From a virus, in the IMG/VR virus record IMGVR_UViG_3300033146_000946, positions 32,001-96,000 of that record: a stretch of DNA of 64,000 nucleotides, one strand, 5' to 3'. The position numbers were made by a program, and so were the translations under genes. The notes below the pieces were generated by a model. The model worked only from the letters and a program-made list of their open reading frames with translations, did no database searches and had not been told where the DNA came from. Positions 1-64,000 of the stretch are shown piece after piece. Within the stretch, counting starts at the first letter, position 1; the number at the start of each line of letters is the position of its first letter.

Positions 1-33
1 CATTCTGAATTAACCGATTTTCAAGAATCACAA

Positions 34-2382
34 ATGAAAAACTTTTTGAATATTGTAGAAGATAGTACATTAATAACTAATATTCAAAAAGCAAATACTC
101 TTGGTATACTTTATGATAAGATTATAAGTACTTCAAATAAAAATGAATATAACAATCAAATTAAAGAAAATTTATCTGATTCAAATGAGTATTTATATAA
201 TCTTATAGAAAAATCTGATGTTCCTGATAATGAAAAACAAAATGTTATAGCTGCCATAAAATCTATAAATGATACATTATATTTATCTAATGAAGAGAAA
301 CTTGGTAAACATATTGATTTATATAATTTTATAATGGAAGATATAAATGATGCAGAATATAATAAAAATATAGATGAACATGTAGATGAAACTTATAAAT
401 ATGTTAAAAAAATAATTAGAAAAGCTAATTTAAATGATAATGATAAAGACTATTTAAAAGAATCATTAAAAGATATTCATAATACCTCTAATTTAAATAA
501 TATAACTAAAGCTTATATTATGGGTAACTTATATGATGAGACTATGGATATTTCCCAGAATAATGATTATAATGATCAATTAGAAGAAAATTTAGATAAA
601 TCGACTAAATATATTAATAAATTTATTAAGAAAAATAATTTAACATTTACACAACAATTAGCTGGATTAAATACATTAGATATTATTAATTCAGATACAT
701 ATTTAAGTATTGAAGAAAAATTAAATCAACATGGAGTTATATATGATAATCTTTATAATATTGTATCCGAAAATTATTATTCTCAAGGATTATCAGCTAA
801 TTTAAAAGAATCTACTGAATTTATGACAGAATTTATTAATGATCAAGAATTAAAATTTGATCAATATGATCAAGCATTAGATACATTAAAATCAGTTAAT
901 TCAACTGAATATTTAACTGATGAAGAAAAATTAGTTCAACATGGTTATTTATATAAATATGTTAGTCAAGAAAATATAGAATATTTAACTGATGAAAGTG
1001 AAAATGAAGATACATATCCAATTGAAATTAAATCTACATTAAAAGATTCTAAAATTGATAATAAGGAAATAGTACAAGATATTATTCGAGAACAAAATGA
1101 TACTGTTCATAATAATATAATTGATAATTCACAAGAACGATTAGAACATTATAAAACTAATATAAATGAATCTTTATCTGATGATGTTAGAGATAAGAAA
1201 ATTATAGAATCAATTAATCAAGATATGAAAACATTAGAAAATACTAGAGATATTTCAACTCCTAATAACGATCTTAATAATCCTATTAAATCTGAAGTTA
1301 GTTCAAAATTAGAAGAAATTAAAACTATTGATTCTAATGCAGCAAATTATCCTTCTGAAGCAACTACTGTAAATTCAACTGAAAGTACAGCATTTAATAA
1401 AACAGAAAAACAAGCATTTGAAAATGCTAATAAAGCTGTAAAACAAAAACAACAATTAATAGAACATGCTGATAAAATAGTAAATGACATAAATGATATA
1501 ACAAATGATAAACCTAAATCTAGAAATAAATCTAATCCTTATGAAATTAATGATTTAGATGAATTAGAAATTGCAACAAAAGCAATTGATGAAAATTCAG
1601 CATATAAATTAAATACAACAGCTGAATATAAAACAGAAGAAAAAAATGCTTCTAATCTTAAAATAATTGATTATGTTGATATGGCAAATGGTGTTGACTC
1701 TGATTCTGGTAGACCTAATACTGAAAATGGTGCAGGTGCTAGTTCAGGTGGTGTTGGTGGTGTAAAACATGATAATACATATAAACATGATAAAACTTTT
1801 AGAGAATTTACAAATGTAGCTCCTACTTCATTTAAGAAAAGTGGAGTATTTTCCAAATATGCTGAAGTAGAATTAGATACAAATGCTAAAAAAGGTGAAA
1901 AATATATTGCAAAAGTAGAAGATAGTGCCGCTCTCAGAATAGCAGTAAAAGCACAAGATGTAAAATATAACTTTGGTGGTAAAGATTTAGAAAATAATAC
2001 TATAGATTGTTCAGGATTTGCTGTATATGTAAATAATCAATTAGCTATGGATCATGGTAAGGAAAGACGACCAATTCTTAAATCACATAATACTAGTGCT
2101 CAAGATTTATATAATTATTCAATAGAAACAAATAAACCTCAACCAGGAGATATGGCATTTTTATATAGTTCTAAACGTGGTAAAATTGGACATGTAGTTG
2201 TTTATATGGGTACAACTAAAGATGGTAAAGCTGTTGTTATGGATGCTAGAGGTGGTGGTAAACATAAAGTTTATACTCAGATATTAGAAGATATGCCTTC
2301 TTGGAGTAAACATTTATCAGGATGGAGAACATTAAAAGGACAAGTTAATAATACTAATATAGATCCAAAAGATTTATTATAA
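34..2382 (+). CDS. Virion-associated NlpC/P60 cell-wall peptidase with N-terminal 70-aa helical repeats (5'-truncated; frame open from base 1)
   Basis: C-terminal YNFGG..IDCSGFAVYV (Cys codon 2008-2010), QPGDMAF, GHVVVYMG (His codon 2191-2193) match the NlpC/P60 motifs. Bases 1-33 are in frame (HSELTDFQESQ) and continue the repeat. Confidence 0.85.
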   Translation: MKNFLNIVEDSTLITNIQKANTLGILYDKIISTSNKNEYNNQIKENLSDSNEYLYNLIEKSDVPDNEKQNVIAAIKSINDTLYLSNEEKLGKHIDLYNFIMEDINDAEYNKNIDEHVDETYKYVKKIIRKANLNDNDKDYLKESLKDIHNTSNLNNITKAYIMGNLYDETMDISQNNDYNDQLEENLDKSTKYINKFIKKNNLTFTQQLAGLNTLDIINSDTYLSIEEKLNQHGVIYDNLYNIVSENYYSQGLSANLKESTEFMTEFINDQELKFDQYDQALDTLKSVNSTEYLTDEEKLVQHGYLYKYVSQENIEYLTDESENEDTYPIEIKSTLKDSKIDNKEIVQDIIREQNDTVHNNIIDNSQERLEHYKTNINESLSDDVRDKKIIESINQDMKTLENTRDISTPNNDLNNPIKSEVSSKLEEIKTIDSNAANYPSEATTVNSTESTAFNKTEKQAFENANKAVKQKQQLIEHADKIVNDINDITNDKPKSRNKSNPYEINDLDELEIATKAIDENSAYKLNTTAEYKTEEKNASNLKIIDYVDMANGVDSDSGRPNTENGAGASSGGVGGVKHDNTYKHDKTFREFTNVAPTSFKKSGVFSKYAEVELDTNAKKGEKYIAKVEDSAALRIAVKAQDVKYNFGGKDLENNTIDCSGFAVYVNNQLAMDHGKERRPILKSHNTSAQDLYNYSIETNKPQPGDMAFLYSSKRGKIGHVVVYMGTTKDGKAVVMDARGGGKHKVYTQILEDMPSWSKHLSGWRTLKGQVNNTNIDPKDLL
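142..981 (+). repeat. Four degenerate 210-nt (70-aa) coding repeats
   Basis: Units start at 142 (NEYNN), 352 (AEYNK), 562 (NDYND) and 772 (NYYSQ), exactly 210 nt apart. Three of the four share YLxxEEKLxxH..(L/I)Y. A partial unit precedes them. Confidence 0.85.
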
Positions 2383-2385
2383 AAA

Positions 2386-2399
2386 ATACTATACTACAT
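2386..2399 (+). promoter_or_regulatory. Candidate phage-specific promoter motif ATACTATACTACAT
   Basis: Near-identical 14-mers at 2386, 2929 and 17302, each intergenic and upstream of an RBS/ATG. Confidence 0.5.
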
Positions 2400-2435
2400 A
2401 CAAACCATAAATTATCAATAATAGGAGGTATAATT

Positions 2436-2738
2436 ATGGCAGTAACAAAAGAACAAATTGAAAAATGGAAAGCGGAGTTTGGTAAAATTTATAAGATAAC
2501 TCCTGTGTCAGATCTAGAAATAATCTATAAACCTTTATCTAGGAATGATTATATGGATATTATGTCAAAACAAATTGAAGGTTTGATTGAAGATCCTGAA
2601 ATTGAAACTGTTAAATTATGTATCTTAAATGATATAGATGAAAATGATCTTTATTCACGAGGTGGTATTGCTACTGTTGTGTATGAAGATATTATGAAAC
2701 GTTCTGGATTTACAATTGTAGAATCAGAAGAACTATAA
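2436..2738 (+). CDS. Tail assembly chaperone
   Basis: Small acidic protein (EQIEKWKAEFGKIY..IIYKPLSRNDY) of the phage TAC type. AGGAGG RBS. Lies upstream of tape-measure-position genes. Confidence 0.7.
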   Translation: MAVTKEQIEKWKAEFGKIYKITPVSDLEIIYKPLSRNDYMDIMSKQIEGLIEDPEIETVKLCILNDIDENDLYSRGGIATVVYEDIMKRSGFTIVESEEL

Positions 2739-2765
2739 TATTTATTTAATATTTTAACATATATT

Positions 2766-2794
2766 AAGGGAGAGTCTTTACTCTCCCTTTCTTT
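2766..2794 (+). terminator. Intrinsic terminator
   Basis: AAGGGAGAGT-CTTT-ACTCTCCCTT 10-bp stem followed by TCTTT. Confidence 0.75.
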
Positions 2795-2928
2795 ATAAAC
2801 TATCATTTATTAAGAACTAATCTATTATATCTTTATATATATATTATATAATCGCTGGCGCTCAGTTGGTTATATCCAAAAAATAATTAATGACAATACT
2901 ATTGTCAAGAAAAATTTTAAAAAACTTT

Positions 2929-2942
2929 ATAGTATACTATAT
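2929..2942 (+). promoter_or_regulatory. Candidate phage-specific promoter motif ATAGTATACTATAT
   Basis: Second copy of the 14-mer. It lies downstream of a terminator, where a new promoter is needed, and 26 nt before ATG 2969. Confidence 0.5.
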
Positions 2943-2968
2943 ATAGTAAATTAGTATAAGGAGTTTAC

Positions 2969-3505
2969 ATGAATTTAACAAGACAAACCAAGTTATATAA
3001 ATCTACTTTTGATGATAAAGAAGTAATATATCGAACTTTAAATATAACTGAAATCAATGTTATTAATAATATATCTAATACTTATTATAAATATGATGTA
3101 GCATATGATCTAGCAGTAATTAATAAAGATGATGAAATCAATTATTTAATTAAACAACAAATTGGAAAAGATATTATTGAATCTTCAGCTTTATCTTTAT
3201 CTGACGATATGATATTATCTTTAACTGTTGATGGATTTAGAGAATCAGTTAAAAATGATTTTACTTTAACTCTAATTCCACAAATAATGAATGTATTAAA
3301 TGTTAATTTAGAATATCTACTATCTTTAACAATTGATGATTTAATTGAATTAACTGCTTTATGTGAAATTATGACTAATAAAAAAATATTTAAAGATATA
3401 GATATGCCAAAAGAAGATGTTGCAATTAAAAATGATAATCCACAATTTTTTCCAGAAGATGGAAAATCATTACAAGATAAAATGAAAGAACTAGAAGGTT
3501 TTTAA
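2969..3505 (+). CDS. Second tail assembly chaperone-like protein (paralogue of 2436-2738)
   Basis: DDKEVIYRTLNITE resembles SDLEIIYKPLSRND. AAGGAG RBS. TAATG overlap with the next gene. Confidence 0.6.
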   Translation: MNLTRQTKLYKSTFDDKEVIYRTLNITEINVINNISNTYYKYDVAYDLAVINKDDEINYLIKQQIGKDIIESSALSLSDDMILSLTVDGFRESVKNDFTLTLIPQIMNVLNVNLEYLLSLTIDDLIELTALCEIMTNKKIFKDIDMPKEDVAIKNDNPQFFPEDGKSLQDKMKELEGF

Positions 3506-6500
3506 TGTCACACTATGATCCTTATCAGGATAATAACGATAGCTATTATAATCCGCAAAGTAATGTTAATAATAAAGAAAGTGTAGTTCATTCAATAGGC
3601 AGTGCTATTGGAGAAACTGCTAAATCTTTAGTTGGTCAATTAATTGTTCATACTGTTGTTAAATCTGTTGGAAAATTAGCAGGTCGAGGAATCGCAAATG
3701 CTCAACGTTCAAGAGCTACAATGAGATTAAAGCAGAAGAATTTATCATCTTCTCAAAGATCAATGTATCAACGATTATCAAAAGCGGAAACATTTACAGA
3801 TGTATTATCAGCTAGAAGTAAAACATTCGATAGGGTTAGAACTAACGCATGGCGACAAAAGTCAAAAAATATTTTAGAAAAACGTGAAAATGTTTATAAT
3901 AGATTAAAAACTAGAAATCCAATTGGAGCGGAAGCATATAAAGTTAAATCTGCTTTTAAAAATTCTGATACATTTATGGCTGTAGCTATGCATAATGTAG
4001 GTGAATCTATATTAGAAGGATCCATTATAGGATACGCTTACGATGCAGCTACTGGTCAATTAGGACATATGGGTGTAAGAGACGATCTATCTACTTGGAA
4101 TTTACCAGGACATGCTGTAAACTACGCTAAATATATGGTAAAAAATGCTGTTAACTTTGGAGTAATGGGAAATCTTGGTAATATTAAAAGATTTGGCCAA
4201 GCTGGTGCCGCAAATGTTGGTAAAAATTTCTTGAAACATAATAAAGGTTTTGAAGATGCAGTATTAGGATTTGCATCTAAAGTATCTAATGTTAGATATA
4301 AAGGTGCTATGAAACATGGTAGTGATACTGATTATAAAGCACAAGCATTTCAACATGAAATAAATGATAGTTTATTAAAGAAAGTAAAAGATAATGTTGG
4401 CGCAGCACTATCTACTTATACCGATACTATTGCTCCTATGATGCATGAATCATTACATAAACCATTTCAACGCAAACCTACAAAAACACCACAACCAACT
4501 GCTACTCAAAGTGCTGTCAAATTTCAAGATAAAGTTAAACATGGATTGGATCAAGTAAAAAATAGTTTTGAACATAAACGTAATGAGCGAGCAAATAGAT
4601 TATCAAAAGATGTAGATAAAGGTGGATTTGCTATTGCTGATGTTTTATCAGATATGGGTGCAAGATCTAATAATCAATCTGTATTAACTCAACATGGTAA
4701 TTCTAAACAAGCTATAGATGAAATGTTAATGAACCAAAAATCTAGTAGAGGATTTTTAGCTCAAATGTTTGGATTACAACAAACATCTTTAAAAGATACT
4801 TTAACAAAAGATAAAATAGCTGATATAGCTCATGGTATATCTAAATTTACTGATACAAAAGAAGAAATGTTAATTAGACAACTTGGTAATGTTAAAGTTG
4901 GAAATACATTTTTTAAAAAAGGTAAATTTAATGTAGATATGAATTATATGAATCCTCTAAATGTAGTAAAAAGAGGAATGGCTAATATACTTCAATCTAA
5001 TGCTAAAATGTTATATAAATTACCAATGGTTGGAAAATCATTATCATTGGGTGCTATTACTATGTCTGATACTATTCTTGGTACAGAATATAACGCTTTT
5101 TCTTTTAATAATACTGGTACTGGATTTGGATTTGTAGTAGGAACTAAAGGTGGTCCTAAACAAATAGATGATTTATTACGTGAACCTGGTATTTTAAAAC
5201 AAGGATCTAATACTAGTGGCGTTAATGTACATATGGTTAATGATAAATTATATGCTATAGATGGTGCAACTATTACTAAATTAGATTCATATAATGTAGC
5301 AATTAAAGAAACGAGTCCTGCATCTAAATCATTAAGTGAAATGAAAAAGCATGATATGGAAGAATATTTATATCAGAATGCTAAAAACACAGTACCAACA
5401 TCAAAAAGCGAAGCTATAGCAGCTTATGCTAATAATATTAAAAAACAACGAGATGGTTTAGGGTTTTTTGGAAAATTATCAGCTGCTGTATCATGGGATA
5501 AATTAAGTTCTAGTAATGCTATGCAAGGTTTAAAAGAAATCTTTAATATGAAGATTATGCCTAATGGACAAGTACATAGTGTAAAACAACAATTATATGA
5601 CCAAATGGTTGGATCATTTTATGGTAAAGATCCTATATTTAATAAACAAGAAATGATGTCTGTTGGTCGAACAATGTTAGAATCTACTGAACATCATTTA
5701 GCTAATGTTATAAATAGACCACATGTAATAAAACAATTAGCAGAACGTTCAAGTGGATTTATGAATAAAAATAATCTTGGATGGATGTGGGATGATACTG
5801 AATTTGTTCAATTATTACGAGAAGGACGAGCACCTAATGGTGTTATTGATAAAGATTTTTATAAAACATTTTTATCTGATGATGAATCTAAAGCATTATA
5901 TCATACAGTAATACAAAATCCTCGTCGAGCTAAAAAACATATAACACGAGATAGAGTTGGAGCTAGACCAGATTTAGATGCACTTACACAATTACGTACT
6001 AAATTTGCTATGAATGGTTTAGGTAAAGTCGAAGGTGTTGATAGAATGTTAAGTGGTGCAGATTTCTTACATAGACAAGGATTAATAAGTCATTCAGAAG
6101 CAACTGCTATGAAACTTCATGGTAAATTAAATACTATGTTTGCAAAATCTAAAACCTATTTTGGTGAATTAGATCCTGAAATAGTGGATTTAACAGAAAT
6201 GCAAAAATTGTTTAAAGGTAAAAAAGATGGTGTAATAATAAAACAAAATGAATTATTAGATTATGTTATGCAAGATGAAATGCGTAAACCATCTTTAGTT
6301 TATTCAAAAGCAAGATTAGCAGATACGTTATATAGAAATCCAGATGCACCTATGTTTGGATTAGCTCGCGATACAACTCAAGCGATAGGTATATCCTATA
6401 AAAGTGATTCTGATAAGAATATGGCTATGGGTTTAAAAGTATTAAATGTAGGAGCAAATAGAGTATCACATCTAGTATCTGATACATTTAATGCTGTTGG

Positions 6501-9500
6501 TATTGGTGGATTTGAATATGATAATTTCAGATATGGTACTGGTATGTCTGGTTCATTTAAATATCTTGCTAATACAGCTGGTAAAGTAGCAGCAGCAGCT
6601 TTTGCATATAAAGCTATTGATGCTGCAGTTGCATCAGCTCCAGTATTTGATCAAACTGGATTACAAGATGGTATAACAGGATTTTTAGCTGATAATGTAG
6701 CAACTACACATTTAATAGCATCTAAAGCATTAAATTTTACAGGTGTTGCAGGAGCAGGAAGGTATCTTGAAGGGTTAATGCCAGGATTTACATCATCTGC
6801 ACCAGGAGCATTGATTGGTGGTGCTCTTAGAATGGCTGGTGGACCAGGAGCTATGATTGGTGGTGCAATACATGGTGCTATTTGGAATCGAATGTTATCA
6901 GCATATATGCCAGATTTTACTAAAACATATGAACAATTACAAAAAGAATATTCAGGTGAAGAAGAAGTAGCTATTGTAGAAGGTAAAGGATGGTTATTAG
7001 GTACTACACCATTCCAAGGTAATAAAATAGTTGGTTATAAACCAAATTGGTATGTTGAAGCAAAATCAAGATGGAAAGCATCAGATACATTATATGGTTC
7101 TGAATTTAGAAAATTAATACATGAACCATTACCTGGAATAGGTGCTAATATTGGTGATATAATAGATCCATATTATATGGAACGAAAACATTTCTTCGAT
7201 AGGCCATATCCTGTTACTGGAGGATTTTTAGATGAAGTTCCAGTATTTGGTCCATTAATAGATGCTACGTTAGGAAAAATATTTAAACCTAAAAAATTAA
7301 TGCATCAGAAATTTTTAAATGGTGATTCATCAATTGAACATTCTGAAGTTACAGCTATGCCAGTTATACCAATGTCAGAACAATCAGTACATATGCGTAG
7401 TGCTTCACCAATGAAAACAACTAGTCGACATATTAGATCTAATTTTATGGGAGCATGGGTTTATCCAGGTGATCATGCTTCATCAGCACAAATGATAGCT
7501 GATGATTATATGGCAGGATTTGAAAATATGATGGGTTTAGTTGGTTTTGCTGGTGGTGTTGGTAGAACTAATTTAGTAGAACATGAACGTGTAGTTCCAA
7601 CATTAGAAACTGCTGGTAGAATGGCATCTATGACTAGAAGTTATAATGATATGGCATTGGGAGGAATAGGTACTTTATCTGAAGCAATGAGACGTTTTGT
7701 AGGTAAACCAGACCATAGAAAAGTCGGTGTTAATCCAATTCCAAATATGCTTCCAAACTTTCTACCAGGTAGATTTTTAACTGGTGATCCATATGAAAAA
7801 ATAATGAAAGGTGAATTAAGATTACCTGGTACTGCTTATGAAAGAACACATGATATTAATTATGCTATGCCAGGTCGTGCTTCAATGTTCGGTGGTAATT
7901 TAAAAGATATCGTTGCATATTTTACTGGACATAAATCACCATTATTAAAAGAAGAACATGATATATTGGAATATGGTACACATGCTCACGAAGCTATTCA
8001 AAATTGGCTTAAAGCTGAAAATATATTAATATCTGCTGAAAATTTAGTATATGATACAAGAAATAATGTGTCTGGTCATATTGATGGTGTAATTCGAGAT
8101 GGTACAGGTGGTGGTGGTAGAAGAGCTCTTGAAATAAAAACTATATCAGCTAAAGGTTTAAAGAAATTATCAGGACCAAAAAATCAACACGTTGGACAGT
8201 TAAATTTTTATCTTCATGAAATGAAGATGAAAAAAGGTACAATATTATATGTTAATAGAGATAATCCAGCTGAGTTTAAAGTATATGAAATTAATTATAA
8301 TCGAGATAGATATACAAAAGATTTACAAAAAATACATCAAGCTAGAAAAATAGCGTCTGGTATGATAGCACAATCTAAAACGGGTATATCTAAAGGTTTT
8401 AGTTATTCTTGGACAGATAGATTAAATATATTAGCTGACGTTGCGCCAGCATCAAAAGAATTCAAAGAAGCAAAGTGGATAGTTGAACAACAGATAAAAA
8501 ATGGAATGATGGATGAACGTGGAATGAACAAATATAGAAAAGCGTTAAAACATCGACAAGCTACTTTGAGAACTTATGAATTATATCCTACTAGATTTAG
8601 AGGACAAATATTATCACCTGATGCTGAATATAATAGACAAAATGAAAATTATAATATAAAAGCAGGAGCAGAATATAGTTTACCAGAAAGAATAGTTGGA
8701 GCAGTTTGGGAAGAATTTTTAAATACAAATACATTTTTAACTAATAAGTTTTTTGCATTTAAAGATCCATTAGAACATTATTCAGAATATCAAGTATACG
8801 GAAAAGAATATACACCATGGACTGATCCTTATGGTTCATTTGTAAAACCAAGAATAGATAGAGTATTAGGATCAACTGATCCTTTTAAAGGAGCAATAGC
8901 AGGTTCTATTGATGGAGCATATTTATTTGGTGGTAGTCCAATGGCAGCAGTTGGAGCATTTGTAGGTGCTGCTGTTGGTGGTGTTAATGGAATCATGAAA
9001 AGACAACAAAGATGGCTACCTGGAAATATTAAAACTGAAAGACAAATTAATGATTATTTTGATACGTTAGAATATTATAAAAATGAAAGAATGGCAACTT
9101 TGAGTTATGGTATGGAATATGATAGATATAAAAATGCAGCTAATGCTACATTCCATAGTTTAATACAAAATGAAAGTACGGATTATACTAATATATATAG
9201 ATCAGCTTATACGTCAGAAAAACCATATCTATCTGCCTGGTTAAATGAAACTAATCCTGAACGACAAGAAGAAATTTTAAAAATTGTTCCTGAACGATTA
9301 GGAAATGTGTTAGTTAGTCATTGGCAAAAAGAAGGATCAAAAGTTAATACTGAAGATCATATTGATAAAATGTCAGCAGGTTTATTACAAAAACATAATC
9401 CAGAATATGATATGAGAATGTTAGATCCAATGTTACGAACAGAAGATATTAAATTAAAAGCTATTAATAATGCTGGATTAAATGCTCATGATTTTGGATT

Positions 9501-9786
9501 AGGTTGGGCTCCACAATTATTAAGAGCACAAGATGCGATGGATAGAATGCCAGATCCAAATATTAATCAAATTAATTTTAATGAAAATAATGCAGATATG
9601 ATGGATCCAGGTACAGTAAAAGGAGCAATAATGAATATGTTACATTCGATGGGATTAAAAGGTAGAGTTACAGTATTTATAAATAATCATGTAGATGGTG
9701 GATCAAATAAAGCAACTATAACATTACAGCATAATAGAGTGCAAGAAATTCGTGATGCTGTTGATTTTAGAGAGAGGTATATGTAA
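3505..9786 (+). CDS. Giant tape-measure/ejection-type virion protein with embedded PD-(D/E)XK (Cas4/RecB-like) nuclease domain
   Basis: Follows the chaperones. Has Gly/Ala-rich hydrophobic segments (GALIGG..GAMIGGAIHG; AAVGAFVGAAVGG). Nuclease motifs GTHAH, GHIDG, LEIKT and QLNFY at about 7975-8211. Confidence 0.75.
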   Translation: MSHYDPYQDNNDSYYNPQSNVNNKESVVHSIGSAIGETAKSLVGQLIVHTVVKSVGKLAGRGIANAQRSRATMRLKQKNLSSSQRSMYQRLSKAETFTDVLSARSKTFDRVRTNAWRQKSKNILEKRENVYNRLKTRNPIGAEAYKVKSAFKNSDTFMAVAMHNVGESILEGSIIGYAYDAATGQLGHMGVRDDLSTWNLPGHAVNYAKYMVKNAVNFGVMGNLGNIKRFGQAGAANVGKNFLKHNKGFEDAVLGFASKVSNVRYKGAMKHGSDTDYKAQAFQHEINDSLLKKVKDNVGAALSTYTDTIAPMMHESLHKPFQRKPTKTPQPTATQSAVKFQDKVKHGLDQVKNSFEHKRNERANRLSKDVDKGGFAIADVLSDMGARSNNQSVLTQHGNSKQAIDEMLMNQKSSRGFLAQMFGLQQTSLKDTLTKDKIADIAHGISKFTDTKEEMLIRQLGNVKVGNTFFKKGKFNVDMNYMNPLNVVKRGMANILQSNAKMLYKLPMVGKSLSLGAITMSDTILGTEYNAFSFNNTGTGFGFVVGTKGGPKQIDDLLREPGILKQGSNTSGVNVHMVNDKLYAIDGATITKLDSYNVAIKETSPASKSLSEMKKHDMEEYLYQNAKNTVPTSKSEAIAAYANNIKKQRDGLGFFGKLSAAVSWDKLSSSNAMQGLKEIFNMKIMPNGQVHSVKQQLYDQMVGSFYGKDPIFNKQEMMSVGRTMLESTEHHLANVINRPHVIKQLAERSSGFMNKNNLGWMWDDTEFVQLLREGRAPNGVIDKDFYKTFLSDDESKALYHTVIQNPRRAKKHITRDRVGARPDLDALTQLRTKFAMNGLGKVEGVDRMLSGADFLHRQGLISHSEATAMKLHGKLNTMFAKSKTYFGELDPEIVDLTEMQKLFKGKKDGVIIKQNELLDYVMQDEMRKPSLVYSKARLADTLYRNPDAPMFGLARDTTQAIGISYKSDSDKNMAMGLKVLNVGANRVSHLVSDTFNAVGIGGFEYDNFRYGTGMSGSFKYLANTAGKVAAAAFAYKAIDAAVASAPVFDQTGLQDGITGFLADNVATTHLIASKALNFTGVAGAGRYLEGLMPGFTSSAPGALIGGALRMAGGPGAMIGGAIHGAIWNRMLSAYMPDFTKTYEQLQKEYSGEEEVAIVEGKGWLLGTTPFQGNKIVGYKPNWYVEAKSRWKASDTLYGSEFRKLIHEPLPGIGANIGDIIDPYYMERKHFFDRPYPVTGGFLDEVPVFGPLIDATLGKIFKPKKLMHQKFLNGDSSIEHSEVTAMPVIPMSEQSVHMRSASPMKTTSRHIRSNFMGAWVYPGDHASSAQMIADDYMAGFENMMGLVGFAGGVGRTNLVEHERVVPTLETAGRMASMTRSYNDMALGGIGTLSEAMRRFVGKPDHRKVGVNPIPNMLPNFLPGRFLTGDPYEKIMKGELRLPGTAYERTHDINYAMPGRASMFGGNLKDIVAYFTGHKSPLLKEEHDILEYGTHAHEAIQNWLKAENILISAENLVYDTRNNVSGHIDGVIRDGTGGGGRRALEIKTISAKGLKKLSGPKNQHVGQLNFYLHEMKMKKGTILYVNRDNPAEFKVYEINYNRDRYTKDLQKIHQARKIASGMIAQSKTGISKGFSYSWTDRLNILADVAPASKEFKEAKWIVEQQIKNGMMDERGMNKYRKALKHRQATLRTYELYPTRFRGQILSPDAEYNRQNENYNIKAGAEYSLPERIVGAVWEEFLNTNTFLTNKFFAFKDPLEHYSEYQVYGKEYTPWTDPYGSFVKPRIDRVLGSTDPFKGAIAGSIDGAYLFGGSPMAAVGAFVGAAVGGVNGIMKRQQRWLPGNIKTERQINDYFDTLEYYKNERMATLSYGMEYDRYKNAANATFHSLIQNESTDYTNIYRSAYTSEKPYLSAWLNETNPERQEEILKIVPERLGNVLVSHWQKEGSKVNTEDHIDKMSAGLLQKHNPEYDMRMLDPMLRTEDIKLKAINNAGLNAHDFGLGWAPQLLRAQDAMDRMPDPNINQINFNENNADMMDPGTVKGAIMNMLHSMGLKGRVTVFINNHVDGGSNKATITLQHNRVQEIRDAVDFRERYM

Positions 9787-12700
9787 TGCCAATAACTGAA
9801 ATTTTAGGTGAAGAAATTGAAAATGATAATGATAGAGTAAACTGGTTTGGTAGAGTAATGGTTGGTGGTATGTCTGTTTTAGGACTTGTTGCTATTGCTA
9901 ATAAGATTGGTGGTCCTACAGGTAAAGCTATAAAATTATCAGTTGGTGATCAATTAGAAGAAGAAGTAATAGATGCTGTTAATAAATATGGAAGACAAGC
10001 TGATAAATTAAAATCACCAAGTAGTTTAAAACATAAATTACCAATTAATGGAAAATTAGAAGTAGTTGGAAAATTACCATCAGAACAAGCAATTTCTAAA
10101 TTTGAACGTGTAGTAAATTCTCAAGATAAAATAAACAAAATGATGGAGACACCAACATCATTATATAATAAAATACATGAACTTGAGCGTTCTATTTCTA
10201 CTGTTATTAATGGTGTTGAAAATGGTGATCCTATGATGAAACAGATTAACGCATTACATGGAATAGTTTCAGCTAAAGTTAGGACAAAAGATGCTAAATC
10301 TGATGCTAATAATTATTTATTAATGGCAACCAAAATAAATGCAATGAGAGATTATAGTACTACTGATGTTAAAGGTGAATTAGCACAATATTTAGATGAA
10401 GATATCTGGTATGATAATTTCTTAACTGAAATGAAACCATCTGATATGATTAAATGGAATCAAAATAATGAAACTTTAATAAAAAGTGATACATCATATG
10501 CTAAAAAATATTATAAACAATTACAAAATTTAGAAAAAGAAATTTTAGCTAATAAAATTGCTAGTTCTGCTAATAGTAATAAAGCATTAGAGCTAACACA
10601 TAATAAATTATATGTAAAAGATGCTTTTATGCCTGTTGGTGATTTATTAAATGATGCAGCAGGTTATGTAATAAATGTTACTAATAAATCTATCGAATTA
10701 TTTTCATCTGATTTTAGTAATAATAAAATGAGTGTTGGAGAAATAAAACAAGTAATCGATAAATCTATATCTAAAAACGTTGGATTAAAATCACAATACG
10801 GATCAGAATTAAGTGATATAGCTCATTTATTAGATCAATTTAAAACTATGAGTAATGGTAAAATTACTAATGTTAAAATGACTTATAAAACCACAGAACA
10901 AAGAGGTGTTGAAAAAGCATATGTTGTAATTAATATAGATAGAAAATATGGAAATAATAATACTAGATCATTTTCTATGAATATACCATTAGTTGATAAA
11001 TTTAATATTGTACCAGATATAACTAATACATCACATTTTGGATATGGTGTTGCAGGTATAATAGAATCATTACCAGGAACAAATAAACCAGCTACAGCAA
11101 TAGATATATCTACTTATTATATGAGAACTGTTAAAGATATGTTAACTCAATCTATAATGAGTGAGGTATTATTTACTGATGAAGAATCATTTAATGATGT
11201 ACAAAAAAAATTAAGAAGACCATTATTAGCAATTCAAGATCAATTAAGTGCATTAAATGGTGAAGCTAGAGATATTTTTGCTACAGGAATGTATATACCA
11301 AAAACGCATTTAGATTTAATTGCTGATAAAACAGGTAGTAAAAAAAGACAATTAGCTGATGGTGCTAAAACAATAATAAATATGTTTAATGATAGTAAAA
11401 GAAATACTAATAATGATGTATCTATTGTTTTAGACTTAGAAACAATTCAATTATTAGGAAATGGTTCAGGAAGATATATGTCTGTAAGAAATACTACTTC
11501 AATTTGGTCTGTAGGTTTTTCTATTTTTAAAGGTAATGAATTAATAGATGGTGATCAGATTTCTTCTATGCATGCTTTAAAAGAGCATGATTTATTACGA
11601 GCATATGAAGTTGATAAAGTTGATAAAGGATATATAGCTAGGATGATTGATGAAAATCCTAATATCCGTAAATTTGCTAGATTTGCACAGAAAACAGTTG
11701 GCGGTTCAACTGGTGATGATTCAGTAAGTTTAGCTATAGCATTAAAAAAACATATAGAAATGGTACTAGATGAATCAAACGGATCATTATCTAAAGTAAC
11801 AACAATGCCAGGTATGGGAAATTTTTCAAGTTCAGTTGAATTTGCTCAATCTTTTGTTAAAATGTTGAAAGCTAAAATACGAGATTTACAAGATACTTTA
11901 CAACCAGGAGCAAAGATCACACTTGAAACTGCAAATGGTACTGATTTCGATATAAGATTATTAGAAACATTAACTGGTGATATGGGTTCTATAAGAGATA
12001 TGGTTGAATTTAAAGATATAACTAATGTAAGTAGAACTATGAAATTTGGTAAAAAAGGTATGTTAGGTGATCAGTTAATGCATATCGTTAACCAGTTAGC
12101 ATGGGATCAAGGATATGATAAAGAACATTTTAATGTAGAAGCTAATCCATTAGAAGCATTAAAACAATTACAAAAGAATGGATTAATGAAAACTAATAAA
12201 AATGGTGGTGATATATTAAAATTTGTTGGCGGTAAAATAAAAGGTAATATGGGTTTACATAATTCAGCATTATTAGATACTGTAATGACAAAAGCTGCAG
12301 TTATATTAGCTGAGAATGTAATTGCTAAAGATACTAGTCATGTAGATAAAGCATATGAAATTTTAAATTTATTAGAAAAATATCAAAGAAAAGATTATGA
12401 AGCAACTATTGCTGATTATATGGAATCATCTTTAGGAGTAATAAATGGTAAACAAGTAACTAAATCTGGTATTAGTATGCAACATCGTGTTGATAATTAT
12501 TATACACATTTTAACGTAGCTGATGTTATGCCATTATTAGCAAATAATCCAGTATCTAAACAAGCAAATCAATATTTAAGACATGGTTGGTTTCAAAAAA
12601 ATGTTAAAGCTGCATATTGGCGATATGGAAAAATGATTACATCTCCAATAGAAGAAGTAGCTACAGATTTAGCATATAGAACTACAGGATTTGATAAAAA

Positions 12701-15700
12701 TAGATTTGCTAATAAAGTTATATTAAATACAGCATATACAATTGGTGGATATGGTATGCAATCTGGATATAGTGCTATACCTAAATTTATAGATGATGAA
12801 TTTGATCAAATGTTATATAATCAAAAACGAGTTCAATTTAATTTTGCTGATACTGATTTTCCAGATGCATCTATGTCTAATACTATTAGAGAAGTATATG
12901 ATAAAGCTATGGTTAGAGCTCGTAAAATGATGAGTGATAAAGGATTAGGTCCAGTTAAAAGTAAGCATAAAATATCCAAAAGTGTATTAGAAGAAGCATT
13001 TAGAATAGAATTAGGAAATATACAAAATAAAGAATCTTTGATATTAGATCCAGAAAACCCAATACATCAAAATATTATGTTTGGTGATGGTAAATTAAAT
13101 ATTAAACAAAATACTCCAGGAAAATTAGTAGGTATTGAATTAGGTGGTGATATTAATAATGATAAACCAGCTTCAATGTTATTATTATTTGATTATAAAT
13201 CTTCTTTAAATTTACAGATAGATCATTTACCAGATAATAAATCAGTTGTTACTAAATTACAACATGTAGATCAAGAAGTACTTAGAACTATGGGTAGAAA
13301 ATATACACATGGATTAATTGAATCACAAGTAGATATGCGTACAATAGAAAAAGGATATACTGGAGAATTACAAAGAAAAGCATTATTAAAAATAATAGGA
13401 CATGTTAATAAAATAGGTCATATTGGGTCATCAGATGCATCTAAGAGAGTATGGACTGATTCAGAAAAATTTGCATCTGATAAAATAATGAAAAAAGTAA
13501 TATCATTGTTTAAAGAAAAAGCTGCAACAGATGGTATGCATGTTGGATCTATTGATGAAGAAAATGGTTTTAAATCATTTATATTTGGTGCATTAAAACC
13601 AGGAACAGTAGATGTTAAAGAACAAATGAATATGTTATCTACTATTAAAATGTCGGATATTATGGATATATTTGGTGAAGCAGGTGGTGATCTCATACAT
13701 GATTATAAAAGTTTAAAAGAATATTATGGTTTATTTAGTAATGATGGTATAATTGAAACTGCTCATAATATCGATTCAAAATTAGTAGCTAAAGGCTTTT
13801 CAGAAAAAGGTACAAAAGAAGGAGATTTATTAGAACAAATGTTAAATATGGATGATACTATAAAAGAAAATAAAGCATTAATAAATCCATTTCAAGCAGC
13901 TGCTAATAAATATAATAGAAAGCATGGTGATAGTGCATTACAAAAAAAATTACAAGGATACATTGATGCTAATGATTTACAATCTGCTGATAATTTAATT
14001 AAGAAATTAAAAATTGGAAAATTATTTCAAGCAGTAGGTGATATGAGTGCAGTTAATAGAAATATTATGGCTGGTAAAACTGGAGATGAAAGGTTTGATA
14101 AATTAATGGGTATTGTTGTTCCTACTATTCATCACTTTAGTGATTCTCAATCTATGAAACAAAAACAAGTTAATAAAACTATTAAATTTCGAGCTAATTA
14201 TTTTGATACAATTTTTCATGAAAATTATTTACCAGAAAGAGTAAAACAAGTATTAGCATCAAGTCAAGGTTGGAAAGCTGACAAAGCAGGTTTAGATTTA
14301 GTTAAAACATCTCGTGCAGTTATAGACATGTTTAAAAATAATAATCTTAGTAAATTAATGACTAATTATAGTTTAAATCAACAACAAATGTTAGATATCA
14401 TTGGTAATCCACTAACTAATAAACAAATAGATAGAGCATTAGAAAGATTAAGTTTAGCTGATGGTAAAAGTTCAAAGAGAAAAGCTGCTATAATTAGTGA
14501 AGTAATAGATAGTATTAAAAAAACAGGAACAACTATATCATTAGAAGAAGAAGAAGAAATAAGATCTAGAAGTATTAATTATTTTAAAGATAAATTGATT
14601 GCAACTAAAAACAGACCTTCTTCTTTATCAGCTACCGAAGCATTACATGTAATATCTTTAAGTGAAGATCAAAATGCTAAAGTAGTTGGTTTAAAATTTT
14701 ATGAATATAAAGAACTTGATAAAGATACAGGAAAATTAGTATCTAAAGTTATATCAAAAGAAACTAGAGCTAAATTAATTAAAAAAGGTATTAGTAAAGA
14801 TCAATTCAAATCATGGGGTGGACAAATTAGATTTGATTTAGAAGATATGATATCTAGATTGAATGAAAAAGAATCTGATCCATTTAATCTACGTCAATTT
14901 ATTGATCATTTTTCACATCTTAAAAATACACCTGGTCGTGCTGATAATAGAATCTTTAATGTCAAAGAAGTTAATGGTAGAAAAATAATTGAAATGAACG
15001 CATTAGTTATGCCAATGTTTAGTGATATTAGAAATGTATTCAATCAAATTGGTGATGTTGAAGGTTATGGTGTTGCTACAAAAGAATTTAAATTAATGCA
15101 AGAAGTCGCTAATGGTTTAAAAGATTATGCTAATTCCTTTATTGATGGTAAAGGTAATAATTCTATGAATAATAGAACTGGTGACGACTTAGCTTTTAAC
15201 TATTTCCAAATGTTAGGTGGAATTATGAATTTTGGAAAAGATTCACAATTATTTGATGCTGTTAAAAAATTCCATTTAGTAGGTAGTAGACATACATATG
15301 GTGTAAGTGATCAACATGTATTATTAGCACAATATACCTTAAAAGGAATAGATGGTAAAAGTACTGGTTCAAAACAAAGAATGTTAGATTTTTTCAAAAA
15401 AAATAATATGGATGCTTCACAACAAAGTGCATTTATGGATCAGATAAGAAGTGTAGCTTTATCTGATGGACATACAGCATTAGTAAATGCTGAAGATTTT
15501 TTTGGTGATAATATAAAAGTAAATACAGGTAATGGTAAAAGTATGACTTTTGGTCAAATGTTATCTGATGCAAAAGCTAATGATAAACATTTATATAATG
15601 AATTATTAAAAATTCAAAATGGTAGAGCAACTATGCCAGGTTTCACTGGTAGATATCCTATCCCATCAGCTGGAGAACTTGGATTATCTATGGTTAATAT

Positions 15701-17291
15701 TTTAGGTCTTAGTAGAGAAGTGATGGATTTTTTAGGTATGAGTACTGATATGACATATTTTAATTCTGTTATAGCTGAAGCTCGTAAAGCTGATACTGAT
15801 GGTGATGAAACTGAGTTAATGCAATTAGGATATAGAACAATCGAACATTTAAATGAAATGAGAGCAGCAACAAAAGAATCACATGCTAGAACTGTAGGTA
15901 GTCATGGACTTCAATATCTTATTAATGAATATAATAGAAGTGGTGCATTAATAGGTAAGGAAATGAAAGGTGGTGTAGAATATTATAAAGTTGGTAAATT
16001 AGCACCTAATGGTTCAATGATTGAAGAATTAGTTACAAAAGATGAATATTTTAATAAATTTGATTCAGGTATATCTAAAAATTTTAAAAAAATTCTTAGT
16101 CAAGACTGGATAGAAGGAACTAATATACATAATATAGCAAATGGTGTAGAACGTCATTTAGCAACAGGTGAAATTGGTACAGCTGCTCAATCATTAATTG
16201 GTTTAATTTCTAATACGATGAGTGAAAGAGTAAAAGATTTACATCGTTTAAATAAAATACTTCCTGATAATGTTCCAACTGATATAAACTTTTTGGATTC
16301 AATTCAATCAATAAAATTTGGTATGGCTAATATGCATCAAACTGCAATTGCTATGGGTAAACATAATACGTTTGAAAAAGCAATAAATTTAGCACATGCT
16401 ATTGGTTTCTGGGAATCAAAAGTTAATAATAAACAAGCTTCACGAGAACAAGTTCAAGCAGCTGAAAAAGCATGGATGCATAATTTTTATGATGATTGGG
16501 ATACAAAAAAATTAAATCCATATTGGGAAAAAAATGACGAAACAAGAGCATTTGTTCAAAAACAACAAGACTTATTTAATACTTTTAAAACTGCTATGCC
16601 ATTTATAGATCAAGTTTATAAAAAAGATCCACAAATAGGAAGATACTTAAAAAATGAAAGCGATTTATCTAGTGGTAAAATGGGAACAGATATTACTGCT
16701 GCATTATGGAATGAATCTATGGATCATGGTATTTATGATGATGCTATATCTCATATTAATTCATCAACTCGAGAAGCAACAGCAGAATTAATTCAACATG
16801 TAATAGATAAACAAAGTGGTGATTTTAAATATGATAATGGACCTACAAAACGAAGTAAAGCTTTTAATCATTTTTATACTAATAATAATATACATGTTAA
16901 AAATGCAATGATGCATGGTGGTAAATTTGCAGCTTTTGGTATGTTAGCAGTTGCAGCATTAAATATGTTTAAACCTATGGCTGGTACTGGAATTGATGCA
17001 CCAGGTGTACATAATAATTTTACTGCTAGTGAATTACAATTAGATAGAAGAATAGCTATAGATCAAGTTGATGCATCTTTTAGTAAAGAAGCATTTGCTT
17101 ATATGAATGATCAAGATTCAACTGCTAGAGAAAAAAAATCATTATATGGTGCTACACAATTAGCAATATATGATAATTTAATTAGACCAGAACCTACTCA
17201 TAAACAATTTAGAAGTAATCTTAATATACAACAGATAAATAGAATGACTTATATTGGTCCATTTGGTAATTCTAATTTTGATAGTAGGTAA
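9786..17291 (+). CDS. Giant virion protein: DEDDh (DnaQ-like) exonuclease fused to putative single-chain two-barrel RNA polymerase
   Basis: Exonuclease motifs LDLET (11430), NGTDFD (11934) and HNSALLD (12258). Beta'-like GRYP (15648) followed by ARKADTDGDE (15780-15809). Weaker beta-like motifs at 12519-14200. Confidence 0.72.
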   Translation: MPITEILGEEIENDNDRVNWFGRVMVGGMSVLGLVAIANKIGGPTGKAIKLSVGDQLEEEVIDAVNKYGRQADKLKSPSSLKHKLPINGKLEVVGKLPSEQAISKFERVVNSQDKINKMMETPTSLYNKIHELERSISTVINGVENGDPMMKQINALHGIVSAKVRTKDAKSDANNYLLMATKINAMRDYSTTDVKGELAQYLDEDIWYDNFLTEMKPSDMIKWNQNNETLIKSDTSYAKKYYKQLQNLEKEILANKIASSANSNKALELTHNKLYVKDAFMPVGDLLNDAAGYVINVTNKSIELFSSDFSNNKMSVGEIKQVIDKSISKNVGLKSQYGSELSDIAHLLDQFKTMSNGKITNVKMTYKTTEQRGVEKAYVVINIDRKYGNNNTRSFSMNIPLVDKFNIVPDITNTSHFGYGVAGIIESLPGTNKPATAIDISTYYMRTVKDMLTQSIMSEVLFTDEESFNDVQKKLRRPLLAIQDQLSALNGEARDIFATGMYIPKTHLDLIADKTGSKKRQLADGAKTIINMFNDSKRNTNNDVSIVLDLETIQLLGNGSGRYMSVRNTTSIWSVGFSIFKGNELIDGDQISSMHALKEHDLLRAYEVDKVDKGYIARMIDENPNIRKFARFAQKTVGGSTGDDSVSLAIALKKHIEMVLDESNGSLSKVTTMPGMGNFSSSVEFAQSFVKMLKAKIRDLQDTLQPGAKITLETANGTDFDIRLLETLTGDMGSIRDMVEFKDITNVSRTMKFGKKGMLGDQLMHIVNQLAWDQGYDKEHFNVEANPLEALKQLQKNGLMKTNKNGGDILKFVGGKIKGNMGLHNSALLDTVMTKAAVILAENVIAKDTSHVDKAYEILNLLEKYQRKDYEATIADYMESSLGVINGKQVTKSGISMQHRVDNYYTHFNVADVMPLLANNPVSKQANQYLRHGWFQKNVKAAYWRYGKMITSPIEEVATDLAYRTTGFDKNRFANKVILNTAYTIGGYGMQSGYSAIPKFIDDEFDQMLYNQKRVQFNFADTDFPDASMSNTIREVYDKAMVRARKMMSDKGLGPVKSKHKISKSVLEEAFRIELGNIQNKESLILDPENPIHQNIMFGDGKLNIKQNTPGKLVGIELGGDINNDKPASMLLLFDYKSSLNLQIDHLPDNKSVVTKLQHVDQEVLRTMGRKYTHGLIESQVDMRTIEKGYTGELQRKALLKIIGHVNKIGHIGSSDASKRVWTDSEKFASDKIMKKVISLFKEKAATDGMHVGSIDEENGFKSFIFGALKPGTVDVKEQMNMLSTIKMSDIMDIFGEAGGDLIHDYKSLKEYYGLFSNDGIIETAHNIDSKLVAKGFSEKGTKEGDLLEQMLNMDDTIKENKALINPFQAAANKYNRKHGDSALQKKLQGYIDANDLQSADNLIKKLKIGKLFQAVGDMSAVNRNIMAGKTGDERFDKLMGIVVPTIHHFSDSQSMKQKQVNKTIKFRANYFDTIFHENYLPERVKQVLASSQGWKADKAGLDLVKTSRAVIDMFKNNNLSKLMTNYSLNQQQMLDIIGNPLTNKQIDRALERLSLADGKSSKRKAAIISEVIDSIKKTGTTISLEEEEEIRSRSINYFKDKLIATKNRPSSLSATEALHVISLSEDQNAKVVGLKFYEYKELDKDTGKLVSKVISKETRAKLIKKGISKDQFKSWGGQIRFDLEDMISRLNEKESDPFNLRQFIDHFSHLKNTPGRADNRIFNVKEVNGRKIIEMNALVMPMFSDIRNVFNQIGDVEGYGVATKEFKLMQEVANGLKDYANSFIDGKGNNSMNNRTGDDLAFNYFQMLGGIMNFGKDSQLFDAVKKFHLVGSRHTYGVSDQHVLLAQYTLKGIDGKSTGSKQRMLDFFKKNNMDASQQSAFMDQIRSVALSDGHTALVNAEDFFGDNIKVNTGNGKSMTFGQMLSDAKANDKHLYNELLKIQNGRATMPGFTGRYPIPSAGELGLSMVNILGLSREVMDFLGMSTDMTYFNSVIAEARKADTDGDETELMQLGYRTIEHLNEMRAATKESHARTVGSHGLQYLINEYNRSGALIGKEMKGGVEYYKVGKLAPNGSMIEELVTKDEYFNKFDSGISKNFKKILSQDWIEGTNIHNIANGVERHLATGEIGTAAQSLIGLISNTMSERVKDLHRLNKILPDNVPTDINFLDSIQSIKFGMANMHQTAIAMGKHNTFEKAINLAHAIGFWESKVNNKQASREQVQAAEKAWMHNFYDDWDTKKLNPYWEKNDETRAFVQKQQDLFNTFKTAMPFIDQVYKKDPQIGRYLKNESDLSSGKMGTDITAALWNESMDHGIYDDAISHINSSTREATAELIQHVIDKQSGDFKYDNGPTKRSKAFNHFYTNNNIHVKNAMMHGGKFAAFGMLAVAALNMFKPMAGTGIDAPGVHNNFTASELQLDRRIAIDQVDASFSKEAFAYMNDQDSTAREKKSLYGATQLAIYDNLIRPEPTHKQFRSNLNIQQINRMTYIGPFGNSNFDSR

Positions 17292-17301
17292 TATATTAAA
17301 G

Positions 17302-17315
17302 ATACTATACTATAT
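17302..17315 (+). promoter_or_regulatory. Candidate phage-specific promoter motif ATACTATACTATAT
   Basis: Third copy of the 14-mer, upstream of the AAGGA RBS and ATG 17333. Confidence 0.5.
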
Positions 17316-17332
17316 TCAAAAAGGACTATAAT

Positions 17333-17506
17333 ATGAGTATAATAGAAACTAATATCGTAGTAGATATAAATGACCCAAATGTAACACCACAAATAATAGC
17401 TCAATTAGAATCAATATTATCAAGTATAAATGGTAAACCCGTGGAAGTTAATGTAATAAATATGGATGATCCCATATCTATGAGTCCATTAAATTATAAA
17501 GTATAA
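17333..17506 (+). CDS. 57-aa hypothetical protein (not in ORF track)
   Basis: MSIIETNIVVDINDPNVTPQ...LNYKV*. AAGGA RBS at 17321. Fills the gap between two giant genes. Confidence 0.7.
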   Translation: MSIIETNIVVDINDPNVTPQIIAQLESILSSINGKPVEVNVINMDDPISMSPLNYKV

Positions 17507-17517
17507 AGGTAAAATAT

Positions 17518-20500
17518 ATGGCATATATAAACGCTAAAAATGTAGAACGAGTATATCATCCAAGTCAATTAACAACATTATTATATAGTATGATTGATAC
17601 CCTTAAAACAGATATTAAATCTAGTTTTAAGATTCCAGGTACCGTATCTACTCGTCATAAATATGATACCGTTTTATCATATGGTAAATATACATCATCC
17701 TTAGAAAAAGTAAAATATAAAGTATCATTTTTACCAGGACATTTAAATTTAAATACATCTAAAGTATCATTTTTACCAGGACATTTAAATTTAAATACAT
17801 CTAAAGCACACACATACGCTTTAGATGTTATCAGTAAATTATATACTGACACATTTAAATTAAAAGTAAGTGATTTCGTATATCAAAATAATCCAGATGT
17901 TGGAACTTTATTAGAATCAAAAGGACGTGGTTTACAACCAGGAGATATTTTATTAGCTAGAGCTTATAGTTCTACTAATAATTCAGAATATATAGATTAT
18001 TTAACAATAGTAATAGAAGCAAATGATGGAAATTTAGTTACTTTTCCAGAATTATATAAAAATAATGCTGATTTATTTAATATTAAATTTATTAGACAAT
18101 ATACTATTACAAAACCAAGTAAAGAATTAGCTACATTAGCTGGAAATACAGGTCATTTATTTTATCAATATAAAAATACATCTAAATTATCCGCTGAAAT
18201 TATTAAATCTACTAGATTAAATGTTGATGGTTATTTACAAATTGGTGATTTAAAATTCTTAGTAGCACCACAACAATTATCTTTTAGTACACAAAATGGT
18301 TATCAATATTTTCCTACTATAAGAACCAATGGTAATCCGAATATTCCAACTGCTCAAGAAGCAAAACAAGTTAATATAACTTTAATATTTCCAAATGTTG
18401 ATTCAATTAATAATCAATTATTACCATTATTTGCTATGTTTAAACGAACACCATTTGTTAATGTTTATAATAAAGATATAAGTATGTTTTTTAGTGAATT
18501 AAAAGATGAAGAGGATTTTGTATCTTTTGCATTAGAAGATTTATATATACAAACAATTAAAGGATTTCCAAATACTCTACAAGCTAATATTACAATATTA
18601 CCATTTCAAAAAGAATCTTTTGGTTCTGCTTTTAAAGCTTTAAAAACATTTGATGATGTAAAATATAAACAAGTTGTTGAAGATTTTAGAACAAGTAGAA
18701 TAGATAATATAGTTGAAAATATTCAAAATAGATTAAATGATAATAAAGAAATTTATGCAACTAATATTTTTAGAAAAGTAAAAGGACCATATTCAAAATA
18801 TGGTTTTAGATTAACTAGTGATTTCACATTAAGTGAACCATTTAGAGCATATTATCAAGGCCTATTAGCATATCGAACTGTAGTAGAAGATGAATTAGGA
18901 AATATTGTTAAGAAATCTAATAGAGAACCTATATATATTGAAGCATTTAGACCAAAAAAAGCAGCCAATCTAATACATAAATATGTAGCTGAACATAATC
19001 AAAATAGACCTATTGTAATGAATTATAGTTATATTGATGAATCAGTTCGAGAATTTAGAAAAAAGATGAATGATCAACAACAAGAAGCTAGACGTAAAGT
19101 AGCTAAACAAACTAGAAGTGCTAGAGAAATGTTTGAAGCAATTGGTGACACATCATTTAATGAATCTTTAAATACAGTAATTCATACTAGACAAGATTTT
19201 TTTGATTCTATATTAGCTACTTATCAATTTTCATCTTTTGATAATTTCTTTTCAAGAGTATTAGTACAATATGGAGTTGAAGTTCATTCTGATAATGATA
19301 TTGAAAAGATATCTGGTTATCTGGATTTATTATTTAAATATTTAAAATTTGGAGTAAAAGTTGATAATGTATCTTGGAATGATTTAGAAGGTGGATTTAA
19401 TTTAGTATTTGGAAATGCTTTTAAATTAGTTAAAAGTAAATATTCATTTAAAGGTGAAGCTAGGGATCAAATAGATTTATTAACAGGATTTACTTTAATT
19501 GATACTAAAACTAATAAAGAAGTATCTACTAAAGAATTTACAAATAATTTATTAACAAAAATTCAAAAATTATATGTTAATATTAAAGATGAAAAAACTA
19601 AATCTGTTATTGCTGCATTTTGGGATAGTATATTTAATACTATTTCTAGTGGTGGAGATGTCGTAGATTTAAATACCTTTATGTTTAAAAATTTAGATGG
19701 AATATTAAGATCAAGTATTACAATAGATAATGTTAATGATATAATAGAAGGTTGGTCTATTTCATATTCTAATAAACTTATACCAATGCAATTATTAGGA
19801 TTTAAATATCCATTTTATCAACATATTGGATCAAATAATATTAATGTTCAATTATCTATTACTTCTTTACAAAATGGACGTAAAGTTGGATTAAAAGATG
19901 AATTTTCAATATTAAATGATAGATTACAACGAACAGCTAAAATAATATTAATGAATATGCCAGAATTATTAAAATTGTATAATTATACAGTATCATTAGA
20001 CACAGTACCACTTGGTAATATTTTTTCTATTTTTGGTTTAAAACAATTAGTATTTAATAATTCTAATGTTAGTAATATTCCAGGTAAACCAAACGCTTGG
20101 GCTATTACTGTTAATTTTACTCAAGATTTATTAACAATACGAGAATATCAATCAATTGATCAAGTGCCTAATACTTTTGGATTTGCTCCTGAAATTGCAA
20201 ATAAATTAATACGATCTAGAATTATAACTGAAGATAATGATCCTAGTGGTTATGCAAAAGGTGATGTTGTAGTTTATGATTTACAATTAAAAAAGACCCT
20301 GAAAGATAGTGATATAGATTCTGTAGATCCTTCTAAATTTGATCAATCGATTTTATCAGTTCTAATGCCAAAAGAAGATTATACAAAATCAGCTGTATCA
20401 GCTGCTGTAGAAGCACAAGATAAAATTGATAAAAAACGATTAGGACCTATTCAACATGGAGATGAAACAACATATATATCAGAAATAAATAATTTATTTA

Positions 20501-23500
20501 TATACTACTTTGCCTTATTAAAACAAAAAACATTAGCTAAAAAAAATGATATAGATTTATTTAAAGATGATGTAATAAAAGTAACACAAAGTGATGGTAC
20601 TGTTGTAGAACAAAAATTTAATTTTAAAAGTAATGATCAAATTTTAGAAGCATTTGAATTAGTTCCTAATAAAATTGAATCAAAAAAATTAAAAAAAGTT
20701 TTTGATAATAGTGATTTTTTTAGAGATTCATATAAAGGTCTATTAGTTGAAATAGATACATTATATGAGACCAGTGCTGGTATAATGTTAAAAGCATATG
20801 AAGATATTGAAGTAGATCCTCATATTTTTATTGCTGAAGCAATGATGTCTGTTGGTTTTTTTGGGGTAGTAGGTGCTGCATTATTAGGATCATTAGCAGT
20901 TATGACTGGTGGTGTAGCTTTATTAGCTGGTGGTATGGTTATAGGAATGGTTGGTATTACATTAGATCAAAATAAAAAAGAATCAATAAAAGCTACTATT
21001 AGAAAACACCATTCTTTATTAAAAAATATTTTAGATAATATAACATCAAAATATATTAGAGATATATCTAGAATAATTTTACGAGATCCACCAATAATTA
21101 AAGCTTTATATAGTGAAGAATTATATACTGATGTTATGACTATAATCAGAACTGCAGGTATAAATTGTTATAAAGATTTTGATATTAGATTAGATTCATT
21201 AAATGTTTTAAATGGTGAAACATTACAATTTAGTCCAGAATTTTATCTATTTAATAAATATGATCTTAATACTAAAAAAGATGAATTTATTAAAGATCAA
21301 TTGAAAAATAAAATATCTGCAGCTGAAATACAAAGTAATATGATTTTGAAAGAAACAACCGAAGTATTAGATATGTTAAGAAATATTAATGATGAAGTAT
21401 TTAAAGATGATGCTACATTTTTTACTCAAATTAAAACTGATTTAAATTATATAAAAAATAATTCTACATCAAGTGATCCTAATAGTTATGAAATGGATTA
21501 TGATGAATTATTTAAAAAAATAAAAAATGTTTATGGTAAAATTATAGAAGAATATTCAGGTGTATCTAAATATAAAATGATTAATGGTAAAAAAGTTGTA
21601 ACGTCAACTACTAATGGTATTGATATAGATTTATTAAAATTTAATTTGTTAAATACCGCTCGAATGAAACGAGCAATTGAATTAAAATTAATACAAAATA
21701 CTATTAATGATTCATTAAATGCAGATAATCCAGATGATAAGACAACAGATAAATCTAATAAGAAAAATACTTTAGACGCTTTAACTGAAATGGGTATAGC
21801 ATTAGAATCTATGGATAAATATAAAAATTATATTAAAAAATATTTTGAACAATATGTATCTACTGTTGAAATACAATGGAATCCAGATTTATATAAAGGT
21901 GAACTACAAAGTGAATCTTTTAAAACTGCAAAAGAATTAAAAAAAGAAAAAGAAAAAAGAATAAAAGAAGATAAAGAAAAATTATATAATCCAGATGCTA
22001 AACATGGCTCTATTACTAATTTTGAAATTAGTATTTATACTAGATTATATCAATTATATCTTTTAGATTCAGCAATTAAAGATGCAGTTGCTAATGAAAA
22101 AATACCATCTGATAAATATGATTTGTCAGATATTCCAGAATTACAATTACTCAAATGGTATGGTTTTAGATCAGCAGAACAATCAGTTAAAGATATAGAA
22201 TTCCTAGAAAAACTATATCATAGTGATCTTTCACAACAAGCAAAAGGTATGAGAAAATTATTTCCTACTCAAAAAATTTATTTAGTTGAAGAAGATAGAC
22301 ATACATTTAAAAATTTAGATGATTATTATTCTTATGATGCTATTCAATCGATTGATATAGTTTCTAATAAATATTCTGCTGGTAAAACTGCTGTATTGAG
22401 ATTAGGAAATATATATAATAATATAACTGATAAAATAAGTTTGATGACAGAGCGATTAACAATAGAAGAACGTAGTCAATTAAATACAGATAATGTGTTT
22501 ATGGGAACGTTAGATGTTAAACCTGGTACTAAAATTATTATTAAACAAGGTTACGATGCTAATGATAAATTTTTACCTGTTGTATTTATTGGTAAAATAG
22601 TAGATATGAGACCAGGTCCTGTAACAGAAATTATAGCACAAAGTTATGGTACACAATTAAATCATTATATTGAAAAATTAAATTTTGGATTTAAATCTTC
22701 AGCAAATGAACATGGGGATGTAGCTATAACTTTATTAGATCAAATGTTTGGATCTGATGGTCTAGGTAAGATAGATCCTATGAATATAAGAAGAAATTAT
22801 TTTACAGGAAAAAATTTATCAAAAATGAGAGAAAATTCATTTTCTAAGTTTTTAATATCTAATATTTTATCAAGAGTAAATATAGGATTATTTGCAAATG
22901 ATAATCCTCGCGATGATAATATCTTTTTACCAATGAGAATATTAGATTCTATTATGGATCATGTAACATTTGACTGGAGAATATATCAACAAACTATATG
23001 GCAAGCATTACAAGAATTAGCTCTATATCATAAAAATACTTTTCCAATGGTAAAATTATATAATTATGATGGTTTATCTAATTTAGATGAAATACGTGAA
23101 ACTGTTATTATAGGTAATAAAGCTGGATATTATAAATATACTGATGCATTTGGTTTGAGTTCTATAAATTATGCTGCTATTAAAAATGCTCTTGAAGAAT
23201 GGAATGATATTAAAGATGATGTTGTAGATGTATTAAAAACTATTACAAATTTTAGAGCAGTTAATGATACATTAGTAAAATTTTATGCTCATATAGCATT
23301 TCCAATGACTAATTATAAAGGTTCAAAAGTTAAATTTAAAACATTAGTTGATTCTAATTATATTAAAACATTTGATGTACCTGGTGATAATAAAAATGAT
23401 CCACAACATGTTGGAATAGAACATACAACTAAATCTAAAAAATTATCAAAAATATTAAATAATAAATATTTAATATTAATGTTAGTTAAAAAATATTTTG

Positions 23501-25197
23501 TTAAAAGTTTAAATACTTCAGCACAAGGATCATTTCAAAAATTAATGGCTGATTTATTTAATGAAAAAACTAATGGTTTAATAGATAGCAATATTCTTAA
23601 AGGTTTAAAATTTTTAATGCAAGTATATATGATAGAAAAATCTTATTCTAATGCTAATATTATTGGTGTATATACTAGAACTATACGTGGTAAATACAAT
23701 CTTGAATCATATAAAGTTTATGATAAACCATTTTTATTATTTTTACATGCTTTATCTTTATTAGTATCTGAAGGTAATAAGGTTCAAAAAGATGATCCAA
23801 AACGATTTGAATTTTTATCTGAAGAATTAAAAATAGAAGATTATATGGATTTAAGAGAATTAATATTAGATAATACTGACGAAAGTTTAACAACTAATTT
23901 ACAATATAAACCTATTCAAACACATCATTTTATTACTGATAATAATGATATATTATCTAATAATATAACTATCAATCAGAATTTTAATAATGCTGTTAAA
24001 TTATATTATACTCGAGAACCTGTTTATTCATTAGATAATATTAGTAATGAAGATGATATTATTCCAATGGTAGTTAAAGCATTTGGTGATACTAAAGATG
24101 GTGATACTAGAGTACTTGAATCATTTCAAAAAAATATTGATCCAAATTATTATGAAATTTCAAATGATTTATTAGATATATTTGGAAATTGGAATGGTGT
24201 TACTAAAATTAATACAGACGATAATTCTTTAACTGCATTTAATACTTCTAATTACGATTTTAATAATCCAAAATGGAGTAAATTACCAGCATTTTATAAA
24301 GTAGCAATAGGTTTATTACAACGTGAAATAGAACAAATGTATCGTGGAACATTACAAATAGTAGGTTATCCTTATATTGAACCTTTTGATATTATACATT
24401 TAGAAGATAATATGAATAATATGATAGGTACTATTGAAGTAGAAGAAGTTATTCACACATTTAATCCACAACAAGGTTTTATAACTACTATTACTCCTAA
24501 TTTAATAACATATGATAGAGATCCTATTCGAATGGCTGAATTAAATATGATGAAAGATGTATTAAGTATGGGAGATGATTTTAGATCTTACGCTCAAAAA
24601 CAATCTGTTTTTAATTTAGTAAAAGATGTTGTAGCTACAGGATTTTTTGCGGCTCAAACTTCAGCAGGTATAGCAACTGCTGAAACTGGAATAGGATTAG
24701 CATGGGCAGGTACATTTGGTTTACTAACTCTTAGTAGTGCAAAAGCAACATTTACCGATATAAAAAATTTAGTAGTTGGTAATAGAAATAAATATACATC
24801 ATTTTTATATGATCATTTTGCTAATCTTTTTGGAAGAGATTGTATCAATTTTACAGCATTAACCTATCATGGTGTACCATTTATGGGTGGCTTTGGTAAT
24901 ATAGATTATACAAATATAAATACTATTATTAACCATCAATCGGTAGAAGGTAATTTTACTAGAAGAATGGCAAATGCAACAGATACGCAATATCTTTGGA
25001 TGGCTTCTGGTGGAGATTTAAATAATATAAGTAAATTTACAGCGTTTGTAATGGGTGAAGGTGCTAATGGTTCTAATCATTGGTATGTTAGAGGTGCAGC
25101 TTGGTGGATGAAAGGTGTATTTATACTTAATGATTGGAGTACTGATGGTAAAATGAAGTGGTCACTTGGTGATTGGGTAGAACATCAAGCTAAATAA
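17518..25197 (+). CDS. Giant baseplate hub protein (two tail-tube-initiator-like domains + gp27/GpD-like hub)
   Basis: Hub-type motifs VKPGTKIIIKQGY..VFIGKI..IIAQSYG and YRGTLQIVGYPYIEPFD..EVEEVIHTF..GFITTITP. Directly precedes the spike, wedge and J genes. Confidence 0.7.
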   Translation: MAYINAKNVERVYHPSQLTTLLYSMIDTLKTDIKSSFKIPGTVSTRHKYDTVLSYGKYTSSLEKVKYKVSFLPGHLNLNTSKVSFLPGHLNLNTSKAHTYALDVISKLYTDTFKLKVSDFVYQNNPDVGTLLESKGRGLQPGDILLARAYSSTNNSEYIDYLTIVIEANDGNLVTFPELYKNNADLFNIKFIRQYTITKPSKELATLAGNTGHLFYQYKNTSKLSAEIIKSTRLNVDGYLQIGDLKFLVAPQQLSFSTQNGYQYFPTIRTNGNPNIPTAQEAKQVNITLIFPNVDSINNQLLPLFAMFKRTPFVNVYNKDISMFFSELKDEEDFVSFALEDLYIQTIKGFPNTLQANITILPFQKESFGSAFKALKTFDDVKYKQVVEDFRTSRIDNIVENIQNRLNDNKEIYATNIFRKVKGPYSKYGFRLTSDFTLSEPFRAYYQGLLAYRTVVEDELGNIVKKSNREPIYIEAFRPKKAANLIHKYVAEHNQNRPIVMNYSYIDESVREFRKKMNDQQQEARRKVAKQTRSAREMFEAIGDTSFNESLNTVIHTRQDFFDSILATYQFSSFDNFFSRVLVQYGVEVHSDNDIEKISGYLDLLFKYLKFGVKVDNVSWNDLEGGFNLVFGNAFKLVKSKYSFKGEARDQIDLLTGFTLIDTKTNKEVSTKEFTNNLLTKIQKLYVNIKDEKTKSVIAAFWDSIFNTISSGGDVVDLNTFMFKNLDGILRSSITIDNVNDIIEGWSISYSNKLIPMQLLGFKYPFYQHIGSNNINVQLSITSLQNGRKVGLKDEFSILNDRLQRTAKIILMNMPELLKLYNYTVSLDTVPLGNIFSIFGLKQLVFNNSNVSNIPGKPNAWAITVNFTQDLLTIREYQSIDQVPNTFGFAPEIANKLIRSRIITEDNDPSGYAKGDVVVYDLQLKKTLKDSDIDSVDPSKFDQSILSVLMPKEDYTKSAVSAAVEAQDKIDKKRLGPIQHGDETTYISEINNLFIYYFALLKQKTLAKKNDIDLFKDDVIKVTQSDGTVVEQKFNFKSNDQILEAFELVPNKIESKKLKKVFDNSDFFRDSYKGLLVEIDTLYETSAGIMLKAYEDIEVDPHIFIAEAMMSVGFFGVVGAALLGSLAVMTGGVALLAGGMVIGMVGITLDQNKKESIKATIRKHHSLLKNILDNITSKYIRDISRIILRDPPIIKALYSEELYTDVMTIIRTAGINCYKDFDIRLDSLNVLNGETLQFSPEFYLFNKYDLNTKKDEFIKDQLKNKISAAEIQSNMILKETTEVLDMLRNINDEVFKDDATFFTQIKTDLNYIKNNSTSSDPNSYEMDYDELFKKIKNVYGKIIEEYSGVSKYKMINGKKVVTSTTNGIDIDLLKFNLLNTARMKRAIELKLIQNTINDSLNADNPDDKTTDKSNKKNTLDALTEMGIALESMDKYKNYIKKYFEQYVSTVEIQWNPDLYKGELQSESFKTAKELKKEKEKRIKEDKEKLYNPDAKHGSITNFEISIYTRLYQLYLLDSAIKDAVANEKIPSDKYDLSDIPELQLLKWYGFRSAEQSVKDIEFLEKLYHSDLSQQAKGMRKLFPTQKIYLVEEDRHTFKNLDDYYSYDAIQSIDIVSNKYSAGKTAVLRLGNIYNNITDKISLMTERLTIEERSQLNTDNVFMGTLDVKPGTKIIIKQGYDANDKFLPVVFIGKIVDMRPGPVTEIIAQSYGTQLNHYIEKLNFGFKSSANEHGDVAITLLDQMFGSDGLGKIDPMNIRRNYFTGKNLSKMRENSFSKFLISNILSRVNIGLFANDNPRDDNIFLPMRILDSIMDHVTFDWRIYQQTIWQALQELALYHKNTFPMVKLYNYDGLSNLDEIRETVIIGNKAGYYKYTDAFGLSSINYAAIKNALEEWNDIKDDVVDVLKTITNFRAVNDTLVKFYAHIAFPMTNYKGSKVKFKTLVDSNYIKTFDVPGDNKNDPQHVGIEHTTKSKKLSKILNNKYLILMLVKKYFVKSLNTSAQGSFQKLMADLFNEKTNGLIDSNILKGLKFLMQVYMIEKSYSNANIIGVYTRTIRGKYNLESYKVYDKPFLLFLHALSLLVSEGNKVQKDDPKRFEFLSEELKIEDYMDLRELILDNTDESLTTNLQYKPIQTHHFITDNNDILSNNITINQNFNNAVKLYYTREPVYSLDNISNEDDIIPMVVKAFGDTKDGDTRVLESFQKNIDPNYYEISNDLLDIFGNWNGVTKINTDDNSLTAFNTSNYDFNNPKWSKLPAFYKVAIGLLQREIEQMYRGTLQIVGYPYIEPFDIIHLEDNMNNMIGTIEVEEVIHTFNPQQGFITTITPNLITYDRDPIRMAELNMMKDVLSMGDDFRSYAQKQSVFNLVKDVVATGFFAAQTSAGIATAETGIGLAWAGTFGLLTLSSAKATFTDIKNLVVGNRNKYTSFLYDHFANLFGRDCINFTALTYHGVPFMGGFGNIDYTNINTIINHQSVEGNFTRRMANATDTQYLWMASGGDLNNISKFTAFVMGEGANGSNHWYVRGAAWWMKGVFILNDWSTDGKMKWSLGDWVEHQAK
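17718..17806 (+). repeat. Perfect 42-bp in-frame tandem duplication
   Basis: TAAAGTATCATTTTTACCAGGACATTTAAATTTAAATACATC x2, then TAAAG. Peptide KVSFLPGHLNLNTS x2. Confidence 0.95.
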
Positions 25198-25211
25198 ATA
25201 GGAGAATTTAA

Positions 25212-26030
25212 ATGGAATATAAAGATACAAATAGAAGTACAAAAATGATAATAGCAGAAATTGCTGATGAAAATTATTTTAATAATTTTCAGAATATTAT
25301 TAGAATTAAAATAAAAGAAACACATGGAACTAATCCAATATATAAATATTATGATTTTCCATTATTATATAATGGAGAATATCCTAATCCTATATTGCAT
25401 AAAGTTTTAATATTCACATATGATACTATTTTAGATAAAATGTCAGAAGGTATGTTACAAAGTGATGAATTATTAAAATATCCTCCTGGATATAGAAATG
25501 AAGATGGATTATTATCTAATATTTCTAATGGATATTGTGTATTACTTAATCAACGTATAAAAAATAATGTAACTGCTACAGCTATAGGTGATGCTGATGG
25601 TTTTAATTCAGATGCTAAATTGGCATCTAATAAAGATGAAATACGTTATTCATTTTCACCTTCATTAAATTATGACTATACTACTACTGAGAACGAATAT
25701 AATGGAAATAAAAATTATGATAATATTGGAATATTTATAACAGATAATAGTGTTAAAATAAAATCAAGAGGTGGAGAGATAGTAGTTGGACCTGATGGAA
25801 TATCGTTAAGAGGACAAAAATCAGAAACACATCAAATTGATTTAGCTGGTTTAATAATGAAAAATCCATTAGCACAAATATTTCCAGAAACATTATTAAC
25901 TTTTCCATTATCTATAAAGAATATTCCTAATTTAAATCAATATATAGAAATTGGAAATTCGGTAAAACGAATAGCTGCTTATGCACAAGCTGCAGGAAAA
26001 GTTGTTACTATTATAAAAAACGTGGTGTAA
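25212..26030 (+). CDS. Baseplate central spike-like protein (GpV/gp5-type position)
   Basis: Lies between hub and wedge genes. Short beta-strand repeats IGIFITDNSVKIKSRGGEIVVGPDGISLRG. Confidence 0.5.
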   Translation: MEYKDTNRSTKMIIAEIADENYFNNFQNIIRIKIKETHGTNPIYKYYDFPLLYNGEYPNPILHKVLIFTYDTILDKMSEGMLQSDELLKYPPGYRNEDGLLSNISNGYCVLLNQRIKNNVTATAIGDADGFNSDAKLASNKDEIRYSFSPSLNYDYTTTENEYNGNKNYDNIGIFITDNSVKIKSRGGEIVVGPDGISLRGQKSETHQIDLAGLIMKNPLAQIFPETLLTFPLSIKNIPNLNQYIEIGNSVKRIAAYAQAAGKVVTIIKNVV

Positions 26031-26032
26031 TT

Positions 26033-26536
26033 ATGTATACAGATATATTATTTTCGTATGATACAGATATAGATTTTGCAAATGAAGATATCATGATAGT
26101 ATCTGATATCGAAATGATTAAACGACAAATCTTTAAATTATTAATAACAGATAAAAATGATTGGAAATTTGAACCAAATACTGGTGCTACTCCTAATAGA
26201 TTTATAGGTGAACAAAATACGAGAGAAACTGCACAATTATTAAAACAATATATGGAAACAAATATTAATAATCTTATGCATTATGGTTTTGTTGATATAA
26301 AAATAATACCACTTAATTATGAAAGTGTTAAGATATATATAGATGTTTATTTAGATGATATGTCAAAAGCGACTATGCCATTCACATTAGATTTTGTTAA
26401 TGGATTAATATATACTCAATTTGATAATATGGTTGATACCTTAGTGTCAAATAAAAATATAAAAATAAATAGCGTCGATGATATACCTACTCCAAATATA
26501 TATAAAGATAGACTAAGGTTACAATCTTTAAGATAA
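26033..26536 (+). CDS. Baseplate wedge / sheath initiator, gp25-like
   Basis: IKRQIFKLLITDKNDWKFEPNTGA..FIGE pattern. Directly upstream of baseplate J. Confidence 0.75.
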   Translation: MYTDILFSYDTDIDFANEDIMIVSDIEMIKRQIFKLLITDKNDWKFEPNTGATPNRFIGEQNTRETAQLLKQYMETNINNLMHYGFVDIKIIPLNYESVKIYIDVYLDDMSKATMPFTLDFVNGLIYTQFDNMVDTLVSNKNIKINSVDDIPTPNIYKDRLRLQSLR

Positions 26537-26553
26537 AATAAAAGGATAATTAT

Positions 26554-27816
26554 ATGCCAATAAGAAGATCATATTCTGATATAAAAAGTGATGCTAAAAC
26601 CAGAATACAATATAATACACCAATTAATGAGTTTGGACCTACAAGTATAACTGGTGCATTTATAGATATTATTGCATCTGAAATGGATTCTATATATTCA
26701 GAAATAGAATATTTACATAGATCAATTGATCCTACTAGAAATTTTGGTAGAGAATTAGATAATTTAGGTTATATGTTAGGAGTAGATAGAAAATCTGGAA
26801 ATATCGCTATTGATGAAAGTCAAACTAATTTCTATTTTTATATTGATAAAAAAACTAATATAACATCTCCTAAAATTTTAATTGAAGCATTATATCCTAG
26901 TAATACTCATTCTAATATTATAGAACGATTATTTAAAGAAGGATATATAAATAAAATAATAGATCCAGACGAAATAATTATACCTAAAGGTGTTATTATT
27001 TCAAATAATAGTGGAACAATAAATTATATAACATTAGAAGAAACTAGATTAACTGGAAATAATAATGCATATTGTGGAGTAGCAGCACTATCGGAAGGTT
27101 CATCATCTAATGTAGAATCTAATGTATTAATTAAACACACATTAAATAATATTGGTATTTTAAATATTATTTCTAAATATATTTTATGTACTAATACTTT
27201 TCCTATTCAAACAGGAGGAGATAGTGATAGTGATGCAAATTATAAATATAGAATATCATTACAACCTCAAATTAGAAATGTTAATGAACAAACTATTAGA
27301 TCAGTGTGTTTAGATACTCCAGGAGTTAGAAATATTTATTTTACTAGAAGTTTATATGGGTATGGTACTATAGGAGTAATTTTAGAAGGAACTAGTCCAT
27401 TAATATCAGAAGGTTTAATTAATATAGTAACAAATAGATTAGAAGCTTTATCTGGTAATGATGCAGTATTTGTATCTGCACCAGAATATAAAGGTATCGA
27501 ATTATCTATATCTATCATACCAGAAATTGGAATAGATGGTAATAATTTAAATGATTTAGTTAGAGATAATATTATAACTTATATAAATAATATAAATATA
27601 GGTGGAACTATTATTTGGAATGATATAATTAAAACTATTATGGATGTTGATGGTGTTAAAGATTTTATGGTTGAATATTTTAAAATAGGTGAATATAATC
27701 CATATAAAAAATTGAATACTAAACCTATTGTGCTTAGAACTATCAACCAAAGAGCGTATGAAACTGAAAAATTTTATACAGATAAAGGTTTAATTAAAGT
27801 TTGTTCTGTTAGATAA
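26554..27816 (+). CDS. Baseplate J-like protein
   Basis: GRELDNLGYMLGVDRK, IIIPKG, GGDSDSDANYKYRI, PGVRNI, YINNINIGGTIIW..IMDVDGVKD. Confidence 0.9.
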   Translation: MPIRRSYSDIKSDAKTRIQYNTPINEFGPTSITGAFIDIIASEMDSIYSEIEYLHRSIDPTRNFGRELDNLGYMLGVDRKSGNIAIDESQTNFYFYIDKKTNITSPKILIEALYPSNTHSNIIERLFKEGYINKIIDPDEIIIPKGVIISNNSGTINYITLEETRLTGNNNAYCGVAALSEGSSSNVESNVLIKHTLNNIGILNIISKYILCTNTFPIQTGGDSDSDANYKYRISLQPQIRNVNEQTIRSVCLDTPGVRNIYFTRSLYGYGTIGVILEGTSPLISEGLINIVTNRLEALSGNDAVFVSAPEYKGIELSISIIPEIGIDGNNLNDLVRDNIITYINNINIGGTIIWNDIIKTIMDVDGVKDFMVEYFKIGEYNPYKKLNTKPIVLRTINQRAYETEKFYTDKGLIKVCSVR

Positions 27817-27827
27817 AAGGTTAATTT

Positions 27828-29936
27828 ATGAAAAAAGTATATAATGCAAATTCTACATATAGATTAATGAGTAAAGTTTTACCAAATGATTTTAAAATGG
27901 TAAAAGATGATAAATCAAAAGGTTATCAATATATTAATTCATTATATGGTATTGAAATAGATGATACGAAAGACTATCTTGATCAAGCTAAACATTATCT
28001 ATCATTTGAAAATTTTGATTATGGATTAGATTTTAACTATAGTATGATTGAAATACCATCTATTATTCATTCTGGATATATATATGGTGATACATTACCA
28101 ATAAAATTAACTAATGAAAAAGAATTTACATTAGGTAAACCTACTAGATTTGTTTATAATGAAAATGGTGATATCGATTTAGAATATCACTTATCTGGAT
28201 CTGGTATATTAGGTTTAGAATATATGAGAAAAGATAGAGAAGGTAATGGTGTATTATATATTAATTCTAATTTAAATAGTGAACAAGCTATAATATCTGG
28301 ATTATATCAATCATATATTTTGCCTATGTCTGATTTATTAGAACCAGATCATATAAAAATATCTGGATTTAATGCTGGTGTACATGATCAAAATTATGAA
28401 ATTAATGATTCATATGAAATAATTGAACCTCTTACTTATACAGTATTAAAACGAAAATATCCTTTTACTAAATATATATATTTACCAAAAGATGGAATAG
28501 ATGATAATCCAGCTAAACGTTATCTTGTAGATTATTATAAACCAGAAAAATATTATTGGGATGAATATAATATGACATATAAACCTTCTGTACCTACTGA
28601 AGCAACTTATATAGAAAATGGTGAAAAATTATATCATAAAGTAGCTTTAAATAATCCTAGTGGTTCTGGTGTATATGATACAGAATATCTAGAATTAGAA
28701 CATATACCAATTAGTGGAACTTTAAAAGTTTATGATTTAGAAAATGTCGATGATAAAGGACACGCTATTGAAATTACTCAAAATGGTACATTGTTATATA
28801 AATATGAAAAACCAGATAAAACATATGTTTATATAGGTTATAATCAAGAAATACCATATGAAGAAGGATTAGGTGAAGTTATTACTGCTCAACCTTATAT
28901 GGAAACTAGTTGGGACTATGTAAGAGAAGGTGATGGCTTAAAAGATTTTATATGGACTGAAGATCCATCCACACCTATTACTAATAAAATTAAAATAAAA
29001 AATGGAATATCTAAGTATATTGTTGAATATAAATATGTTGTTGATAATGAACAATATTGTATTTCAACTATGAATAGTAATAGATATATTAAATATAATG
29101 ATCTAGATTATATGTATAGTGCTAAAGATAATTATGATAATTTAATACAATTAGATGCTCAATTATCTATTGAAAAAGAAACTAGACGTGCATTAACTTT
29201 TAATGGTATGGATGTTAGACCTGGTACTAAAATTGATGAAATTCAATTAATAAGTACATTATATAATACGTATGATACAAATAAAACAACATCAGTTAAT
29301 TTAGATGATTTTGGTATACCTGGTAAAGTTAAAATAGCATTACCAAATATAGAAGATAATTATCAATATAGTTTCAAACATGATTTCAATAATATTGAAT
29401 TTAATCCAATTAATGGTATAATTAATACTACTTTTATTGGAAATATTTTAGGAGAGAAAATTAAATTTGATAATTTAGGATTATATTCATATAAATATTT
29501 TCCTTTTTATACTGGGGATTTAACTGAAAAACGAATTTTTAGAACTAGATTTAAATTAAATAGTAAATATGATTCTAATTTTGATATAATAAAATCTACT
29601 ACTTCTGATTATAGTTGGAAAATTTCTGGAAATAATGGATATATAATTATATCTGATGTAATATCTGAATATAGATCTAATTATCAATTATTAACTAATG
29701 ATATTATTGATTTAATAATAATAGCAAATGGTGATTATAATGATTCTATTAAACAATCTAGATTTGAAATTTATATAAGTATTAATGATTCATTCTTTAA
29801 AAAATTTGAACTTTATGAAAATGAATATAATACGTTTGAAGATTTTAATTCAATTAAAACAGAGATATTTACTAATATTAATGTTGATTTAGATTTTATA
29901 TATCTATACGATGAAGGTAATTTAATATGGATGTAG
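27828..29936 (+). CDS. Putative baseplate/tail structural protein
   Basis: Follows baseplate J in a tightly packed operon. Beta-rich composition. Confidence 0.5.
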   Translation: MKKVYNANSTYRLMSKVLPNDFKMVKDDKSKGYQYINSLYGIEIDDTKDYLDQAKHYLSFENFDYGLDFNYSMIEIPSIIHSGYIYGDTLPIKLTNEKEFTLGKPTRFVYNENGDIDLEYHLSGSGILGLEYMRKDREGNGVLYINSNLNSEQAIISGLYQSYILPMSDLLEPDHIKISGFNAGVHDQNYEINDSYEIIEPLTYTVLKRKYPFTKYIYLPKDGIDDNPAKRYLVDYYKPEKYYWDEYNMTYKPSVPTEATYIENGEKLYHKVALNNPSGSGVYDTEYLELEHIPISGTLKVYDLENVDDKGHAIEITQNGTLLYKYEKPDKTYVYIGYNQEIPYEEGLGEVITAQPYMETSWDYVREGDGLKDFIWTEDPSTPITNKIKIKNGISKYIVEYKYVVDNEQYCISTMNSNRYIKYNDLDYMYSAKDNYDNLIQLDAQLSIEKETRRALTFNGMDVRPGTKIDEIQLISTLYNTYDTNKTTSVNLDDFGIPGKVKIALPNIEDNYQYSFKHDFNNIEFNPINGIINTTFIGNILGEKIKFDNLGLYSYKYFPFYTGDLTEKRIFRTRFKLNSKYDSNFDIIKSTTSDYSWKISGNNGYIIISDVISEYRSNYQLLTNDIIDLIIIANGDYNDSIKQSRFEIYISINDSFFKKFELYENEYNTFEDFNSIKTEIFTNINVDLDFIYLYDEGNLIWM

Positions 29937-31903
29937 TATATTGTAGTAAAAATGCCACAGGTAATAACGATGGTAGTTCATGGGAAAACGCATTTATATC
30001 TTTACAAGACGCATTAGAATATTGTAATTCTGATAATGATGTACAGTTTTTACATATTGAAAATAATAAATATGAAAATATTAATATAACTATTAATAAT
30101 TCTTATAATATATATGGTGAATATTATATAGAAAAAAATTATAATTCTGTTATTATTGACGCATCGGATATTACTATTTTATCAAAAATGCAAATTAATA
30201 ATTGTGATTTTTATAATAGTACAATTAATACTAATTATAATTTAATTATTAAATATTTTGTTATTAATAATTGTACATTAACTTTAACTAATATTTGTAA
30301 TTTAATTAATGGAGAAGTAATTACATCTAATTTTAATATATCTAATGGAACTAGTACATTTGACACGATTAATATATATAATACTAATAAAAATATTATA
30401 TTAAATGATGTTAATTTTAATATTACTAAATCTAATATAATTAGTAATACTACAACTATAACTAGTGATAATTCGTTTATTACTATAAATGAGTCTTTAA
30501 TAAATGGAAATAAAGCATTAGATATTATAAATAATAATAGATTATTATTAGCAAATAGTACTATTAATAATGGTATTAATTTATTAGGTGATAATAATTA
30601 TTTAGATATATCAACAAGTCTTATTTTATATTCATATGATAATTCATATAATTATACATTATATTCTAGAAATTCTACATATTATAATACTACATTTAAT
30701 ATAAATGTAAATAATAATATTATATTAACTTCATATCCAAGTTTTGTAGATGAAATTAGAAATGATTATAGAGTATTTTTTGGAGTTGGTATAAATTTAG
30801 ATAAATACGAATTAACTAATGATAATGAATTATTAGAACATAATTATAAAGCTCAATCATTAACAACGTATAATATAAATATTTCTGAATACTCATATAA
30901 TATAAATGATGTTTTTACATTAACTGATTATAAAAAAGAAATTATGTTTGCAAATGATTTTAATCATTTGAATATAAGTACGTTAGAATATCAAATATCA
31001 TTTTATAAAAAACATATAATGAATGATGTAATTACTGAATCAGCATTTCCTTATAATGAAATAAATGATTCATCTGATCCTAATATTTGGCCTTATGAAT
31101 GGACATATGAGAGAATTTATAATGGTAAAACAGAAATGTTATCTAGAATTATTCCTAAATCTATAATTGATATAACAGATATTATTAATAGCGTATTTTT
31201 TATGAATCCAAAAACAGTAACAATTGATAATCTTAGAGTTTACGCATTTAAAGAAAAAATAATACATGGTATAACTTACGATTATAATAATAGTTCTGAT
31301 ACAAGAAAAATAATTTGGAAATTAACTAATGATGAAGTATTAATTAAAATGGACTTATATCAAGGTTCTATTATTAATACATATAATCTATTATCTAAAA
31401 TAATTCCTGAAAAAAAATATATAATACCAATATCTGGTGTTATTCCATATACTAAATATCAAGATGGTTATAAATATTCATTGGAATCAAATCCAAATAC
31501 TATTATAAATGGTGTAGATGAAAATTATAATTTTGAATGGTTACCTACTGATAGAATTTATAAGTACGATTTATATGGAATTCTTATATATAAAAATAAT
31601 TTATATATATCTGGTAATAGAATATCTGATAATACTCCTGTTATTCTTATATATGATACAAAAGGTGTATATTTAGATTATACTACTATTGAACCATATA
31701 TTATTGAATTAAATATTCCTAATTTATATCCAACAGATTTAACCGTTTTAGAAGATGGTTCATTTCTTATAGCAAATAAGATAAATAAAAAACTTTATAA
31801 CTTTGTTTTACAATATGATTATGGTATGATTGTATCAAGTGATATAAAAAATACCAAAATATTATTAAGAGAACAATATAATGATGTTCAATTAACACAG
31901 TAG
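29927..31903 (+). CDS. Right-handed beta-helix (pectin-lyase-fold) tail spike-like protein
   Basis: N-terminal VYCSKNATGNNDGSSWENAFISLQDAL motif typical of beta-helix caps, followed by Asn/Ile-rich periodic strands. Confidence 0.65.
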   Translation: MDVVYCSKNATGNNDGSSWENAFISLQDALEYCNSDNDVQFLHIENNKYENINITINNSYNIYGEYYIEKNYNSVIIDASDITILSKMQINNCDFYNSTINTNYNLIIKYFVINNCTLTLTNICNLINGEVITSNFNISNGTSTFDTINIYNTNKNIILNDVNFNITKSNIISNTTTITSDNSFITINESLINGNKALDIINNNRLLLANSTINNGINLLGDNNYLDISTSLILYSYDNSYNYTLYSRNSTYYNTTFNINVNNNIILTSYPSFVDEIRNDYRVFFGVGINLDKYELTNDNELLEHNYKAQSLTTYNINISEYSYNINDVFTLTDYKKEIMFANDFNHLNISTLEYQISFYKKHIMNDVITESAFPYNEINDSSDPNIWPYEWTYERIYNGKTEMLSRIIPKSIIDITDIINSVFFMNPKTVTIDNLRVYAFKEKIIHGITYDYNNSSDTRKIIWKLTNDEVLIKMDLYQGSIINTYNLLSKIIPEKKYIIPISGVIPYTKYQDGYKYSLESNPNTIINGVDENYNFEWLPTDRIYKYDLYGILIYKNNLYISGNRISDNTPVILIYDTKGVYLDYTTIEPYIIELNIPNLYPTDLTVLEDGSFLIANKINKKLYNFVLQYDYGMIVSSDIKNTKILLREQYNDVQLTQ

Positions 31904-31912
31904 GAGATTATA

Positions 31913-33712
31913 ATGGCTGTATTAAAATATCCAGAAGGAACACCTTCAACAGGATTCGATGATTCCATAAACCAATCTACATTTAGTCCTGCTAATATTA
32001 CAGCTGGTATTAGAGATAATTATTCAGCTGTAAATAATGCAACTATGAGAAACACACATGGTAAACATATATCTTTATTAGAAAATTTTGTAAATAGTAC
32101 TTATCTTGGTAGATCTACAGTTCCAGTTTTATCTGGTTTTATAACAAATTTAACATCTACTACTATTGATAATAGTGATGTTATTTATACTAAATATTTA
32201 GGTAGTAGTAGTAGATATGTTAATTCTATATATGCTACTACTGGTAATATTACTACGCTTAATTCTACTACTGGTAATATTACTACAATTAATTCTACTA
32301 CTGGTAATATTACTACAATTAATTCTACAACTATTAATAATTCAAATTATATTTATAGTAAATATATAGGTTCAACTAGTAATTTTGTAAATACTGCATA
32401 TATTACTACATTAAATTCAGCTAGTAATTATGGTACAAATATATATTATACTAATATATACGCATCAATAGTTGATACTACAACTTTATTTGCTAATACA
32501 ATTGGTTCAACTTCTGATGTAGTAAATACAGGATATATAAAACAATTATATAGTACAATAATAGGTTCTTCTTCTAATCCTATAATTAGTGGTTATATAA
32601 CTAATATTACTTCTTCTAATATAGTAACTAATACTATTGGTAATAGTAGTAATATTGTATCTAATATTTATACTAGTAAAATAGGAAATGATTCAAGTTA
32701 TATAGAATTCGATAGCGATAATATCACTACTACTAGTTCTAATTTAAATCTACAAAATTCTACTATTAATATAGATTCAAATACTACTACTGTAAATATT
32801 AAACCTTCTTCAACAGTCGATATTTATTCATCTAATATTATTATTAATGCTAATTATGGTGGTTATTTAAAATATAGAACATCAACATCTTCTAGTGAAC
32901 GAACATACTATTTAAGATCAAAATCTGATGCTTCTAATAATATAGTAGATGGATTATATGGTTATTATCATAATAGTACATCACATTTAACTAATAAAAG
33001 TATACTTAATACACATTCTCTTTATTTATATCATAAATCTGGATTTAATCCATCTAAATCTATAACTATATCATATGATGATACAATTATTGATAATGAT
33101 TATGATATTTCTGTAAATGGAGATTTAACAGTAACCTCTTCTAATCTAATAATTAATGGAACAATTACATCAGATGATACTGAAAAAATAACAGTAGCAA
33201 GAACTCTCGATTTATCATCGGCTGGAGGATATGAAGGTATTACAGATGTTAGTTTAGTAACCAAACATATTTGGGTAGAAAATGGTTATTCTATAAGATA
33301 TAAACCATTATCTATTCATGATTCCACATTACATACTGTAAATTTTAATAGTAGTAAGGTCGAAATTAAATCTAATAATCGTGTCGTGTTAAATAAATGT
33401 TCATTTAGTGATACTAATGTTACTGAATCAACACTGGATTTAGGTTTAAATGTTGAATTAAAAGCTTATAAGAATGATATTAATATAACTGCAACAAATG
33501 GTGATATTAGTCTTACTTCAACAAACAGTGATATTAGTCTTTCAGCTTTTAATGTTGGGTTCTATGGTATAATTTCGTGCGCTAATAATGGTATAATAAC
33601 TGCAATTTTTAACTCTGTAGGTACATCATTATTAATGTTAAATTCTAGTAGTGGTCTATATGAATTAAAGACTTTAGTTTTTGATTCCAATGGATATGTA
33701 CATGCTAGTTAA
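31913..33712 (+). CDS. Ser/Thr/Asn-rich tail fibre-like protein
   Basis: Repeats TTGNITT(L/I)NS and IGSxSxxVxxxYI. C-terminal DIxLTxTN repeats. Confidence 0.6.
   Translation: MAVLKYPEGTPSTGFDDSINQSTFSPANITAGIRDNYSAVNNATMRNTHGKHISLLENFVNSTYLGRSTVPVLSGFITNLTSTTIDNSDVIYTKYLGSSSRYVNSIYATTGNITTLNSTTGNITTINSTTGNITTINSTTINNSNYIYSKYIGSTSNFVNTAYITTLNSASNYGTNIYYTNIYASIVDTTTLFANTIGSTSDVVNTGYIKQLYSTIIGSSSNPIISGYITNITSSNIVTNTIGNSSNIVSNIYTSKIGNDSSYIEFDSDNITTTSSNLNLQNSTINIDSNTTTVNIKPSSTVDIYSSNIIINANYGGYLKYRTSTSSSERTYYLRSKSDASNNIVDGLYGYYHNSTSHLTNKSILNTHSLYLYHKSGFNPSKSITISYDDTIIDNDYDISVNGDLTVTSSNLIINGTITSDDTEKITVARTLDLSSAGGYEGITDVSLVTKHIWVENGYSIRYKPLSIHDSTLHTVNFNSSKVEIKSNNRVVLNKCSFSDTNVTESTLDLGLNVELKAYKNDINITATNGDISLTSTNSDISLSAFNVGFYGIISCANNGIITAIFNSVGTSLLMLNSSSGLYELKTLVFDSNGYVHAS
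32235..32328 (+). repeat. 30-bp tandem repeat x3
   Basis: CTACTACTGGTAATATTACTAC(GC/AA)TTAATT at 32235, 32265 and 32295. Confidence 0.95.
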
Positions 33713-33726
33713 TAAGGAATTAAATT

Positions 33727-35211
33727 ATGAATAAACCAGTAAAAAAGCAAGTTTGGAATAATATAGATGCGATTGGATTATTAAATGGTATTTCTATTTG
33801 GGATGAACAATATCAAAAATTAAAATATGTTAGATTACCAGATGAAAATAATATCGAATTAAGACATAAAATAAATAATTTTAGAAAAAATCCAATTGAA
33901 GGTAATATAGATCAACAATTAATGCGTGGTCTAGCTAATGAATTAAATTTACAAAGTTATGATAATAATAATGTTTCTACTTTTATATTATCCAGAAGTC
34001 CATTTCCAATTGAAGATAAAAGAATTCAAGATGTATTCGTTTATTATCAAGTTCCTAATTCGGATATATGGGAAGAATTAACTCCACAATATTGGTCAGA
34101 AGATGTAGAATTTAATACACCTACTAATGGATTTATAGTCTGGGAAAATATGTATTATAATAATTCAACGGAAAATAGTAAAACAAATACTTATAGTAGA
34201 TTATTACAAGTATATGAAGATTTACCTCATAATACACGCTTAAAAATCACATATACTATTAGACGATTTGATGAAAATGATAATCCATATTATTTAAAAT
34301 TTACAGATATTAGTAATAAAGAAGATCCAGATGATGTTAGATTCATTTATAAAAAAAGTGATACTGCTTTAACATCAGAATTGATAGATCATGTATGTGT
34401 GTACTCTTTATCTAAAATTCCAGAAAATTTTAGAGATAAATATTTTGAAACTGATGGTAAACCTAAAGATCTTTTATTTGAAATTCAAGATGTAATTGAT
34501 GATGTTTATAAAACGAGATGGAAATATATTAAAAATAGAAATACTATTTGGGATATTAATACTACATTTGCGTCTGGAGTTATTCCGAGTTTCTATGATA
34601 TAGGTGGCAAATCTATTAATGATTTTAATAATAATTTAATTGGTGGTGTTAACTATTATAATACATCTTTATATTTAAAAGATATAGATGTTATATATGA
34701 TGAGATAGAAGATATAGAACATTGGTATCCTGTTCTACAACCTGGACCTTTCTATCTACATGGAAAGAAACAATATTTAATGCAAAATCCAAAATTCGAA
34801 ATTATTAATTTTTCTAATAATCAAGCACCATTACCAAGTGGTGTTAAAATAACATATTATACTATACTAGATAAAGATACAGCAACTATTAACACTGATT
34901 ATATTTATAATGATTATGATTATAAAATAACATGTGATGATGGTGATTATATTCCAATTACTAATATTTTAAGAAAACGCCCACATTTAACATTAGATAA
35001 AGGATTCGAAATTACACTAAATAATAATGAATATATGATAGATTATGATAATAATATTATATATGCTAAAGGTGTCACATCAGCAGTACTTTATTGGGAT
35101 GAAGTAGATATTCCAGATAAAGTCACTATTATTGATAAATTTGTAGATATGAATCCTATTAATGATACTGAACTATCTTATGATTCGTATTTTATAACCA
35201 TAACAGAATAG
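33727..35211 (+). CDS. Putative baseplate/tail structural protein
   Basis: N-terminal WNNIDAIGLL..VRLPDENNIELRHKI resembles wedge-type 'LD..G..l.R..gE.d..yR.ri' motifs. Operon context. Confidence 0.5.
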   Translation: MNKPVKKQVWNNIDAIGLLNGISIWDEQYQKLKYVRLPDENNIELRHKINNFRKNPIEGNIDQQLMRGLANELNLQSYDNNNVSTFILSRSPFPIEDKRIQDVFVYYQVPNSDIWEELTPQYWSEDVEFNTPTNGFIVWENMYYNNSTENSKTNTYSRLLQVYEDLPHNTRLKITYTIRRFDENDNPYYLKFTDISNKEDPDDVRFIYKKSDTALTSELIDHVCVYSLSKIPENFRDKYFETDGKPKDLLFEIQDVIDDVYKTRWKYIKNRNTIWDINTTFASGVIPSFYDIGGKSINDFNNNLIGGVNYYNTSLYLKDIDVIYDEIEDIEHWYPVLQPGPFYLHGKKQYLMQNPKFEIINFSNNQAPLPSGVKITYYTILDKDTATINTDYIYNDYDYKITCDDGDYIPITNILRKRPHLTLDKGFEITLNNNEYMIDYDNNIIYAKGVTSAVLYWDEVDIPDKVTIIDKFVDMNPINDTELSYDSYFITITE

Positions 35212-35222
35212 TTGAGATAATT

Positions 35223-35726
35223 ATGAACTTATATGCACGAGTATTAAATAGAAAAAATTTACCGTACAATTTATCAGCAGATCGTATTTTATTAAAAGTA
35301 TCATTAGTTGATATACAAGGTAATTCATCATATTTAGAAAATATTGAATTAAAATTGTATTCAAATTTTGATGGATCAGATAACTATTTAGGTAGTTGGT
35401 TTACTAATGATTATGGTTCTAAAGAAATAGAATATAGAACTGATTTAATTACAGATAAAACTATAGATACAGCTTTAATGTGGATTAAATATGTATATAA
35501 TGGAACTGAATATATTTCTAATAAAGTTAGAGTTAATTTTGTTTATGATGCTGATATTAATTTAGAATTTACTATTATTGATGCTGGTTATGATATTAAT
35601 AGAAATGCTAATATAGAAAATATTTATGACGCAGGTATAAGACATCCTAGTAATCCAAGTGGTGTATTAGATGATATGACTGATAGAAATAATGATTATA
35701 CTATTATTGAAAGAGGTAATTTTTAA
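35223..35726 (+). CDS. Hypothetical structural protein (possible Ig-like fold)
   Basis: Beta-strand pattern LKVSLVD..IELKLY..FTNDYG. TAATG coupling to the next gene. Confidence 0.4.
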   Translation: MNLYARVLNRKNLPYNLSADRILLKVSLVDIQGNSSYLENIELKLYSNFDGSDNYLGSWFTNDYGSKEIEYRTDLITDKTIDTALMWIKYVYNGTEYISNKVRVNFVYDADINLEFTIIDAGYDINRNANIENIYDAGIRHPSNPSGVLDDMTDRNNDYTIIERGNF

Positions 35727-37759
35727 TGGCAAAATTTAGAAAATTTAATAAAACTTATGATAAGAAAAATACAGCTGTATCTGTTGTACAATTAGATAAT
35801 TTTAATAATAATAATATTGTTAAAAAAATAAGTTATGATAATTTAATAATAGAAAATAGTACAGAAAATGAATTTATTCAATCTATAATACCTATATCTG
35901 AAACTGAAAGTTATAAATTTAAATTAACACATTATTTAGCTAATGCTAATAATAATATGGATTTTTTATTTACTGAAAAAGTTAATAAAAAAAATCAACC
36001 TGTATTTTTTCAATACCAATTAAAATTTGATGTAGCTGGAATCGGAAGAAATGATTTAATACAAATTTATAAGAATAATAATGAACTAATTGATCCTAAT
36101 GAATATATAGTTGAATATGCTCAATTAACATTATATGATAATTATTTAAATGGTAATGATCCAGATTATAGTAGATATGGTTCTAAAATAGAATGGAATA
36201 CATATGATGGTGTTAGTAATGTATATAGAGCTAGAATTTTATTACCTATGAAATTCTTTAGAGATGAAGCATTTTATATGATAAAGTATAATAAAAACTA
36301 TCTTAATGTTGACTTTCCTACTCATATGGAATTATTAGAATTAGTACCATTATATGATTCATCATTATTTATTCAAACATATGACGTTGCATCCAAATCA
36401 ACTATTATTGATATATCTACATCTGAAATTGTAAATAAAAATCTTAATAATTTATATGTTGTTAAAGATCCTAATAAACATATTAATATGGAAGAATCTT
36501 TAGTTATTATTACAGATGGTATTTCTAGTGAAGCATCATCATCTTGGAATGTTAAAATTAATACTGGTAATTTTATTAGAAGTGAAGAAATATTTGATAC
36601 TGAAACATCATTATTTAAATTAGCGTATTCATCAGCTGATAAATATAAATATCAAATAGTTTCATATATTAAACCTAAAATGCTTGGTGATAATATTGTT
36701 AAATTAAGTGAGAAACCAATTTATATAGCAGAATATAATTATCCAGAATATAATATAAGAATATTTCCTAATATGACTCAAACAAATGCTTTACCATTAG
36801 GATCAATTGGATTAACTATTGATGAGCAATTAATTAAAGATCTATCTATTGCTTCAATTGATAGATATAAAGGTTATATAATGTTTAATAAAAATTTAAA
36901 AGCTACACAAGAAGTTTCATTTTTTGTATATATTGATTTTAAAGAAACATTATTTATTCAAAATCTAGAATTGAATCCACGTATTACTGCTAAATATGGT
37001 TTATCTAGTAAATCAGATGTATCATTTAAAGAAATTGGTATAGCTATTAGAAAAGCTAAACCTGGTATACCTAATTCTGAACGTAAATATTATTATCATC
37101 CATATTTTTATGATACTCATGATCCAACTAAATTTTATCTTGGAGACGTTGTATCAAATACTAATGATACTTATGTTATAGATGATGCACAATTAATTTG
37201 GGATCCATTTAATTCAGTTTATAATAAATTAGGTGAGTTTTTACCAATAGGATTATTATCTTTAAATAGATTAAGTTTAGATTTATTAAAAATAACTGAT
37301 GCTAGAGTAATTGGTGGAGGTATTGATAATAATAAATTACAAAATTTAACTAATAATCAAGATAATAGTTATTCTGATAATGGATATTTCGATGGAGTAT
37401 TACTTCCATATGAAGGATTAAAAATTATTCATATACCTAAATACATATATGAAGATTTAATTAATAAATGGAAAAATTCTGGATTGTTTAATGAAACATT
37501 ATATACTGATATAACACAATATGAAATTGATAATTTTAGTAGTGATGAAGAACAACAATATTATTCTAATTTACTACAAGGTATGGCTAGTAATAAAGAA
37601 GATCGATATAAAAATCCTTTTGTTAAAATGAAACAAGAATGGGCTGAAAAAGAAGCTAGTTATTATATAGATAGATTAATTAAAAAGTATATATCTGCTG
37701 GTACGCAATATATTTTATTAGATGAAAATTTTGAACAAATTAAATTAAGGTTGGACTAA
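35726..37759 (+). CDS. Virion structural protein
   Basis: C-terminal DARVIGGG..YSDNGYFDG..P..G..IIHIP..IKKYISAG pattern that I recall from large-myophage structural proteins. Operon context. Confidence 0.55.
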   Translation: MAKFRKFNKTYDKKNTAVSVVQLDNFNNNNIVKKISYDNLIIENSTENEFIQSIIPISETESYKFKLTHYLANANNNMDFLFTEKVNKKNQPVFFQYQLKFDVAGIGRNDLIQIYKNNNELIDPNEYIVEYAQLTLYDNYLNGNDPDYSRYGSKIEWNTYDGVSNVYRARILLPMKFFRDEAFYMIKYNKNYLNVDFPTHMELLELVPLYDSSLFIQTYDVASKSTIIDISTSEIVNKNLNNLYVVKDPNKHINMEESLVIITDGISSEASSSWNVKINTGNFIRSEEIFDTETSLFKLAYSSADKYKYQIVSYIKPKMLGDNIVKLSEKPIYIAEYNYPEYNIRIFPNMTQTNALPLGSIGLTIDEQLIKDLSIASIDRYKGYIMFNKNLKATQEVSFFVYIDFKETLFIQNLELNPRITAKYGLSSKSDVSFKEIGIAIRKAKPGIPNSERKYYYHPYFYDTHDPTKFYLGDVVSNTNDTYVIDDAQLIWDPFNSVYNKLGEFLPIGLLSLNRLSLDLLKITDARVIGGGIDNNKLQNLTNNQDNSYSDNGYFDGVLLPYEGLKIIHIPKYIYEDLINKWKNSGLFNETLYTDITQYEIDNFSSDEEQQYYSNLLQGMASNKEDRYKNPFVKMKQEWAEKEASYYIDRLIKKYISAGTQYILLDENFEQIKLRLD

Positions 37760-39936
37760 TGGATTATTCATATAGTATTAATAGCGAATTAGAAAATATT
37801 CAAAAAATATTATTACAAAATTCTATTAAACAATTCACTAATACTGAATTATTAAATAGTGAAGAAGCTGTAAAAAAAGTATATGATGCGTATGCTGATA
37901 AAATAAAAAATGTTGGATCTAAAATATACGATTTTAATAACTTCTTAGTAAAAAGTAAACAAGTAATAACAAAAGAATATTTTGATTATTTATTACAAGA
38001 TATTTATAATGATTTACATGCATTATATATTAATATGAAATATATAGATGATATCTTAAATATTAATCTTCAAAAAAATAAAAAATTTTATGGAACAATT
38101 GAAAAAAGAATATTAGCATTAGAACAAAAACTAGATATTGCTAGATTAAATGTTAATAATACTATAGGTTTTGATAAAATTTATTTTGAAGGTTTTGATA
38201 ATAAATCATCTGATTCATATTATTATAATTTAATTATAGATAAAAAAAGTGGTGAATTATCTTTGAAACCAATAGATATTCATGTATATAATAAAAAATA
38301 TAATATTAGACAAGTTACATCTACATTATATCCTGTAGCTAATAATGATGGTGGTGTATTAGTTACTACTAATAATTTAAATACATATGAGGAAAATTAT
38401 AGACGCGATGGTTTAAATGATATGTTAATAAATGGTTTATGGAAAGAACAAGTTTTTTGTAATGAAGTTCCTGATATTCAATTTTATATAAATAAAAATG
38501 TAGTAGATGCTCCAACTTTTAAAATTGTTACTCAAGGAATAGTTAGTTATGTAGATATAGAATTTAAATATTTTATTAATTTTAATAATATTGAAATAGA
38601 TTTATTTGGTGAATATGAAACAAATGTTTTATTAATGTTATATAAAAAAGAAGAAAATGATTCTTGGTTACCTGTTAGTAAATTAAAAAGAGATATCGTG
38701 GATGATCAAGAAATAGTATTTGATACTTATACATCAAAAGCACAATTTAATATTATACAATTTAAAAATTTAGAAATGATGCATGCTAAATATCTTAGAA
38801 TAATATTTAATCAAAAAAACTATTCATTAATACATAGTGATAGTTCACAAGTTGCTGATCTTACTAAAAAAATATATACTGATCTATCTGAACGACGATT
38901 AGATGTTTTAAAATTAGATGGAAATTCTGATAGTAAACCAGCTATTCCTAGATTATATCATTATGATTCTTTTTATAATGAATTATATGAAATTATAGAA
39001 TATTCATCGTCTGTTAATGAAATGATTAAAAAATTAATTACTAAATTAAATCCTACTCCAAAATTAATAACAATAGAATTTAATAAATTATTAAAATATG
39101 AACTTGGAGCATGGTCTATTGAACCTAAATTATTACAATATATCGGTACTGGTATTTATATATCGAGATTATATGAATATAATGATAGACCATTAGTTTC
39201 GATTACATTAGATACTAAACAAGAAGATATAAAATCTAATTCATGTAATTGGTATATATCTGATAATTTAGAAACATCAGTAATACCAATTATTCCTAAT
39301 GATGAATTAATACGAAAAGAACCTTTATTAATAGTTGAACATGAATATTATAAAGATTTAGGATGGACTGATGGTACATTAATTAAATTAGAATTTCCAT
39401 GTGATTTAAAATTTATCGATTATTTAGTATTATATGAAGATGAAAAATTTATTAGTCCTGAATATCTAGATATGTATCCTTTAAATTCACAATTAATTTT
39501 TATTAAAAATATTAAAGATCCAAAAAAACATAAATATGTAATTAAATATATACCAGCTAAATATAATTCTACTAATGTTTATGTTTTATTTAAAACAAAA
39601 AAATATAATGATAATGTTTTAGAATATCAAATAGTTGCATCTAGAAAATCTATTTTAGAATTATTCTTAGATAAAACAAATCTAACAGAAGACTATACTA
39701 TAAAGAAAGTACCATGTACTGAATATGAATATCATTCATATTTTGATGATGATTATGCTAATATTTGTATTACTAAAAAATATTATAATAAAGAACCATA
39801 TAAATCAGTTATAGATACATATCTTTATCCTAATATAGTTGAAAAGTTAAGAGATGTAAATATCAATTATACAAATTCAGCATTTATATTAGATGAACCT
39901 CCAGCTACTCCATTAGTTTTAACAAGGAAATTATAA
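37759..39936 (+). CDS. Virion structural protein (paralogous family)
   Basis: N-terminal coiled coil DIYNDLHALY, then EGF..IIDKKSGELSL and GIYISRLY. Confidence 0.55.
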   Translation: MDYSYSINSELENIQKILLQNSIKQFTNTELLNSEEAVKKVYDAYADKIKNVGSKIYDFNNFLVKSKQVITKEYFDYLLQDIYNDLHALYINMKYIDDILNINLQKNKKFYGTIEKRILALEQKLDIARLNVNNTIGFDKIYFEGFDNKSSDSYYYNLIIDKKSGELSLKPIDIHVYNKKYNIRQVTSTLYPVANNDGGVLVTTNNLNTYEENYRRDGLNDMLINGLWKEQVFCNEVPDIQFYINKNVVDAPTFKIVTQGIVSYVDIEFKYFINFNNIEIDLFGEYETNVLLMLYKKEENDSWLPVSKLKRDIVDDQEIVFDTYTSKAQFNIIQFKNLEMMHAKYLRIIFNQKNYSLIHSDSSQVADLTKKIYTDLSERRLDVLKLDGNSDSKPAIPRLYHYDSFYNELYEIIEYSSSVNEMIKKLITKLNPTPKLITIEFNKLLKYELGAWSIEPKLLQYIGTGIYISRLYEYNDRPLVSITLDTKQEDIKSNSCNWYISDNLETSVIPIIPNDELIRKEPLLIVEHEYYKDLGWTDGTLIKLEFPCDLKFIDYLVLYEDEKFISPEYLDMYPLNSQLIFIKNIKDPKKHKYVIKYIPAKYNSTNVYVLFKTKKYNDNVLEYQIVASRKSILELFLDKTNLTEDYTIKKVPCTEYEYHSYFDDDYANICITKKYYNKEPYKSVIDTYLYPNIVEKLRDVNINYTNSAFILDEPPATPLVLTRKL

Positions 39937-40713
39937 ATGAGTATAGATACTAATATCAATATTAATAGAATACATGGAACATCATTAGTTACTACTAGTA
40001 TTAATGTTCCATTAGAATTTGGATTAACAGATATGGATTCAACTTCATTTACATTAACATATGATGATAATTATAAATTTGTAGTAGATGAAAATAATAT
40101 AACATCTATAATAGAATTAGATATTGTACCATTTATAGATTATTCAAAATATGATAATGATCGTCGTAAATGGTTTAATATTGATAAATATGGGTCATTA
40201 TGGCGACATTATAAATGTGGTGATTTCATTATTGAGAAAGATAAACTATTTACATCTGGAGGTGATCCTAATGGAGGTATGTGTTCAGCTTATGGTGGTA
40301 ATTTATATTATTCAATGGAAAATCTATTTAAATTACAATATGATTATTTATATCCAAATGATGAAGATAGAATAAAATTGCTTAATGATTTACAAATAAC
40401 TGAATATGAACCAATTTCACTTTTGCTTAAAAATGAAAAAATTAAAGATGTAACTGATTACACTTTTAATATTACACCTACTTTAGATTATATAGTTCCT
40501 GAAAAAAATAAACAATTTTATTTTAAAAATAATAGATTATATACTAATTTAGATTTAACATTATATGAACCACAAGATATAGTAATAAAATATAAAAGTA
40601 CTATTAATAAAATTAAAGTTAAAAATATAATGGATACTAATTCAAATAATTATAGTAATTATACTCCAATTGTTGATTATTATATGTTAAAAATAACTGG
40701 ACAAAATTTGTAA
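39937..40713 (+). CDS. Virion structural protein
   Basis: C-terminal YTPIVDYYMLKI motif shared with neighbours. Confidence 0.5.
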   Translation: MSIDTNININRIHGTSLVTTSINVPLEFGLTDMDSTSFTLTYDDNYKFVVDENNITSIIELDIVPFIDYSKYDNDRRKWFNIDKYGSLWRHYKCGDFIIEKDKLFTSGGDPNGGMCSAYGGNLYYSMENLFKLQYDYLYPNDEDRIKLLNDLQITEYEPISLLLKNEKIKDVTDYTFNITPTLDYIVPEKNKQFYFKNNRLYTNLDLTLYEPQDIVIKYKSTINKIKVKNIMDTNSNNYSNYTPIVDYYMLKITGQNL

Positions 40714-40723
40714 AGGTTTCAAT

Positions 40724-42208
40724 ATGAATTATATATATAAATTATTTTCTAAATATTTTAATAAATATAAACAGAATGTACTTAATAGAATTAGCGGATT
40801 AGTTAGAGTAACTGATACTGAAGTTTTAGAAGTTAGTTTAGATGAATTATTTAAAATATTAGATATTATTAGTGGTAGACAAACAACTGAATTATATATT
40901 CCAAAATATAATAAATTTCCATCGAGTAAAGATTTTAATATATTATTAGAAAAAATGGATGTTGATTTTGATGTGTTATTTAATTCTAGTAAAATTGTTG
41001 TAACTGATGCACAAAATGTAGTTAATTTTGATGTTACTCAAAGAATAGGTATAATTAATCTTTTATCTAAAACGCAAGGTAATGTGTTTCAAAGTTATGT
41101 TCTATCTAAAAAAGGTATTAATGGAAATATAATTATTAAAGAAGATTTTAAAACTGATGATAAAAAAACATTATTATCTGCTAATTCAAATAATGTAGAT
41201 ATTGATACGGATTTAAATATTTTAACATTAAAAAAGAAAAATAATAAACCAATATTAAATAATACTGTTATAGATACTAGAAATGTAGATGTTGCATTTG
41301 CAGAACAACAAGATATAAACTATAAGTTATATCCAAATAATTTTGATTTAAAATTAGGATCTTTTTGGAATACTAAATCTTCTGGTGCACATTTTAATAA
41401 AAATTTAAATCCAGAACAATATAGACAAAATATAACGTCAGGATATAAAAATCCTAATGCTACAAAAAAATCTCATTCTGTAGAATTACCTAGTAGTTCT
41501 ATTTCATGGTTGCCAAAAGGACCAGGTTATATAGCTTCACCTAAAATAGATAGTTGTCAATTTGAATCTGTTATTACATATGATCCAGATAAAAATTTAG
41601 AAACTAAAATTGAAAATAAATTTTCTGAAAGTGAAGATATTCCTAAAAATTCAATTTTTATAGATAGACAAATTTCTATAAATGGTAAATATATTTCAAC
41701 ATTAGATACATATCCTAATTCAAAAATAATTATAAAAATACCTTTTGAGGAAAATGCTACTTTATCTAATGGATTATATATAACATTAAATCCAAATGAT
41801 CATAATGAATTACCAAATTTAAATGCTAATGAAAGTTATATTATATCTACTAAAAATGAAAAAGTCGGAATTTATTCAGTATCAAATGATACTAAAGAAG
41901 ATACTAATATAACAGACAAATTATATAGCGTTACTTTTCATAAACCTATTATTCCAGCTATGATAAAATTAGTATTTGAATATGATAAAATATCTGGATG
42001 GGCACAAGTCCAATATTGGATGAGTAATTGGGAATTAGAAATATTAAAATCTTTAGATATTAATGTATATGTAGATGAAGAAGAAAATCCAGATACTGTC
42101 CATGTTGATTTTAATAGAAAAGTTAATATACTAATTGATGATATAAGTGATGATATATCTGAAAGAAATAAAGCTTTATCATTAGTTATATCTGAAGGAG
42201 TTGAATAA
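40724..42208 (+). CDS. Virion structural protein (paralogous family)
   Basis: PSSKDFN..MDVDFDVLF, then EDF..VDIDTDLNILTL. Confidence 0.55.
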   Translation: MNYIYKLFSKYFNKYKQNVLNRISGLVRVTDTEVLEVSLDELFKILDIISGRQTTELYIPKYNKFPSSKDFNILLEKMDVDFDVLFNSSKIVVTDAQNVVNFDVTQRIGIINLLSKTQGNVFQSYVLSKKGINGNIIIKEDFKTDDKKTLLSANSNNVDIDTDLNILTLKKKNNKPILNNTVIDTRNVDVAFAEQQDINYKLYPNNFDLKLGSFWNTKSSGAHFNKNLNPEQYRQNITSGYKNPNATKKSHSVELPSSSISWLPKGPGYIASPKIDSCQFESVITYDPDKNLETKIENKFSESEDIPKNSIFIDRQISINGKYISTLDTYPNSKIIIKIPFEENATLSNGLYITLNPNDHNELPNLNANESYIISTKNEKVGIYSVSNDTKEDTNITDKLYSVTFHKPIIPAMIKLVFEYDKISGWAQVQYWMSNWELEILKSLDINVYVDEEENPDTVHVDFNRKVNILIDDISDDISERNKALSLVISEGVE

Positions 42209-43912
42209 ATGTTAGTAGATATTTATGCTAATAAAAATAATGCATCTATAGCTGTAACGGATGGTTATTTAATATTACCTGTATTTAATTGGGGCGGATT
42301 TGCTAGTTCACCATATTTATCTCTTTTTCCATATATCCATGGTAAAAATAATAAACAAGCAACAACTCATACTGAATATTTAAATAAATTTAGTAATAAT
42401 AAAGAAAAATATGAATATAATTTATATTTAGATTATATAAAAAAAGATGATATAGAACCTGATAAAAATATCTATGATTTGAGTGAAAAAGCTAAACATA
42501 TAGAATTAAAATTACCATTTATATTTCCTATGTTTTTAAATAATGGAATACAAAATAGTATATTTAATAGTACTGTTGATTTCTTTTCTAATCATAGTAA
42601 TAATTATTATCGAAAGCCATTTTTTAAAACATATAATCCAGATGCAAATACTATTTTTAATAGTAATAGTTATCAAGATAGTACATTTGCTAATACTAAG
42701 CAAATTAATCATAATATGCAATATTGTATAATTAATGGCGATTTATTACAACAATATTTGGAAGTATTTGATACCATGCTTTATATGTATTCTTGTTATG
42801 GTGATGCTTTTTTAAATAAATTTTATTTAAAAACAGATAGATCTAATTGGGATGATCAAAATCCTATATTATATCCAGATGATTATAATAGAAATGATGG
42901 AATTACTACTAAACCATATTTAAATACTGGAAAAGAATTTAATTTAATGTTAAGTAGATCAAATTTTAAAGGTGAAATATTAACAAAAATGGTAGTATCA
43001 GATAAATTAAAAATTCATTTTGATAATTTAAAATTAATATCTATGGCTACTCCTGGTAATGATTATATAATTATTACATATAATGCTATTATTGACATAC
43101 ATTATTGTTATAATTTAACAGGACATTCGGAATATCCTACGTTTAATGCATATACTTTAGATTTTATAATGTATGTTGACGAAATATTAATAGAGATTGA
43201 TGATTGGAAATTAGATTTCGATTTAAAATCTGAATGGATTTCATATGTTTTAAATTTACTCACTGAAGCACCTTGGGATCATTATTTAATTAACGTTCCA
43301 ATGATTACTAAATTTAGATTAATAGATAATAGATTAGCATTAGTAGATGCTGCTTGTCCAATTCAAACAATAATAAATGCTGAAACTCGTGTAGAACAAA
43401 TACCTGGTATAAATGATATGATGTTTATTCGTGCTCCTTTTAGAATGATGTATTCATATCATTCACATCATGATAAATTAAAACCTATATATTCTAATGG
43501 TAAAAGTAGTAGTGTATATGATGCTAAAAATGACAATATAGTTATGGCTATGTGGTTAAATAATAGTGCTGATACTGAATATAAATTTGATACAATTGAT
43601 GCTGATGATCCATATGATCTAACGGGTTTTATTGGAGTTATATTAGCGACTTATTCAGCAAATGATTCATTTGAAAGAAAAAATCCATCTCTATTTAAAA
43701 TAGAAGTTATATATGTAGATCCTATTAAAGATATGACTTTAATTTATCATAATGAACATTTATATTTATCATATGTTGATAAATGGAATATGTTTTATGT
43801 TGTTAAATTAACATATTTAAATAATGGACAATATGATGTTTCACCATCTTTTATTAAAAGTGACGTATTAGATTTTGATGTTATAGGAGTTAAAAATGGT
43901 AAACTTGGATAA
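42209..43912 (+). CDS. Hypothetical protein in structural operon
   Basis: 567-aa ORF abutting its neighbours. No motif recognised. Confidence 0.5.
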   Translation: MLVDIYANKNNASIAVTDGYLILPVFNWGGFASSPYLSLFPYIHGKNNKQATTHTEYLNKFSNNKEKYEYNLYLDYIKKDDIEPDKNIYDLSEKAKHIELKLPFIFPMFLNNGIQNSIFNSTVDFFSNHSNNYYRKPFFKTYNPDANTIFNSNSYQDSTFANTKQINHNMQYCIINGDLLQQYLEVFDTMLYMYSCYGDAFLNKFYLKTDRSNWDDQNPILYPDDYNRNDGITTKPYLNTGKEFNLMLSRSNFKGEILTKMVVSDKLKIHFDNLKLISMATPGNDYIIITYNAIIDIHYCYNLTGHSEYPTFNAYTLDFIMYVDEILIEIDDWKLDFDLKSEWISYVLNLLTEAPWDHYLINVPMITKFRLIDNRLALVDAACPIQTIINAETRVEQIPGINDMMFIRAPFRMMYSYHSHHDKLKPIYSNGKSSSVYDAKNDNIVMAMWLNNSADTEYKFDTIDADDPYDLTGFIGVILATYSANDSFERKNPSLFKIEVIYVDPIKDMTLIYHNEHLYLSYVDKWNMFYVVKLTYLNNGQYDVSPSFIKSDVLDFDVIGVKNGKLG

Positions 43913-45704
43913 TTGTTTAATAATTTATTACGGTGATAAAAGTAAGAATTATATTCATATTTTATCAGATGATGGAACTACTCAAGATTATGAAATATCA
44001 GAGGTTTATGATAATTTAATAACTATGGATAATGTTACTTATCTTGATTATTGTTGCAATATGTATGATTTTGATACAAAAATGAAAAAGTATGATAAAA
44101 TATCTGTTTATAGTTTATTATCATATCATTCTAAAAAAGTATATTTACAAAAATATTATTATAAACATTATTATGCTGTTAATGAAGCAGTTTCATCTTA
44201 TATATTAGATGATCATTCATTTAAATATAATAATAATTCTGATTCATTAGTAGATTGGGAATCATTTATGCAAATAACAGCATCATGTAAAGATAGTAGT
44301 ATGTATAGTACGATTTTATATGAAGACGGTGATAAAACTGTTAAAATATTTGGACCAGATCCTAGCACATATTATGATATAACTAATATTGTTATTCACT
44401 ATGCAAAGATTGAATATAAAAAAATTTCTATGGAAGTATGGAAAATAATAATATATGAACATGCTAGTGATATAGATGTCGAATTAATTGGATATATAAA
44501 TGGTAAAAAAGTAGATTCAAAAAAATCTTCAAATAATACATATTTAACTTATAATTATAGTTATAATATGTCAGTTGCTTTTATAGTTGGAGACGATTTT
44601 GATAAATATTTTGGATCTACTTTAGATATAGATTTAGAAATTATTATAAAATATAAAAATGTAAAACTTGAATCTAAAACTATTTCAACATCATTAACAC
44701 CAGTACAACCAGCAAAAGATACTTTAAAATTAACTACATATGATGGTACAAATGTTACTACTGATTGGTATATTATTCCAAATCATAAATATAGAACTAA
44801 AGTCTATTATACATTTACTAATGATCCCAAAATTAAAAATATAGTTAATATTTTAGATTCTAATAATAATATTATTAAATCTTCAATAGAAATGACATCT
44901 ATATATTCTAGTAAATTTTTTAGATTAGATAATGATATTAAAATAGGTGAAGAATATAAATTACAATTAACGCAAAAAACTAATTTAATTGTAGATAAAT
45001 CAAATATTACTAATTCATTTAAAATTATAGATGCTTTCATGGGTTATAATCTATATGGTGTAAATTTTAAAGCAATTATTAAAGATAAAAATAGTAATGA
45101 TATTGATTACATTTATTATACAAATCCAGGATTATCTGAATTTTCAGCTGGTGCTATTAAAAAAACATTAAGTAATGGTAATGTTAAATTACATGCATCT
45201 TTTAAAATTAATAAACCAGAAAAAATATATATGGATAATAAATTTATAACTACAGTAAATTCTTATATTTCACCACATAATATGTATTTAATTTCTATGA
45301 AAAAAGACGAAACATTCTATACTACTTTTCATACAGAAATTACAAAAACAAAATACACAAAAAATTTATTTAGAGATAAAAATAATGTTTATAAATATCA
45401 ATCTATGTCAGCTAGTATTGGTGAATATTTAATAAAATTAGCAAATGATAAACATTTATTTGATTCTAATATAGAAATAGAAGGAGCAGTTGGTGTTAAA
45501 AAAGTAATTACTACTACTAATGATCTTTTAGATACTACTAAAATTCATGAAATTGAAAATGAAATATTTACTAATGGGGAATATAAAACATTTCTTATAT
45601 TTGAAACTAAATTAGATGACATAAAAAGTTATACTACTTATGAATTAACATTTATAGAAACTAGATCAGATTATATAACTCAATTCGATATAACAGAAGG
45701 TTAA
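43896..45704 (+). CDS. Hypothetical protein in structural operon
   Basis: 602-aa ORF with AGGAG RBS. Beta-rich. Confidence 0.5.
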   Translation: MVNLDNCLIIYYGDKSKNYIHILSDDGTTQDYEISEVYDNLITMDNVTYLDYCCNMYDFDTKMKKYDKISVYSLLSYHSKKVYLQKYYYKHYYAVNEAVSSYILDDHSFKYNNNSDSLVDWESFMQITASCKDSSMYSTILYEDGDKTVKIFGPDPSTYYDITNIVIHYAKIEYKKISMEVWKIIIYEHASDIDVELIGYINGKKVDSKKSSNNTYLTYNYSYNMSVAFIVGDDFDKYFGSTLDIDLEIIIKYKNVKLESKTISTSLTPVQPAKDTLKLTTYDGTNVTTDWYIIPNHKYRTKVYYTFTNDPKIKNIVNILDSNNNIIKSSIEMTSIYSSKFFRLDNDIKIGEEYKLQLTQKTNLIVDKSNITNSFKIIDAFMGYNLYGVNFKAIIKDKNSNDIDYIYYTNPGLSEFSAGAIKKTLSNGNVKLHASFKINKPEKIYMDNKFITTVNSYISPHNMYLISMKKDETFYTTFHTEITKTKYTKNLFRDKNNVYKYQSMSASIGEYLIKLANDKHLFDSNIEIEGAVGVKKVITTTNDLLDTTKIHEIENEIFTNGEYKTFLIFETKLDDIKSYTTYELTFIETRSDYITQFDITEG

Positions 45705-45707
45705 AAT

Positions 45708-47114
45708 ATGAGCTTAATAAGAATTAATACTACAGGTTTACCTGATTATACTTTTACTATTACATCTGGTTGGACTGAATCTGGTCATGCTAAATTTAAT
45801 GTTGTATCTGATAAGATTATCGATAATGATATACTTATACAGGTAGTATTTTATGACGCATCATTAACTATTACTGATTCTGAATTAATTATTTTATTTG
45901 ATGATTTATATAATGGAACAAATAATAGTTCTTTTATAACTGAACGATTATATTATAGTCAATATGAAAGTGATGGTACTAGTAAATTTGATAAAGATAT
46001 AGATATATATTTTAAATCTAGTGAGAATACACATCATAAATTTTCATATTTAGTTAGATTTATTGGTGAAGAATATGAAGATATATTTGATCCAAATGTT
46101 GATACTCATACTACTTTATATTTATCTAACCCATATCAACCATATCTTTCCAATTTTGTTAGCGATACATCAGAATCTTTAATTACTGCACAAGTAGTTA
46201 ACGCATCTGAAACAACAACTGATTTAGAATTAACTATTGATCATAATTCACCATTAGTAAATTTAACAAAAAGTAATTCTAAATATCAATTATATATAAC
46301 ATCTTATGATGAAACAACTGGAAATGATATTAAATCATATGGTATAAATAAAGCGACATATCCTTTAGGTACTATTCCATCTGAAAATAATATTACAGAT
46401 GAAACTATTACAATAACATTACCATTTACATATGAAAAAGATGATAAATTTAATTTTATTATTTATAAAATTAGATTAAGATATGTAGATCAAACAGGAA
46501 ATATTACTACTAAATATATAACATTTGATACAAAAAAAATTAAAATTTTTAATGATGTAATTGATAGTGGAAAAATTACAGATAAAGAATTAAGTTATAA
46601 TTTAGTATTAGGTGAATCATTTTTAATAGATGATAATTTAACAACTAAACATAGAATGATTGTTGATATAGAAGATGTATGTTTGGTATCTAATAAATTC
46701 GAATCATCAGGTAGATATGTTTCAAAATATTATTATTTTGATTCTCCATTATATACTGTTATGTTGAAAGTTGATGAAATCTTACCATATAATATATCTG
46801 TTAATTCAATTAAATATTATATTCAATTTGGTGAAAATGATGAAATACAAATATCACCTTTGAATAGAGATCAAGAATTTGATGGAGAAGGAAATTTAAT
46901 TCCAAAATTATTAATATTAGATAAATTGGATATTAAACGATTATCTAGTAATATAAAAGAATTAGAATATTCTTCTAGTTATTCATTTAGAGTTATTATA
47001 GAATTTGATGTTACTACTATAGATGGTACAGATTTAGGTGATTATTTTTTACCACCATTTTTAAACTCATATGAATGTCATGTATCTGATAAAAATTCAT
47101 TTTTAAGGATTTAA
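45708..47114 (+). CDS. Virion structural protein
   Basis: SGRYVSKYYYF..IKYYIQF..IQISP..FRVIIEF..PPFLNSY C-terminal module. Confidence 0.55.
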   Translation: MSLIRINTTGLPDYTFTITSGWTESGHAKFNVVSDKIIDNDILIQVVFYDASLTITDSELIILFDDLYNGTNNSSFITERLYYSQYESDGTSKFDKDIDIYFKSSENTHHKFSYLVRFIGEEYEDIFDPNVDTHTTLYLSNPYQPYLSNFVSDTSESLITAQVVNASETTTDLELTIDHNSPLVNLTKSNSKYQLYITSYDETTGNDIKSYGINKATYPLGTIPSENNITDETITITLPFTYEKDDKFNFIIYKIRLRYVDQTGNITTKYITFDTKKIKIFNDVIDSGKITDKELSYNLVLGESFLIDDNLTTKHRMIVDIEDVCLVSNKFESSGRYVSKYYYFDSPLYTVMLKVDEILPYNISVNSIKYYIQFGENDEIQISPLNRDQEFDGEGNLIPKLLILDKLDIKRLSSNIKELEYSSSYSFRVIIEFDVTTIDGTDLGDYFLPPFLNSYECHVSDKNSFLRI

Positions 47115-47117
47115 TTT

Positions 47118-50100
47118 ATGAACACAAAAAAAGAATTATTATATAATTTATTATTTAAACAAACTATAACTGGTGAAATAGATTATCCTAGAATTCCACC
47201 TAAAAGTGATTTATATAAATTAATAGATTTAAAAAATATTGATGATGTTAAACCATTATTAAATTTAGAATTATTTGATGAATTAAATTTTGATACATTA
47301 AATACTGCTTTTAAATCAGTAGTAGATGATTTTAATTTATTATATTCTTCAATCAATAAACAATCTATGGATGTAATGAATCAATTAACTAATTCATTAA
47401 AAGAATATAGAGGTATAACTAGATCATTAAATAGAATAAATCAATCAGCAGTAGATATTATAAATGGTAGAGCTGATATCAATAAATATACATATAAATA
47501 TACCGAAACATTTACTAATGCTGATAATATTAATGAATTTTTATCTACTAAAGATAGTTCAACTAAATTACCAGTAATAGATATTGAATCTGGTACAATG
47601 TATATACCATCAAATACTTTAAATTTAATAGATTTACATCATTATTATGGTACAAAGTTAAATGTTAGATTTTCTAATTATAATGGTATGATTACAAAAA
47701 CAAAAGTTTTATCTAATTATGATATGAGTATTATTTTAGATCCATTATTACACCCAGATGATAAATATGTTTATTACGTAGAAACTAATAAACCTACACC
47801 ATTAACTATGTCATTTGTTATTCAATTAAATCCAGATTCATCAAAATCTGAAATATCAGGAGTAGCTTTTTCTATTGATTCAGCTGTGACAGGTGGATAT
47901 CTAAGATTAGATTATAAAGATGAAACAGGTTGGAAACCTTTTAATTATGCTATAAAACAATTAACACCAGGATTAGATGATTATGCTATAACATTATCAG
48001 ATGTAATTAATACTTCACATATTAGATTTTCTATTATTAAAGAATTTCCAGATGAATTAAAAAATTTAGGTTATTATTTATCTATCAAAAACATATCTAT
48101 TTATAAAAGTACAACTAGTAAAACTGCTGTATTAGTTTCAAAAAGTACTGAAATAAAATCTTATGGTTTTGAAGATACAATTATTGGAACTATTGGTGCT
48201 AAAATAAAAGGAATATTACCACAAAATTGTTATGCTAATATATATGTTTCATCTGATAAAGTTATTCATGCTCATTTTGAAGATATTCATGGTGATTACG
48301 TTGATCCTAAATCTCTTAATAAATTTAGATTAGTTGATACTAAAACTGATGAATTAACAAAAGATAAAAGATTTGTATTATTATCAGATTTAATAGGAAA
48401 TGAACATTTAGAAGGTGTATCAAAATATAATAATCTAGCGTTCGATTGGCAAATTATCAAATCATTTGAAAGTGATAATTTAAAACCTGATATGGTTACA
48501 TTAATTAATATTGGTCAAAAAGATCCATATGATAATAGTATTGCTAATACTAGAGATGTATTATTTGGTGATAGATATTATAATGATATATTATCTGGTA
48601 CATATCCGCAAGATGATTTTCCTCCTCCATTTTCATTAGATGATTGGTTTATGAGTGGTATAATAAATGAATCAAATCCAGATTGGCATAATATAGAATA
48701 TTTAGTAGATGCTGATCCTCATTTATATGGTACTGATTATGGTGATCCTGTTTATGGTTTTCCTTGGAATTGGTTTTATAAACGTAAAAAGAGACATTTA
48801 AAATTTAATGATTTTATTGCTATGATTCCTGGTTGGTGGAGACCTGACTCATCATTAGTTACGCCATCTGGTATATTAAATGAATATGGTGAAATAGATA
48901 AAAGTATAGTAGATACTGTTACTTTTCCATATCCAGATTTTTATATTAATGGTATTAAATTTTATAAAATTTTTAGATTTGATAGAAATTCTGAAGTATT
49001 AGGTTCTGATATGAGAATTTATACATATCAAACTAAACCAGTTAATGGTGTTACTACTAATGATAAAGAAGATTATTATCCTCATAATATGAAATGGGTT
49101 TTTACTTCTAAATATACACCAGTTAGAGCAGTACAAGAAGCTATACCAACTGTATCAGGTTATGCTGATGATCCTCATAAAATAACTGGAAAAGTAAAAG
49201 TTGATATTCCAGATAATGCTAAATATATTGATAGTAGTATAAAAAATGTACATTATAAAGATGATAATCTTTATCTAGATGAAATACGACAATATAAAAT
49301 AATTAAGGATAATGATAAGGATGTTTTTATAGATCTATCTCCTTTAGAAAATAGTGATTTATTAATTGAAGATCATCCATTAGCATTTGAATATGCTTAT
49401 AATTTAATTGATAATTATACATCTTATTGGGATGGTTATATTATAGTTGATGATGAAACTGTTGATATAACTTTAAAACAATCATATGCTTATACAAATC
49501 AAATTAATAAATATAATGTTGTTAATAAATATAAAATTATTAATGTTGATACAGATGAGGTAATAACAAAAAATGATGATGTTAATAATAAAGATTATAA
49601 TATGTTAGATGAGAGTGTTAAAACTATCACTCTAGATAGGGGTATCTATGAATTTAAAATTCATTGTTTAACAGAAAAAGATAATGCTTATCCTGCAAAT
49701 AAATGGTCACCAAACTCTTCTGATTTTATAAAGGTAACTGGAAATGCTAGAATCGTTGCAGATATTAAGCCATTACATATAGTCACATTAGAAACATTAT
49801 TATATTCTACTACTTATGAAAATGATTATAGATGTGCTGTAATTACAGATAGTGATTATACTAATTATGTAATAGTCAAAGAACCATCAAAAAATATTGT
49901 ACCTGGTTATTATTTTGATTCGGAAGGATCTTATTATAATAAATTAGATGAACATCAAATACAAAATATTGGACACTATAAAAGAAGATGGTATGGTGCA
50001 CAAACTAATATAATTGAAACATATTATACTGGTTCAAAAATTGATACTATTATGAGTGGATATTATTATGATAATACGTCTTATGAAGTAGATTATAAAT

Positions 50101-50426
50101 GGAATAAAGGTAAAACTTATGACCAACATTATAAAAATACTTATGATAAATTATATCCGCAACATTCTACATTTGGAGTTCCTATTAATGTTGATGAGCC
50201 AATAACAAATGTATTAAATTCAGGATATCTATTTCATAATACTTCAGAAAATTTACCATCATTTTATACAGCTGAATATGGTTTAGTTGATAGAGATAAT
50301 GTTGCAGGTAACAGATTTTTATATAAAATAGAATTAATTAGTGAAGATGAACAATTGACACCAGTATTAGATGAAATAGAATTTTCTATTAATCCTAAAA
50401 TAGAGGAGTTATTATATGAGACCTAA
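47118..50426 (+). CDS. Large virion structural protein (paralogous family)
   Basis: LNTAFKSVVDDFNLLY, ETF..IDIESGTMYIP, and C-terminal YKIELIS..LTPVLDEIEF. Confidence 0.55.
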   Translation: MNTKKELLYNLLFKQTITGEIDYPRIPPKSDLYKLIDLKNIDDVKPLLNLELFDELNFDTLNTAFKSVVDDFNLLYSSINKQSMDVMNQLTNSLKEYRGITRSLNRINQSAVDIINGRADINKYTYKYTETFTNADNINEFLSTKDSSTKLPVIDIESGTMYIPSNTLNLIDLHHYYGTKLNVRFSNYNGMITKTKVLSNYDMSIILDPLLHPDDKYVYYVETNKPTPLTMSFVIQLNPDSSKSEISGVAFSIDSAVTGGYLRLDYKDETGWKPFNYAIKQLTPGLDDYAITLSDVINTSHIRFSIIKEFPDELKNLGYYLSIKNISIYKSTTSKTAVLVSKSTEIKSYGFEDTIIGTIGAKIKGILPQNCYANIYVSSDKVIHAHFEDIHGDYVDPKSLNKFRLVDTKTDELTKDKRFVLLSDLIGNEHLEGVSKYNNLAFDWQIIKSFESDNLKPDMVTLINIGQKDPYDNSIANTRDVLFGDRYYNDILSGTYPQDDFPPPFSLDDWFMSGIINESNPDWHNIEYLVDADPHLYGTDYGDPVYGFPWNWFYKRKKRHLKFNDFIAMIPGWWRPDSSLVTPSGILNEYGEIDKSIVDTVTFPYPDFYINGIKFYKIFRFDRNSEVLGSDMRIYTYQTKPVNGVTTNDKEDYYPHNMKWVFTSKYTPVRAVQEAIPTVSGYADDPHKITGKVKVDIPDNAKYIDSSIKNVHYKDDNLYLDEIRQYKIIKDNDKDVFIDLSPLENSDLLIEDHPLAFEYAYNLIDNYTSYWDGYIIVDDETVDITLKQSYAYTNQINKYNVVNKYKIINVDTDEVITKNDDVNNKDYNMLDESVKTITLDRGIYEFKIHCLTEKDNAYPANKWSPNSSDFIKVTGNARIVADIKPLHIVTLETLLYSTTYENDYRCAVITDSDYTNYVIVKEPSKNIVPGYYFDSEGSYYNKLDEHQIQNIGHYKRRWYGAQTNIIETYYTGSKIDTIMSGYYYDNTSYEVDYKWNKGKTYDQHYKNTYDKLYPQHSTFGVPINVDEPITNVLNSGYLFHNTSENLPSFYTAEYGLVDRDNVAGNRFLYKIELISEDEQLTPVLDEIEFSINPKIEELLYET

Positions 50427-50703
50427 TTATCCATTAATATCATTTGAATTAAATGATATGTTCCAAGATTTATATTATAAATTAGTTTATATATTGGGAT
50501 ATGATAATGAAGAAAATGAAACAACTTATACTGGTAAATATGATAAAATCGAAATTAATTTACGAGAATCAGTATATAAAATAATTAATCAACTTGATTC
50601 GTATGAAACTAGTTTAGTATTATATAAAGGTACAACACAAGAAATTCCATTGTTTTCAAAATGGAATAAATATATAATCATAAATGAACTTAGGAGTTTA
50701 TAA
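50416..50703 (+). CDS. Small structural protein
   Basis: PLISFELNDMFQDLY resembles the N-termini of the paralogous family. GAGGAG RBS. Confidence 0.5.
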   Translation: MRPNYPLISFELNDMFQDLYYKLVYILGYDNEENETTYTGKYDKIEINLRESVYKIINQLDSYETSLVLYKGTTQEIPLFSKWNKYIIINELRSL

Positions 50704-51890
50704 TGAAAATAAATGATAAAAAAAGTTTATCAGTTTATCCATTAATTGAAAATATAGAATATTCTGAACCAATTAGTAGTGAAAAATTAAATAAACAATT
50801 TCAATCTTTAAAAGAATCTGTTTTAAGATCTTTAATAAGAACGCAAGAAATTAATACATCATTAAATATCTTTGAACAAGCTGTAGTAGCGCAAGGAACA
50901 GCGTTAGGTAATCAATATAATAGTTTATTATATAAAGATAATACTAATTCATATATAACAGCATATGATGATATAATGGTTGATGAAAATAATATAAATC
51001 ACGATACAGCTTATGGTTATATAACATTAAATACTGTTGCGCATTATAGTAAAATTCCTAGATTAGAAAAATATAATGGTAAAGTTTCACCACAAGTTAA
51101 GATATTTATTAATTATCAAGAACAAGAAATAGATAGTGGACCATATTATACTTTAGATAATAGTTTAAATACAGTATGGTTTGACACATTTGCTCCTGAT
51201 TCAGAAGTTAGATTTGAAATACAATTACCACCTTCATTAACTAAACGATTTAATTATATTAGACTAGATCCATTTCCAATATTTGGATTTAATATTACAA
51301 AAATAACATATCAAGATTTATATGGAAATTATCATGATATAAATGAAGATATATATGGTACACACGATCCTTTATTAAATAATAAAGCATATCCAACTAA
51401 GATATTTACATCTCCTAAAGAATTTAATGGAACTTTAATTATATATGGAAAAACTGATAGTACAGGTTATTTTGGATTTAGTAATATTGATATAGGTTTT
51501 ATGGATTTTGATAATACAACTACTGAAGTTTTTGTTGAATATAATATATATGAAAAAGATAATAGTACTACTAGATCTCTTAAATTAGAAACGTGTGTAT
51601 TAGATTATTATTTTGATGCAAAAGATGCTAAATCGTTATTAAATAATACTAATCCTGTACTAGAAGCTAGATTAATATCTGGAACTAAACAATGTGTTAA
51701 TAATAGTTGCACTATAGTTCCTGGTGCAGTCGATATTAAATTAGATATATCTGCTAATCAAATAATAGATATTAATAAGACAATAATATTAAGTCCTAAT
51801 CAACGACTTTATTTAAAGTTAAGAATTAAAGAACATAATATGACAACCCCTGTATTTAGAGGTTCTAAATTAAAATATGAGAAGGTTTAA
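50703..51890 (+). CDS. Virion structural protein (paralogous family)
   Basis: PISSEKLNKQFQSL, DTAYGYITL, and C-terminal LYLKLRI..TTPVF. Confidence 0.55.
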   Translation: MKINDKKSLSVYPLIENIEYSEPISSEKLNKQFQSLKESVLRSLIRTQEINTSLNIFEQAVVAQGTALGNQYNSLLYKDNTNSYITAYDDIMVDENNINHDTAYGYITLNTVAHYSKIPRLEKYNGKVSPQVKIFINYQEQEIDSGPYYTLDNSLNTVWFDTFAPDSEVRFEIQLPPSLTKRFNYIRLDPFPIFGFNITKITYQDLYGNYHDINEDIYGTHDPLLNNKAYPTKIFTSPKEFNGTLIIYGKTDSTGYFGFSNIDIGFMDFDNTTTEVFVEYNIYEKDNSTTRSLKLETCVLDYYFDAKDAKSLLNNTNPVLEARLISGTKQCVNNSCTIVPGAVDIKLDISANQIIDINKTIILSPNQRLYLKLRIKEHNMTTPVFRGSKLKYEKV

Positions 51891-51892
51891 TT

Positions 51893-52246
51893 ATGAATAT
51901 AGTAGAAATGGAAAATAGAATTCTTGAATTAGAAACTGGATTAAGAAAAGTGCAAAATCAAGTAAATTCATTAGAACGTGAATTAGGAAAATATGCAACA
52001 CAAGGTCATTTAAAAACCTCAGAAGCTAATACAAAAAATCTTATTAATAAAAATAGTATGATGATAAATAATTTGGAACAGAGATTGGAAACAATCTCCA
52101 TTCCAGATGATACAAGATATTATTTAGAAGCAACTGAGATAGAAGATTTTAGAAGTAATTATAAACGATTGATAGCTTTAATGGCTGATGCAGAAAAGAT
52201 GTATCAAGCGTTAATTACTTATGTTAGTCAGTTTGAGCTAAAGTAA
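51893..52246 (+). CDS. Small coiled-coil protein
   Basis: Heptad pattern MENRILELETGLRKVQNQVNSLE. Last gene of the + strand operon. Confidence 0.55.
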   Translation: MNIVEMENRILELETGLRKVQNQVNSLERELGKYATQGHLKTSEANTKNLINKNSMMINNLEQRLETISIPDDTRYYLEATEIEDFRSNYKRLIALMADAEKMYQALITYVSQFELK

Positions 52247-53243
52247 TACCACTATCTGCCATACATTTATCTTTAAAATTACAATAAGCACATTCCATAT
52301 CACCGATTGGTTCGTGCTTTTTATAATGTTTATTATATTTGATTTTAGATATACGACCACAATGGTATTGTAAATCTACATCTGAGTTATTATATATTAA
52401 TTTATATGATGGATCTGGTAAATGTTGTTCTCTAACATAATTATAAACACTATCAAATTTTGCTATTATATCACGTAATGAAAATCTCAATTCAGCTAAT
52501 CTAGATTGATCTTTAGTAGCAGTTGTAGAATGATGTAATAACTCATCAAACGAATCTACTTGTTGTAAATGAATTGTTTCAAATTCATTACCTGCTTCAT
52601 CTACTGGAGTTATAATAGCATATTCTTCATCATCTAAATCAACCTTAAAATACATAAGACTACCTGTACTTCTATCAATATATAAAAGATAAACTTCTTC
52701 TATATTTCTTTCTTTTCCATCACTACATAATACTGGTCCTTGTAAAGAACGTTTTTTATAATGCATAGCTTGAATTAAATTTTTTGGCGCAGGTAATGGT
52801 ATCTTTTTATTAGTACCAAATACAGAATCTACTTTATATGAAGATATAGATTTGATTTCAATTCCAATATTTTTATTATTTTCATTGATTAATAAATCCA
52901 TTTTACCAGAAGTTATAACTTTATGAATAGTATCTTCAGAAATATATTCCATTCGAACTTGTTCATCAACATATAAATTGTTTTTCTTAAATTCATTTAT
53001 GATACTATCTTCATACATAATACCTGCATCACAAATATGTCGTACACGTACTGACATTGGATTTGTATATTCTTGTCCTAGAAATTTATAAAATAAAGAT
53101 CTTTGACATTCTCCTATTGTGATACCAGCACCTACTTCAGCAATGCCTTCACTTGCCCAAATAACATTCTCTTCACGATATAAAGAACCTTTATCTGCGC
53201 TTACTTCATCTAATTTTTTCCCAAATAGTTTTTTGATAAACAT
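52224..53243 (-). CDS. Stand-alone Cas4-like PD-(D/E)XK exonuclease with Fe-S cysteines
   Basis: GECQRSLFY, SGKMDLL, IEIKS, QAMHY and C-terminal CAYCNFKDKC. No cas1 or CRISPR array nearby. Confidence 0.85.
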   Translation of the reverse strand: MFIKKLFGKKLDEVSADKGSLYREENVIWASEGIAEVGAGITIGECQRSLFYKFLGQEYTNPMSVRVRHICDAGIMYEDSIINEFKKNNLYVDEQVRMEYISEDTIHKVITSGKMDLLINENNKNIGIEIKSISSYKVDSVFGTNKKIPLPAPKNLIQAMHYKKRSLQGPVLCSDGKERNIEEVYLLYIDRSTGSLMYFKVDLDDEEYAIITPVDEAGNEFETIHLQQVDSFDELLHHSTTATKDQSRLAELRFSLRDIIAKFDSVYNYVREQHLPDPSYKLIYNNSDVDLQYHCGRISKIKYNKHYKKHEPIGDMECAYCNFKDKCMADSGITLAQTD

Positions 53244-53266
53244 ATTATCTCCTTCGTTATGTTTGT

Positions 53267-53295
53267 AATATAACTAAAAGTTGGAGATAAGTCAA
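53267..53295 (-). promoter_or_regulatory. sigma70-type promoter for the Cas4-like gene
   Basis: Minus strand TTGACT-N17-TATATT, followed by a GAAGGAG RBS. Confidence 0.75.
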
Positions 53296-53519
53296 TAAAA
53301 AGTTTAATAAATAATAAATAATAATATATAAATATAATATATAATTATTTTAAAATAAATATATATAATATATATAATAATATAATATTAATATTATATA
53401 CTAAACCCTGTTAGGGTTTAGTTAAATATATAAATAAATATATAATAAATAATTTTTTTAAAAAAAAGTTGATTTTAATATTTAAATTAATTATATTAGT
53501 GATAAGTTAATAAAAAGTT
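53286..53519. other. Origin-like divergent intergenic region
   Basis: 53303-53400 is entirely A/T. Central inverted repeat ACTAAACCCT-GTT-AGGGTTTAGT (53400-53422). Flanking 19-bp direct repeat GATAAGT(C/T)AATAAAAAGTT. Confidence 0.45.
53469..53497 (+). promoter_or_regulatory. sigma70-type promoter
   Basis: TTGATT-N17-TATATT with an A-tract upstream. AAGGAG RBS before ATG 53532. Confidence 0.7.
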
Positions 53520-53531
53520 AAGGAGATAGTT

Positions 53532-54254
53532 ATGAAAACTATGACAACTCGAGTAATCGCTCAAAAGTCTAAAAGACTAAACAAAGATATTTTAAAGTAT
53601 ATCAGAAGACATAAAATAAAACACACGAAAACAACATACACGACAAAGAACAATAGAAAAGCGACTGAGTATATTTTAAATATCGATGATGCAGAGCGAA
53701 TTATTAAACGTTTTAACAAAGATTACAAATCTATCAATGTTAACGTATCTTTGGATAAAAATAATGTTGTAACATCTAAGAAAACTAAAAAGATTATTAC
53801 AACTAAGAAGAATAGTGTACAGGTTACTAATGATAAGAAAGATACATATTTGAATATCTATTCTAAATATGCTATTAATTCTAAGACCATTAGAAAAGTA
53901 GTATTAAGTCATATCTTTTCTCCTATGAAGAAAATGGATATGAGTATTGATGAATCATTTGAATTAATTGTAGATACAATAAATGCATTTAATTTACATG
54001 ATTATATCAGTAATTATGCTTATAATTTAGGATCACATAAAAGTTATAAGTTCTTTTTAAAAAGTACATATTGGAATGTGATTAGAATGAAGCAATTACA
54101 AGATCATCCTATCTGTGCTATCTGTGGTGCAACTGAAAATTTAAGAGTTCATCATCCAGATTATAAACAAGTTCCTAGAGGAACAGAATATAAGAATATG
54201 CATTTATTAACAACTGTATGTGATGAATGTCATTCAAATATTCATAATAAATAA
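53532..54254 (+). CDS. HNH endonuclease with basic N-terminal DNA-binding region
   Basis: C-terminal CAICG..LRVHH..Y..LTTVCDECHSNIH. Confidence 0.9.
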   Translation: MKTMTTRVIAQKSKRLNKDILKYIRRHKIKHTKTTYTTKNNRKATEYILNIDDAERIIKRFNKDYKSINVNVSLDKNNVVTSKKTKKIITTKKNSVQVTNDKKDTYLNIYSKYAINSKTIRKVVLSHIFSPMKKMDMSIDESFELIVDTINAFNLHDYISNYAYNLGSHKSYKFFLKSTYWNVIRMKQLQDHPICAICGATENLRVHHPDYKQVPRGTEYKNMHLLTTVCDECHSNIHNK

Positions 54255-54299
54255 TTATTTTAAAAAATAAATTGAATTAAATATATAAGGAGATTGCAA

Positions 54300-54962
54300 A
54301 TGCAAGATTTAAAAACTGTTAATATTAAAGGTAAAAATTATGTTGAAGTTAACGAAAGAATTAAATACTTTCGTAAAGAAGATGCATATAAAGGTTGGTC
54401 ATTAAGAACAGATATTATCGAATTAACTGATGAAAGATGTGTTCTTAAAGCAGTTATATCAGATACTGATGGAAGAATAATTGCTGAAGGTCTAGCTTAT
54501 GAAAAAGCTGGAAGCTCATTTATTAATAAAACTAGTTATATTGAAAACTGTGAGACTTCAGCATGGGGTAGAGCACTTGGTAATTTAGGTATTGGTGTAG
54601 ATGCGTCAGTAGCATCTGCTTTAGAAATAGCTAATGCTATTAATAATCAAACACAAAATACTCAACAAAAAGTAGAAACTAAATCTAATGAGTATAAACC
54701 AAGTAATCCTAATAGATATAATAAAGATAAAGGTGGATCTAATGTAACATATACTAAATCTACATCTATATCTGAAGCTACTATGAAAAGAATTAGTGCT
54801 TTAAGTAGAGATGGTAAACAAGGTAAAGTTGTATTATTAGATTATCTTGAAGATTATAATAAATTAAATAAAACAAAATTAGTTGCTAGTGATTTAACTA
54901 CTGATGAAGTATTAAATCCATTAATTGATTTTATCGATAATCAACCACCAAAAGATCTTTAA
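54300..54962 (+). CDS. Sak/Rad52-like single-strand annealing protein
   Basis: IKGKNYVEVNERIKYFR..SFINKTSYIENCETSAWGRALGNLGIG. ATG 54300 fits the AAGGAG RBS better than TTG 54294. Confidence 0.75.
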   Translation: MQDLKTVNIKGKNYVEVNERIKYFRKEDAYKGWSLRTDIIELTDERCVLKAVISDTDGRIIAEGLAYEKAGSSFINKTSYIENCETSAWGRALGNLGIGVDASVASALEIANAINNQTQNTQQKVETKSNEYKPSNPNRYNKDKGGSNVTYTKSTSISEATMKRISALSRDGKQGKVVLLDYLEDYNKLNKTKLVASDLTTDEVLNPLIDFIDNQPPKDL

Positions 54963-54989
54963 TAATTATTTTAAAAAAATATGTATTAT

Positions 54990-55020
54990 AAAGGGTAATT
55001 TAATTATTACCCTTTTTTTT
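54990..55020 (+). terminator. Intrinsic terminator
   Basis: AAAGGGTAAT-TTAATT-ATTACCCTTT followed by a T run. Confidence 0.85.
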
Positions 55021-55021
55021 A

Positions 55022-55050
55022 TTGACTTTTTATAAAAATCATATTATATT
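55022..55050 (+). promoter_or_regulatory. sigma70-type promoter for the primase-helicase operon
   Basis: TTGACT-N17-TATATT, the same hexamers as the promoter at 53267-53295. Confidence 0.75.
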
Positions 55051-55088
55051 ACTCGTAACAATAAACAATAATCCAAAGGATTTAAAAC

Positions 55089-57518
55089 ATGAATACAAAT
55101 AATACAAACTTAAATAATTTATCTGTTATACAAGAACTACGTAAAAAATTACCAGAATATTTAACATCACAAAATATAACTGTTAATGGTGCTGGTTTCT
55201 TTTCTTGTATACATCCAGATCACCTTGATAGAAATCCATCATGTTCTTTGAATTATGGTAATCATTTAGAAAATGAAGTATTCCATTGTTTCTCTGGAAC
55301 TGGTCATGATGGTAATATATTTACTGCTGCTCATTGGTTAGAAGGAATGCCATTAGTTGGTGCTGAATTTTGGGATGTAACTGTTAGAACTTTAGCACAG
55401 CGTTATAATATACCTTATAATCCAATGGAGATATCTGAAGATCAGAAAAGAAAATATCAAGCTTTAAGAGCTATTTCTGACGCAGTTAAGATAATATCAA
55501 GAATGTCTTTTAATCATGATAATGAGTTACGAGTTAATCATATTGGTATTAAACATTTAATAGATAGAGGTATAACTGAAGAAACTATTAAAGAATGGAA
55601 GATTGGTGTACTTACATCTAAATCGGCTTTTAATGACGCTATGGATAAACTTGGTCATATAGATAAAGAATTTCTAGCATCAAAAGGTCTTCAGCATCAT
55701 TCTATTTTAAATAGAGATGGATTTATATTACCTATAAATGATATTAATAGTCGACCTGTAGGATTTGTATCTAGAAATTGTAAAGTTGATGCTAATGAGC
55801 ATGTTACACGTAAATATGCTAATAGTCCAAATAATGATGTTTATAAAAAAGGTGAAATACTTTTTGGTTATGATAAAGTTAAAAACATACCAGGACCATT
55901 ATATATAGTAGAAGGTTATTTAGATGCTATTTATCTTCAACAAGAAGGTTTAAAGAAAACAGTAGCTTTAGGTTCAACAACTATTACAGAATATCATGTT
56001 GAAGAAATATTATATAAATATAATGAACAAGAAATTATTCTTGCATTAGATGGTGATCAAGGTGGTATTGATGGTACTAAATTAGCAATCGAACGTATTA
56101 GTCCATTCAGTATGTTTAATGTTAAAATATTAAATATACCAAAAGATTATGATCCAGATTCATATGTTAGAGAATTTGGTTTAAAAGCATTTCAAGAATT
56201 AGAAAAACTAACTCCATTTGCATGGACTTTACAAAAATCTGATTACGATAAAGATATGCTTACTATTGCTAAAAATATTATACCTACTATAGCATCTGAA
56301 GAAAGAGCAGTAGAAAGATTGAGTATGATAAAAGAATTATCTCAATTTACAGCTATTCCAGAAGCTGAAATTAAAAAAGATGTTGACCTTTTAGTTAATA
56401 AAAAAGAAGATAAATATCTTGATGAACTTGCTCATTTAAATAATTTTGTTCAAGTAAAATTAAATAAAGCAATGCCATCTGAAACAAGATCTATATTATC
56501 TAATGCTTTAGATAAACTAGAATCTATAGAAGATAAATATGAGAATGTTAAAGATGTTCAATCATTAAGTCTTGATAATTTAATGTTATTAAGAAATGAT
56601 ATTCTTGAAGGTAATTATGAATATGGTTTAATTACACCTAATCATAGTTCATTTGAGAAAAAACTTAATGGAATACCTTATAAAGAAAAATTAATATATT
56701 TTGGAGGTAGAGGTTCAGCTGGTAAAACTGCATTTATGACTTCATTAGCATTAGATTTAATAAAAGCAAATGCTGATGTAACTATATTTTATATGTCTAT
56801 TGATGATAGTTTTTCATTTTTAGCAACTAAAATGCAAGCAGTATTAAGTGGTCTTGCTACTACTGAAATACAAAATTATCAAAATTTAACTATAGATGAT
56901 AAAGGTAAAGTTGATGAAGCATTTAATTTTGTTGCTAATTCTATGAAAGAAAAGAAATTAGTTATTATGGATTCATCTAGTGGTAATACTATTGAAATTA
57001 TTGAAAATTATATGAGACAAATACAACGCGATTTTGCTGGACGTAAAGCTATATTTGTATTAGATAACTTTCATAAATTACAAATGGATGCAGGTCAAGG
57101 ACAAAAACGAGATGCTATTAGTGACACATCTTCTAAATTAAAAGATTTAGCAACTAAATATAAAGTGACTATTATGGCATCAGTAGAACTTAGAAAATTA
57201 CAAAATGAAATATCTCGTCCTACAAGACAAGATATGCAAGGTTCTAATAAACTTGATTATGATGCAGATGTAGTTTGTATGGTACATAATGATTTACAAG
57301 TTAATCCATCAACTAAAATCATTCATGAAAAAGAAGTTAATGGACAAATGGTTGTTATGCCTTGGGTTGAAATTAATATAGTTAAAAATAAAATAACTGG
57401 TCAACTTGGTGAATGTGTATTTAAATATAATGCAGTTAATATGAGTTTTGAAGAAGGAGAGTATTCATTATTTAAAAGACTCAGAGAATCTGGAACAACT
57501 AGAAAATTATCATTTTAA
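55089..57518 (+). CDS. DnaG-type primase fused to DnaB-like helicase
   Basis: Zn finger CIHPDHLDRNPSC..HCF; TOPRIM VEGYLDA, LALDGDQGG, DPD; Walker A GGRGSAGKT; LDNFH; GSNKLDYDAD. Confidence 0.92.
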   Translation: MNTNNTNLNNLSVIQELRKKLPEYLTSQNITVNGAGFFSCIHPDHLDRNPSCSLNYGNHLENEVFHCFSGTGHDGNIFTAAHWLEGMPLVGAEFWDVTVRTLAQRYNIPYNPMEISEDQKRKYQALRAISDAVKIISRMSFNHDNELRVNHIGIKHLIDRGITEETIKEWKIGVLTSKSAFNDAMDKLGHIDKEFLASKGLQHHSILNRDGFILPINDINSRPVGFVSRNCKVDANEHVTRKYANSPNNDVYKKGEILFGYDKVKNIPGPLYIVEGYLDAIYLQQEGLKKTVALGSTTITEYHVEEILYKYNEQEIILALDGDQGGIDGTKLAIERISPFSMFNVKILNIPKDYDPDSYVREFGLKAFQELEKLTPFAWTLQKSDYDKDMLTIAKNIIPTIASEERAVERLSMIKELSQFTAIPEAEIKKDVDLLVNKKEDKYLDELAHLNNFVQVKLNKAMPSETRSILSNALDKLESIEDKYENVKDVQSLSLDNLMLLRNDILEGNYEYGLITPNHSSFEKKLNGIPYKEKLIYFGGRGSAGKTAFMTSLALDLIKANADVTIFYMSIDDSFSFLATKMQAVLSGLATTEIQNYQNLTIDDKGKVDEAFNFVANSMKEKKLVIMDSSSGNTIEIIENYMRQIQRDFAGRKAIFVLDNFHKLQMDAGQGQKRDAISDTSSKLKDLATKYKVTIMASVELRKLQNEISRPTRQDMQGSNKLDYDADVVCMVHNDLQVNPSTKIIHEKEVNGQMVVMPWVEINIVKNKITGQLGECVFKYNAVNMSFEEGEYSLFKRLRESGTTRKLSF

Positions 57519-57532
57519 TAAAAGGAGCAATT

Positions 57533-58198
57533 ATGATAACATCTCATACTTTTGCAGAAAGACTTTATAATTGCTCTAACTTTAAAGAGGAGAAAAATTA
57601 TGGCAGTATTATTCAGAAACTTACCATGGAAATTATTAATGAAAGTATCGACAGTAGGAAAGATAATGACAACGTTAGTATCTTTACTCTTCTCTATCAA
57701 AAATTTATTGAATCCAAAACCTTACGGTTGGTGATGAAAGAAGATAAAGAATTAGTAGAAGATATAATTATAGCATATGCTGAAAATATGAGTTATATTT
57801 TAAATAAGTTTAATCTTAATTTTACTGATGTTTATTATGAATATCGTTATAAGATATATGGTAATATTTTTGGTGTATTAGAAGGAGATCATAATTACAA
57901 TTTTGATATTAGTTATCGATCTCCAACTGACACATTTTATCATTTATATTATTATAAGTTAAATTTCTTTTTATATAATAAAACTTATAATACAAAACGG
58001 GATGGGTTAGTTTTTATTTTATCTAATAAAACAGTATACTATATACCATATAATGAAGATGACTATACTATAAATAGAGGATTTTTAGATTACAATATAA
58101 AGAATCGTGCTGTTAGACCAGGTCATCAATGTTTATATTGTTCAGTAAAAAATTGTAAACCAAGATTAATTACAAATATAGATAGATTTCTAATTTAA
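57533..58198 (+). CDS. Degenerate Cas4/AddB-like protein (probably nuclease-inactive)
   Basis: N-terminal LYNC and C-terminal RPGHQCLYCSVKNC. The D..EIK catalytic region reads YGNIFGV..FDISY. Confidence 0.5.
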   Translation: MITSHTFAERLYNCSNFKEEKNYGSIIQKLTMEIINESIDSRKDNDNVSIFTLLYQKFIESKTLRLVMKEDKELVEDIIIAYAENMSYILNKFNLNFTDVYYEYRYKIYGNIFGVLEGDHNYNFDISYRSPTDTFYHLYYYKLNFFLYNKTYNTKRDGLVFILSNKTVYYIPYNEDDYTINRGFLDYNIKNRAVRPGHQCLYCSVKNCKPRLITNIDRFLI

Positions 58199-58210
58199 GG
58201 AGAATTTAAA

Positions 58211-58402
58211 ATGAGTATTGAAATTAAAAACAAAAATGGAAAGACAATAGGTCTTATTGATCGAGAAGATGGTGAAGATTATGTTGTGGTAAAAAATAAA
58301 AAAGTCGCTTTATCAGATGTATATCAAGATAAAGAACTACTTAATGAATTTAATGATGAAATCAAAAATTCAGAAGTAGAGTTAAATGATGATTCAGAGT
58401 AA
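58211..58402 (+). CDS. Hypothetical protein
   Basis: AAGGAG RBS, 63 aa. Confidence 0.65.
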   Translation: MSIEIKNKNGKTIGLIDREDGEDYVVVKNKKVALSDVYQDKELLNEFNDEIKNSEVELNDDSE

Positions 58403-58631
58403 TATAATAAACAATATAGATTTAGATAAATTACCAGAAGATGTACAATATACTATGTATGTTATTTTTAAAGAATTACCTTTAAAAGAACGCATGATTA
58501 TATTATCTAAATTAACACATGGAACATTATTTAAATTAAATAAACAAGATATTATTAAATTACAAAAAACTTCTGTATCAAAAATCTATAATAATTATAT
58601 AGAATTAATTAAACAGGAGTTAGGAGAGTAA
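58386..58631 (+). CDS. Small protein resembling sigma70 region 4 / HTH
   Basis: FKELPLKERMIIL...KTSVSKIYNNYIELIKQEL. Confidence 0.4.
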   Translation: MMIQSNIINNIDLDKLPEDVQYTMYVIFKELPLKERMIILSKLTHGTLFKLNKQDIIKLQKTSVSKIYNNYIELIKQELGE

Positions 58632-58632
58632 T

Positions 58633-58794
58633 ATGAATTTAAGAAAATTAAAATATTTTGGCAATTTAATAAAAAATAGATTATATTTAAAGAATAAGAT
58701 TTACTTCGAGTCTACAAAAACTCAACCATCTTTATTTTATAGAAAATGGTTAGAAGTAGATTTATCAAACCAACAAGAACTTAATAACCTTTAA
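58633..58794 (+). CDS. 53-aa basic hypothetical protein (not in ORF track)
   Basis: MNLRKLKYFGNLIKNRLY...ELNNL*. AGGAG RBS at 58622. Fills the operon gap. Confidence 0.6.
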   Translation: MNLRKLKYFGNLIKNRLYLKNKIYFESTKTQPSLFYRKWLEVDLSNQQELNNL

Positions 58795-58807
58795 CATAGG
58801 ATAAAAT

Positions 58808-60250
58808 ATGTCCAAAAGAATACTGATTATATCTGATAGTATTTTCAGACAAACAGGTTATTCTACAGTTACCAATAATATTATAGAACATTTAAGTAAA
58901 GATTTTGAAGTGGCTCAAATGGGACTGGCTCATATGCCAGTCCCTAATTATAATAATACTTCTATAGATTATTATACTCCAATAATGAGCCATAGTAAAT
59001 GTTGTGGTAAAGAATTATTAATTGAACATTATAACTCTAAAACTGGTAAAGTAGAATACATTACACCTAATGTTGATTTAGATGTAATACAAAATGAATG
59101 TAATCGAGGATATCCAAATCAATCAGATCCATTTGGATTTGAATCAGCGTATTATATAATTGAACATTTTCGTCCAGATATTGTTATACCGATTAATGAT
59201 ATTTGGGGTATTTATAAATTAAACTTTTTAAAGAATAGAAAAAATTTCAAATTAGTACCATATCTTGCTATTGATAGTGAATGTTTTCCTGCTCAAATAC
59301 AAACTAATGAAAATATAAATACTTTACAATTTTTAAAAATAACTGATAAATTAGTTGTATTTACTAATTGGGCTAAACATACTATAAATAAAACTTCTGA
59401 ATTAATAATAGGAACTAAATTTAATAATATTGAAATTATTCCACATGGTGTTAATGCATCTAAATTTTTTAATTTAAATGCTAGAGATAGATTAATACAT
59501 GAATTATTTAGATTAGATCCAAATAAAGTATTTATAATAGGTTCAGTTAATAGAAATCAACCTAGAAAAAGATTGGATGCTATTTTTCAAATATTAAAAA
59601 TATTAAAAAATAAATATGAAAAACCAAATGGTAAAAAATTTATGGTTCATTTTCATTGTGCTATCAAAGATAGTCATGGTTGGGATTTACCTTGGTTAGC
59701 TAAATATTATGGTGTAGAAGATAGAGTTATTTTAGATCAAAATTTAAAACCTGGAATAGGTGTTACTGATGAATTATTAAATATGATTATGAATACATAT
59801 GATGTACATTTAGTACCAACTAATAGTGAAGGTTGGGGGTTGTCTATTCTTGAAACTATGGCTGTTGGTATCCCAAATGTAATATCTGATTATTCGGCTC
59901 ATGGAGATTGGGCTAAAGATTATTCTCTTAAAATAAAATTAGCAGCAAAGATACATGAACCAATAACAAATCATATTAAAGGTATTATCGATGTAAATCA
60001 TGCAGCGAAGCAAATATCTTTATTATATAATTCTAAAAAAATGTTAGAGTCATATAAAAATAAAAGTATTAAATTAGCAAATAAATTGCAATGGGTAAAT
60101 GTAGTTGAACAATGGAATATATTATTAAATAATATTGATATAAGTGATTTAAAAGAAAATAGATATCATGAAGGATATTTTGATGTTTATAATTTAAAAC
60201 ATGTACCAGAAAACCCAATAACTACTGAATTTGAATTACAAGAAATTTAA
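58808..60250 (+). CDS. Glycosyltransferase, GT-B/GT4 family
   Basis: RILIISDS..TGYS, IIPHGVN, VNRNQPRKR, SEGWGLSILETMAVGIP (EX7E). Confidence 0.92.
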   Translation: MSKRILIISDSIFRQTGYSTVTNNIIEHLSKDFEVAQMGLAHMPVPNYNNTSIDYYTPIMSHSKCCGKELLIEHYNSKTGKVEYITPNVDLDVIQNECNRGYPNQSDPFGFESAYYIIEHFRPDIVIPINDIWGIYKLNFLKNRKNFKLVPYLAIDSECFPAQIQTNENINTLQFLKITDKLVVFTNWAKHTINKTSELIIGTKFNNIEIIPHGVNASKFFNLNARDRLIHELFRLDPNKVFIIGSVNRNQPRKRLDAIFQILKILKNKYEKPNGKKFMVHFHCAIKDSHGWDLPWLAKYYGVEDRVILDQNLKPGIGVTDELLNMIMNTYDVHLVPTNSEGWGLSILETMAVGIPNVISDYSAHGDWAKDYSLKIKLAAKIHEPITNHIKGIIDVNHAAKQISLLYNSKKMLESYKNKSIKLANKLQWVNVVEQWNILLNNIDISDLKENRYHEGYFDVYNLKHVPENPITTEFELQEI

Positions 60251-60265
60251 AAAAAGGATTGAATT

Positions 60266-60610
60266 ATGTCAGATAAAAAAATAGTTACTGAAACTAAAAT
60301 GGAAACAGTTAAAACAGAATTAGAAAGAATGCATCCAGAAGAAGGAGATATTTTTATATTAAATGTTAATACTGATGATCCCGATATAATATATTCAGAA
60401 GAAATTGCTGAAAGTGTAGAACAATTATCAGAAATATTAAAAGATCTAACTGGTATAGATATTCCTATTTTAGTATTTGGAACAGAACTAACTATGTCAT
60501 TAATTAAAAAAGATGATCTTGAAAAATTATTAGATAGTATTGAAATAATTGATGATATAGATGAAGAATTAGATAACGACGTAGAAAATATTAAAGATTT
60601 ATTTAATTAA
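60266..60610 (+). CDS. Highly acidic hypothetical protein
   Basis: 114 aa, D/E-rich, AAGGA RBS. Confidence 0.65.
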   Translation: MSDKKIVTETKMETVKTELERMHPEEGDIFILNVNTDDPDIIYSEEIAESVEQLSEILKDLTGIDIPILVFGTELTMSLIKKDDLEKLLDSIEIIDDIDEELDNDVENIKDLFN

Positions 60611-60622
60611 AGGATAATTAAA

Positions 60623-61774
60623 ATGAAGATCGTAATTAGAGGATATAAGAACCAAAGTGGATTTGGTGTTGCTTTAATTAATTTATTAAAAGTTTTAGAT
60701 AAATCTAAATATGATTTTAGATTTATCCCATTAAATGCTATACAAGAACAAGATGATTCATCATTATCCAATGATACTCAAAACTTTATTAAAAGTATAA
60801 CAATAAATGAAAATGATTCATTTATTAATGATTCTATATTTATTGATATTGGTTCTTTAAATAGAGGTGAAATTTCAATTCGCCCTAAAAATGTAAAAAA
60901 ATACATTTTATATACTACTACTGAAACAACTAGAATTGATCCATATTATTCAAATATCTTTAATAAGAAATTCGATGAAATATGGACTGCTAGTAGATTT
61001 AATAAAGCAACATTATATTCATCTGGAGTGGAAAAGCCTATTAAAATTTTACCACATGCTATTGATACTGATATTTATATTCCTGGTTTACCAGAATATA
61101 AGATTACTAATAAAAGGAAATTTAATTTTTTAATTAATATTGATTTTTCTTTTAGAAAAGGTATACATAAATTATTGCCAGCTTGGTTAGAAGTATTTAA
61201 TTCTACAGATGATGTTGCATTAATAATGAAATTATCTGAGTTTGATTTTAAAGATTCATCTAGACCATTAAAAAGTTTAAATAATTTATTATTTCAATTT
61301 GAATATACTGAAAAAGATCATGCTCCAATTATAGTTATGAGTGATTTAATTAATGAGAAATATATACCAAATATGTATTCAATTTGTGATGTTTATATTG
61401 CTCCAACATTAGGTGAAGGTTTTGGTTTTCCAATAGCTGAAGCTATGTCTTGTGGTAAACCTACTATTACTAGTGGTTGTTCTGCCCCATTAGATTATGT
61501 TACTAATGATAATGGTTTTATTATTGATTTAGATGATACTAAAATGATATCTAAAATAGTAAACGAAGAAGGTTTATTAATGAGAGATCAAAGATATAAA
61601 GATCATTATCTTTATGATATCTCTGTTGAATCTTTATCATATCAATTAGAAGAAGCATATAATATGTCAAAAGAAGAATTAATAACTAAAGGAAGTATAG
61701 CTCGTAATGATATTATTGATAAATATTCATTACAATCTGTTGTGTCAATATTAACTCAACTATTAGAGGAATAA
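60623..61774 (+). CDS. Glycosyltransferase, GT-B/GT4 family
   Basis: SGFG, DEIWTAS, ILPHAID, RKG, GEGFGFPIAEAMSCGKP. Confidence 0.92.
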   Translation: MKIVIRGYKNQSGFGVALINLLKVLDKSKYDFRFIPLNAIQEQDDSSLSNDTQNFIKSITINENDSFINDSIFIDIGSLNRGEISIRPKNVKKYILYTTTETTRIDPYYSNIFNKKFDEIWTASRFNKATLYSSGVEKPIKILPHAIDTDIYIPGLPEYKITNKRKFNFLINIDFSFRKGIHKLLPAWLEVFNSTDDVALIMKLSEFDFKDSSRPLKSLNNLLFQFEYTEKDHAPIIVMSDLINEKYIPNMYSICDVYIAPTLGEGFGFPIAEAMSCGKPTITSGCSAPLDYVTNDNGFIIDLDDTKMISKIVNEEGLLMRDQRYKDHYLYDISVESLSYQLEEAYNMSKEELITKGSIARNDIIDKYSLQSVVSILTQLLEE

Positions 61775-61775
61775 A

Positions 61776-62891
61776 ATGAAATTAAATATTATAGGTACTA
61801 CTGCTAAAGTAGGATTTGGTACTCATTGTAAAGGTATGCTTAAATCACTTGATAATATAGGTGTCGATATATCTTTTATGCCAATTGGTAATCTTGAAGA
61901 AGAAGATTCTGAATTATATAAAAAAATAACATCAAATCAATTCGATCCAGATGGTATATCATTATATATATTTCATGATGCATTTTTAACTCAAAGATTT
62001 AGTAAAACAGTAATAATGTTTTATGTATTTGAAACAACTATAATTTCTGATCATGTTAAGAATAAAATTGAAAATTATGTTGATATTCTTTTTACATCTA
62101 CTGAAAAACATAAAGATATATTATTAAAAAATGGAATAACTAAACCTATTTATGTTATACATGAAGGTATAGATCCAGAATTATTTAATATTAATAATAA
62201 TAAAAAATTAATTGAAACAAATAATTACACATATTTAATATTAGGTAAAAGTGAAAAACGTAAAAATACTAATAAAGTATTTGCATCATTCTTTGAAACT
62301 ATGCAATATGAAAATGTAAGTTTAATAGCTCATACTTATAATCATAGACATGAAGCTAATATTATTTATAATTGGTTTGATTTTGATTTAAAAGATTTTG
62401 GTTATAGATTAATAGAAGATAATGATTTATATTTGAAATATTATAATTCATTTTCAACAATATATTTAACTAAACCTAAATTAACAGATGAGCAAATGAC
62501 AGAATTATATAATTCTGCTAATATAGGACTATCTTATAGTTCAGCAGAAGGGTGGGGTTTACCTGAAATGGAAATGATGACTTGTGGAAAACCTGTTATA
62601 ATAACAAATGTTTTAGGTCATAATGAATATATAAATAATATCCCAATTTATAAAGAATTAATAATAGAACCAATTGGAACAGAATTGGCTAAAGATATGG
62701 TTTATTTTGATGGATCAACTGGATATTGGTCTAAGTTAAATATTTCAGCATTAAAAGAAAAATTAATATATACTTATAAACATAATATAGGATCGATAAA
62801 ATCGGAAATTTTATCAGATTATTTTAAAAATAATTTTAGTTGGCATAATGCCGCAATAACATTAAAACAAATACTCACAGAGGAGATTTAA
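61776..62891 (+). CDS. Glycosyltransferase, GT-B/GT4 family
   Basis: VGFG, VIHEGIDP, GKSEKRKN, AEGWGLPEMEMMTCGKP. Confidence 0.92.
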   Translation: MKLNIIGTTAKVGFGTHCKGMLKSLDNIGVDISFMPIGNLEEEDSELYKKITSNQFDPDGISLYIFHDAFLTQRFSKTVIMFYVFETTIISDHVKNKIENYVDILFTSTEKHKDILLKNGITKPIYVIHEGIDPELFNINNNKKLIETNNYTYLILGKSEKRKNTNKVFASFFETMQYENVSLIAHTYNHRHEANIIYNWFDFDLKDFGYRLIEDNDLYLKYYNSFSTIYLTKPKLTDEQMTELYNSANIGLSYSSAEGWGLPEMEMMTCGKPVIITNVLGHNEYINNIPIYKELIIEPIGTELAKDMVYFDGSTGYWSKLNISALKEKLIYTYKHNIGSIKSEILSDYFKNNFSWHNAAITLKQILTEEI

Positions 62892-63206
62892 ATGAATGAT
62901 CTTAATATTGAATTAGTAAAAGTTATCCAAGATAAACATATGGAAGTTAAATATAATGAAAAGTTTATTGTAATAAATAATAAACGAATACATATTGAGA
63001 TGCAAGGAAAAATTAATTGTCCAGTATTAAATACTAAAATTTCATCTTTAACATGTAGTAAATTTATGGAACAAAAAGGTTGGCCTAGACATATTGATAA
63101 TCATATTTGTGATAGAGCTAATTGTAAAATTTATAAATCTATACAAAAAAATATGGCAAATAGAAATGAAAATAAAACAAGAAAAAATAATAAAGAGACT
63201 AGATAA
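62892..63206 (+). CDS. Small Cys-containing hypothetical protein (possible metal binding)
   Basis: CPV..C..C..C, with an AGGAG RBS. Confidence 0.6.
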   Translation: MNDLNIELVKVIQDKHMEVKYNEKFIVINNKRIHIEMQGKINCPVLNTKISSLTCSKFMEQKGWPRHIDNHICDRANCKIYKSIQKNMANRNENKTRKNNKETR

Positions 63207-63444
63207 AATATTAAAAATATATGATACTAAAGTTGAAATGTTAAATGAGATGCACCAATTAGGTGCATCTCGACATATTTGTATGATTACTGAATTATTA
63301 TTATTAAATAAATCATATAAATCAATACAAAAAACTTTATTATTTACAGATAATGCTTTTGAAATATTAATTGAAGAATTGAATACGTTTTTTATTAATT
63401 ATAAACAACTTAGAAAACGATATAAAAAATTAAGAGGGTTTTAA
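63166..63444 (+). CDS. Hypothetical protein, possible HTH
   Basis: Likely start at internal ATG 63166 of ORF 63094-63444. ITELLLLNKSYKSIQKTL resembles an HTH. Confidence 0.45.
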   Translation: MKIKQEKIIKRLDKILKIYDTKVEMLNEMHQLGASRHICMITELLLLNKSYKSIQKTLLFTDNAFEILIEELNTFFINYKQLRKRYKKLRGF

Positions 63445-63458
63445 TAAACCCTCTTTTT
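63432..63458. terminator. Terminator between convergent genes
   Basis: AAGAGGGTTT-TAAT-AAACCCTCTT followed by TTT. Confidence 0.8.
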
Positions 63459-63463
63459 AATTA

Positions 63464-63865
63464 TTATTTAATTTCTACTTTAGTTATATTATCATCATGT
63501 TCTTTATTAAATAATGTTATAGATAATATACCATCTTTAAATTCAGATTGAATAGAACTTAAATCATATTTATCAGATATATTAAATTCTAATCTATAAG
63601 ATTTGGTGTTTTTATTTTTATCTGGTAAATCTATAACTATCATATTATTATTTTTTATAACAAAAACCGATAATAAATCTTTATTAGCTCCAGCAAGATT
63701 AATTTTATAATTAATCTTATTATCTTGTTTATCATAATAAACAACATTAGTTTTATAATATTTAATACCTTCTTGTGGTATTATACGTATTGTATTTTGT
63801 GTATCAGGTTTTTTATCATAGATGTTATAAACATCATTAATAAAATCATACATAGTTCTAACCAT
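63464..63865 (-). CDS. Hsp20/alpha-crystallin small heat-shock protein
   Basis: YKINLAGANKDLLSV..F.I.D..D...IQSEFKDGILSITL. AAGGAG RBS. Confidence 0.8.
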   Translation of the reverse strand: MVRTMYDFINDVYNIYDKKPDTQNTIRIIPQEGIKYYKTNVVYYDKQDNKINYKINLAGANKDLLSVFVIKNNNMIVIDLPDKNKNTKSYRLEFNISDKYDLSSIQSEFKDGILSITLFNKEHDDNITKVEIK

Positions 63866-64000
63866 TTAAAACTCCTTGGTTAAAAATATCCGAATTAACG
63901 GATAAGTGTTATATATTCGCTTAATATATAACAAAAAGTATGCCAATCTTTTAAATCAGCATACTTTAATAATTGATGTTTAAATTTTAATCTATATATG

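Follow-up and report, generated by a model that had tools for sequence, protein, structure and literature searches.

A putative tail-delivered polymerase and two nucleases encoded in the tape-measure slot of an uncultured myovirus

Introduction

What fills the tape-measure slot of a large uncultured myovirus, and could it enter the host cell with the viral DNA? The question is raised by two very long coupled genes, here called giants 1 and 2, in a stretch of 64,000 nucleotides (the window; positions 32,001 to 96,000 of IMG/VR record IMGVR_UViG_3300033146_000946), for which a first-pass annotation had proposed an ejected payload formed by an RNA polymerase (RNAP) and two different nucleases. 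The precedent that it invoked is real, since in the Thermus phage P23-45 the protein gp96 is a tape-measure-fused virion RNAP that transcribes the pre-early genes (PMC10770324). This fusion, reported in 2024 in one group of Thermus siphoviruses, was described by its authors as a 'previously unsuspected association' (PMC10770324). In Bacillus phage 0305phi8-36, Hardies et al. (2007) gave the tape-measure role to orf146, mainly from a length correlation, and the RNAP of that phage is a separate QDE-1-like gene, orf99, located outside the tail module (PMC2147016). In the literature we found no published description of the giant 2 family or of the three-enzyme combination.

Results

The two giants lie in a conserved tail module

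The window belongs to a myovirus contig of 147 kb (25% GC, about 64% complete), with gene-by-gene matches to Bacillus phage 0305phi8-36 and Acinetobacter phage ME3. Proteins of 225 and 341 aa resemble the 0305phi8-36 tube proteins gp140/gp141 (E 1e-27 to 3e-30), and gp25-like and Baseplate_J genes follow the giant 3 hub, which itself bears a hydrophobic segment (residues 1101-1151). The two giant ORFs have the extents and the TAATG coupling given in the first-pass annotation (junction at 9784-9788), and giant 1 is coupled in the same way to the 178-aa ORF that precedes it (3501-3507). Their placement between tail chaperones and baseplate hub also holds, with gp143-like and gp147-like neighbours (Table 1). 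The annotation had further seen two giants where a single tape measure normally sits; both are indeed present, but the slot is occupied by four consecutive giants (1691, 2093, 2501 and 2559 aa).

The gene order of the tail module is conserved in four related contigs (L003, L009, L010 and P0050), and in every relative examined giants 1 and 2 stand directly between the chaperonin homologue and the hub. The same order, that is tube, tube paralogue, gp142, chaperonins, two giants and hub, is found in 0305phi8-36 (PMC2147016; NC_009760, EF583821), and the gp035/gp036 pair of Acinetobacter phage vB_AbaM_ME3 (NC_041884) lies in the same module with the same one-base start/stop overlap. The predicted tape-measure-slot position of giants 1 and 2 is thereby supported through homology to the 0305phi8-36 tail module. 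Smaller features are shared as well: an ORF of similar size takes the place of the 178-aa ORF in three of the related contigs (L003, L009 and P0050), a family search with the 178-aa protein detecting none, and ORFs of 57-61 aa occur at the gap between giants 2 and 3 in four relatives. A terminator-like hairpin separates the chaperonin gene from the operon that begins with the 178-aa ORF; such hairpins occur at 3 sites, against 0.1 expected in shuffles.

The contig carries a sigma-70-family gene, and elsewhere in the genome a separate Cas4-like gene stands on its own. A search of the contig for further RNAP-like genes found none, though a second RNAP could sit on the missing part, the contig being only about 64% complete.

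Table 1. Features of the tail module discussed in the text (positions in the window; residues are those of the encoded protein)
Feature	Position	Strand	Basis or remark
100-aa ORF	2436..2738	+	homologue of 0305phi8-36 gp143 'tail chaperonin', C-terminal part; BLASTP E 1.9e-8
Intrinsic-terminator-like hairpin	2766..2789	+	10-pair stem, then T run
178-aa ORF	2969..3505	+	position of gp144/ME3 gp034; TAATG-coupled to giant 1
Giant 1, 2093 aa, no Cys	3505..9786	+	conserved scaffold; homologue of 0305phi8-36 gp145 and ME3 gp035
Gly/Ala-rich (43%) hydrophobic stretch, giant 1 residues ~1066-1125	6700..6879	+	composition
Most widely conserved core, giant 1 residues ~1140-1457	6922..7875	+	relatives compared
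Predicted Cas4-like PD-(D/E)XK nuclease insertion, giant 1 residues ~1458-1633	7876..8403	+	profile match at 1483-1616
Glycine-zipper-like hydrophobic segment, giant 1 residues 1806-1831	8920..8997	+	hydrophobicity
Giant 2, 2501 aa, no Cys	9786..17291	+	slot annotated as tape measure in 0305phi8-36
N-terminal hydrophobic segment, giant 2 residues 20-42	9843..9911	+	conserved GGM...KIGGP block
Predicted DEDDh (DnaQ-like) 3'-5' exonuclease domain with helical insertions, giant 2 residues ~539-863	11400..12374	+	motifs and modelled fold
Predicted beta-prime/Rpb1-like RNA polymerase core, giant 2 residues ~1517-2261	14334..16568	+	predicted fold and conserved residues
Predicted catalytic double-psi beta-barrel DPBB-A, giant 2 residues ~1832-2044, including R1956-x-P1958	15279..15917	+	generic DPBB domains at model residues 733-945
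Putative metal-binding triad D2003-T-D2005-G-D2007	15792..15806	+	invariant in 30 sequences
C-terminal hydrophobic segment, giant 2 residues 2381-2399	16926..16982	+	hydrophobicity
57-aa ORF	17334..17507	+	between giants 2 and 3
Giant 3, 2559 aa	17518..25197	+	baseplate hub homologue of 0305phi8-36 gp147 and ME3 gp037; E 6e-15 to gp147

Giant 1 is a conserved scaffold with a nuclease insertion

Giant 1 has a narrow range of lengths in its family (2042-2098 aa, sd 13), and its core is interrupted by inteins in relatives at no fewer than five sites, at least near residues 1165, 1228, 1392, 1431 and 1445. The nuclease predicted in the first-pass annotation was recovered by profile search: phrog_1706 matches residues 1483-1616 with E 1.5e-17 and phrog_1990 gives E 1.1e-9. 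The motifs HIDG, LEIKT and QLNFY are intact (D1527, E1543-x-K1545 and Q1565-x3-Y), and a weak alignment to the Cas4 structure 4ic1 spans them. These motifs are kept in L009, L010 and 0305phi8-36 gp145, and the identity of the nuclease is still 44-48% where giant 2 has diverged to 13-15%. The insertion is nevertheless variable between lineages, as gp145, a true giant 1 homologue, has it and ME3 gp035 lacks it. By its sequence the giant 1 nuclease is Cas4-like and not Cas4, the four-cysteine Fe-S cluster of Cas4 proper being absent: there is no cysteine in residues 1458-1633 or in the rest of giant 1, and hence no such cluster would form in the insertion.

The lack of cysteines extends to giant 2. 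In the combined 4,594 residues of the two proteins, where about 22 would be expected, there is not a single one, and the absence is conserved in both giant families as well as in 0305phi8-36 gp146 and ME3 gp036. Of the Gly/Ala membrane-like segments that had been proposed, hydrophobic segments are found in both giants and a Gly/Ala-rich stretch in giant 1 (Table 1). Since gp145 is annotated as a virion protein by mass spectrometry, we infer that giant 1 is one too. The same annotation covers gp146, the positional equivalent of giant 2. Because no homologue of giant 2 is detectable by sequence in cultured phages, its presence in virions is argued from position only.

Giant 2 fuses a DEDDh exonuclease to an RNA polymerase-like core

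Giant 2 is laid out as an N-terminal hydrophobic anchor, a DEDDh exonuclease, a beta-prime/Rpb1-type core, a C-terminal hydrophobic segment and a conserved tail piece, just after that segment, that includes the best-conserved part of the family (ASFSKEAFAY...GPFG). The approximately 30 relatives keep to lengths of 2267-2501 aa even though the most divergent pairs share only 13-15% identity. Exonuclease and polymerase core are fused in all 30 full-length ones. The module as a whole is retained in about 30 genomes, and so are both sets of catalytic residues, which are invariant in 30 relatives of 13-31% identity.

The exonuclease assignment stood up well. The five catalytic residues (ExoI D550/E552, ExoII D722, ExoIII H825/D831) are invariant in 30 relatives at 14-31% identity, and modelling supports an RNase H-like DnaQ fold. 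The ExoIII spacing is H-x5-D in giant 2 and the canonical H-x4-D in several relatives. Proofreading for DNA polymerases is classically the task of DEDDh domains, and among the top structural matches of this one are Pol III epsilon and the exonuclease domains of B-family polymerases.

The C-terminal third is predicted to hold a clamp-core-like connector, a catalytic barrel and a long conserved helix. Its best structural matches are the largest subunits of DNA-dependent RNAPs: bacterial beta-prime, Rpb1, vaccinia Rpo147 and the beta-prime pieces of the phiKZ/AR9 non-virion RNAP. The alignment with these subunits runs from model residue 418 to 980 and covers about residues 20-650 on their side, a span in which the clamp core and the active-site barrel presumably fall. 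Alignments to Atlas clusters that bear Rpb1_3 and Rpb1_5 domains extend to model residues 1144-1162. P1958 is invariant and R1956 nearly so in 30 relatives; the RxP...DxDxD pattern occurs nowhere else in the genome, and we take its spacing to resemble the RAP...NADFDGD of E. coli beta-prime. The long helix (model residues 1022-1059) holds a conserved IGxxTNxxxxR, followed by Q2185...K2192-H2193, and these are candidates for the bridge helix and the trigger loop. As modelled, giant 2 carries DPBB-A of the beta-prime type in an RNAP-like structural context.

A two-barrel RNAP with a DxDGD site had been proposed; the beta-prime-type barrel and the DxDxD triad bear this out, but the second, beta-like barrel is not demonstrated. 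A beta-prime core by itself cannot polymerise. Among the structural matches listed none is a beta/Rpb2-type chain and none lies mainly within model residues 1-418, a low-confidence region of low pLDDT; PF00562 and a language-model search returned no beta-like barrel, and neither a partner beta subunit gene nor a beta-like region was recognised. The conserved basic motifs K1189-G-Y-x-G-x2-K1196 and K1467-x-R1469 are candidates for DPBB-B. Pfam RNAP models gave no score on the core. The N4 virion RNAP gp50 is a T7-like single-subunit enzyme, and a T7-like RNAP model found no match here, in a search whose control was likewise silent. The first-pass annotation had made its proposal depend on how the domains model, and each of the three models or scores as the predicted fold.

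Cultured relatives appear to carry parts of the giant 2 architecture

The presumed C-terminal half of ME3 gp036 matches the giant 2 RNAP model (BFVD fragment 2, E 4.9e-5). This protein of 1603 aa, annotated only as hypothetical, has the polymerase signature (SREP...GGDHDQD) and hydrophobic segments at both ends, and no recognisable DEDDh domain; a 2021 survey of jumbo phages lists no RNAP for ME3. Conversely, 0305phi8-36 gp146, without detectable sequence similarity to giant 2, has no DxDxD, and DEDDh-like motifs only, seen by eye. Therefore the two activities can occur separately.

Discussion

In this work we have asked what two giant proteins encoded in a tape-measure slot might do. We propose, with a probability of roughly 0.55, that they are tail-delivered virion proteins with built-in enzyme cargo, from a deep-branching lineage of mostly uncultured myoviruses with 0305phi8-36 and ME3 as relatives. 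During infection the cysteine-free giants would exit the virion via the tail in extended form, and their hydrophobic segments would insert into the envelope. The polymerase module would then transcribe the first genes of the incoming DNA, as the tape-measure-fused RNAP of P23-45 does, and the phage sigma factor would later redirect the host RNAP. For the two nucleases the most likely task would be the processing of nucleic-acid ends where the DNA enters, the DEDDh domain trimming or proofreading 3' ends and the PD-(D/E)XK domain acting on DNA ends; their substrates are the weakest part of the proposal. The more specific roles suggested in the first-pass annotation, namely end resection with Sak, transcription-driven genome entry and attack on host nucleic acids, are hypothetical. 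Counting against the proposal are the missing beta-like barrel, the failure to detect by sequence any giant 2 homologue in a cultured phage, the incompleteness of the contig, and the globular alpha/beta domains in which residues 470-2290 of giant 2 model, unlike the extended helices of a classical tape measure. Furthermore, a virion RNAP is not strictly required, because the sigma factor shows use of the host RNAP.

The comparison with P23-45 gp96 is instructive. Common to both is a polymerase within a protein of the tape-measure slot, which for giant 2 is established by synteny and homology to the 0305phi8-36 module. However, P23-45 is a siphovirus and the giant 2 phage has a contractile tail; the polymerase is N-terminal in gp96 and C-terminal in giant 2; and giant 2, unlike gp96, has its polymerase fused to a DEDDh exonuclease, has a nuclease-bearing neighbour and shows no detected metallopeptidase domain. 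Nor does giant 2 have the clamp-less flat architecture of the gp96 type, with gp96/gp64 as nearest structural relatives. Compared with RNAP largest subunits, it lacks the zinc-binding cysteines and is embedded in a tail-module protein of 2501 aa. Like crAss-like phi14:2 gp66 and N4 gp50, it would be a giant virion protein that contains a polymerase domain and is delivered with the DNA (PMC10770324); no entry named phi14:2 gp66 is among the structural matches listed.

A bolder version, which we offer as speculation, makes giant 2 a self-proofreading tail-delivered polymerase. Its obligately fused DEDDh domain would edit or trim the 3' end of the product, and its active site would be completed by a beta-like region too divergent to be recognised or by a partner virion protein such as giant 1. 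Combined with the membrane-anchored Cas4-like nuclease into one machine at the entry site, it would process the end of the incoming genome and transcribe or copy the DNA while pulling it in. We know of no two-barrel RNAP to which 3'-end editing by an exonuclease is coupled.

Could the enzymes instead be weapons against the host or rival elements? Here the nucleases would break down, at the entry site, DNA or RNA of the host or of competitors, or the nucleic acids of defence systems, and the polymerase-like module would be an accessory or a decoy. Two different nucleases under strong purifying selection, the lineage-variable nuclease of giant 1, a pattern typical of conflict modules, and the additional free-standing Cas4-like gene would all fit. 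We nonetheless consider it unlikely, as it leaves unexplained a DxDxD site that is intact in every relative, and most of the host chromosome would lie out of reach of nucleases that are tied to a giant protein in the membrane.

The fusion of exonuclease and core in 30/30 full-length relatives, with the proofreader-like matches of the DEDDh domain, could also mean that giant 2 is a polymerase for proofreading or end repair, engaged in the synthesis or repair of DNA or in the copying of RNA; it might fill gaps or complete genome ends on entry, and would not be an early-gene transcriptase. Both the archaeal DNA polymerase PolD and QDE-1, an enzyme of dual activity, belong to the two-barrel superfamily (PMC10770324, PMC9508822). 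We hold this to be rather unlikely, since the best matches are largest subunits of DNA-dependent RNAPs, with no PolD-titled entry among the matches listed, and since ME3 gp036 has the signature without the exonuclease and gp146 the exonuclease-like motifs without DxDxD.

Similarly doubtful is that the tape-measure position misleads, the giants being packaged inside the capsid as ejection proteins, as in N4, crAss-like and T7-like phages, or serving as assembly-only tail scaffolds that never enter the cell. Most of giant 2 would, if folded, be too bulky for the lumen of the tail tube, the orf146 assignment is largely length-based, and virion RNAPs of N4, crAss-like and phiKZ-like phages are tied to large proteins or packaged in the virion (PMC10770324, PMC7824862). 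Against this stand the location immediately between chaperonin homologue and hub in every relative examined, the tight lengths of both families, and the terminal hydrophobic segments and zero cysteines, which fit passage through a channel. Finally, that the beta-prime-like module is a non-catalytic structural relic, as the missing beta-like barrel and the silent Pfam models might suggest, is very improbable, the three Asp, the R-x-P, the IGxxTNxxxxR helix and the Q...KH being unchanged or almost unchanged across 30 sequences with identities as low as 13%, which is hard to reconcile with an absence of function.

What would tail delivery of giants 1 and 2 mean for these phages? Our results suggest that the strategy of P23-45, delivery of a polymerase through the tail, arose a second time and independently in a lineage of contractile-tailed phages, with a polymerase that looks closer to cellular beta-prime than to gp96. 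This lineage is deep and widespread: it comprises about 30 divergent genomes from metagenomes, to which structure and motifs add the cultured Acinetobacter phage ME3. In the metagenomic relatives the polymerase is always fused to a proofreading-type exonuclease and always has a putative virion giant with a nuclease as its neighbour. Lack of cysteines, where it is conserved, may serve as a sequence signature of ejected phage proteins. If confirmed, these findings would widen the view of the tape-measure slot as an enzyme delivery platform, provide a second system in which to study the passage of large enzymes through the tail tube and their refolding, supply evolutionary and structural work with a minimal beta-prime-type polymerase that has no cysteines, and give functions to giant 'hypothetical' or 'tape measure' genes of the 0305phi8-36-like jumbo phages.

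Results

The giants lie in the tail module. The source is a single viral contig of 147,061 bp with 25% G+C. CheckV puts it at about 64% complete, and the contig of one relative that shares the module spans 230 kb, so that the full genome is probably jumbo-sized. BLAST comparison with the tail modules annotated for Bacillus phage 0305phi8-36 and for Acinetobacter phage vB_AbaM_ME3 (NC_041884) aligned the tail region gene by gene (see the table; proteins of the first are called gp, those of the second ME3 gp). The first-pass annotation had described two giant genes, coupled by TAATG and lying between the tail chaperones and the baseplate hub. ORF reading bears out both giants, the coupling is found at the giant 1/giant 2 junction and also at that between a 178-aa ORF and giant 1, and the location agrees with the alignment and with the order in 0305phi8-36, where the chaperonins gp143/144 are followed by gp145 (1930 aa), gp146 (2537 aa) and the hub gp147. 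Both giants are thus where the annotation placed them, but the giants are not limited to two, as a 1691-aa ORF lies upstream and giant 3 downstream. Hardies et al. assigned the tape-measure role in 0305phi8-36 to orf146 and reported that the chaperonin genes lie one gene away from it (PMC2147016). Because our region aligns gene by gene with that module, giant 2 sits at the annotated tape-measure slot (the orf146 position), and giant 1 between this slot and the chaperonins. Given the strong terminator-like hairpin ahead of it, the 178-aa gene appears to open, with the giants, a new transcription unit.

Features of the tail module and related genes (window numbering unless marked genome; the window is bases 32001-96000 of the contig)
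Feature	Position	Strand	Evidence or remark
Prohead protease-like gene, capsid protein, 958-aa sheath	upstream of giants
225-aa protein			BLAST to tube gp140 (E 2e-27) and ME3 gp030 (E 8e-31)
341-aa protein			BLAST to tube paralogue gp141 (E 3e-30)
Upstream giant, 1691 aa	1-2382 (genome 29307-34382)		enters window from upstream; C-terminus NlpC/P60 peptidase, N-terminus similar to gp142 (BLAST E 2e-15)
100-aa protein			BLAST to 'tail chaperonin' gp143 (E 2e-8)
Terminator-like hairpin, strong	2766-2789		between 100-aa and 178-aa genes
Giant 1, 2093 aa	3505-9786	+
Intein-split core of giant 1 homologues	~6997-7850		P0052, P0055-P0058, P0061, P0063-P0065, P0067, P0070; families PF14890, PF14528, PF05203, PF13403
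Giant 2, 2501 aa	9786-17291	+
57-aa ORF	17334-17507		between giants 2 and 3; 57-61-aa ORFs at same spot in L003, L009, L010 and the P0050 contig
Giant 3, 2559 aa	17518-25197	+	BLAST to hub gp147 (E 6e-15) and ME3 gp037 (E 3e-12)
gp25-like sheath initiator, Baseplate_J protein	downstream of giants
Free-standing Cas4-like nuclease gene	52224-53243	-	phrog_1706, E 4e-13
HNH endonuclease	53532-54254		neighbour of Cas4-like gene
222-aa ORF	54294-54962		PF00623 below cut-off; rejected as RNAP
DnaG-DnaB primase-helicase	55089-57518		neighbour of Cas4-like gene
Sigma-70-family protein, 273-aa ORF	genome 96434-96646	-	Sigma70_r2 E 5.9e-13, above Pfam cut-off; just past window end

The module is kept in every locus read, namely the loci L003, L009 and L010 and the 230-kb contig (the P0050 contig), in the order gp142-like protein with its lysin domain, ~100 aa, ~180 aa, giant 1, giant 2, an ORF of 57-61 aa, giant 3, ~270 and ~170 aa, and Baseplate_J. 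No family was detected for the 57-aa ORF. The lysin domain of the gp142-like protein alternates between NlpC/P60 and SLT among loci; the L009 equivalent of the 1691-aa protein bears an SLT lytic transglycosylase in place of NlpC/P60.

Pfam and NCBIfam scans gave no match in giants 1, 2 or 3. The PD-(D/E)XK nuclease proposed earlier was recovered with PHROGs as a Cas4-like domain at giant 1 residues 1483-1616 (phrog_1706, E 1.5e-17), and a weak alignment of the Cas4 structure 4ic1 spans its D (HIDG), E-x-K (LEIKT) and Q-x3-Y (QLNFY) elements. Having no cysteine, this domain is without the Fe-S cluster that Cas4 proper carries. A word-indexed search found 52 relatives of giant 1, and in many of the distant ones the alignment skips from ~1457 to 1634 with no break in the subject coordinates, so residues ~1458-1633, with the nuclease, are an insertion into an older scaffold. 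In ME3 gp035 the motifs flanking the nuclease site are only ~15 residues apart, and thus this protein is without the nuclease. The insertion is present in gp145, with the motifs VDIKT and QQLNFY, and the annotation of gp145 records its detection in virions by mass spectrometry. The free-standing Cas4-like gene hits the same PHROG, but BLAST shows no similarity between the two, and we therefore rejected a recent origin of the giant 1 nuclease by copying of this gene.

Inteins split the core of giant 1 homologues at at least 5 different places (residues ~1165-1450). Inteins tend to sit at functionally critical sites, which marks this core as probably critical. A language-model search with residues 1100-1480 reached unnamed viral clusters alone, all below the reliability line. 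In giant 1, Gly and Ala make up 43% of a stretch near residues 1066-1125, and residues 1806-1831 form a hydrophobic segment. The length of the protein varies very little (2042-2098 aa, sd 13, among 14 sequences free of inteins, at 34-52% identity).

For giant 2, a word-indexed search found three relatives only, and PDB sequence searches with single sequences and 4-sequence profiles reached no RNAP or exonuclease. The single sub-threshold match came from a 4-sequence profile and paired giant 2 residues ~1841-1897 (window ~15306-15476) with the helical barrel at the C-terminus of the P22 portal (E 5e-4); we attribute it to helix composition and disregard it. A tblastn search of 50,697 phage records with three pieces of giant 2 gave no match. 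When 1.84 billion representative proteins were scored with a profile of residues 1690-2340, 36 were hit, and about 30 of these are full-length proteins (2267-2501 aa) matching at the same relative position. The resulting alignment of 30 sequences (13-31% identity) has few invariant columns overall. They include D550, E552, D722, D744, H825 and D831 in the exonuclease region, and G1193, P1958, D2003, D2005, D2007, Q2185 and K2192 in the polymerase region, where K1189, R1956 and H2193 are nearly invariant. The motifs are thus the sites under the tightest constraint in a family that has diverged deeply, and not chance in one sequence.

The proposed DEDDh exonuclease is confirmed by these invariant residues and by structure prediction. 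The AlphaFold2 model of residues 470-960, made with the family alignment, has a mean pLDDT of 82 and a pTM of 0.78, and DEDD-family exonucleases make up nearly all of its best 50 Foldseek matches, though each E-value taken singly is weak. ExoI occupies the first strand (model positions 76-85), ExoII a helix (249-261) and ExoIII the beginning of a helix (359-379), which we take to be the positions expected for the known DnaQ fold. The sole deviation is the H-x5-D spacing, which is H-x4-D in several relatives.

For the model of residues 1100-2290 the mean pLDDT is 71, and values reach 85-95 near the R-x-P...DxDxD block. Foldseek found 226 PDB matches at E<=1e-3 (best E 1.6e-6); the best 50 of these are all bacterial RNAP complexes, through chain D, J or equivalent, with a probability of 1.00 in 49 of 50, and by standard naming we take these chains to be the beta-prime subunit. 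In a Foldseek-independent search of 48,161 representative chains, ranks 1-13 went without exception to largest subunits of RNAPs, among them the split beta-prime pieces from AR9 and phiKZ phages, and ranks 14-19 included P74 gp62, QDE-1 and gp96 of Thermus phage P23-45. Generic double-psi barrels (CDC48-N, VAT-N, designed DPBBs) align to model residues 733-945. A shape search of the ESM Atlas returned Rpb1 domains in every one among the matches listed, and two alignments extend to model residues ~1144-1162, a span with a long conserved helix (IGxxTNxxxxR) and a Q...GKH motif, which we infer to be a candidate bridge helix and trigger-loop start.

Of the DxDGD two-barrel RNAP claimed for giant 2, the beta-prime-type fold with its DxDxD site therefore stands on Foldseek, the Foldseek-independent search, the ESM Atlas and invariance, whereas the second, beta-type barrel was not found. 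To our knowledge, every active two-barrel enzyme needs such a barrel. No beta/Rpb2-type chain is among the fold matches listed, the upstream part of the model being of low confidence, and a language-model search of residues 960-1520 for a beta-like barrel gave no match. PF00562 has no hit in the genome, but PF00623 likewise misses the confirmed beta-prime part, so failure of a Pfam model says nothing either way. Candidates for the second barrel are the conserved basic motifs of residues 1185-1196 and 1467-1472. The polymerase module has no cysteine and so cannot hold the zinc sites that cellular clamp cores hold. The 222-aa ORF beside the HNH endonuclease and primase-helicase genes was rejected as a second RNAP gene; a search with PF00940 gave no match, nor did control genomes, and no other RNAP-like gene was found on the ~64%-complete contig.

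The DEDDh residues and the DxDxD site are retained together in 30 of 30 full-length relatives when domain co-occurrence is checked. In L009 and L010, the C-terminal half of giant 1 keeps 44-48% identity to ours, its nuclease motifs almost unchanged, versus 13-15% in the polymerase region of giant 2, and on this basis the nuclease-bearing scaffold evolves much more slowly than the exonuclease-polymerase giant, and both travel together.

Outside the giant 2 family the second giant looks mosaic. The gene for ME3 gp036 (1603 aa, 'hypothetical protein') overlaps that for gp035, with its start on the final base of the latter; the gp036 sequence has SREP...GGDHDQD and terminal hydrophobic segments, and the ExoI motif is absent. 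The giant 2 RNAP model matches an 802-residue BFVD entry labelled fragment 2 (E 4.9e-5), which we take to be the C-terminal half of ME3 gp036. The top-scoring BFVD entry (E 2e-6) is labelled 'minor tail protein' and comes from an uncultured siphovirus. In gp146 (positions 21948-29558 of the 0305phi8-36 locus L004; annotated tape measure), DEDDh-like motifs can be seen by eye (YLDIETTG near 1222, HLARAD near 1685) and DxDxD is absent. Neither hhalign of family profiles against the single sequences of gp146 and ME3 gp036 nor BLASTP of giant 2 against gp146 showed similarity, so homology of giant 2 to these proteins is without sequence demonstration.

Giants 1 and 2 contain no cysteine in 4,594 residues, where ~22 are expected at the rate of the structural block without the giants (~0.48%); ORFs of the contig average 0.70% and its minus-strand non-structural genes 1.13%. 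Giant 3 has two. Giant 2 relatives have 0-4 cysteines each (none in 18 of 29), intein-free giant 1 relatives 0-1, and gp146 (2537 aa) and ME3 gp036 (1603 aa) none.

Discussion

On the best-supported reading, the giants belong to the virion, where they are the products of the tape-measure slot, carry their enzymes as integral parts and leave through the tail when the phage infects. Giant 2, like the gp145 homologue of giant 1, would then be in the virion, and the ejected proteins may insert into the membrane. Cysteine depletion is expected for proteins that pass a narrow channel unfolded and act outside the cytoplasm, and that of the giants may be linked to such a passage. Nucleic-acid ends at the site of entry would be the target of the nucleases, and the polymerase would act on incoming DNA, as does P23-45 gp96, a virion RNAP fused to the tape measure protein (PMC10770324). 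The likeness to gp96 is one of working mode: the giant 2 polymerase is not a member of the gp96 family, has a clamp-like connector and is closer to multisubunit beta-prime than to gp96, and it lies in the C-terminal third of its protein, in a contractile virion.

Other readings would make giant 2, with its exonuclease and polymerase in one chain, a proofreading or repair polymerase, or the giants anti-host weapons. Head-internal or assembly-only proteins are a further alternative, and so is an inactive relic, against which the invariant catalytic residues of 30 relatives speak.

If the giants are ejected enzymes, a programme in which the virion enzyme starts transcription and the host RNAP continues it with a phage sigma factor fits, because a sigma-70 gene is present and no other RNAP-like gene was found, on a contig from which 36% of the genome may be missing.

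A 2021 survey of 224 jumbo phages listed two-barrel RNAPs for its group 1 phages and otherwise only for 0305phi8-36 and c-st of group 3, ME3 being assigned to group 2.2 (PMC7824862). By accession numbering, its 0305phi8-36 entry (ABS83659.1) is not gp146 and is probably the gene that Hardies et al. call orf99. The available portions of the supplements to the P23-45 paper mention neither ME3 nor 0305phi8-36. A limited literature search, which is not proof, found no published tail-module RNAP in the lineage related to 0305phi8-36 and ME3, and no published fusion of a DEDDh exonuclease with a two-barrel polymerase. If the motifs of gp146 are real, an exonuclease is part of the protein annotated as tape measure in a cultured jumbo phage. 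The conserved absence of cysteine may be a signature of ejected proteins.

Follow-up and report, generated by a model that had tools for sequence, protein, structure and literature searches.

A predicted RecB/Cas4-type nuclease domain is an ancient insert in a giant virion protein of 0305phi8-36-like jumbo phages

RESULTS AND DISCUSSION

Tail gene cluster and host protein

The window analyzed here is a stretch of 64,000 nucleotides (positions 32,001 to 96,000 of IMG/VR virus record IMGVR_UViG_3300033146_000946) from a 147-kb record, which is a 64%-complete fragment in which no terminal repeats were found. It contains a tail gene cluster with three giant genes, the first of which carries a nuclease-like domain (Table 1). 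The 2093-aa product of this gene is matched by tblastn to 0305phi8-36 gp145, WH1 gp096, and MTATph1 CDS0026, with conserved synteny, and the gene order sheath, tube, chaperones, gp145-like, gp146-like, and hub is kept in six phages. The 178-aa gene that overlaps its start has the position of the chaperonin genes upstream of the gp145-like genes in 0305phi8-36, WH1, and ME3; family searches found no match of its own for it. The slot between the chaperone-position genes and the hub is filled by two giants of 2093 and 2501 aa. The 2501-aa giant has no match in Pfam, PHROG, or PDB (phmmer), or by tblastn against 50,697 phage records. Elsewhere, the phage encodes RecA, and the window has three tandem glycosyltransferase genes.

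Table 1. Positions in the window of the domain, its motifs and flanks, and the genes discussed
Feature	Position	Strand	Basis
178-aa gene, tail-chaperone position, overlaps start of giant gene	2969..3505	+	Position
Host gene, 2093-aa giant virion protein	3505..9786	+	ORF list, translation, tblastn, synteny
N-terminal flank motif GELRLPG (aa 1436-1442)	7810..7830	+	G, E, R, P, and G invariant in 55 sequences
Predicted RecB/Cas4/lambda-exo-type PD-(D/E)XK nuclease domain (aa ~1455-1625)	7867..8379	+	PHROG 1706, AF2 model, fold matches
RASMFGG motif	7876-7896	+	In frame within ORF 3505-9786
Motif I, GTHAHEAIQ (H1495)	7975..8001	+	H in 54/55; on model helix aa 1482-1504
Motif II, SGHIDG (catalytic D1527)	8071..8088	+	D in 55/55; aligns with GRAD aspartate of Sso Cas4
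Motif III, LEIKT (E1543, K1545)	8128..8142	+	E/D in 55/55, K in 55/55; aligns with IEIKT of 4ic1
Motif IV, QLNFY (Q1565, Y1569)	8197..8211	+	Q and Y in 55/55
YVNRDNP motif	8248-8268	+	In frame within ORF 3505-9786
C-terminal flank motif DRLNILADVAP (aa 1638-1648)	8416..8448	+	D, L, D, and P invariant
Second giant, 2501 aa, position of assigned tape measure gp146	9786..17291	+	Synteny, 0 Cys
Third giant, 2559 aa, baseplate-hub position	17518..25197	+	PHROG 20474, E 1.4e-37
Free-standing Cas4-like nuclease, 339 aa	52224..53243	-	Translation; PHROG 1706, E 3.9e-13

Based on these matches and the gene order, we conclude that the 2093-aa host protein is the ortholog of 0305phi8-36 gp145. The database record of 0305phi8-36 marks gp145 (ABS83703.1) as a virion protein that was found by mass spectrometry. 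The tape measure of that phage has been assigned to gp146, which is encoded directly after gp145 (PMC2147016). A preliminary description of this DNA had called the host protein tape-measure-like, and this stands as far as position and likeness are concerned: the protein shows tape-measure-type traits, namely, hydrophobic Gly/Ala-rich segments at aa 1030-1048 and 1804-1832 (hydropathy count), a noncompact model of its N-terminal flank, and an ortholog that is a virion protein. However, the gene of this gp145 ortholog lies after the tail-chaperone position and before that of gp146, to which the tape measure has been assigned, so the protein is probably distinct from the tape measure.

The protein has no cysteine along its entire length (residue count). 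The gp145 homologs that were checked have 0 to 1 Cys per ~2000 aa each, compared with ~0.5% Cys in other window proteins. Its conserved N-flank/core (aa 1120-1450) gave a poor, noncompact AF2 model (pLDDT 55), and Pfam scans of the conserved core in 35 homologs returned no match at all. In an Atlas feature search, the host protein was weakly linked to LPD38 (score 0.93, 156 features in common); Pfam detects no LPD domain in the window protein or in the 35 homologs.

Family and fold of the inserted domain

The complete RecB/Cas4 motif set that the preliminary description had read in this protein is in frame in ORF 3505-9786, and the residue numbers given there are exact. H1495, D1527, E/D1543, K1545, Q1565, and Y1569 are kept in 54 to 55 of 55 sequences, with identities down to ~22 to 26%. 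PHROG 1706 (Cas4-like) matches aa 1483-1616 of the window protein with an E value of 1.5e-17, and further matches are to the exonuclease families PHROG 2506, 1990, and 434. A profile built from 41 sequences of the domain matches the structure of Sso Cas4 (4ic1) with an E value of 5e-5, with the D, ExK, and QxxxY residues in register. Pfam has no match in the window protein itself, so the family assignment rests on the PHROGs, the PDB profile match, and the fold. In the wider family, Pfam PDDEXK_1 is above its cutoff in homolog P0084 (24.6 bits versus a cutoff of 22) and in 3 of 41 family members; there is no Pfam YqaJ match for the domain.

The AF2 model of the domain (pLDDT 80.5) has an alpha-beta-beta-beta-alpha-beta core, in which helix 1482-1504 is followed by strands 1508-1517, 1522-1531, and 1539-1547, helix 1560-1572, and strands 1577-1584 and 1591-1597. 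Compared with Sso Cas4 4ic1, the model gives a Foldseek E value of 1e-6 and a VIA Z score of 14.3 (root mean square deviation of 3.2 A over 153 residues). VIA Z scores are 13.8 for LHK-Exo and 13.6 for lambda exonuclease, over 164 to 178 residues, and the next fold matches are MGME1, Dna2, RecE, Exo5, and the nuclease domains of AdnAB/AddAB, all of which are end-dependent enzymes. The best structural match in BFVD is A7KUR9_2 (E 8e-19), which is probably 0305phi8-36 gp145. A three-copy complex prediction of the domain, made as a test for a lambda-exo-like ring, had a score of 0.00, which is no evidence either way.

Based on its motifs, predicted fold, and conservation, we conclude that the domain is an intact RecB/Cas4-type nuclease, which is predicted to be a Mg-dependent DNA exonuclease. 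The catalytic D/ExK residues are conserved in all 55 sequences and the predicted fold is a nuclease fold, so both points on which the preliminary reading could have failed came out in its favor. Its statement that the Fe-S cysteines are missing holds for the protein as a whole, since a 2093-aa protein with zero Cys can have no Fe-S cluster. The domain is not a Cas4 proper: both the four-Cys Fe-S cluster and the association with cas1, cas2, or CRISPR are absent. No cas gene is found among the annotated ORFs of the window, and the domain-bearing gene sits in a tail operon.

The same phage has a free-standing Cas4-like gene (52224-53243), which adjoins HNH and primase-helicase genes in a replication module. 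Its product has four Fe-S cysteines (C46 and a C-terminal CxxCx5C) and, judged from its sequence, is a canonical Cas4. The resemblance that had been noted between this protein and the insert is real at the level of the superfamily, but it does not extend to closer kinship: BLASTP detects no similarity between the two, and hhalign gives a probability of 24% (E 8e-4). The free-standing protein is thus merely a remote relative of the insert. We considered a recent duplication of this gene into the tail gene and rejected it, both because of the BLASTP and hhalign results and because the insert is older than the split from the Bacillus phages. A search for close free-standing relatives of the domain gave contig-end fragments and one distant Exo5/PDDEXK_1 protein (E 2e-8).

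History of the insert

The GELRLPG flank is present in homologs with and without the domain. As the preliminary description had supposed, alignment with homologs shows that the domain is a variable insert: the two flank motifs are only 14 to 19 residues apart in the insert-less proteins of MTATph1 (Moorella), WH1 and KLEB27-3 (Bacillus), ME3 (Acinetobacter), and P0086-88, and likewise in a large insert-less metagenomic clade. In 0305phi8-36, the domain is present. A search of 1.84 billion representatives gave 170 matches with E values of <1e-30, and the top 150 are nearly all giants of 1.8 to 4.9 thousand aa. At the 50% identity level, the insert is shared by at least 170 clusters of proteins, most of which come from uncultured jumbo phages.

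The tree of the flanks requires at least three state changes for presence or absence of the insert, and the tree of the insert yields the same three clades and subclades as the flank tree. Within the clade, identity is 61% for the insert versus 56% and 52% for the flanks; between clades, it is 29% for the insert versus 30% and 25% for the flanks. Since the trees agree and the rates of divergence are equal, the insert reflects one ancient gain rather than a recent recruitment. The trees and rates show, at the level of sequence, a single ancient gain between GE.RLPG and DR..ILADVAP, followed by vertical inheritance under purifying selection and by clean losses, of which at least two were precise. 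The suggestion that this phage itself recruited the nuclease is therefore wrong, as the insert is of ancient origin, occurs also in 0305phi8-36 and in those 170 or more clusters, and has co-diverged with its host protein. That the domain is at once a predicted active nuclease, ancient, and vertically inherited is a joint claim that we consider very highly probable. The existence of several viable isolates without the insert means that it is dispensable in some settings.

The gene is also a target of other invaders, and this bears on whether the insert might be a relic of a mobile, homing-type nuclease that landed in a hot spot for mobile elements and brings the phage no benefit. Inteins occur at 10 or more sites across the gp145-type family, including G1442|T1443 in five homologs and, within the domain itself, RA|SM and the position directly before QLNFY (in P0048 and P0059, the intein is immediately ahead of SQLNFY). 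In KLEB27-3, the gene is split by an HNH-type ORF just before (GE)MRLPG. This heavy invasion of the region is what a selfish insert would lead one to expect, as are the repeated precise losses. However, the true inteins of the homologs are separate elements of ~350 to 450 aa with C...HN|S/T/C ends, while the insert in the window has neither Cys nor an HN|S/T/C junction, and Hint and splicing motifs are absent from its surroundings. A homing endonuclease decays once it is fixed, and to our knowledge, RecB/Cas4-type enzymes are not sequence-specific homing enzymes. The insert, in contrast, has diverged at the same rate as its host protein with its catalytic residues kept in 55 sequences, and inteins target the domain itself, as they do essential conserved sites. 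A selfish origin without a function for the phage thus appears very improbable. The insert is a clean case of a datable domain insertion with traceable losses, and the gp145-type family is an unusually rich natural collection of inteins in a structural protein.

Proposed role at entry

The explanation that we prefer overall is that the ancient nuclease domain is delivered by the tail and resects the 5' strand at the phage's own genome end, although we place its probability somewhat below even. The 2093-aa protein would be housed in the tail interior beside the tape measure and would exit the virion through the tail at infection. Because it has no cysteine, it can hold neither an Fe-S cluster nor a disulfide, so the nuclease could pass through unfolded and refold in the cell. 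From gene order and composition, we regard delivery of the nuclease with the virion and action at entry, the injected effector of the preliminary description, as an even prospect.

The preferred substrate would be the end of the linear phage genome that enters the cell first, which would be the main free end at that moment. We favor the phage's own genome end because all structural relatives of the domain require a free DNA end; taken by itself, this choice of substrate is tentative. The domain would resect the incoming end in the 5'-to-3' direction and leave a 3' tail, at which RecBCD/AddAB would enter poorly and on which the phage RecA would act. The RecA-bound tail could then prime recombination-dependent circularization or replication. 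A counterpoint to own-end resection is that a Cas4-like exonuclease for recombination is already available to the phage from its free-standing gene.

The nuclease might instead work inside the particle or during assembly, by trimming or holding the genome end that comes down into the tail once head and tail are joined, or mainly as a clamp on the DNA end that links the genome with the tape-measure complex. The location of the gene in a tail-assembly operon directly after chaperone-like genes is consistent with such a role, and so are the binding of DNA ends by this enzyme family and the presence of the ortholog in the virion. However, the full catalytic set has stayed invariant across deep divergence, which favors chemistry over mere binding, and an active nuclease on packaged DNA would have to be inhibited within the virion. 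We know of no precedent for this, and we consider a role of this kind improbable.

SNase domains in related phages

The preferred reading, delivery by the tail followed by own-end resection, must also be weighed against the distribution of a second nuclease in these phages. Of the genomes that are ≥60% complete or from isolates, 0 of 7 with the insert encode an SNase versus 14 of 16 without it, a comparison that is not phylogenetically corrected and that spans roughly three versus four independent lineages. In four lineages, the SNase is within the tail hub. The hub proteins of WH1 (gp094), ME3 (ME3_37), MTATph1 (CDS0032), and one IMG/VR relative have SNase domains; for MTATph1, we rely on a six-frame search (34.9 bits), as the domain is unlisted in hmmscan. 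An SNase has also been described in the hub protein of BtI1 (PMC2147016). Nucleases carried by tail proteins have arisen more than once in this lineage, a point in favor of the preferred explanation. In the largest insert-less clade, it is a small free-standing ORF distant from the tail genes. There is no SNase anywhere in the 147-kb record, including its 2559-aa hub. After ADVAP, gp145 of 0305phi8-36 has a weak OB segment of SNase-like type, which is absent from the window protein.

The anticorrelation of the insert with a nonspecific SNase suggests that selection keeps some nuclease in these phages, and this is an argument for a destructive function. If so, the nuclease would be delivered to attack the host chromosome (at nicks, forks, and breaks), plasmids, prophages, or the DNA of coinfecting phages, and would serve takeover, nucleotide salvage, or the exclusion of competitors at the entry channel. 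An SNase is nonspecific and incapable of directed 5' resection, so that a destructive role would be a better fit than end processing if the two nucleases can stand in for each other. More speculatively, the three tandem glycosyltransferase genes could mark phage DNA as self. On the other hand, the close structural relatives of the insert are all end-dependent exonucleases and an intact circular chromosome has few ends, while family searches found no partner endonuclease among the tail genes. The SNase of the largest insert-less clade is free-standing and far from the tail genes, so SNase and insert may not be equivalent, and the co-occurrence statistic ignores phylogeny. We consider a destructive role unlikely.

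A more general proposal covers own-end resection and destruction alike, and it is possible but doubtful: 0305phi8-36-like jumbo phages would always carry a nuclease, either the gp145-borne, Cys-free RecB-type domain or an SNase that is part of the hub or encoded at another site, and the two would be interchangeable. The gp145-borne form would be a "pilot exonuclease" that passes down the tail together with the tape-measure complex and works on DNA at the entry pore ahead of all phage gene expression, and it would either render the leading end RecBCD/AddAB-proof and recombinogenic or destroy resident DNA.

Phage proteins that are delivered with the DNA decide the first minutes of infection, and the known examples are few, namely, the N4 RNA polymerase, T4 gp2 and Alt, P1 Dar, and the inner-body proteins of phiKZ. 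Jumbo phages of the type described here may deliver a nuclease with their DNA. If the domain is ejected, it would be a new kind of entry-stage enzyme, belonging to a class of phage-delivered enzyme so far undescribed. It would bear on how linear jumbo genomes survive RecBCD/AddAB and on how recombination-dependent replication starts or, alternatively, on how the host is disarmed before transcription begins. Since the culturable Bacillus phage 0305phi8-36 has a homologous domain, the idea is open to testing in the laboratory.

Comparison with known systems

The closest characterized counterpart of the window protein is gp145 of 0305phi8-36, which shares its position, its flank motifs, its lack of cysteine, and a homologous insert (GTKIHE, GFFD, DIKT, and QQLNFY). 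The two are ~26% identical across the region, and the insert is 263 aa in 0305phi8-36 versus 202 aa in the window, with the extra segment inside the 0305phi8-36 domain. In the literature searched, we found no description of a nuclease annotation in gp145-type or tape-measure-position proteins, so that a nuclease domain in this giant tail protein is apparently undescribed.

Among enzymes of known structure, the insert is most similar in both sequence and fold to Sso Cas4 (SSO0001, 4ic1). Unlike Cas4, it has neither the Fe-S cysteines nor a CRISPR context, and it is part of a 2093-aa structural protein rather than a free enzyme of ~200 aa. Lambda exonuclease, LHK-Exo, and RecE have an equivalent fold and also have no Fe-S clusters, although their sequence identity with the insert is ~10%. 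These phage enzymes prepare DNA for recombination by resecting its ends, and they are made after infection rather than carried in the virion. Like the insert, the SNase of the hub proteins (PF00565) is a nuclease that forms part of a giant, presumably tail-internal protein, encoded in the same gene cluster of the same phage lineage. It differs in that it is an OB-fold, Ca-dependent, nonspecific nuclease and its carrier is the hub rather than a gp145-like protein.

Enzymes embedded in large virion-internal proteins, which bring them into or across the envelope, include the muralytic motifs of mycobacteriophage and staphylococcal tape measures, T5 Pb2, T7 gp16, the N4 virion RNA polymerase, and P1 DarB. 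The embedded modules known so far are peptidoglycan hydrolases, polymerases, methylases, ARTs, and similar activities. Polyvalent and pilot proteins have been described as large virion-internal carriers of catalytic modules (PMC5512222, PMC7824862), and the paper on polyvalent proteins mentions no tape measure and no Cas4 or RecB-type module (PMC5512222). Compared with the known ejection proteins, what is documented for the gp145 type is the virion membership of the 0305phi8-36 ortholog.

Nuclease domain of P0001

The motifs from which the preliminary description recognized a PD-(D/E)XK nuclease in the giant window protein P0001 are all in frame at exactly the residue numbers quoted, and the reported lack of Fe-S cysteines in the domain is borne out, since P0001 as a whole contains no cysteine. 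Residues 1483 to 1616 match the Cas4-like PHROG 1706 (E = 1.5e-17), three more exonuclease PHROGs match P0001, and a domain profile of 41 homologues matches the structure of Sulfolobus Cas4 (4ic1; E = 5e-5), where D, ExK, and QxxxY align in register. A Pfam scan of P0001 gave no match; PDDEXK_1 is above the cutoff in the diverged homologue P0084 and in 3 of 41 family members. The AlphaFold2 model of residues 1380 to 1700 (48 homologues; mean pLDDT, 80.5) has the canonical alpha-beta-beta-beta-alpha-beta core, a nuclease fold. Foldseek matches this model to Cas4, lambda exonuclease, MGME1, LHK-Exo, Dna2, RecE, Exo5, and the AdnAB nuclease domain (best E = 1e-6), and VIA-align Z scores are 14.3 for Cas4, 13.8 for LHK-Exo, and 13.6 for lambda exonuclease. 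The top match in a BFVD search is one that we take to be part of phage 0305phi8-36 gp145, followed by free-standing phage Cas4-like nucleases.

The motif residues are retained in all or nearly all of 55 homologues: H1495, D1527, E/D1543, K1545, Q1565, and Y1569 are kept in 54 to 55 of the 55, at pairwise identities down to ~22 to 26%. Inteins, which characteristically sit where important proteins are most constrained, lend independent support to a working enzyme. Elements of the typical kind (C...HN followed by S/T/C), ~350 to 450 residues long and up to three per protein, occur in ~25 homologues (among P0016 to P0079) at 10 or more positions in the conserved region, namely, after P0001 residues 1227, 1237, 1391, 1430, 1442, 1459, 1563, 1646, 1729, and ~1739. 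Two of these sites are inside the nuclease domain (RA|SM, 1459|1460, and 1563|1564, a single residue ahead of the invariant QLNFY glutamine); each flank motif also has one (GELRLPG|T and ADV|AP). P0001 itself has no inteins. Based on the sequence conservation and the structural model, we conclude that the insert is an intact, selected RecB/Cas4/lambda-exo-type nuclease domain that is predicted to be active.

The gp145-type protein, as we call this family, is exceptionally intein-rich. In Bacillus phage KLEB27-3 (L005, 5100 to 12253), a Cys-rich HNH/AP2-like open reading frame, gp032, separates the two parts of its gene, gp031 and gp033, shortly before (GE)MRLPG, a hot spot also used by inteins in other homologues. 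The insertion probably represents an intron or a free-standing homing endonuclease.

The window also has a free-standing Cas4-like gene (52224 to 53243, minus strand) that adjoins HNH and primase-helicase genes in the replication module. Its product carries the cysteines typical of Cas4 (C46 plus a C-terminal CxxCx5C), together with SGKMD, IEIKS, and QAMHY motifs. The likeness to the insert noted earlier holds at the superfamily level, with a weak but in-register hhalign match (probability, 24%; E = 8e-4), but not as closer kinship, since BLASTP detects no similarity between the two, and recent paralogy is ruled out. Their sequences thus place both in the same superfamily.

History of the insert

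GELRLPG (residue 1436) and DRLNILADVAP (residue 1638) are 202 residues apart in P0001. A search of 5.8 billion proteins yielded 86 homologues, in 55 of which a regular expression finds both motifs, at a spacing of 198 to 263 residues. The homologous insert of 0305phi8-36 gp145 is longer than that of P0001 (263 residues). The same site is just 14 to 19 residues long in MTATph1, WH1, KLEB27-3, ME3, and the metagenomic homologues P0086 to P0088, so the earlier statement that these motifs are near-adjacent in relatives was correct, and the domain is a variable insert, absent in some relatives and present in others. The insert is found in 8 of 80 gp145-type loci of IMG/VR, and most insert-less loci there belong to one large clade.

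On a tree of the flanking regions, the insert state must change at least three times, with the insert-less WH1/KLEB27-3 and MTATph1 lineages nested among insert-bearing ones. A tree of the insert only yields the three major clades seen with the flanks, subclades included. Insert and flanks diverge at an equal rate: in the window clade, the insert is 61% identical versus 56% and 52% for the flanks, and the values between clades are 29% versus 30% and 25%. Most simply, the domain was inserted once, in the distant past, then descended vertically and was cleanly deleted in some lineages. A selfish relic is a lesser alternative, and both the conservation of the insert and its codivergence with the flanks count against it. 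Searching 1.84 billion representatives with a profile gave 170 proteins at E < 1e-30. Of the best 150, nearly all are giants (1.8 to 4.9 thousand residues) that carry the domain at about two-thirds of their length, and sequence searches found essentially no close free-standing relatives.

Genomic context

Coordinates of features in the window, its source record, and phage MTATph1
Feature	Location	Strand	Details
Protein with NlpC/P60 (CHAP-like) peptidase domain	window 34-2382		782 aa; C-terminal domain at aa 643-729, E 1.5e-8
P0001 giant	window 3505-9786	+	2093 aa; 0 Cys; rich in Gly, Ala, Met
Second giant, tape-measure position	window 9786-17291		2501 aa; 0 Cys; rich in Gly, Ala, Met
Three tandem glycosyltransferase-like genes	window 58808-62891		PHROG 2170/4356; right after primase-helicase
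RecA-family recombinase	G000:C1:124476-125084	-	PF00154, 76 bits; same phage record, outside window
MTATph1 hub SNase	OR602862.1 38339-38626		CDS0032

The window is AT-rich (~25% GC), and its 147-kb IMG/VR source record is 64% complete (CheckV). The first 25 kb contain small genes followed by three successive giant genes (2093, 2501, and 2559 residues), the first two of which share one base, the A in TAATG. A tblastn search of 50,697 phage records with P0001 matched 8 records, 7 of them distinct (0305phi8-36 has two accessions). The named phages are Bacillus 0305phi8-36, WH1, Edson, and KLEB27-3, Moorella MTATph1, and Acinetobacter ME3. In all of these named phages except Edson (n = 5), the genes run in the order sheath, tube, chaperone-type genes, P0001-like protein, second giant, baseplate hub. 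The 0305phi8-36 orthologue, gp145, is annotated as a "virion structural protein, identified by mass spectrometry," and the tape measure of that phage has been assigned to the next gene product, gp146 (PMC2147016). P0001 is therefore tape-measure-adjacent and not the actual tape measure. The second giant has no match in Pfam, PHROGs, PDB sequences, or the 50,697 phage records.

The 782-residue protein encoded upstream of the chaperone-position genes is probably a virion-associated cell wall hydrolase, and the glycosyltransferase-like proteins could serve to modify DNA, the virion, or the host envelope. A RecA-family recombinase is also encoded by 0305phi8-36.

Distribution of SNase domains

Staphylococcal-nuclease (SNase) domains (PF00565) are present in the baseplate-hub giants of WH1 (gp094, 25.9 bits), ME3 (ME3_37, 53.2 bits), MTATph1 (34.9 bits), and the record of the IMG/VR relative L040, with a weak match at the corresponding position in KLEB27-3; one has also been reported in the BtI1 hub by Hardies et al. 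(PMC2147016). The four isolates WH1, ME3, MTATph1, and KLEB27-3 all lack the PD-(D/E)XK insert, as does the L040 lineage. The hub SNase is absent from 0305phi8-36 and from the window record (hub, 17518 to 25197), in which no SNase of any kind was found. Among 50 IMG/VR records, SNase occurs in 0 of 8 insert-bearing (three of them 100% complete) versus 22 of 42 insert-less records. For isolates plus records at least 60% complete, the counts are 0 of 7 versus 14 of 16 (Fisher P = 1.5e-4), representing only ~3 versus ~4 independent lineages. SNase in the largest insert-less metagenomic clade is a free-standing open reading frame of 135 to 137 codons, far from the tail genes. As a lead, gp145-type phages may need some nuclease, supplied in different forms.

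Downstream of ADVAP, 0305phi8-36 gp145 (residues ~1380 to 1460), MTATph1 CDS0026, WH1 gp096, and P0084 have a weak SNase-like OB segment (~15 bits; motif like V..V.D..TF...IRLAGV). It apparently lacks the usual acidic catalytic residues and is absent from P0001. The JGI name "endonuclease YncB" for P0084 probably stems from this segment.

Proposed function

These results demonstrate that a virion protein encoded in the tail gene cluster acquired a nuclease domain by insertion long ago. Compared with ~0.1 to 1% cysteine in most other window proteins, P0001 and the second giant have none, and the count is 0 to 1 per ~2,000 residues in nine sampled metagenomic gp145 homologues and in those of Bacillus, Moorella, and Acinetobacter phages. 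P0001 also has Gly/Ala-rich hydrophobic segments (residues 1030 to 1048 and 1804 to 1832), and its conserved N-flank has no confident modeled fold on its own. These traits would fit a tail protein that is stored extended and then passes through the tail, and may also explain why the nuclease found here is of the Fe-S-free type. The nuclease would leave the particle with the tape-measure complex and act at entry; a role within the virion or in assembly is a lesser alternative. Because every structural relative needs a free end, the substrate we prefer is the end that leads when the linear genome enters, resection of which would leave a 3' tail that is a poor loading site for RecBCD/AddAB and usable by the phage RecA. 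The strongest competing proposal, favored by the SNase pattern, is that the nuclease destroys resident DNA.

Tail-internal or ejected proteins that contain enzymatic modules are already known. We found no paper on a nuclease in gp145-type or tape-measure-position proteins, and neither a tape measure nor a Cas4 or RecB-type module is mentioned in a survey of polyvalent proteins (PMC5512222). The homologue searches show the feature to be family-wide, and within the Cas4/RecB clade we regard the insert as a distinct subfamily embedded in giant proteins.

Follow-up and report, generated by a model that had tools for sequence, protein, structure and literature searches.

The 2501-residue protein P0001, encoded in the window (the entire 64,000-nucleotide stretch of viral DNA analysed here), is fairly likely to be a two-barrel RNA polymerase that belongs to the multisubunit (beta/beta') lineage, consists of one chain, is embedded in a giant tail-module protein and would operate by the mechanism proposed below. 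This reading is founded on the homology of its predicted fold to the large subunits of RNA polymerases, the colinear order of the matched modules, the conservation of an aspartate triad, and the position and synteny of the gene. As highly diverged catalytic halves of a cell-type enzyme are fused within a protein of the tail gene block, it is probable that the source phage injects a transcription enzyme of its own.

Genomic setting and homologue family

P0001 is encoded by an intact, stop-free open reading frame of an uncultured, AT-rich (25% GC) phage with contractile-tail genes, whose complete relatives are 219-230 kb in length and which is itself jumbo-sized. A link to the 'moraphage' jumbo lineage (PMC12619734), a candidate identity for this phage, could not be made. 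The genes are arranged in the order terminase, portal, protease, capsid, sheath, tube-position genes, four giants, and gp25-like and gp6-like baseplate genes, the P0001 gene being located after the tail tube genes and before the baseplate genes, as one of three nearly cysteine-free giants whose grouping is conserved. The same order, i.e., a P0001 homologue flanked by two giants, was also observed in six other contigs (seven in all). Together, the four giants contain 3 cysteines in 8844 aa, as compared to 0.74% genome-wide, and P0001 itself possesses none and therefore no zinc sites. Hydrophobic segments are present at both ends of P0001, as they are in the neighbouring giants, and the N-terminal one possibly represents a membrane-inserting segment.

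Two relatives that are complete or nearly so (CheckV 100% and 95%) each carry one P0001-type copy per genome, and no Pfam-detectable Rpb1_2 or Rpb2_6 domain was found elsewhere in either of them. Similarly, six-frame searches of the contig for a second polymerase returned nothing real: RNA_pol_Rpb2_6 (PF00562) gave no match, and RNA_pol_Rpb1_2 (PF00623) gave only a 16-bit chance match to a 220-aa protein (54300-54959), which is unrelated and lacks DxDxD. A T7-type polymerase model found no match on the contig but was equally silent in every control genome, so that this negative carries no weight. A search of the 21 longest intergenic regions for exact 10-14-mers in common revealed no promoter-like motif, but was too crude to exclude one.

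Word-indexed homologue searches identified one relative only, designated P0002, and it was an exhaustive HMMER search that opened up the family, which, with IMG/VR loci, comprises 15 full-length homologues (16 sequences with P0001) at 14-29% identity. No variation is seen across the 16 sequences at Q929, G994, G1952, R1956, P1958, D2003, D2005 and D2007, and almost none at K1189, G1193, K1196 and G1946. Furthermore, the K1152 position is occupied by K or R in ten of the eleven sequences of the printed alignment block, and K1818 is nearly invariant in an 11-sequence alignment. The most conserved tail of the family is VNASFSKxAF ... IGPFGSS, which follows the C-terminal hydrophobic segment.

Sequence-search methods tie P0001 to no polymerase. 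It has no match in PHROGs or, by tblastn, in 50,697 phage records; it falls below every Pfam cut-off, and a Pfam search and phmmer against PDB sequences yielded chance-level hits only (E 0.2 or worse), none of them to a polymerase. HMM profiles of five slices (A3-A7), compared to all PDB sequences, retrieved neither a polymerase nor a nuclease, and hhalign of the beta-like slice against residues 640-1342 of Escherichia coli beta produced no meaningful alignment. A predicted viral structure that matches the P0001 model over 1315 columns carries the label 'minor tail protein'.

Table 1. Position of P0001 and its features in the window; motifs are listed below the module to which they belong.
Feature	Nucleotides	Residues	Strand	Remarks
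GAGAGAGG	~8 nt upstream of the P0001 ATG		+	
P0001 coding sequence	9786..17291		+	start ATG and the stop TAA of the preceding 2093-aa giant overlap (TAATG)
N-terminal hydrophobic segment WFGRVMVGGMSVLGLVAIANKIG	9843..9911	20-42	+	also in closer homologues
DEDDh-like 3'-5' exonuclease motif set	11418..12290	545-835	+	assigned from motifs only
Beta-like module	12486..14162	901-1459	+	Z 11.4-14.9, 221-325 aligned residues
ADVMPLLANN	12519-12548	912-921	+	beta-like motif
VILNTAYTIGGYGMQSG	12717-12767	978-994	+	beta-like motif
DNKSVVTKL		1150-1158	+	beta-like motif, contains K1152
YTGELQRKAL		1191-1200	+	beta-like motif
MGIVVPTIHHFSD		1441-1453	+	beta-like motif, contains H1449/H1450
Connector and clamp-like helical region	14262..15272	1493-1829	+	equivalent to N-terminal part of beta'/Rpb1
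GKDSQLFDAVKKFHLVGSR	15234-15290	1817-1835	+	beta'-like motif
DPBB-A, beta'-like double-psi barrel	15279..15809	1832-2008	+	invariant R1956-x-P1958, D2003-x-D2005-x-D2007 loop
GRYP		1955-1958	+	beta'-like motif, contains R1956
FNSVIAEARKADTDGDE		1992-2008	+	beta'-like motif with D2003/D2005/D2007
DTDGD, putative Mg-binding aspartate triad	15792-15806		+	D2003/D2005/D2007
Candidate bridge helix	16125..16259	2114-2158	+	45-residue helix, conserved IGLxTNTxRxR
Candidate trigger-loop helix-loop-helix	16320..16415	2179-2210	+	invariant Q2185 and K2192 (GKHG)
C-terminal hydrophobic segment and tail	16926..17288	2381-2399 (hydrophobic segment)	+	VNASFSKxAF ... IGPFGSS

Predicted fold and motif conservation

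An AlphaFold2 model of residues 900-2099, built from the shallow 16-sequence alignment, is of moderate confidence (mean pLDDT 67.9, pTM 0.44), and it is precisely in the R-x-P and DxDxD loops that pLDDT drops under 50. The best 50 Foldseek matches of this model in the PDB are all large subunits of RNA polymerases, of both the beta' and the beta/Rpb2 types. When the model was compared to 48,161 representative PDB chains using VIA-align, only nine chains scored Z of at least 8, every one of them a second-largest RNA polymerase subunit covering residues 901-1459; they come from PhiKZ nvRNAP (Z 14.1), bacteria (beta 660-1242), Pol I/III/IV, poxvirus and ASFV. Non-polymerase chains matched to this beta-like half all scored Z 5.3 or lower. 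The ranks that follow include seven largest subunits, colinear over residues 1493-2019 at Z 5-6.4, with rmsd values of up to 13-19 A over long ranges. The matched fold encompasses the C-terminal half of beta beyond its barrel and then the beta' clamp, in colinear order (clamp Z 5.1-6.1).

Residues 908-1459 align structurally to E. coli beta 660-1242, and the module is also equivalent to chain C of the PhiKZ and AR9 nvRNAPs. Its double-psi barrel, DPBB-B, extends over about residues 975-1456, is split by beta-rich inserts, and also matches DPBB domains such as VAT-N and a designed DPBB, within the region matched to beta/Rpb2 at Z 11-14. Basic residues in this module are K925, K1152, K1189 and K1196, of which K925, K1152 and K1189 are in register with R678, K1073 and R1106 of beta, respectively. 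Two lysines are universal in beta, the first being E. coli K1065, equivalent to K386 of PhiKZ gp71-73 (PMC7618050). No counterpart of this first lysine was found in P0001; nor was an equivalent of the N-terminal half of beta (lobes) identified, and the family does not conserve the residues that correspond to beta E813/D814.

Downstream, the clamp-like region matches the archaeal RNA polymerase clamp 3qqc_A (Z 6.1, rmsd 5.3, 168 residues aligned) and Mycobacterium tuberculosis beta' 14-416 (Z 5.1, rmsd 4.1). Generic DPBB domains match the model a second time at residues 1832-2003, about 750 residues after the basic-residue motifs of DPBB-B. The matches of this barrel, DPBB-A, have low Z scores of 4.4-5.3, with the triad loop itself at pLDDT below 50, and include a designed DPBB (7dww_A; Z 5.3, 76/86 residues), Pol I A190 479-656 (Z 4.4, rmsd 3.2), Cdc48-N, NSF-N and Sec18-N. 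The alignment to Rpb1 21-487 ends at model residue 1104, which is D2003, and the sole local match obtained by hhalign against E. coli beta' 301-950 places kAD.DgD on NADFDGD (E 0.029). The approximately 370 residues after DPBB-A are the probable location of a candidate bridge helix and trigger loop, the former carrying the nearly invariant T2142 and N2143 in its IGLxTNTxRxR motif. A second model, of residues 1750-2350 alone, returned mostly helical-hairpin noise and weak DPBB rows, without a structural match to a bridge helix or trigger loop in Foldseek PDB, VIA-align (a wide search and a second look) or ESM Atlas searches; a protein atlas search with residues 1990-2390 likewise gave no usable match.

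These data bear directly on the sequence-only reading, which had proposed a single-chain beta+beta' two-barrel RNA polymerase from eight motifs, all of which lie where it had placed them within the one intact reading frame. The structural match and the conservation of the triad support that proposal, enzymatic activity being presumed. The Mg-binding triad, described as intact, is indeed in place as DTDGD, the sole DxDxD in P0001, and its three aspartates are unchanged in 16/16 sequences, so that DxDGD conservation among homologues, named in advance as a point of refutation, held as DxDxD. The pair of double-psi barrels, the other such point, is present in the model as beta followed by beta', the second ending at D2003. 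The pairings proposed for the first and last beta motifs coincide with the ends of the structural alignment (IPFLEHDD at 668 and LNHLVDDK at 1235 of beta), and the first lysine of the 'GDK' motif, reported as not evident, is missing as described, the residue 8 before K1152 being non-basic in P0001 and P0002 (two rows counted). Two claims did not survive: H1449/H1450, which had been paired with beta, are not conserved across homologues, and the ranking of the beta' match as strong over beta is reversed by structure, with Z 11.4-14.9 for beta versus 5-6.4 for beta'. Of the enzymes suggested for superposition, bacterial RNA polymerase was matched, and gp66, YonO and P23-45 were absent from the best 50 matches, although not being listed does not by itself rule out kinship with a family; QDE-1 reached only Z 4.7.

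A further motif set, upstream of the polymerase module, may represent a DEDDh-like 3'-5' exonuclease, an assignment made at motif level. The DEDDh signature consists of ExoI (DxE), ExoII (Nx3(F/Y)D) and ExoIII (Hx4D) on an RNase H-like fold. P0001 contains D550-x-E552, N717..F721-D722 and H825-x5-D831, of which D550, E552, D722, H825 and D831 are invariant in 16/16 sequences and N717 nearly so; its ExoIII-like spacing is Hx5D, as compared to the Hx4D of the DEDDh (DnaQ-like) definition. Pfam searches with 16 members gave the region no support as an exonuclease, one member matching RNase_H_2 at E 0.05, and neither did PDB profiles, hhalign against E. coli DnaQ or the protein atlas.

Comparison with known two-barrel polymerases

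Judged from the model, the closest relatives of P0001 are multisubunit-type enzymes, i.e., the PhiKZ/AR9 nvRNAPs, cellular beta and NCLDV Rpb2, and a closer resemblance to the multisubunit beta/beta' lineage than to crAss gp66, QDE-1 or YonO is probable. The best matches are chain C of the PhiKZ nvRNAP (7OGP/8QUE; Z 14.1-14.9) and of the AR9 nvRNAP (7S00/7S01; Z 12.3-13.4), with 247-273 residues aligned and no detectable sequence similarity. In these alignments the phage subunit is matched from its N-terminus onwards, indicating that the P0001 module (from residue ~901) begins where the jumbo-phage beta is split. Like P0001 as read here, these are jumbo-phage enzymes of the beta/beta' lineage; however, they consist of 4-5 separate polypeptides rather than one chain within a 2501-aa tail-module protein, and their DFDGD lies on a separate beta'-N subunit, whereas the DTDGD of P0001 is in the same chain. 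Both universal lysines (K386 and K394) are retained in the PhiKZ/AR9 enzymes (PMC7618050), unlike in P0001, which is without the first. The C-terminal half of bacterial beta (E. coli RpoB 660-1242) is colinear with P0001 at Z ~14 with 256-325 residues aligned, as is the clamp and barrel fold of beta' (RpoC ~14-464), and R-x-P and DxDGD are common to both; P0001 differs from bacterial beta/beta' in being one chain with no zinc sites, no GDK lysine and no lobes identified.

Virion RNA polymerases inside giant tail-module proteins are already known, and P0001 would be another version of these. Packaged two-barrel precedents in giant tail-region proteins have been described (10.1101/2020.03.07.982082, 10.1101/2022.12.01.518664). 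The first, gp66 of the crAss-like phage phi14:2 (PDB 6VR4), is a 2180-aa single-chain two-barrel polymerase that is packaged in the virion (10.1101/2020.03.07.982082) and, like P0001, is a giant single chain with a DxDxD triad, encoded among giant tail-region genes; its modules are ordered beta-like barrel, connector, beta'-like barrel, bridge helix and trigger loop. It is nevertheless closest to QDE-1 and carries DFDID as opposed to DTDGD, and the connector of both gp66 and QDE-1 measures ~140 residues, versus a connector/clamp of several hundred in P0001. QDE-1 matches P0001 over DPBB-B only, and P0001 agrees far better with cellular-type beta; it differs further in its exonuclease-like motif set and in coming from a phage with contractile-tail genes. 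The second precedent, gp96 of Thermus phage P23-45, combines a two-barrel polymerase and the tape measure protein in one polypeptide and is delivered via the tail (10.1101/2022.12.01.518664). It too is found in a giant tail-module protein, with the order DPBB-B, connector, DPBB-A; its polymerase occupies the N-terminal ~1200 residues of a 5002-aa siphovirus protein, whereas that of P0001 is central to C-terminal. P23-45 also possesses a second, non-virion polymerase, and none was found for the P0001 phage in the contig and two relatives searched.

Proposed mechanism, alternatives and implications

In the proposed arrangement, the N-terminal hydrophobic segment would be followed by ~500 aa, the DEDDh-like motif set, the C-terminal half of beta (DPBB-B), a clamp-like N-terminal part of beta', DPBB-A with its R-x-P and D-x-D-x-D Mg site, ~370 aa, and finally a hydrophobic segment and the conserved C-terminal tail. 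P0001 would be made late and built into the virion together with its two flanking giants, packaging being suggested by gene position. It would then enter the cell by way of the tail, mostly in unfolded form, refold, and transcribe the earliest phage genes from the arriving DNA, its presumed template, without host polymerase. This is how crAss gp66, P23-45 gp96 and N4 vRNAP act.

Delivery is the step that separates this mechanism from an alternative which we regard as unlikely, namely that P0001 is a true two-barrel polymerase made in the cell, acting as a middle/late or the sole phage polymerase, and that its gene merely sits in the structural block. Packaging is indeed a deduction from gene position, and as the only polymerase-like gene of two (nearly) complete relatives P0001 might serve all gene classes. 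Against this stand its translational coupling and conserved order with two giants between tube and baseplate genes in seven contigs, and the near-absence of cysteine and the hydrophobic ends that it has in common with those neighbours; moreover, if the gene is expressed together with late structural genes, its product cannot initiate that expression without having been delivered from outside. It is also improbable that P0001 is an exapted, catalytically dead polymerase relic with only a structural, tape-measure-like or ejection-channel role. Such a relic would account for the missing first universal lysine, the lack of conservation at the equivalents of beta E813/D814 and H1237, a bridge helix and trigger loop unconfirmed in structural searches, and a beta N-terminal half that was not found. 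Yet in a family of 14-29% identity the handful of positions that never change are precisely R-x-P, the three aspartates and the basic residues of the other barrel, which implies purifying selection on an active site and not on a scaffold.

The family-invariant DEDDh-like motif set directly upstream of the polymerase module, together with QDE-1 and plant RDR2 among the weak DPBB-B matches (Z 4.7-5.2), could point to a two-barrel enzyme of another chemistry, either DNA polymerase/primase-like with a cis proofreading exonuclease (cf. archaeal PolD) or RNA-dependent. We consider this quite improbable, given that the Z 11-14 matches span 220-325 residues of the beta of DNA-dependent RNA polymerases, well past the barrel, that the clamp matches too, that PolD is absent from the best 50 matches, and that the exonuclease is itself assigned from motifs. 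That the motifs and the model are artefacts of chance, with no polymerase fold at all, is scarcely credible: the sequence searches are all negative and the model derives from a shallow 16-sequence alignment, but the nine chains with Z of at least 8 among 48,161 belong, without exception, to one protein family, the alignment ends coincide with independently proposed motif pairs, and the motifs are invariant across the family.

A virion-delivered polymerase would have consequences for the biology of its phage. A phage that supplies its own RNA polymerase does not depend on transcription by the host and evades inhibitors directed at the host. To our knowledge, very few such phage systems are known, i.e., N4, PhiKZ-like phages, crAss gp66 and P23-45 gp96. 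It is conceivable, if doubtful, that P0001 represents a previously unrecognised lineage in which cell-type beta/beta' catalytic halves reside in one cysteine-free chain, threadable through a contractile tail, with a cis 3'-5' exonuclease, and serves as sole polymerase to a phage of ~220-230 kb. In that case, host RNA polymerase would be dispensable throughout the infection, the exonuclease would have the transcript or host nucleic acids as its substrate, and no earlier RNA polymerase would have had a dedicated exonuclease domain built in.

On the preferred reading, that of a single-chain two-barrel polymerase in a tail-module protein, the P0001 family would add a fourth architecture for two-barrel virion polymerases, i.e., a fusion of the C-terminal half of beta to the N-terminal half of beta', of the multisubunit lineage, in a 2.5-kaa tail-module protein of jumbo-sized phages that have contractile-tail genes. 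Current annotation misses this family entirely, as Pfam and PHROGs return nothing and one predicted structure that matches the model is labelled a minor tail protein. The family would bear on the minimal working beta/beta' core, having no zinc sites, no first lysine and no obvious lobes, on how so large an enzyme gets through the tail, and on the kinship of single-chain and split phage polymerases with their cellular counterparts.

The 2501-residue protein and its relatives

The protein under study, P0001, is encoded by a single uninterrupted open reading frame on an IMG/VR virus contig of 147,061 bp with 25% GC and a CheckV completeness of 64%, of which the window spans bases 32001-96000. All eight polymerase-like motifs quoted in the sequence-only reading were located at the residues and coordinates assigned to them. 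DxDxD occurs only once in the protein, as DTDGD at aa 2003-2007, and we take it as established that the polymerase-like feature is real.

P0001 returned no match to PHROGs or, by tblastn, to 50,697 phage genomes; comparisons with Pfam and PDB sequences gave chance-level matches only, and a word-indexed protein search returned the query alone. An exhaustive HMMER search of 1.84 billion cluster representatives yielded approximately ten full-length relatives (2349-2491 aa, 23-30% identity), to which an IMG/VR pattern scan added five more (contigs of 63-230 kb). All relatives originate from metagenomes, and the family is rare but real.

Conservation was counted in a 16-sequence alignment with a mean column identity of 30%. 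The invariant residues form three clusters, i.e., D550, E552, H596, D722, D744, H825 and D831; Q929 and G994, with K1189, G1193 and K1196 nearly invariant; and G1952, R1956, P1958, D2003, D2005 and D2007, followed by Q2185 and K2192. The sequence-only reading held that lack of DxDGD conservation among homologues would speak against it; the DxDxD triad is invariant in 16/16, so the reading is not refuted on this count. K1152 is K or R in 10/11 sequences compared over that alignment block. The residue eight positions before it, the place of the first universal lysine in cellular beta, is non-basic in both rows counted (P0001 and its homologue P0002), in agreement with the earlier remark that the first Lys of the beta 'GDK' motif is not evident. 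The histidines H1449/H1450 of a further proposed beta motif are not conserved in the family alignment.

Directly N-terminal to the polymerase module, a DEDDh-like motif set (D550xE552; N717..F721-D722; H825x5D831) was observed at aa 545-835, the catalytic residues of which are invariant in 16 homologues. At the level of motifs, this region may represent a DEDDh-like exonuclease; Pfam, PDB profile, hhalign against DnaQ and protein atlas searches gave no support for this assignment.

Predicted fold of the two polymerase-like halves

An AlphaFold2 model of aa 900-2099, built without templates from a slice of the 16 sequences, had a mean pLDDT of 67.9 and a pTM of 0.44, with the R-x-P and DxDxD loops below pLDDT 50. 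When this model was searched with Foldseek against 350,542 PDB chains, every one of the 50 listed matches was a large subunit of RNA polymerase, those to beta' with E ~1e-3 over ~540 columns and those to beta/Rpb2 with probability 0.97-1.0. VIA-align, from which the residue ranges are taken, matched aa 901-1459 (model residues 2-560) to PhiKZ nvRNAP chain C 6-580 (Z 14.9, rmsd 4.5 A, 272 aligned), E. coli beta 660-1242 (Z ~14, rmsd ~4-5 A, 256-325 aligned), Pol II Rpb2 704-1054 (Z 13.5, rmsd 4.4 A, 276 aligned) and AR9 nvRNAP chain C 9-540 (Z 13.4, rmsd 4.5 A, 254 aligned). As the key control, independent of Foldseek, the model was compared with 48,161 representative chains, of which nine reached Z of at least 8, and all nine are second-largest RNA polymerase subunits (PhiKZ, Pol IV, Xanthomonas beta, Pol I, ASFV, AR9, vaccinia, plastid and Pol III).

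With the E. coli rpoB and rpoC sequences as numbering references, the proposed beta motifs fall at rpoB 668, 803-815, 1071 and 1108; LNHLVDDK stands at 1235. Where the structural alignment begins (beta 660 with aa ~908) and stops (beta 1242 with aa ~1459), it coincides with the first and last beta pairings of the sequence-only reading. By motif register rather than superposition, K925, K1152 and K1189 may correspond to beta R678, K1073 and R1106, respectively. P0001 yielded nothing equivalent to the beta N-terminal lobes, and searches gave no assignment for aa 1-545.

Ranks 10-25 of the 48,161-chain comparison include seven largest subunits, colinear on aa 1493-2019: Drosophila Rpb1 21-487 (Z 6.4), human A190 (Z 6.2), the archaeal clamp domain 3qqc_A (Z 6.1, rmsd 5.3, 168 aligned), M. 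tuberculosis beta' 14-416 (Z 5.1, rmsd 4.1), tobacco RpoC1 19-498, S. pombe A190 and Sulfolobus RpoA' 12-456. In several cases the alignment stops at model residues 1104-1106, i.e., D2003-D2005. Generic double-psi beta-barrels (designed barrel proteins, VAT-N, Cdc48-N, NSF-N, Sec18-N and Pex1/6) match at two sites, namely model 76-557 (aa ~975-1456), where the barrel is interrupted by inserts, and model 933-1104 (aa 1832-2003). The predicted model accordingly contains the barrel pair around DTDGD whose absence had been named as an argument against the polymerase assignment, and its second barrel bears DTDGD. The sole local hhalign match of the family profile to E. coli beta' 301-950 sets kAD.DgD on NADFDGD (E 0.029, low probability).

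Modelled on its own, aa 1750-2350 (pLDDT 63.5) gave only weak barrel matches, to tobacco RpoC1 296-497 (Z 5.2), a designed barrel (Z 4.8) and Pol I A190 479-656 (Z 4.4, rmsd 3.2), and structural searches with this model returned no match to the region past the triad. In the model, that region contains a 45-residue helix (aa 2114-2158) in which the motif IGLxTNTxRxR is conserved, and a helix-loop-helix whose Q2185 and K2192 (GKHG) are invariant. The two elements occupy the places of the bridge helix and trigger loop in gp66, ~165 and ~235 residues past the triad (10.1101/2020.03.07.982082), and are only candidates for these parts.

Position within the tail module

A full virion module lies on the + strand of the contig, where sheath and tube-position genes are followed by those of large proteins ("giants") and then by baseplate genes; P0001 therefore occupies the tape-measure/ejection-protein slot of a module with contractile-tail genes.

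Coordinates of the virion module and of other features discussed
Feature	Length (aa)	Contig	Window	Strand
Large terminase		9657-11474		+
Portal		14449-16326		+
Protease		16313-17860		+
Major capsid		18976-20286		+
Tail sheath		24583-27459		+
Two adjacent paralogous tube-position proteins	225, 341	27520-29294	just upstream	+
Giant	1691	29307-34382		+
Small ORFs	100, 178	34436-35505		+
Giant	2093	35505-41786	3505-9786	+
P0001	2501	41786-49291	9786-17291	+
DEDDh-like motif set of P0001			11418-12290	+
Giant	2559	49518-57197	17518-25197	+
gp25-like and gp6-like baseplate proteins		58033-59816		+
P0014	220		54300-54959	+
Primase-helicase			55089-57518	
Three group-1 glycosyltransferases	480, 383, 371		58808-62891	+

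In 6/6 other contigs examined, the P0001 homologue again lies between two giants, and one of these contigs also has the small ORFs and baseplate genes likewise placed; the 2559-aa giant is conserved beside the polymerase gene in all relatives examined. The ATG of P0001 overlaps the TAA of the upstream 2093-aa giant (translational coupling). This upstream protein has a Cas4/PD-(D/E)xK nuclease domain (aa 1483-1616; phrog_1706, E 1.5e-17), and aa 2128-2362 of the 2559-aa giant match a 1954-position 'endolysin' PHROG (phrog_20474, E 1.4e-37). The four consecutive giants (contig 29307-57197, window -2693 to 25197) hold three cysteines in 8844 residues, compared to 0.74% across the contig ORFs; the 2093-aa giant and P0001 have none, and family members have 0-3 per ~2400 aa. 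Hydrophobic segments of P0001 lie at aa 20-42 and 2381-2399. The lack of cysteines and the hydrophobic ends fit, without proving, translocation in an extended state and membrane contact.

Two complete or nearly complete relatives, of 230 kb (terminal repeats, CheckV 100%) and 219 kb (CheckV 95%), each carry one homologue copy, and Pfam Rpb1_2/Rpb2_6 were not detectable elsewhere in either.

Three side observations concern other genes. Both tube-position paralogues match phrog_9206 'major head protein' (E 8e-40 and 6e-36), a label that is probably wrong for them. P0014, a small protein with a 16-bit sub-threshold match to Pfam RNA_pol_Rpb1_2, lacks DxDxD and was rejected as a chance match; its SAWGRALGNLGIG stretch we take to resemble single-strand annealing proteins. 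Downstream of the primase-helicase gene are the glycosyltransferase genes (Pfam Glycos_transf_1, E 1e-8 to 2e-13), whose products may modify DNA or a surface.

Known systems and rival readings

Virion RNA polymerases within giant proteins are already known from three systems. The N4-like vRNAP is a characterised example with an unrelated fold. Others are crAss-like gp66, inside a giant protein (10.1101/2020.03.07.982082), and P23-45 gp96, a fusion with the tape measure (10.1101/2022.12.01.518664). Unlike all three, P0001 groups structurally with the multisubunit beta/beta' lineage, and its inter-barrel region is much longer than that of gp66/QDE-1. The PhiKZ subunit that matches it best starts exactly where the P0001 module does, yet P0001 differs from PhiKZ-type multisubunit sets in being a single chain within a tail-module giant. 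P0001 also has neither zinc sites nor the first universal lysine, and an exonuclease-like motif set precedes its polymerase module. In a survey of 224 jumbo phages, the only two-barrel polymerases reported were PhiKZ-type multisubunit sets and, in two of the phages, YonO-like enzymes (PMC7824862). The P0001 model also matches, over 1315 columns (E 5.5e-7), a BFVD entry from Siphoviridae sp. ctnpt50 that is labelled 'Minor tail protein', so unrecognised relatives appear to be present in public databases; a non-exhaustive literature search found no published description of the family.

The analysis shows the fold kinship of the beta half, the colinear beta' clamp and barrel, the selective conservation of the metal triad and basic residues, and the position and synteny of the gene. 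Two-barrel polymerase homology is very probable, and a likeness by chance very unlikely. P0001 is likely an active RNA polymerase; a dead relic or a different chemistry is much less probable. We lean towards delivery by the virion rather than a polymerase acting only intracellularly. We infer its activity, template, packaging and tail passage, as well as any role of the exonuclease-like region. On the best reading, P0001 would be a single-chain RNA polymerase that the virion brings into the cell and with which transcription of the phage begins on the incoming genome.
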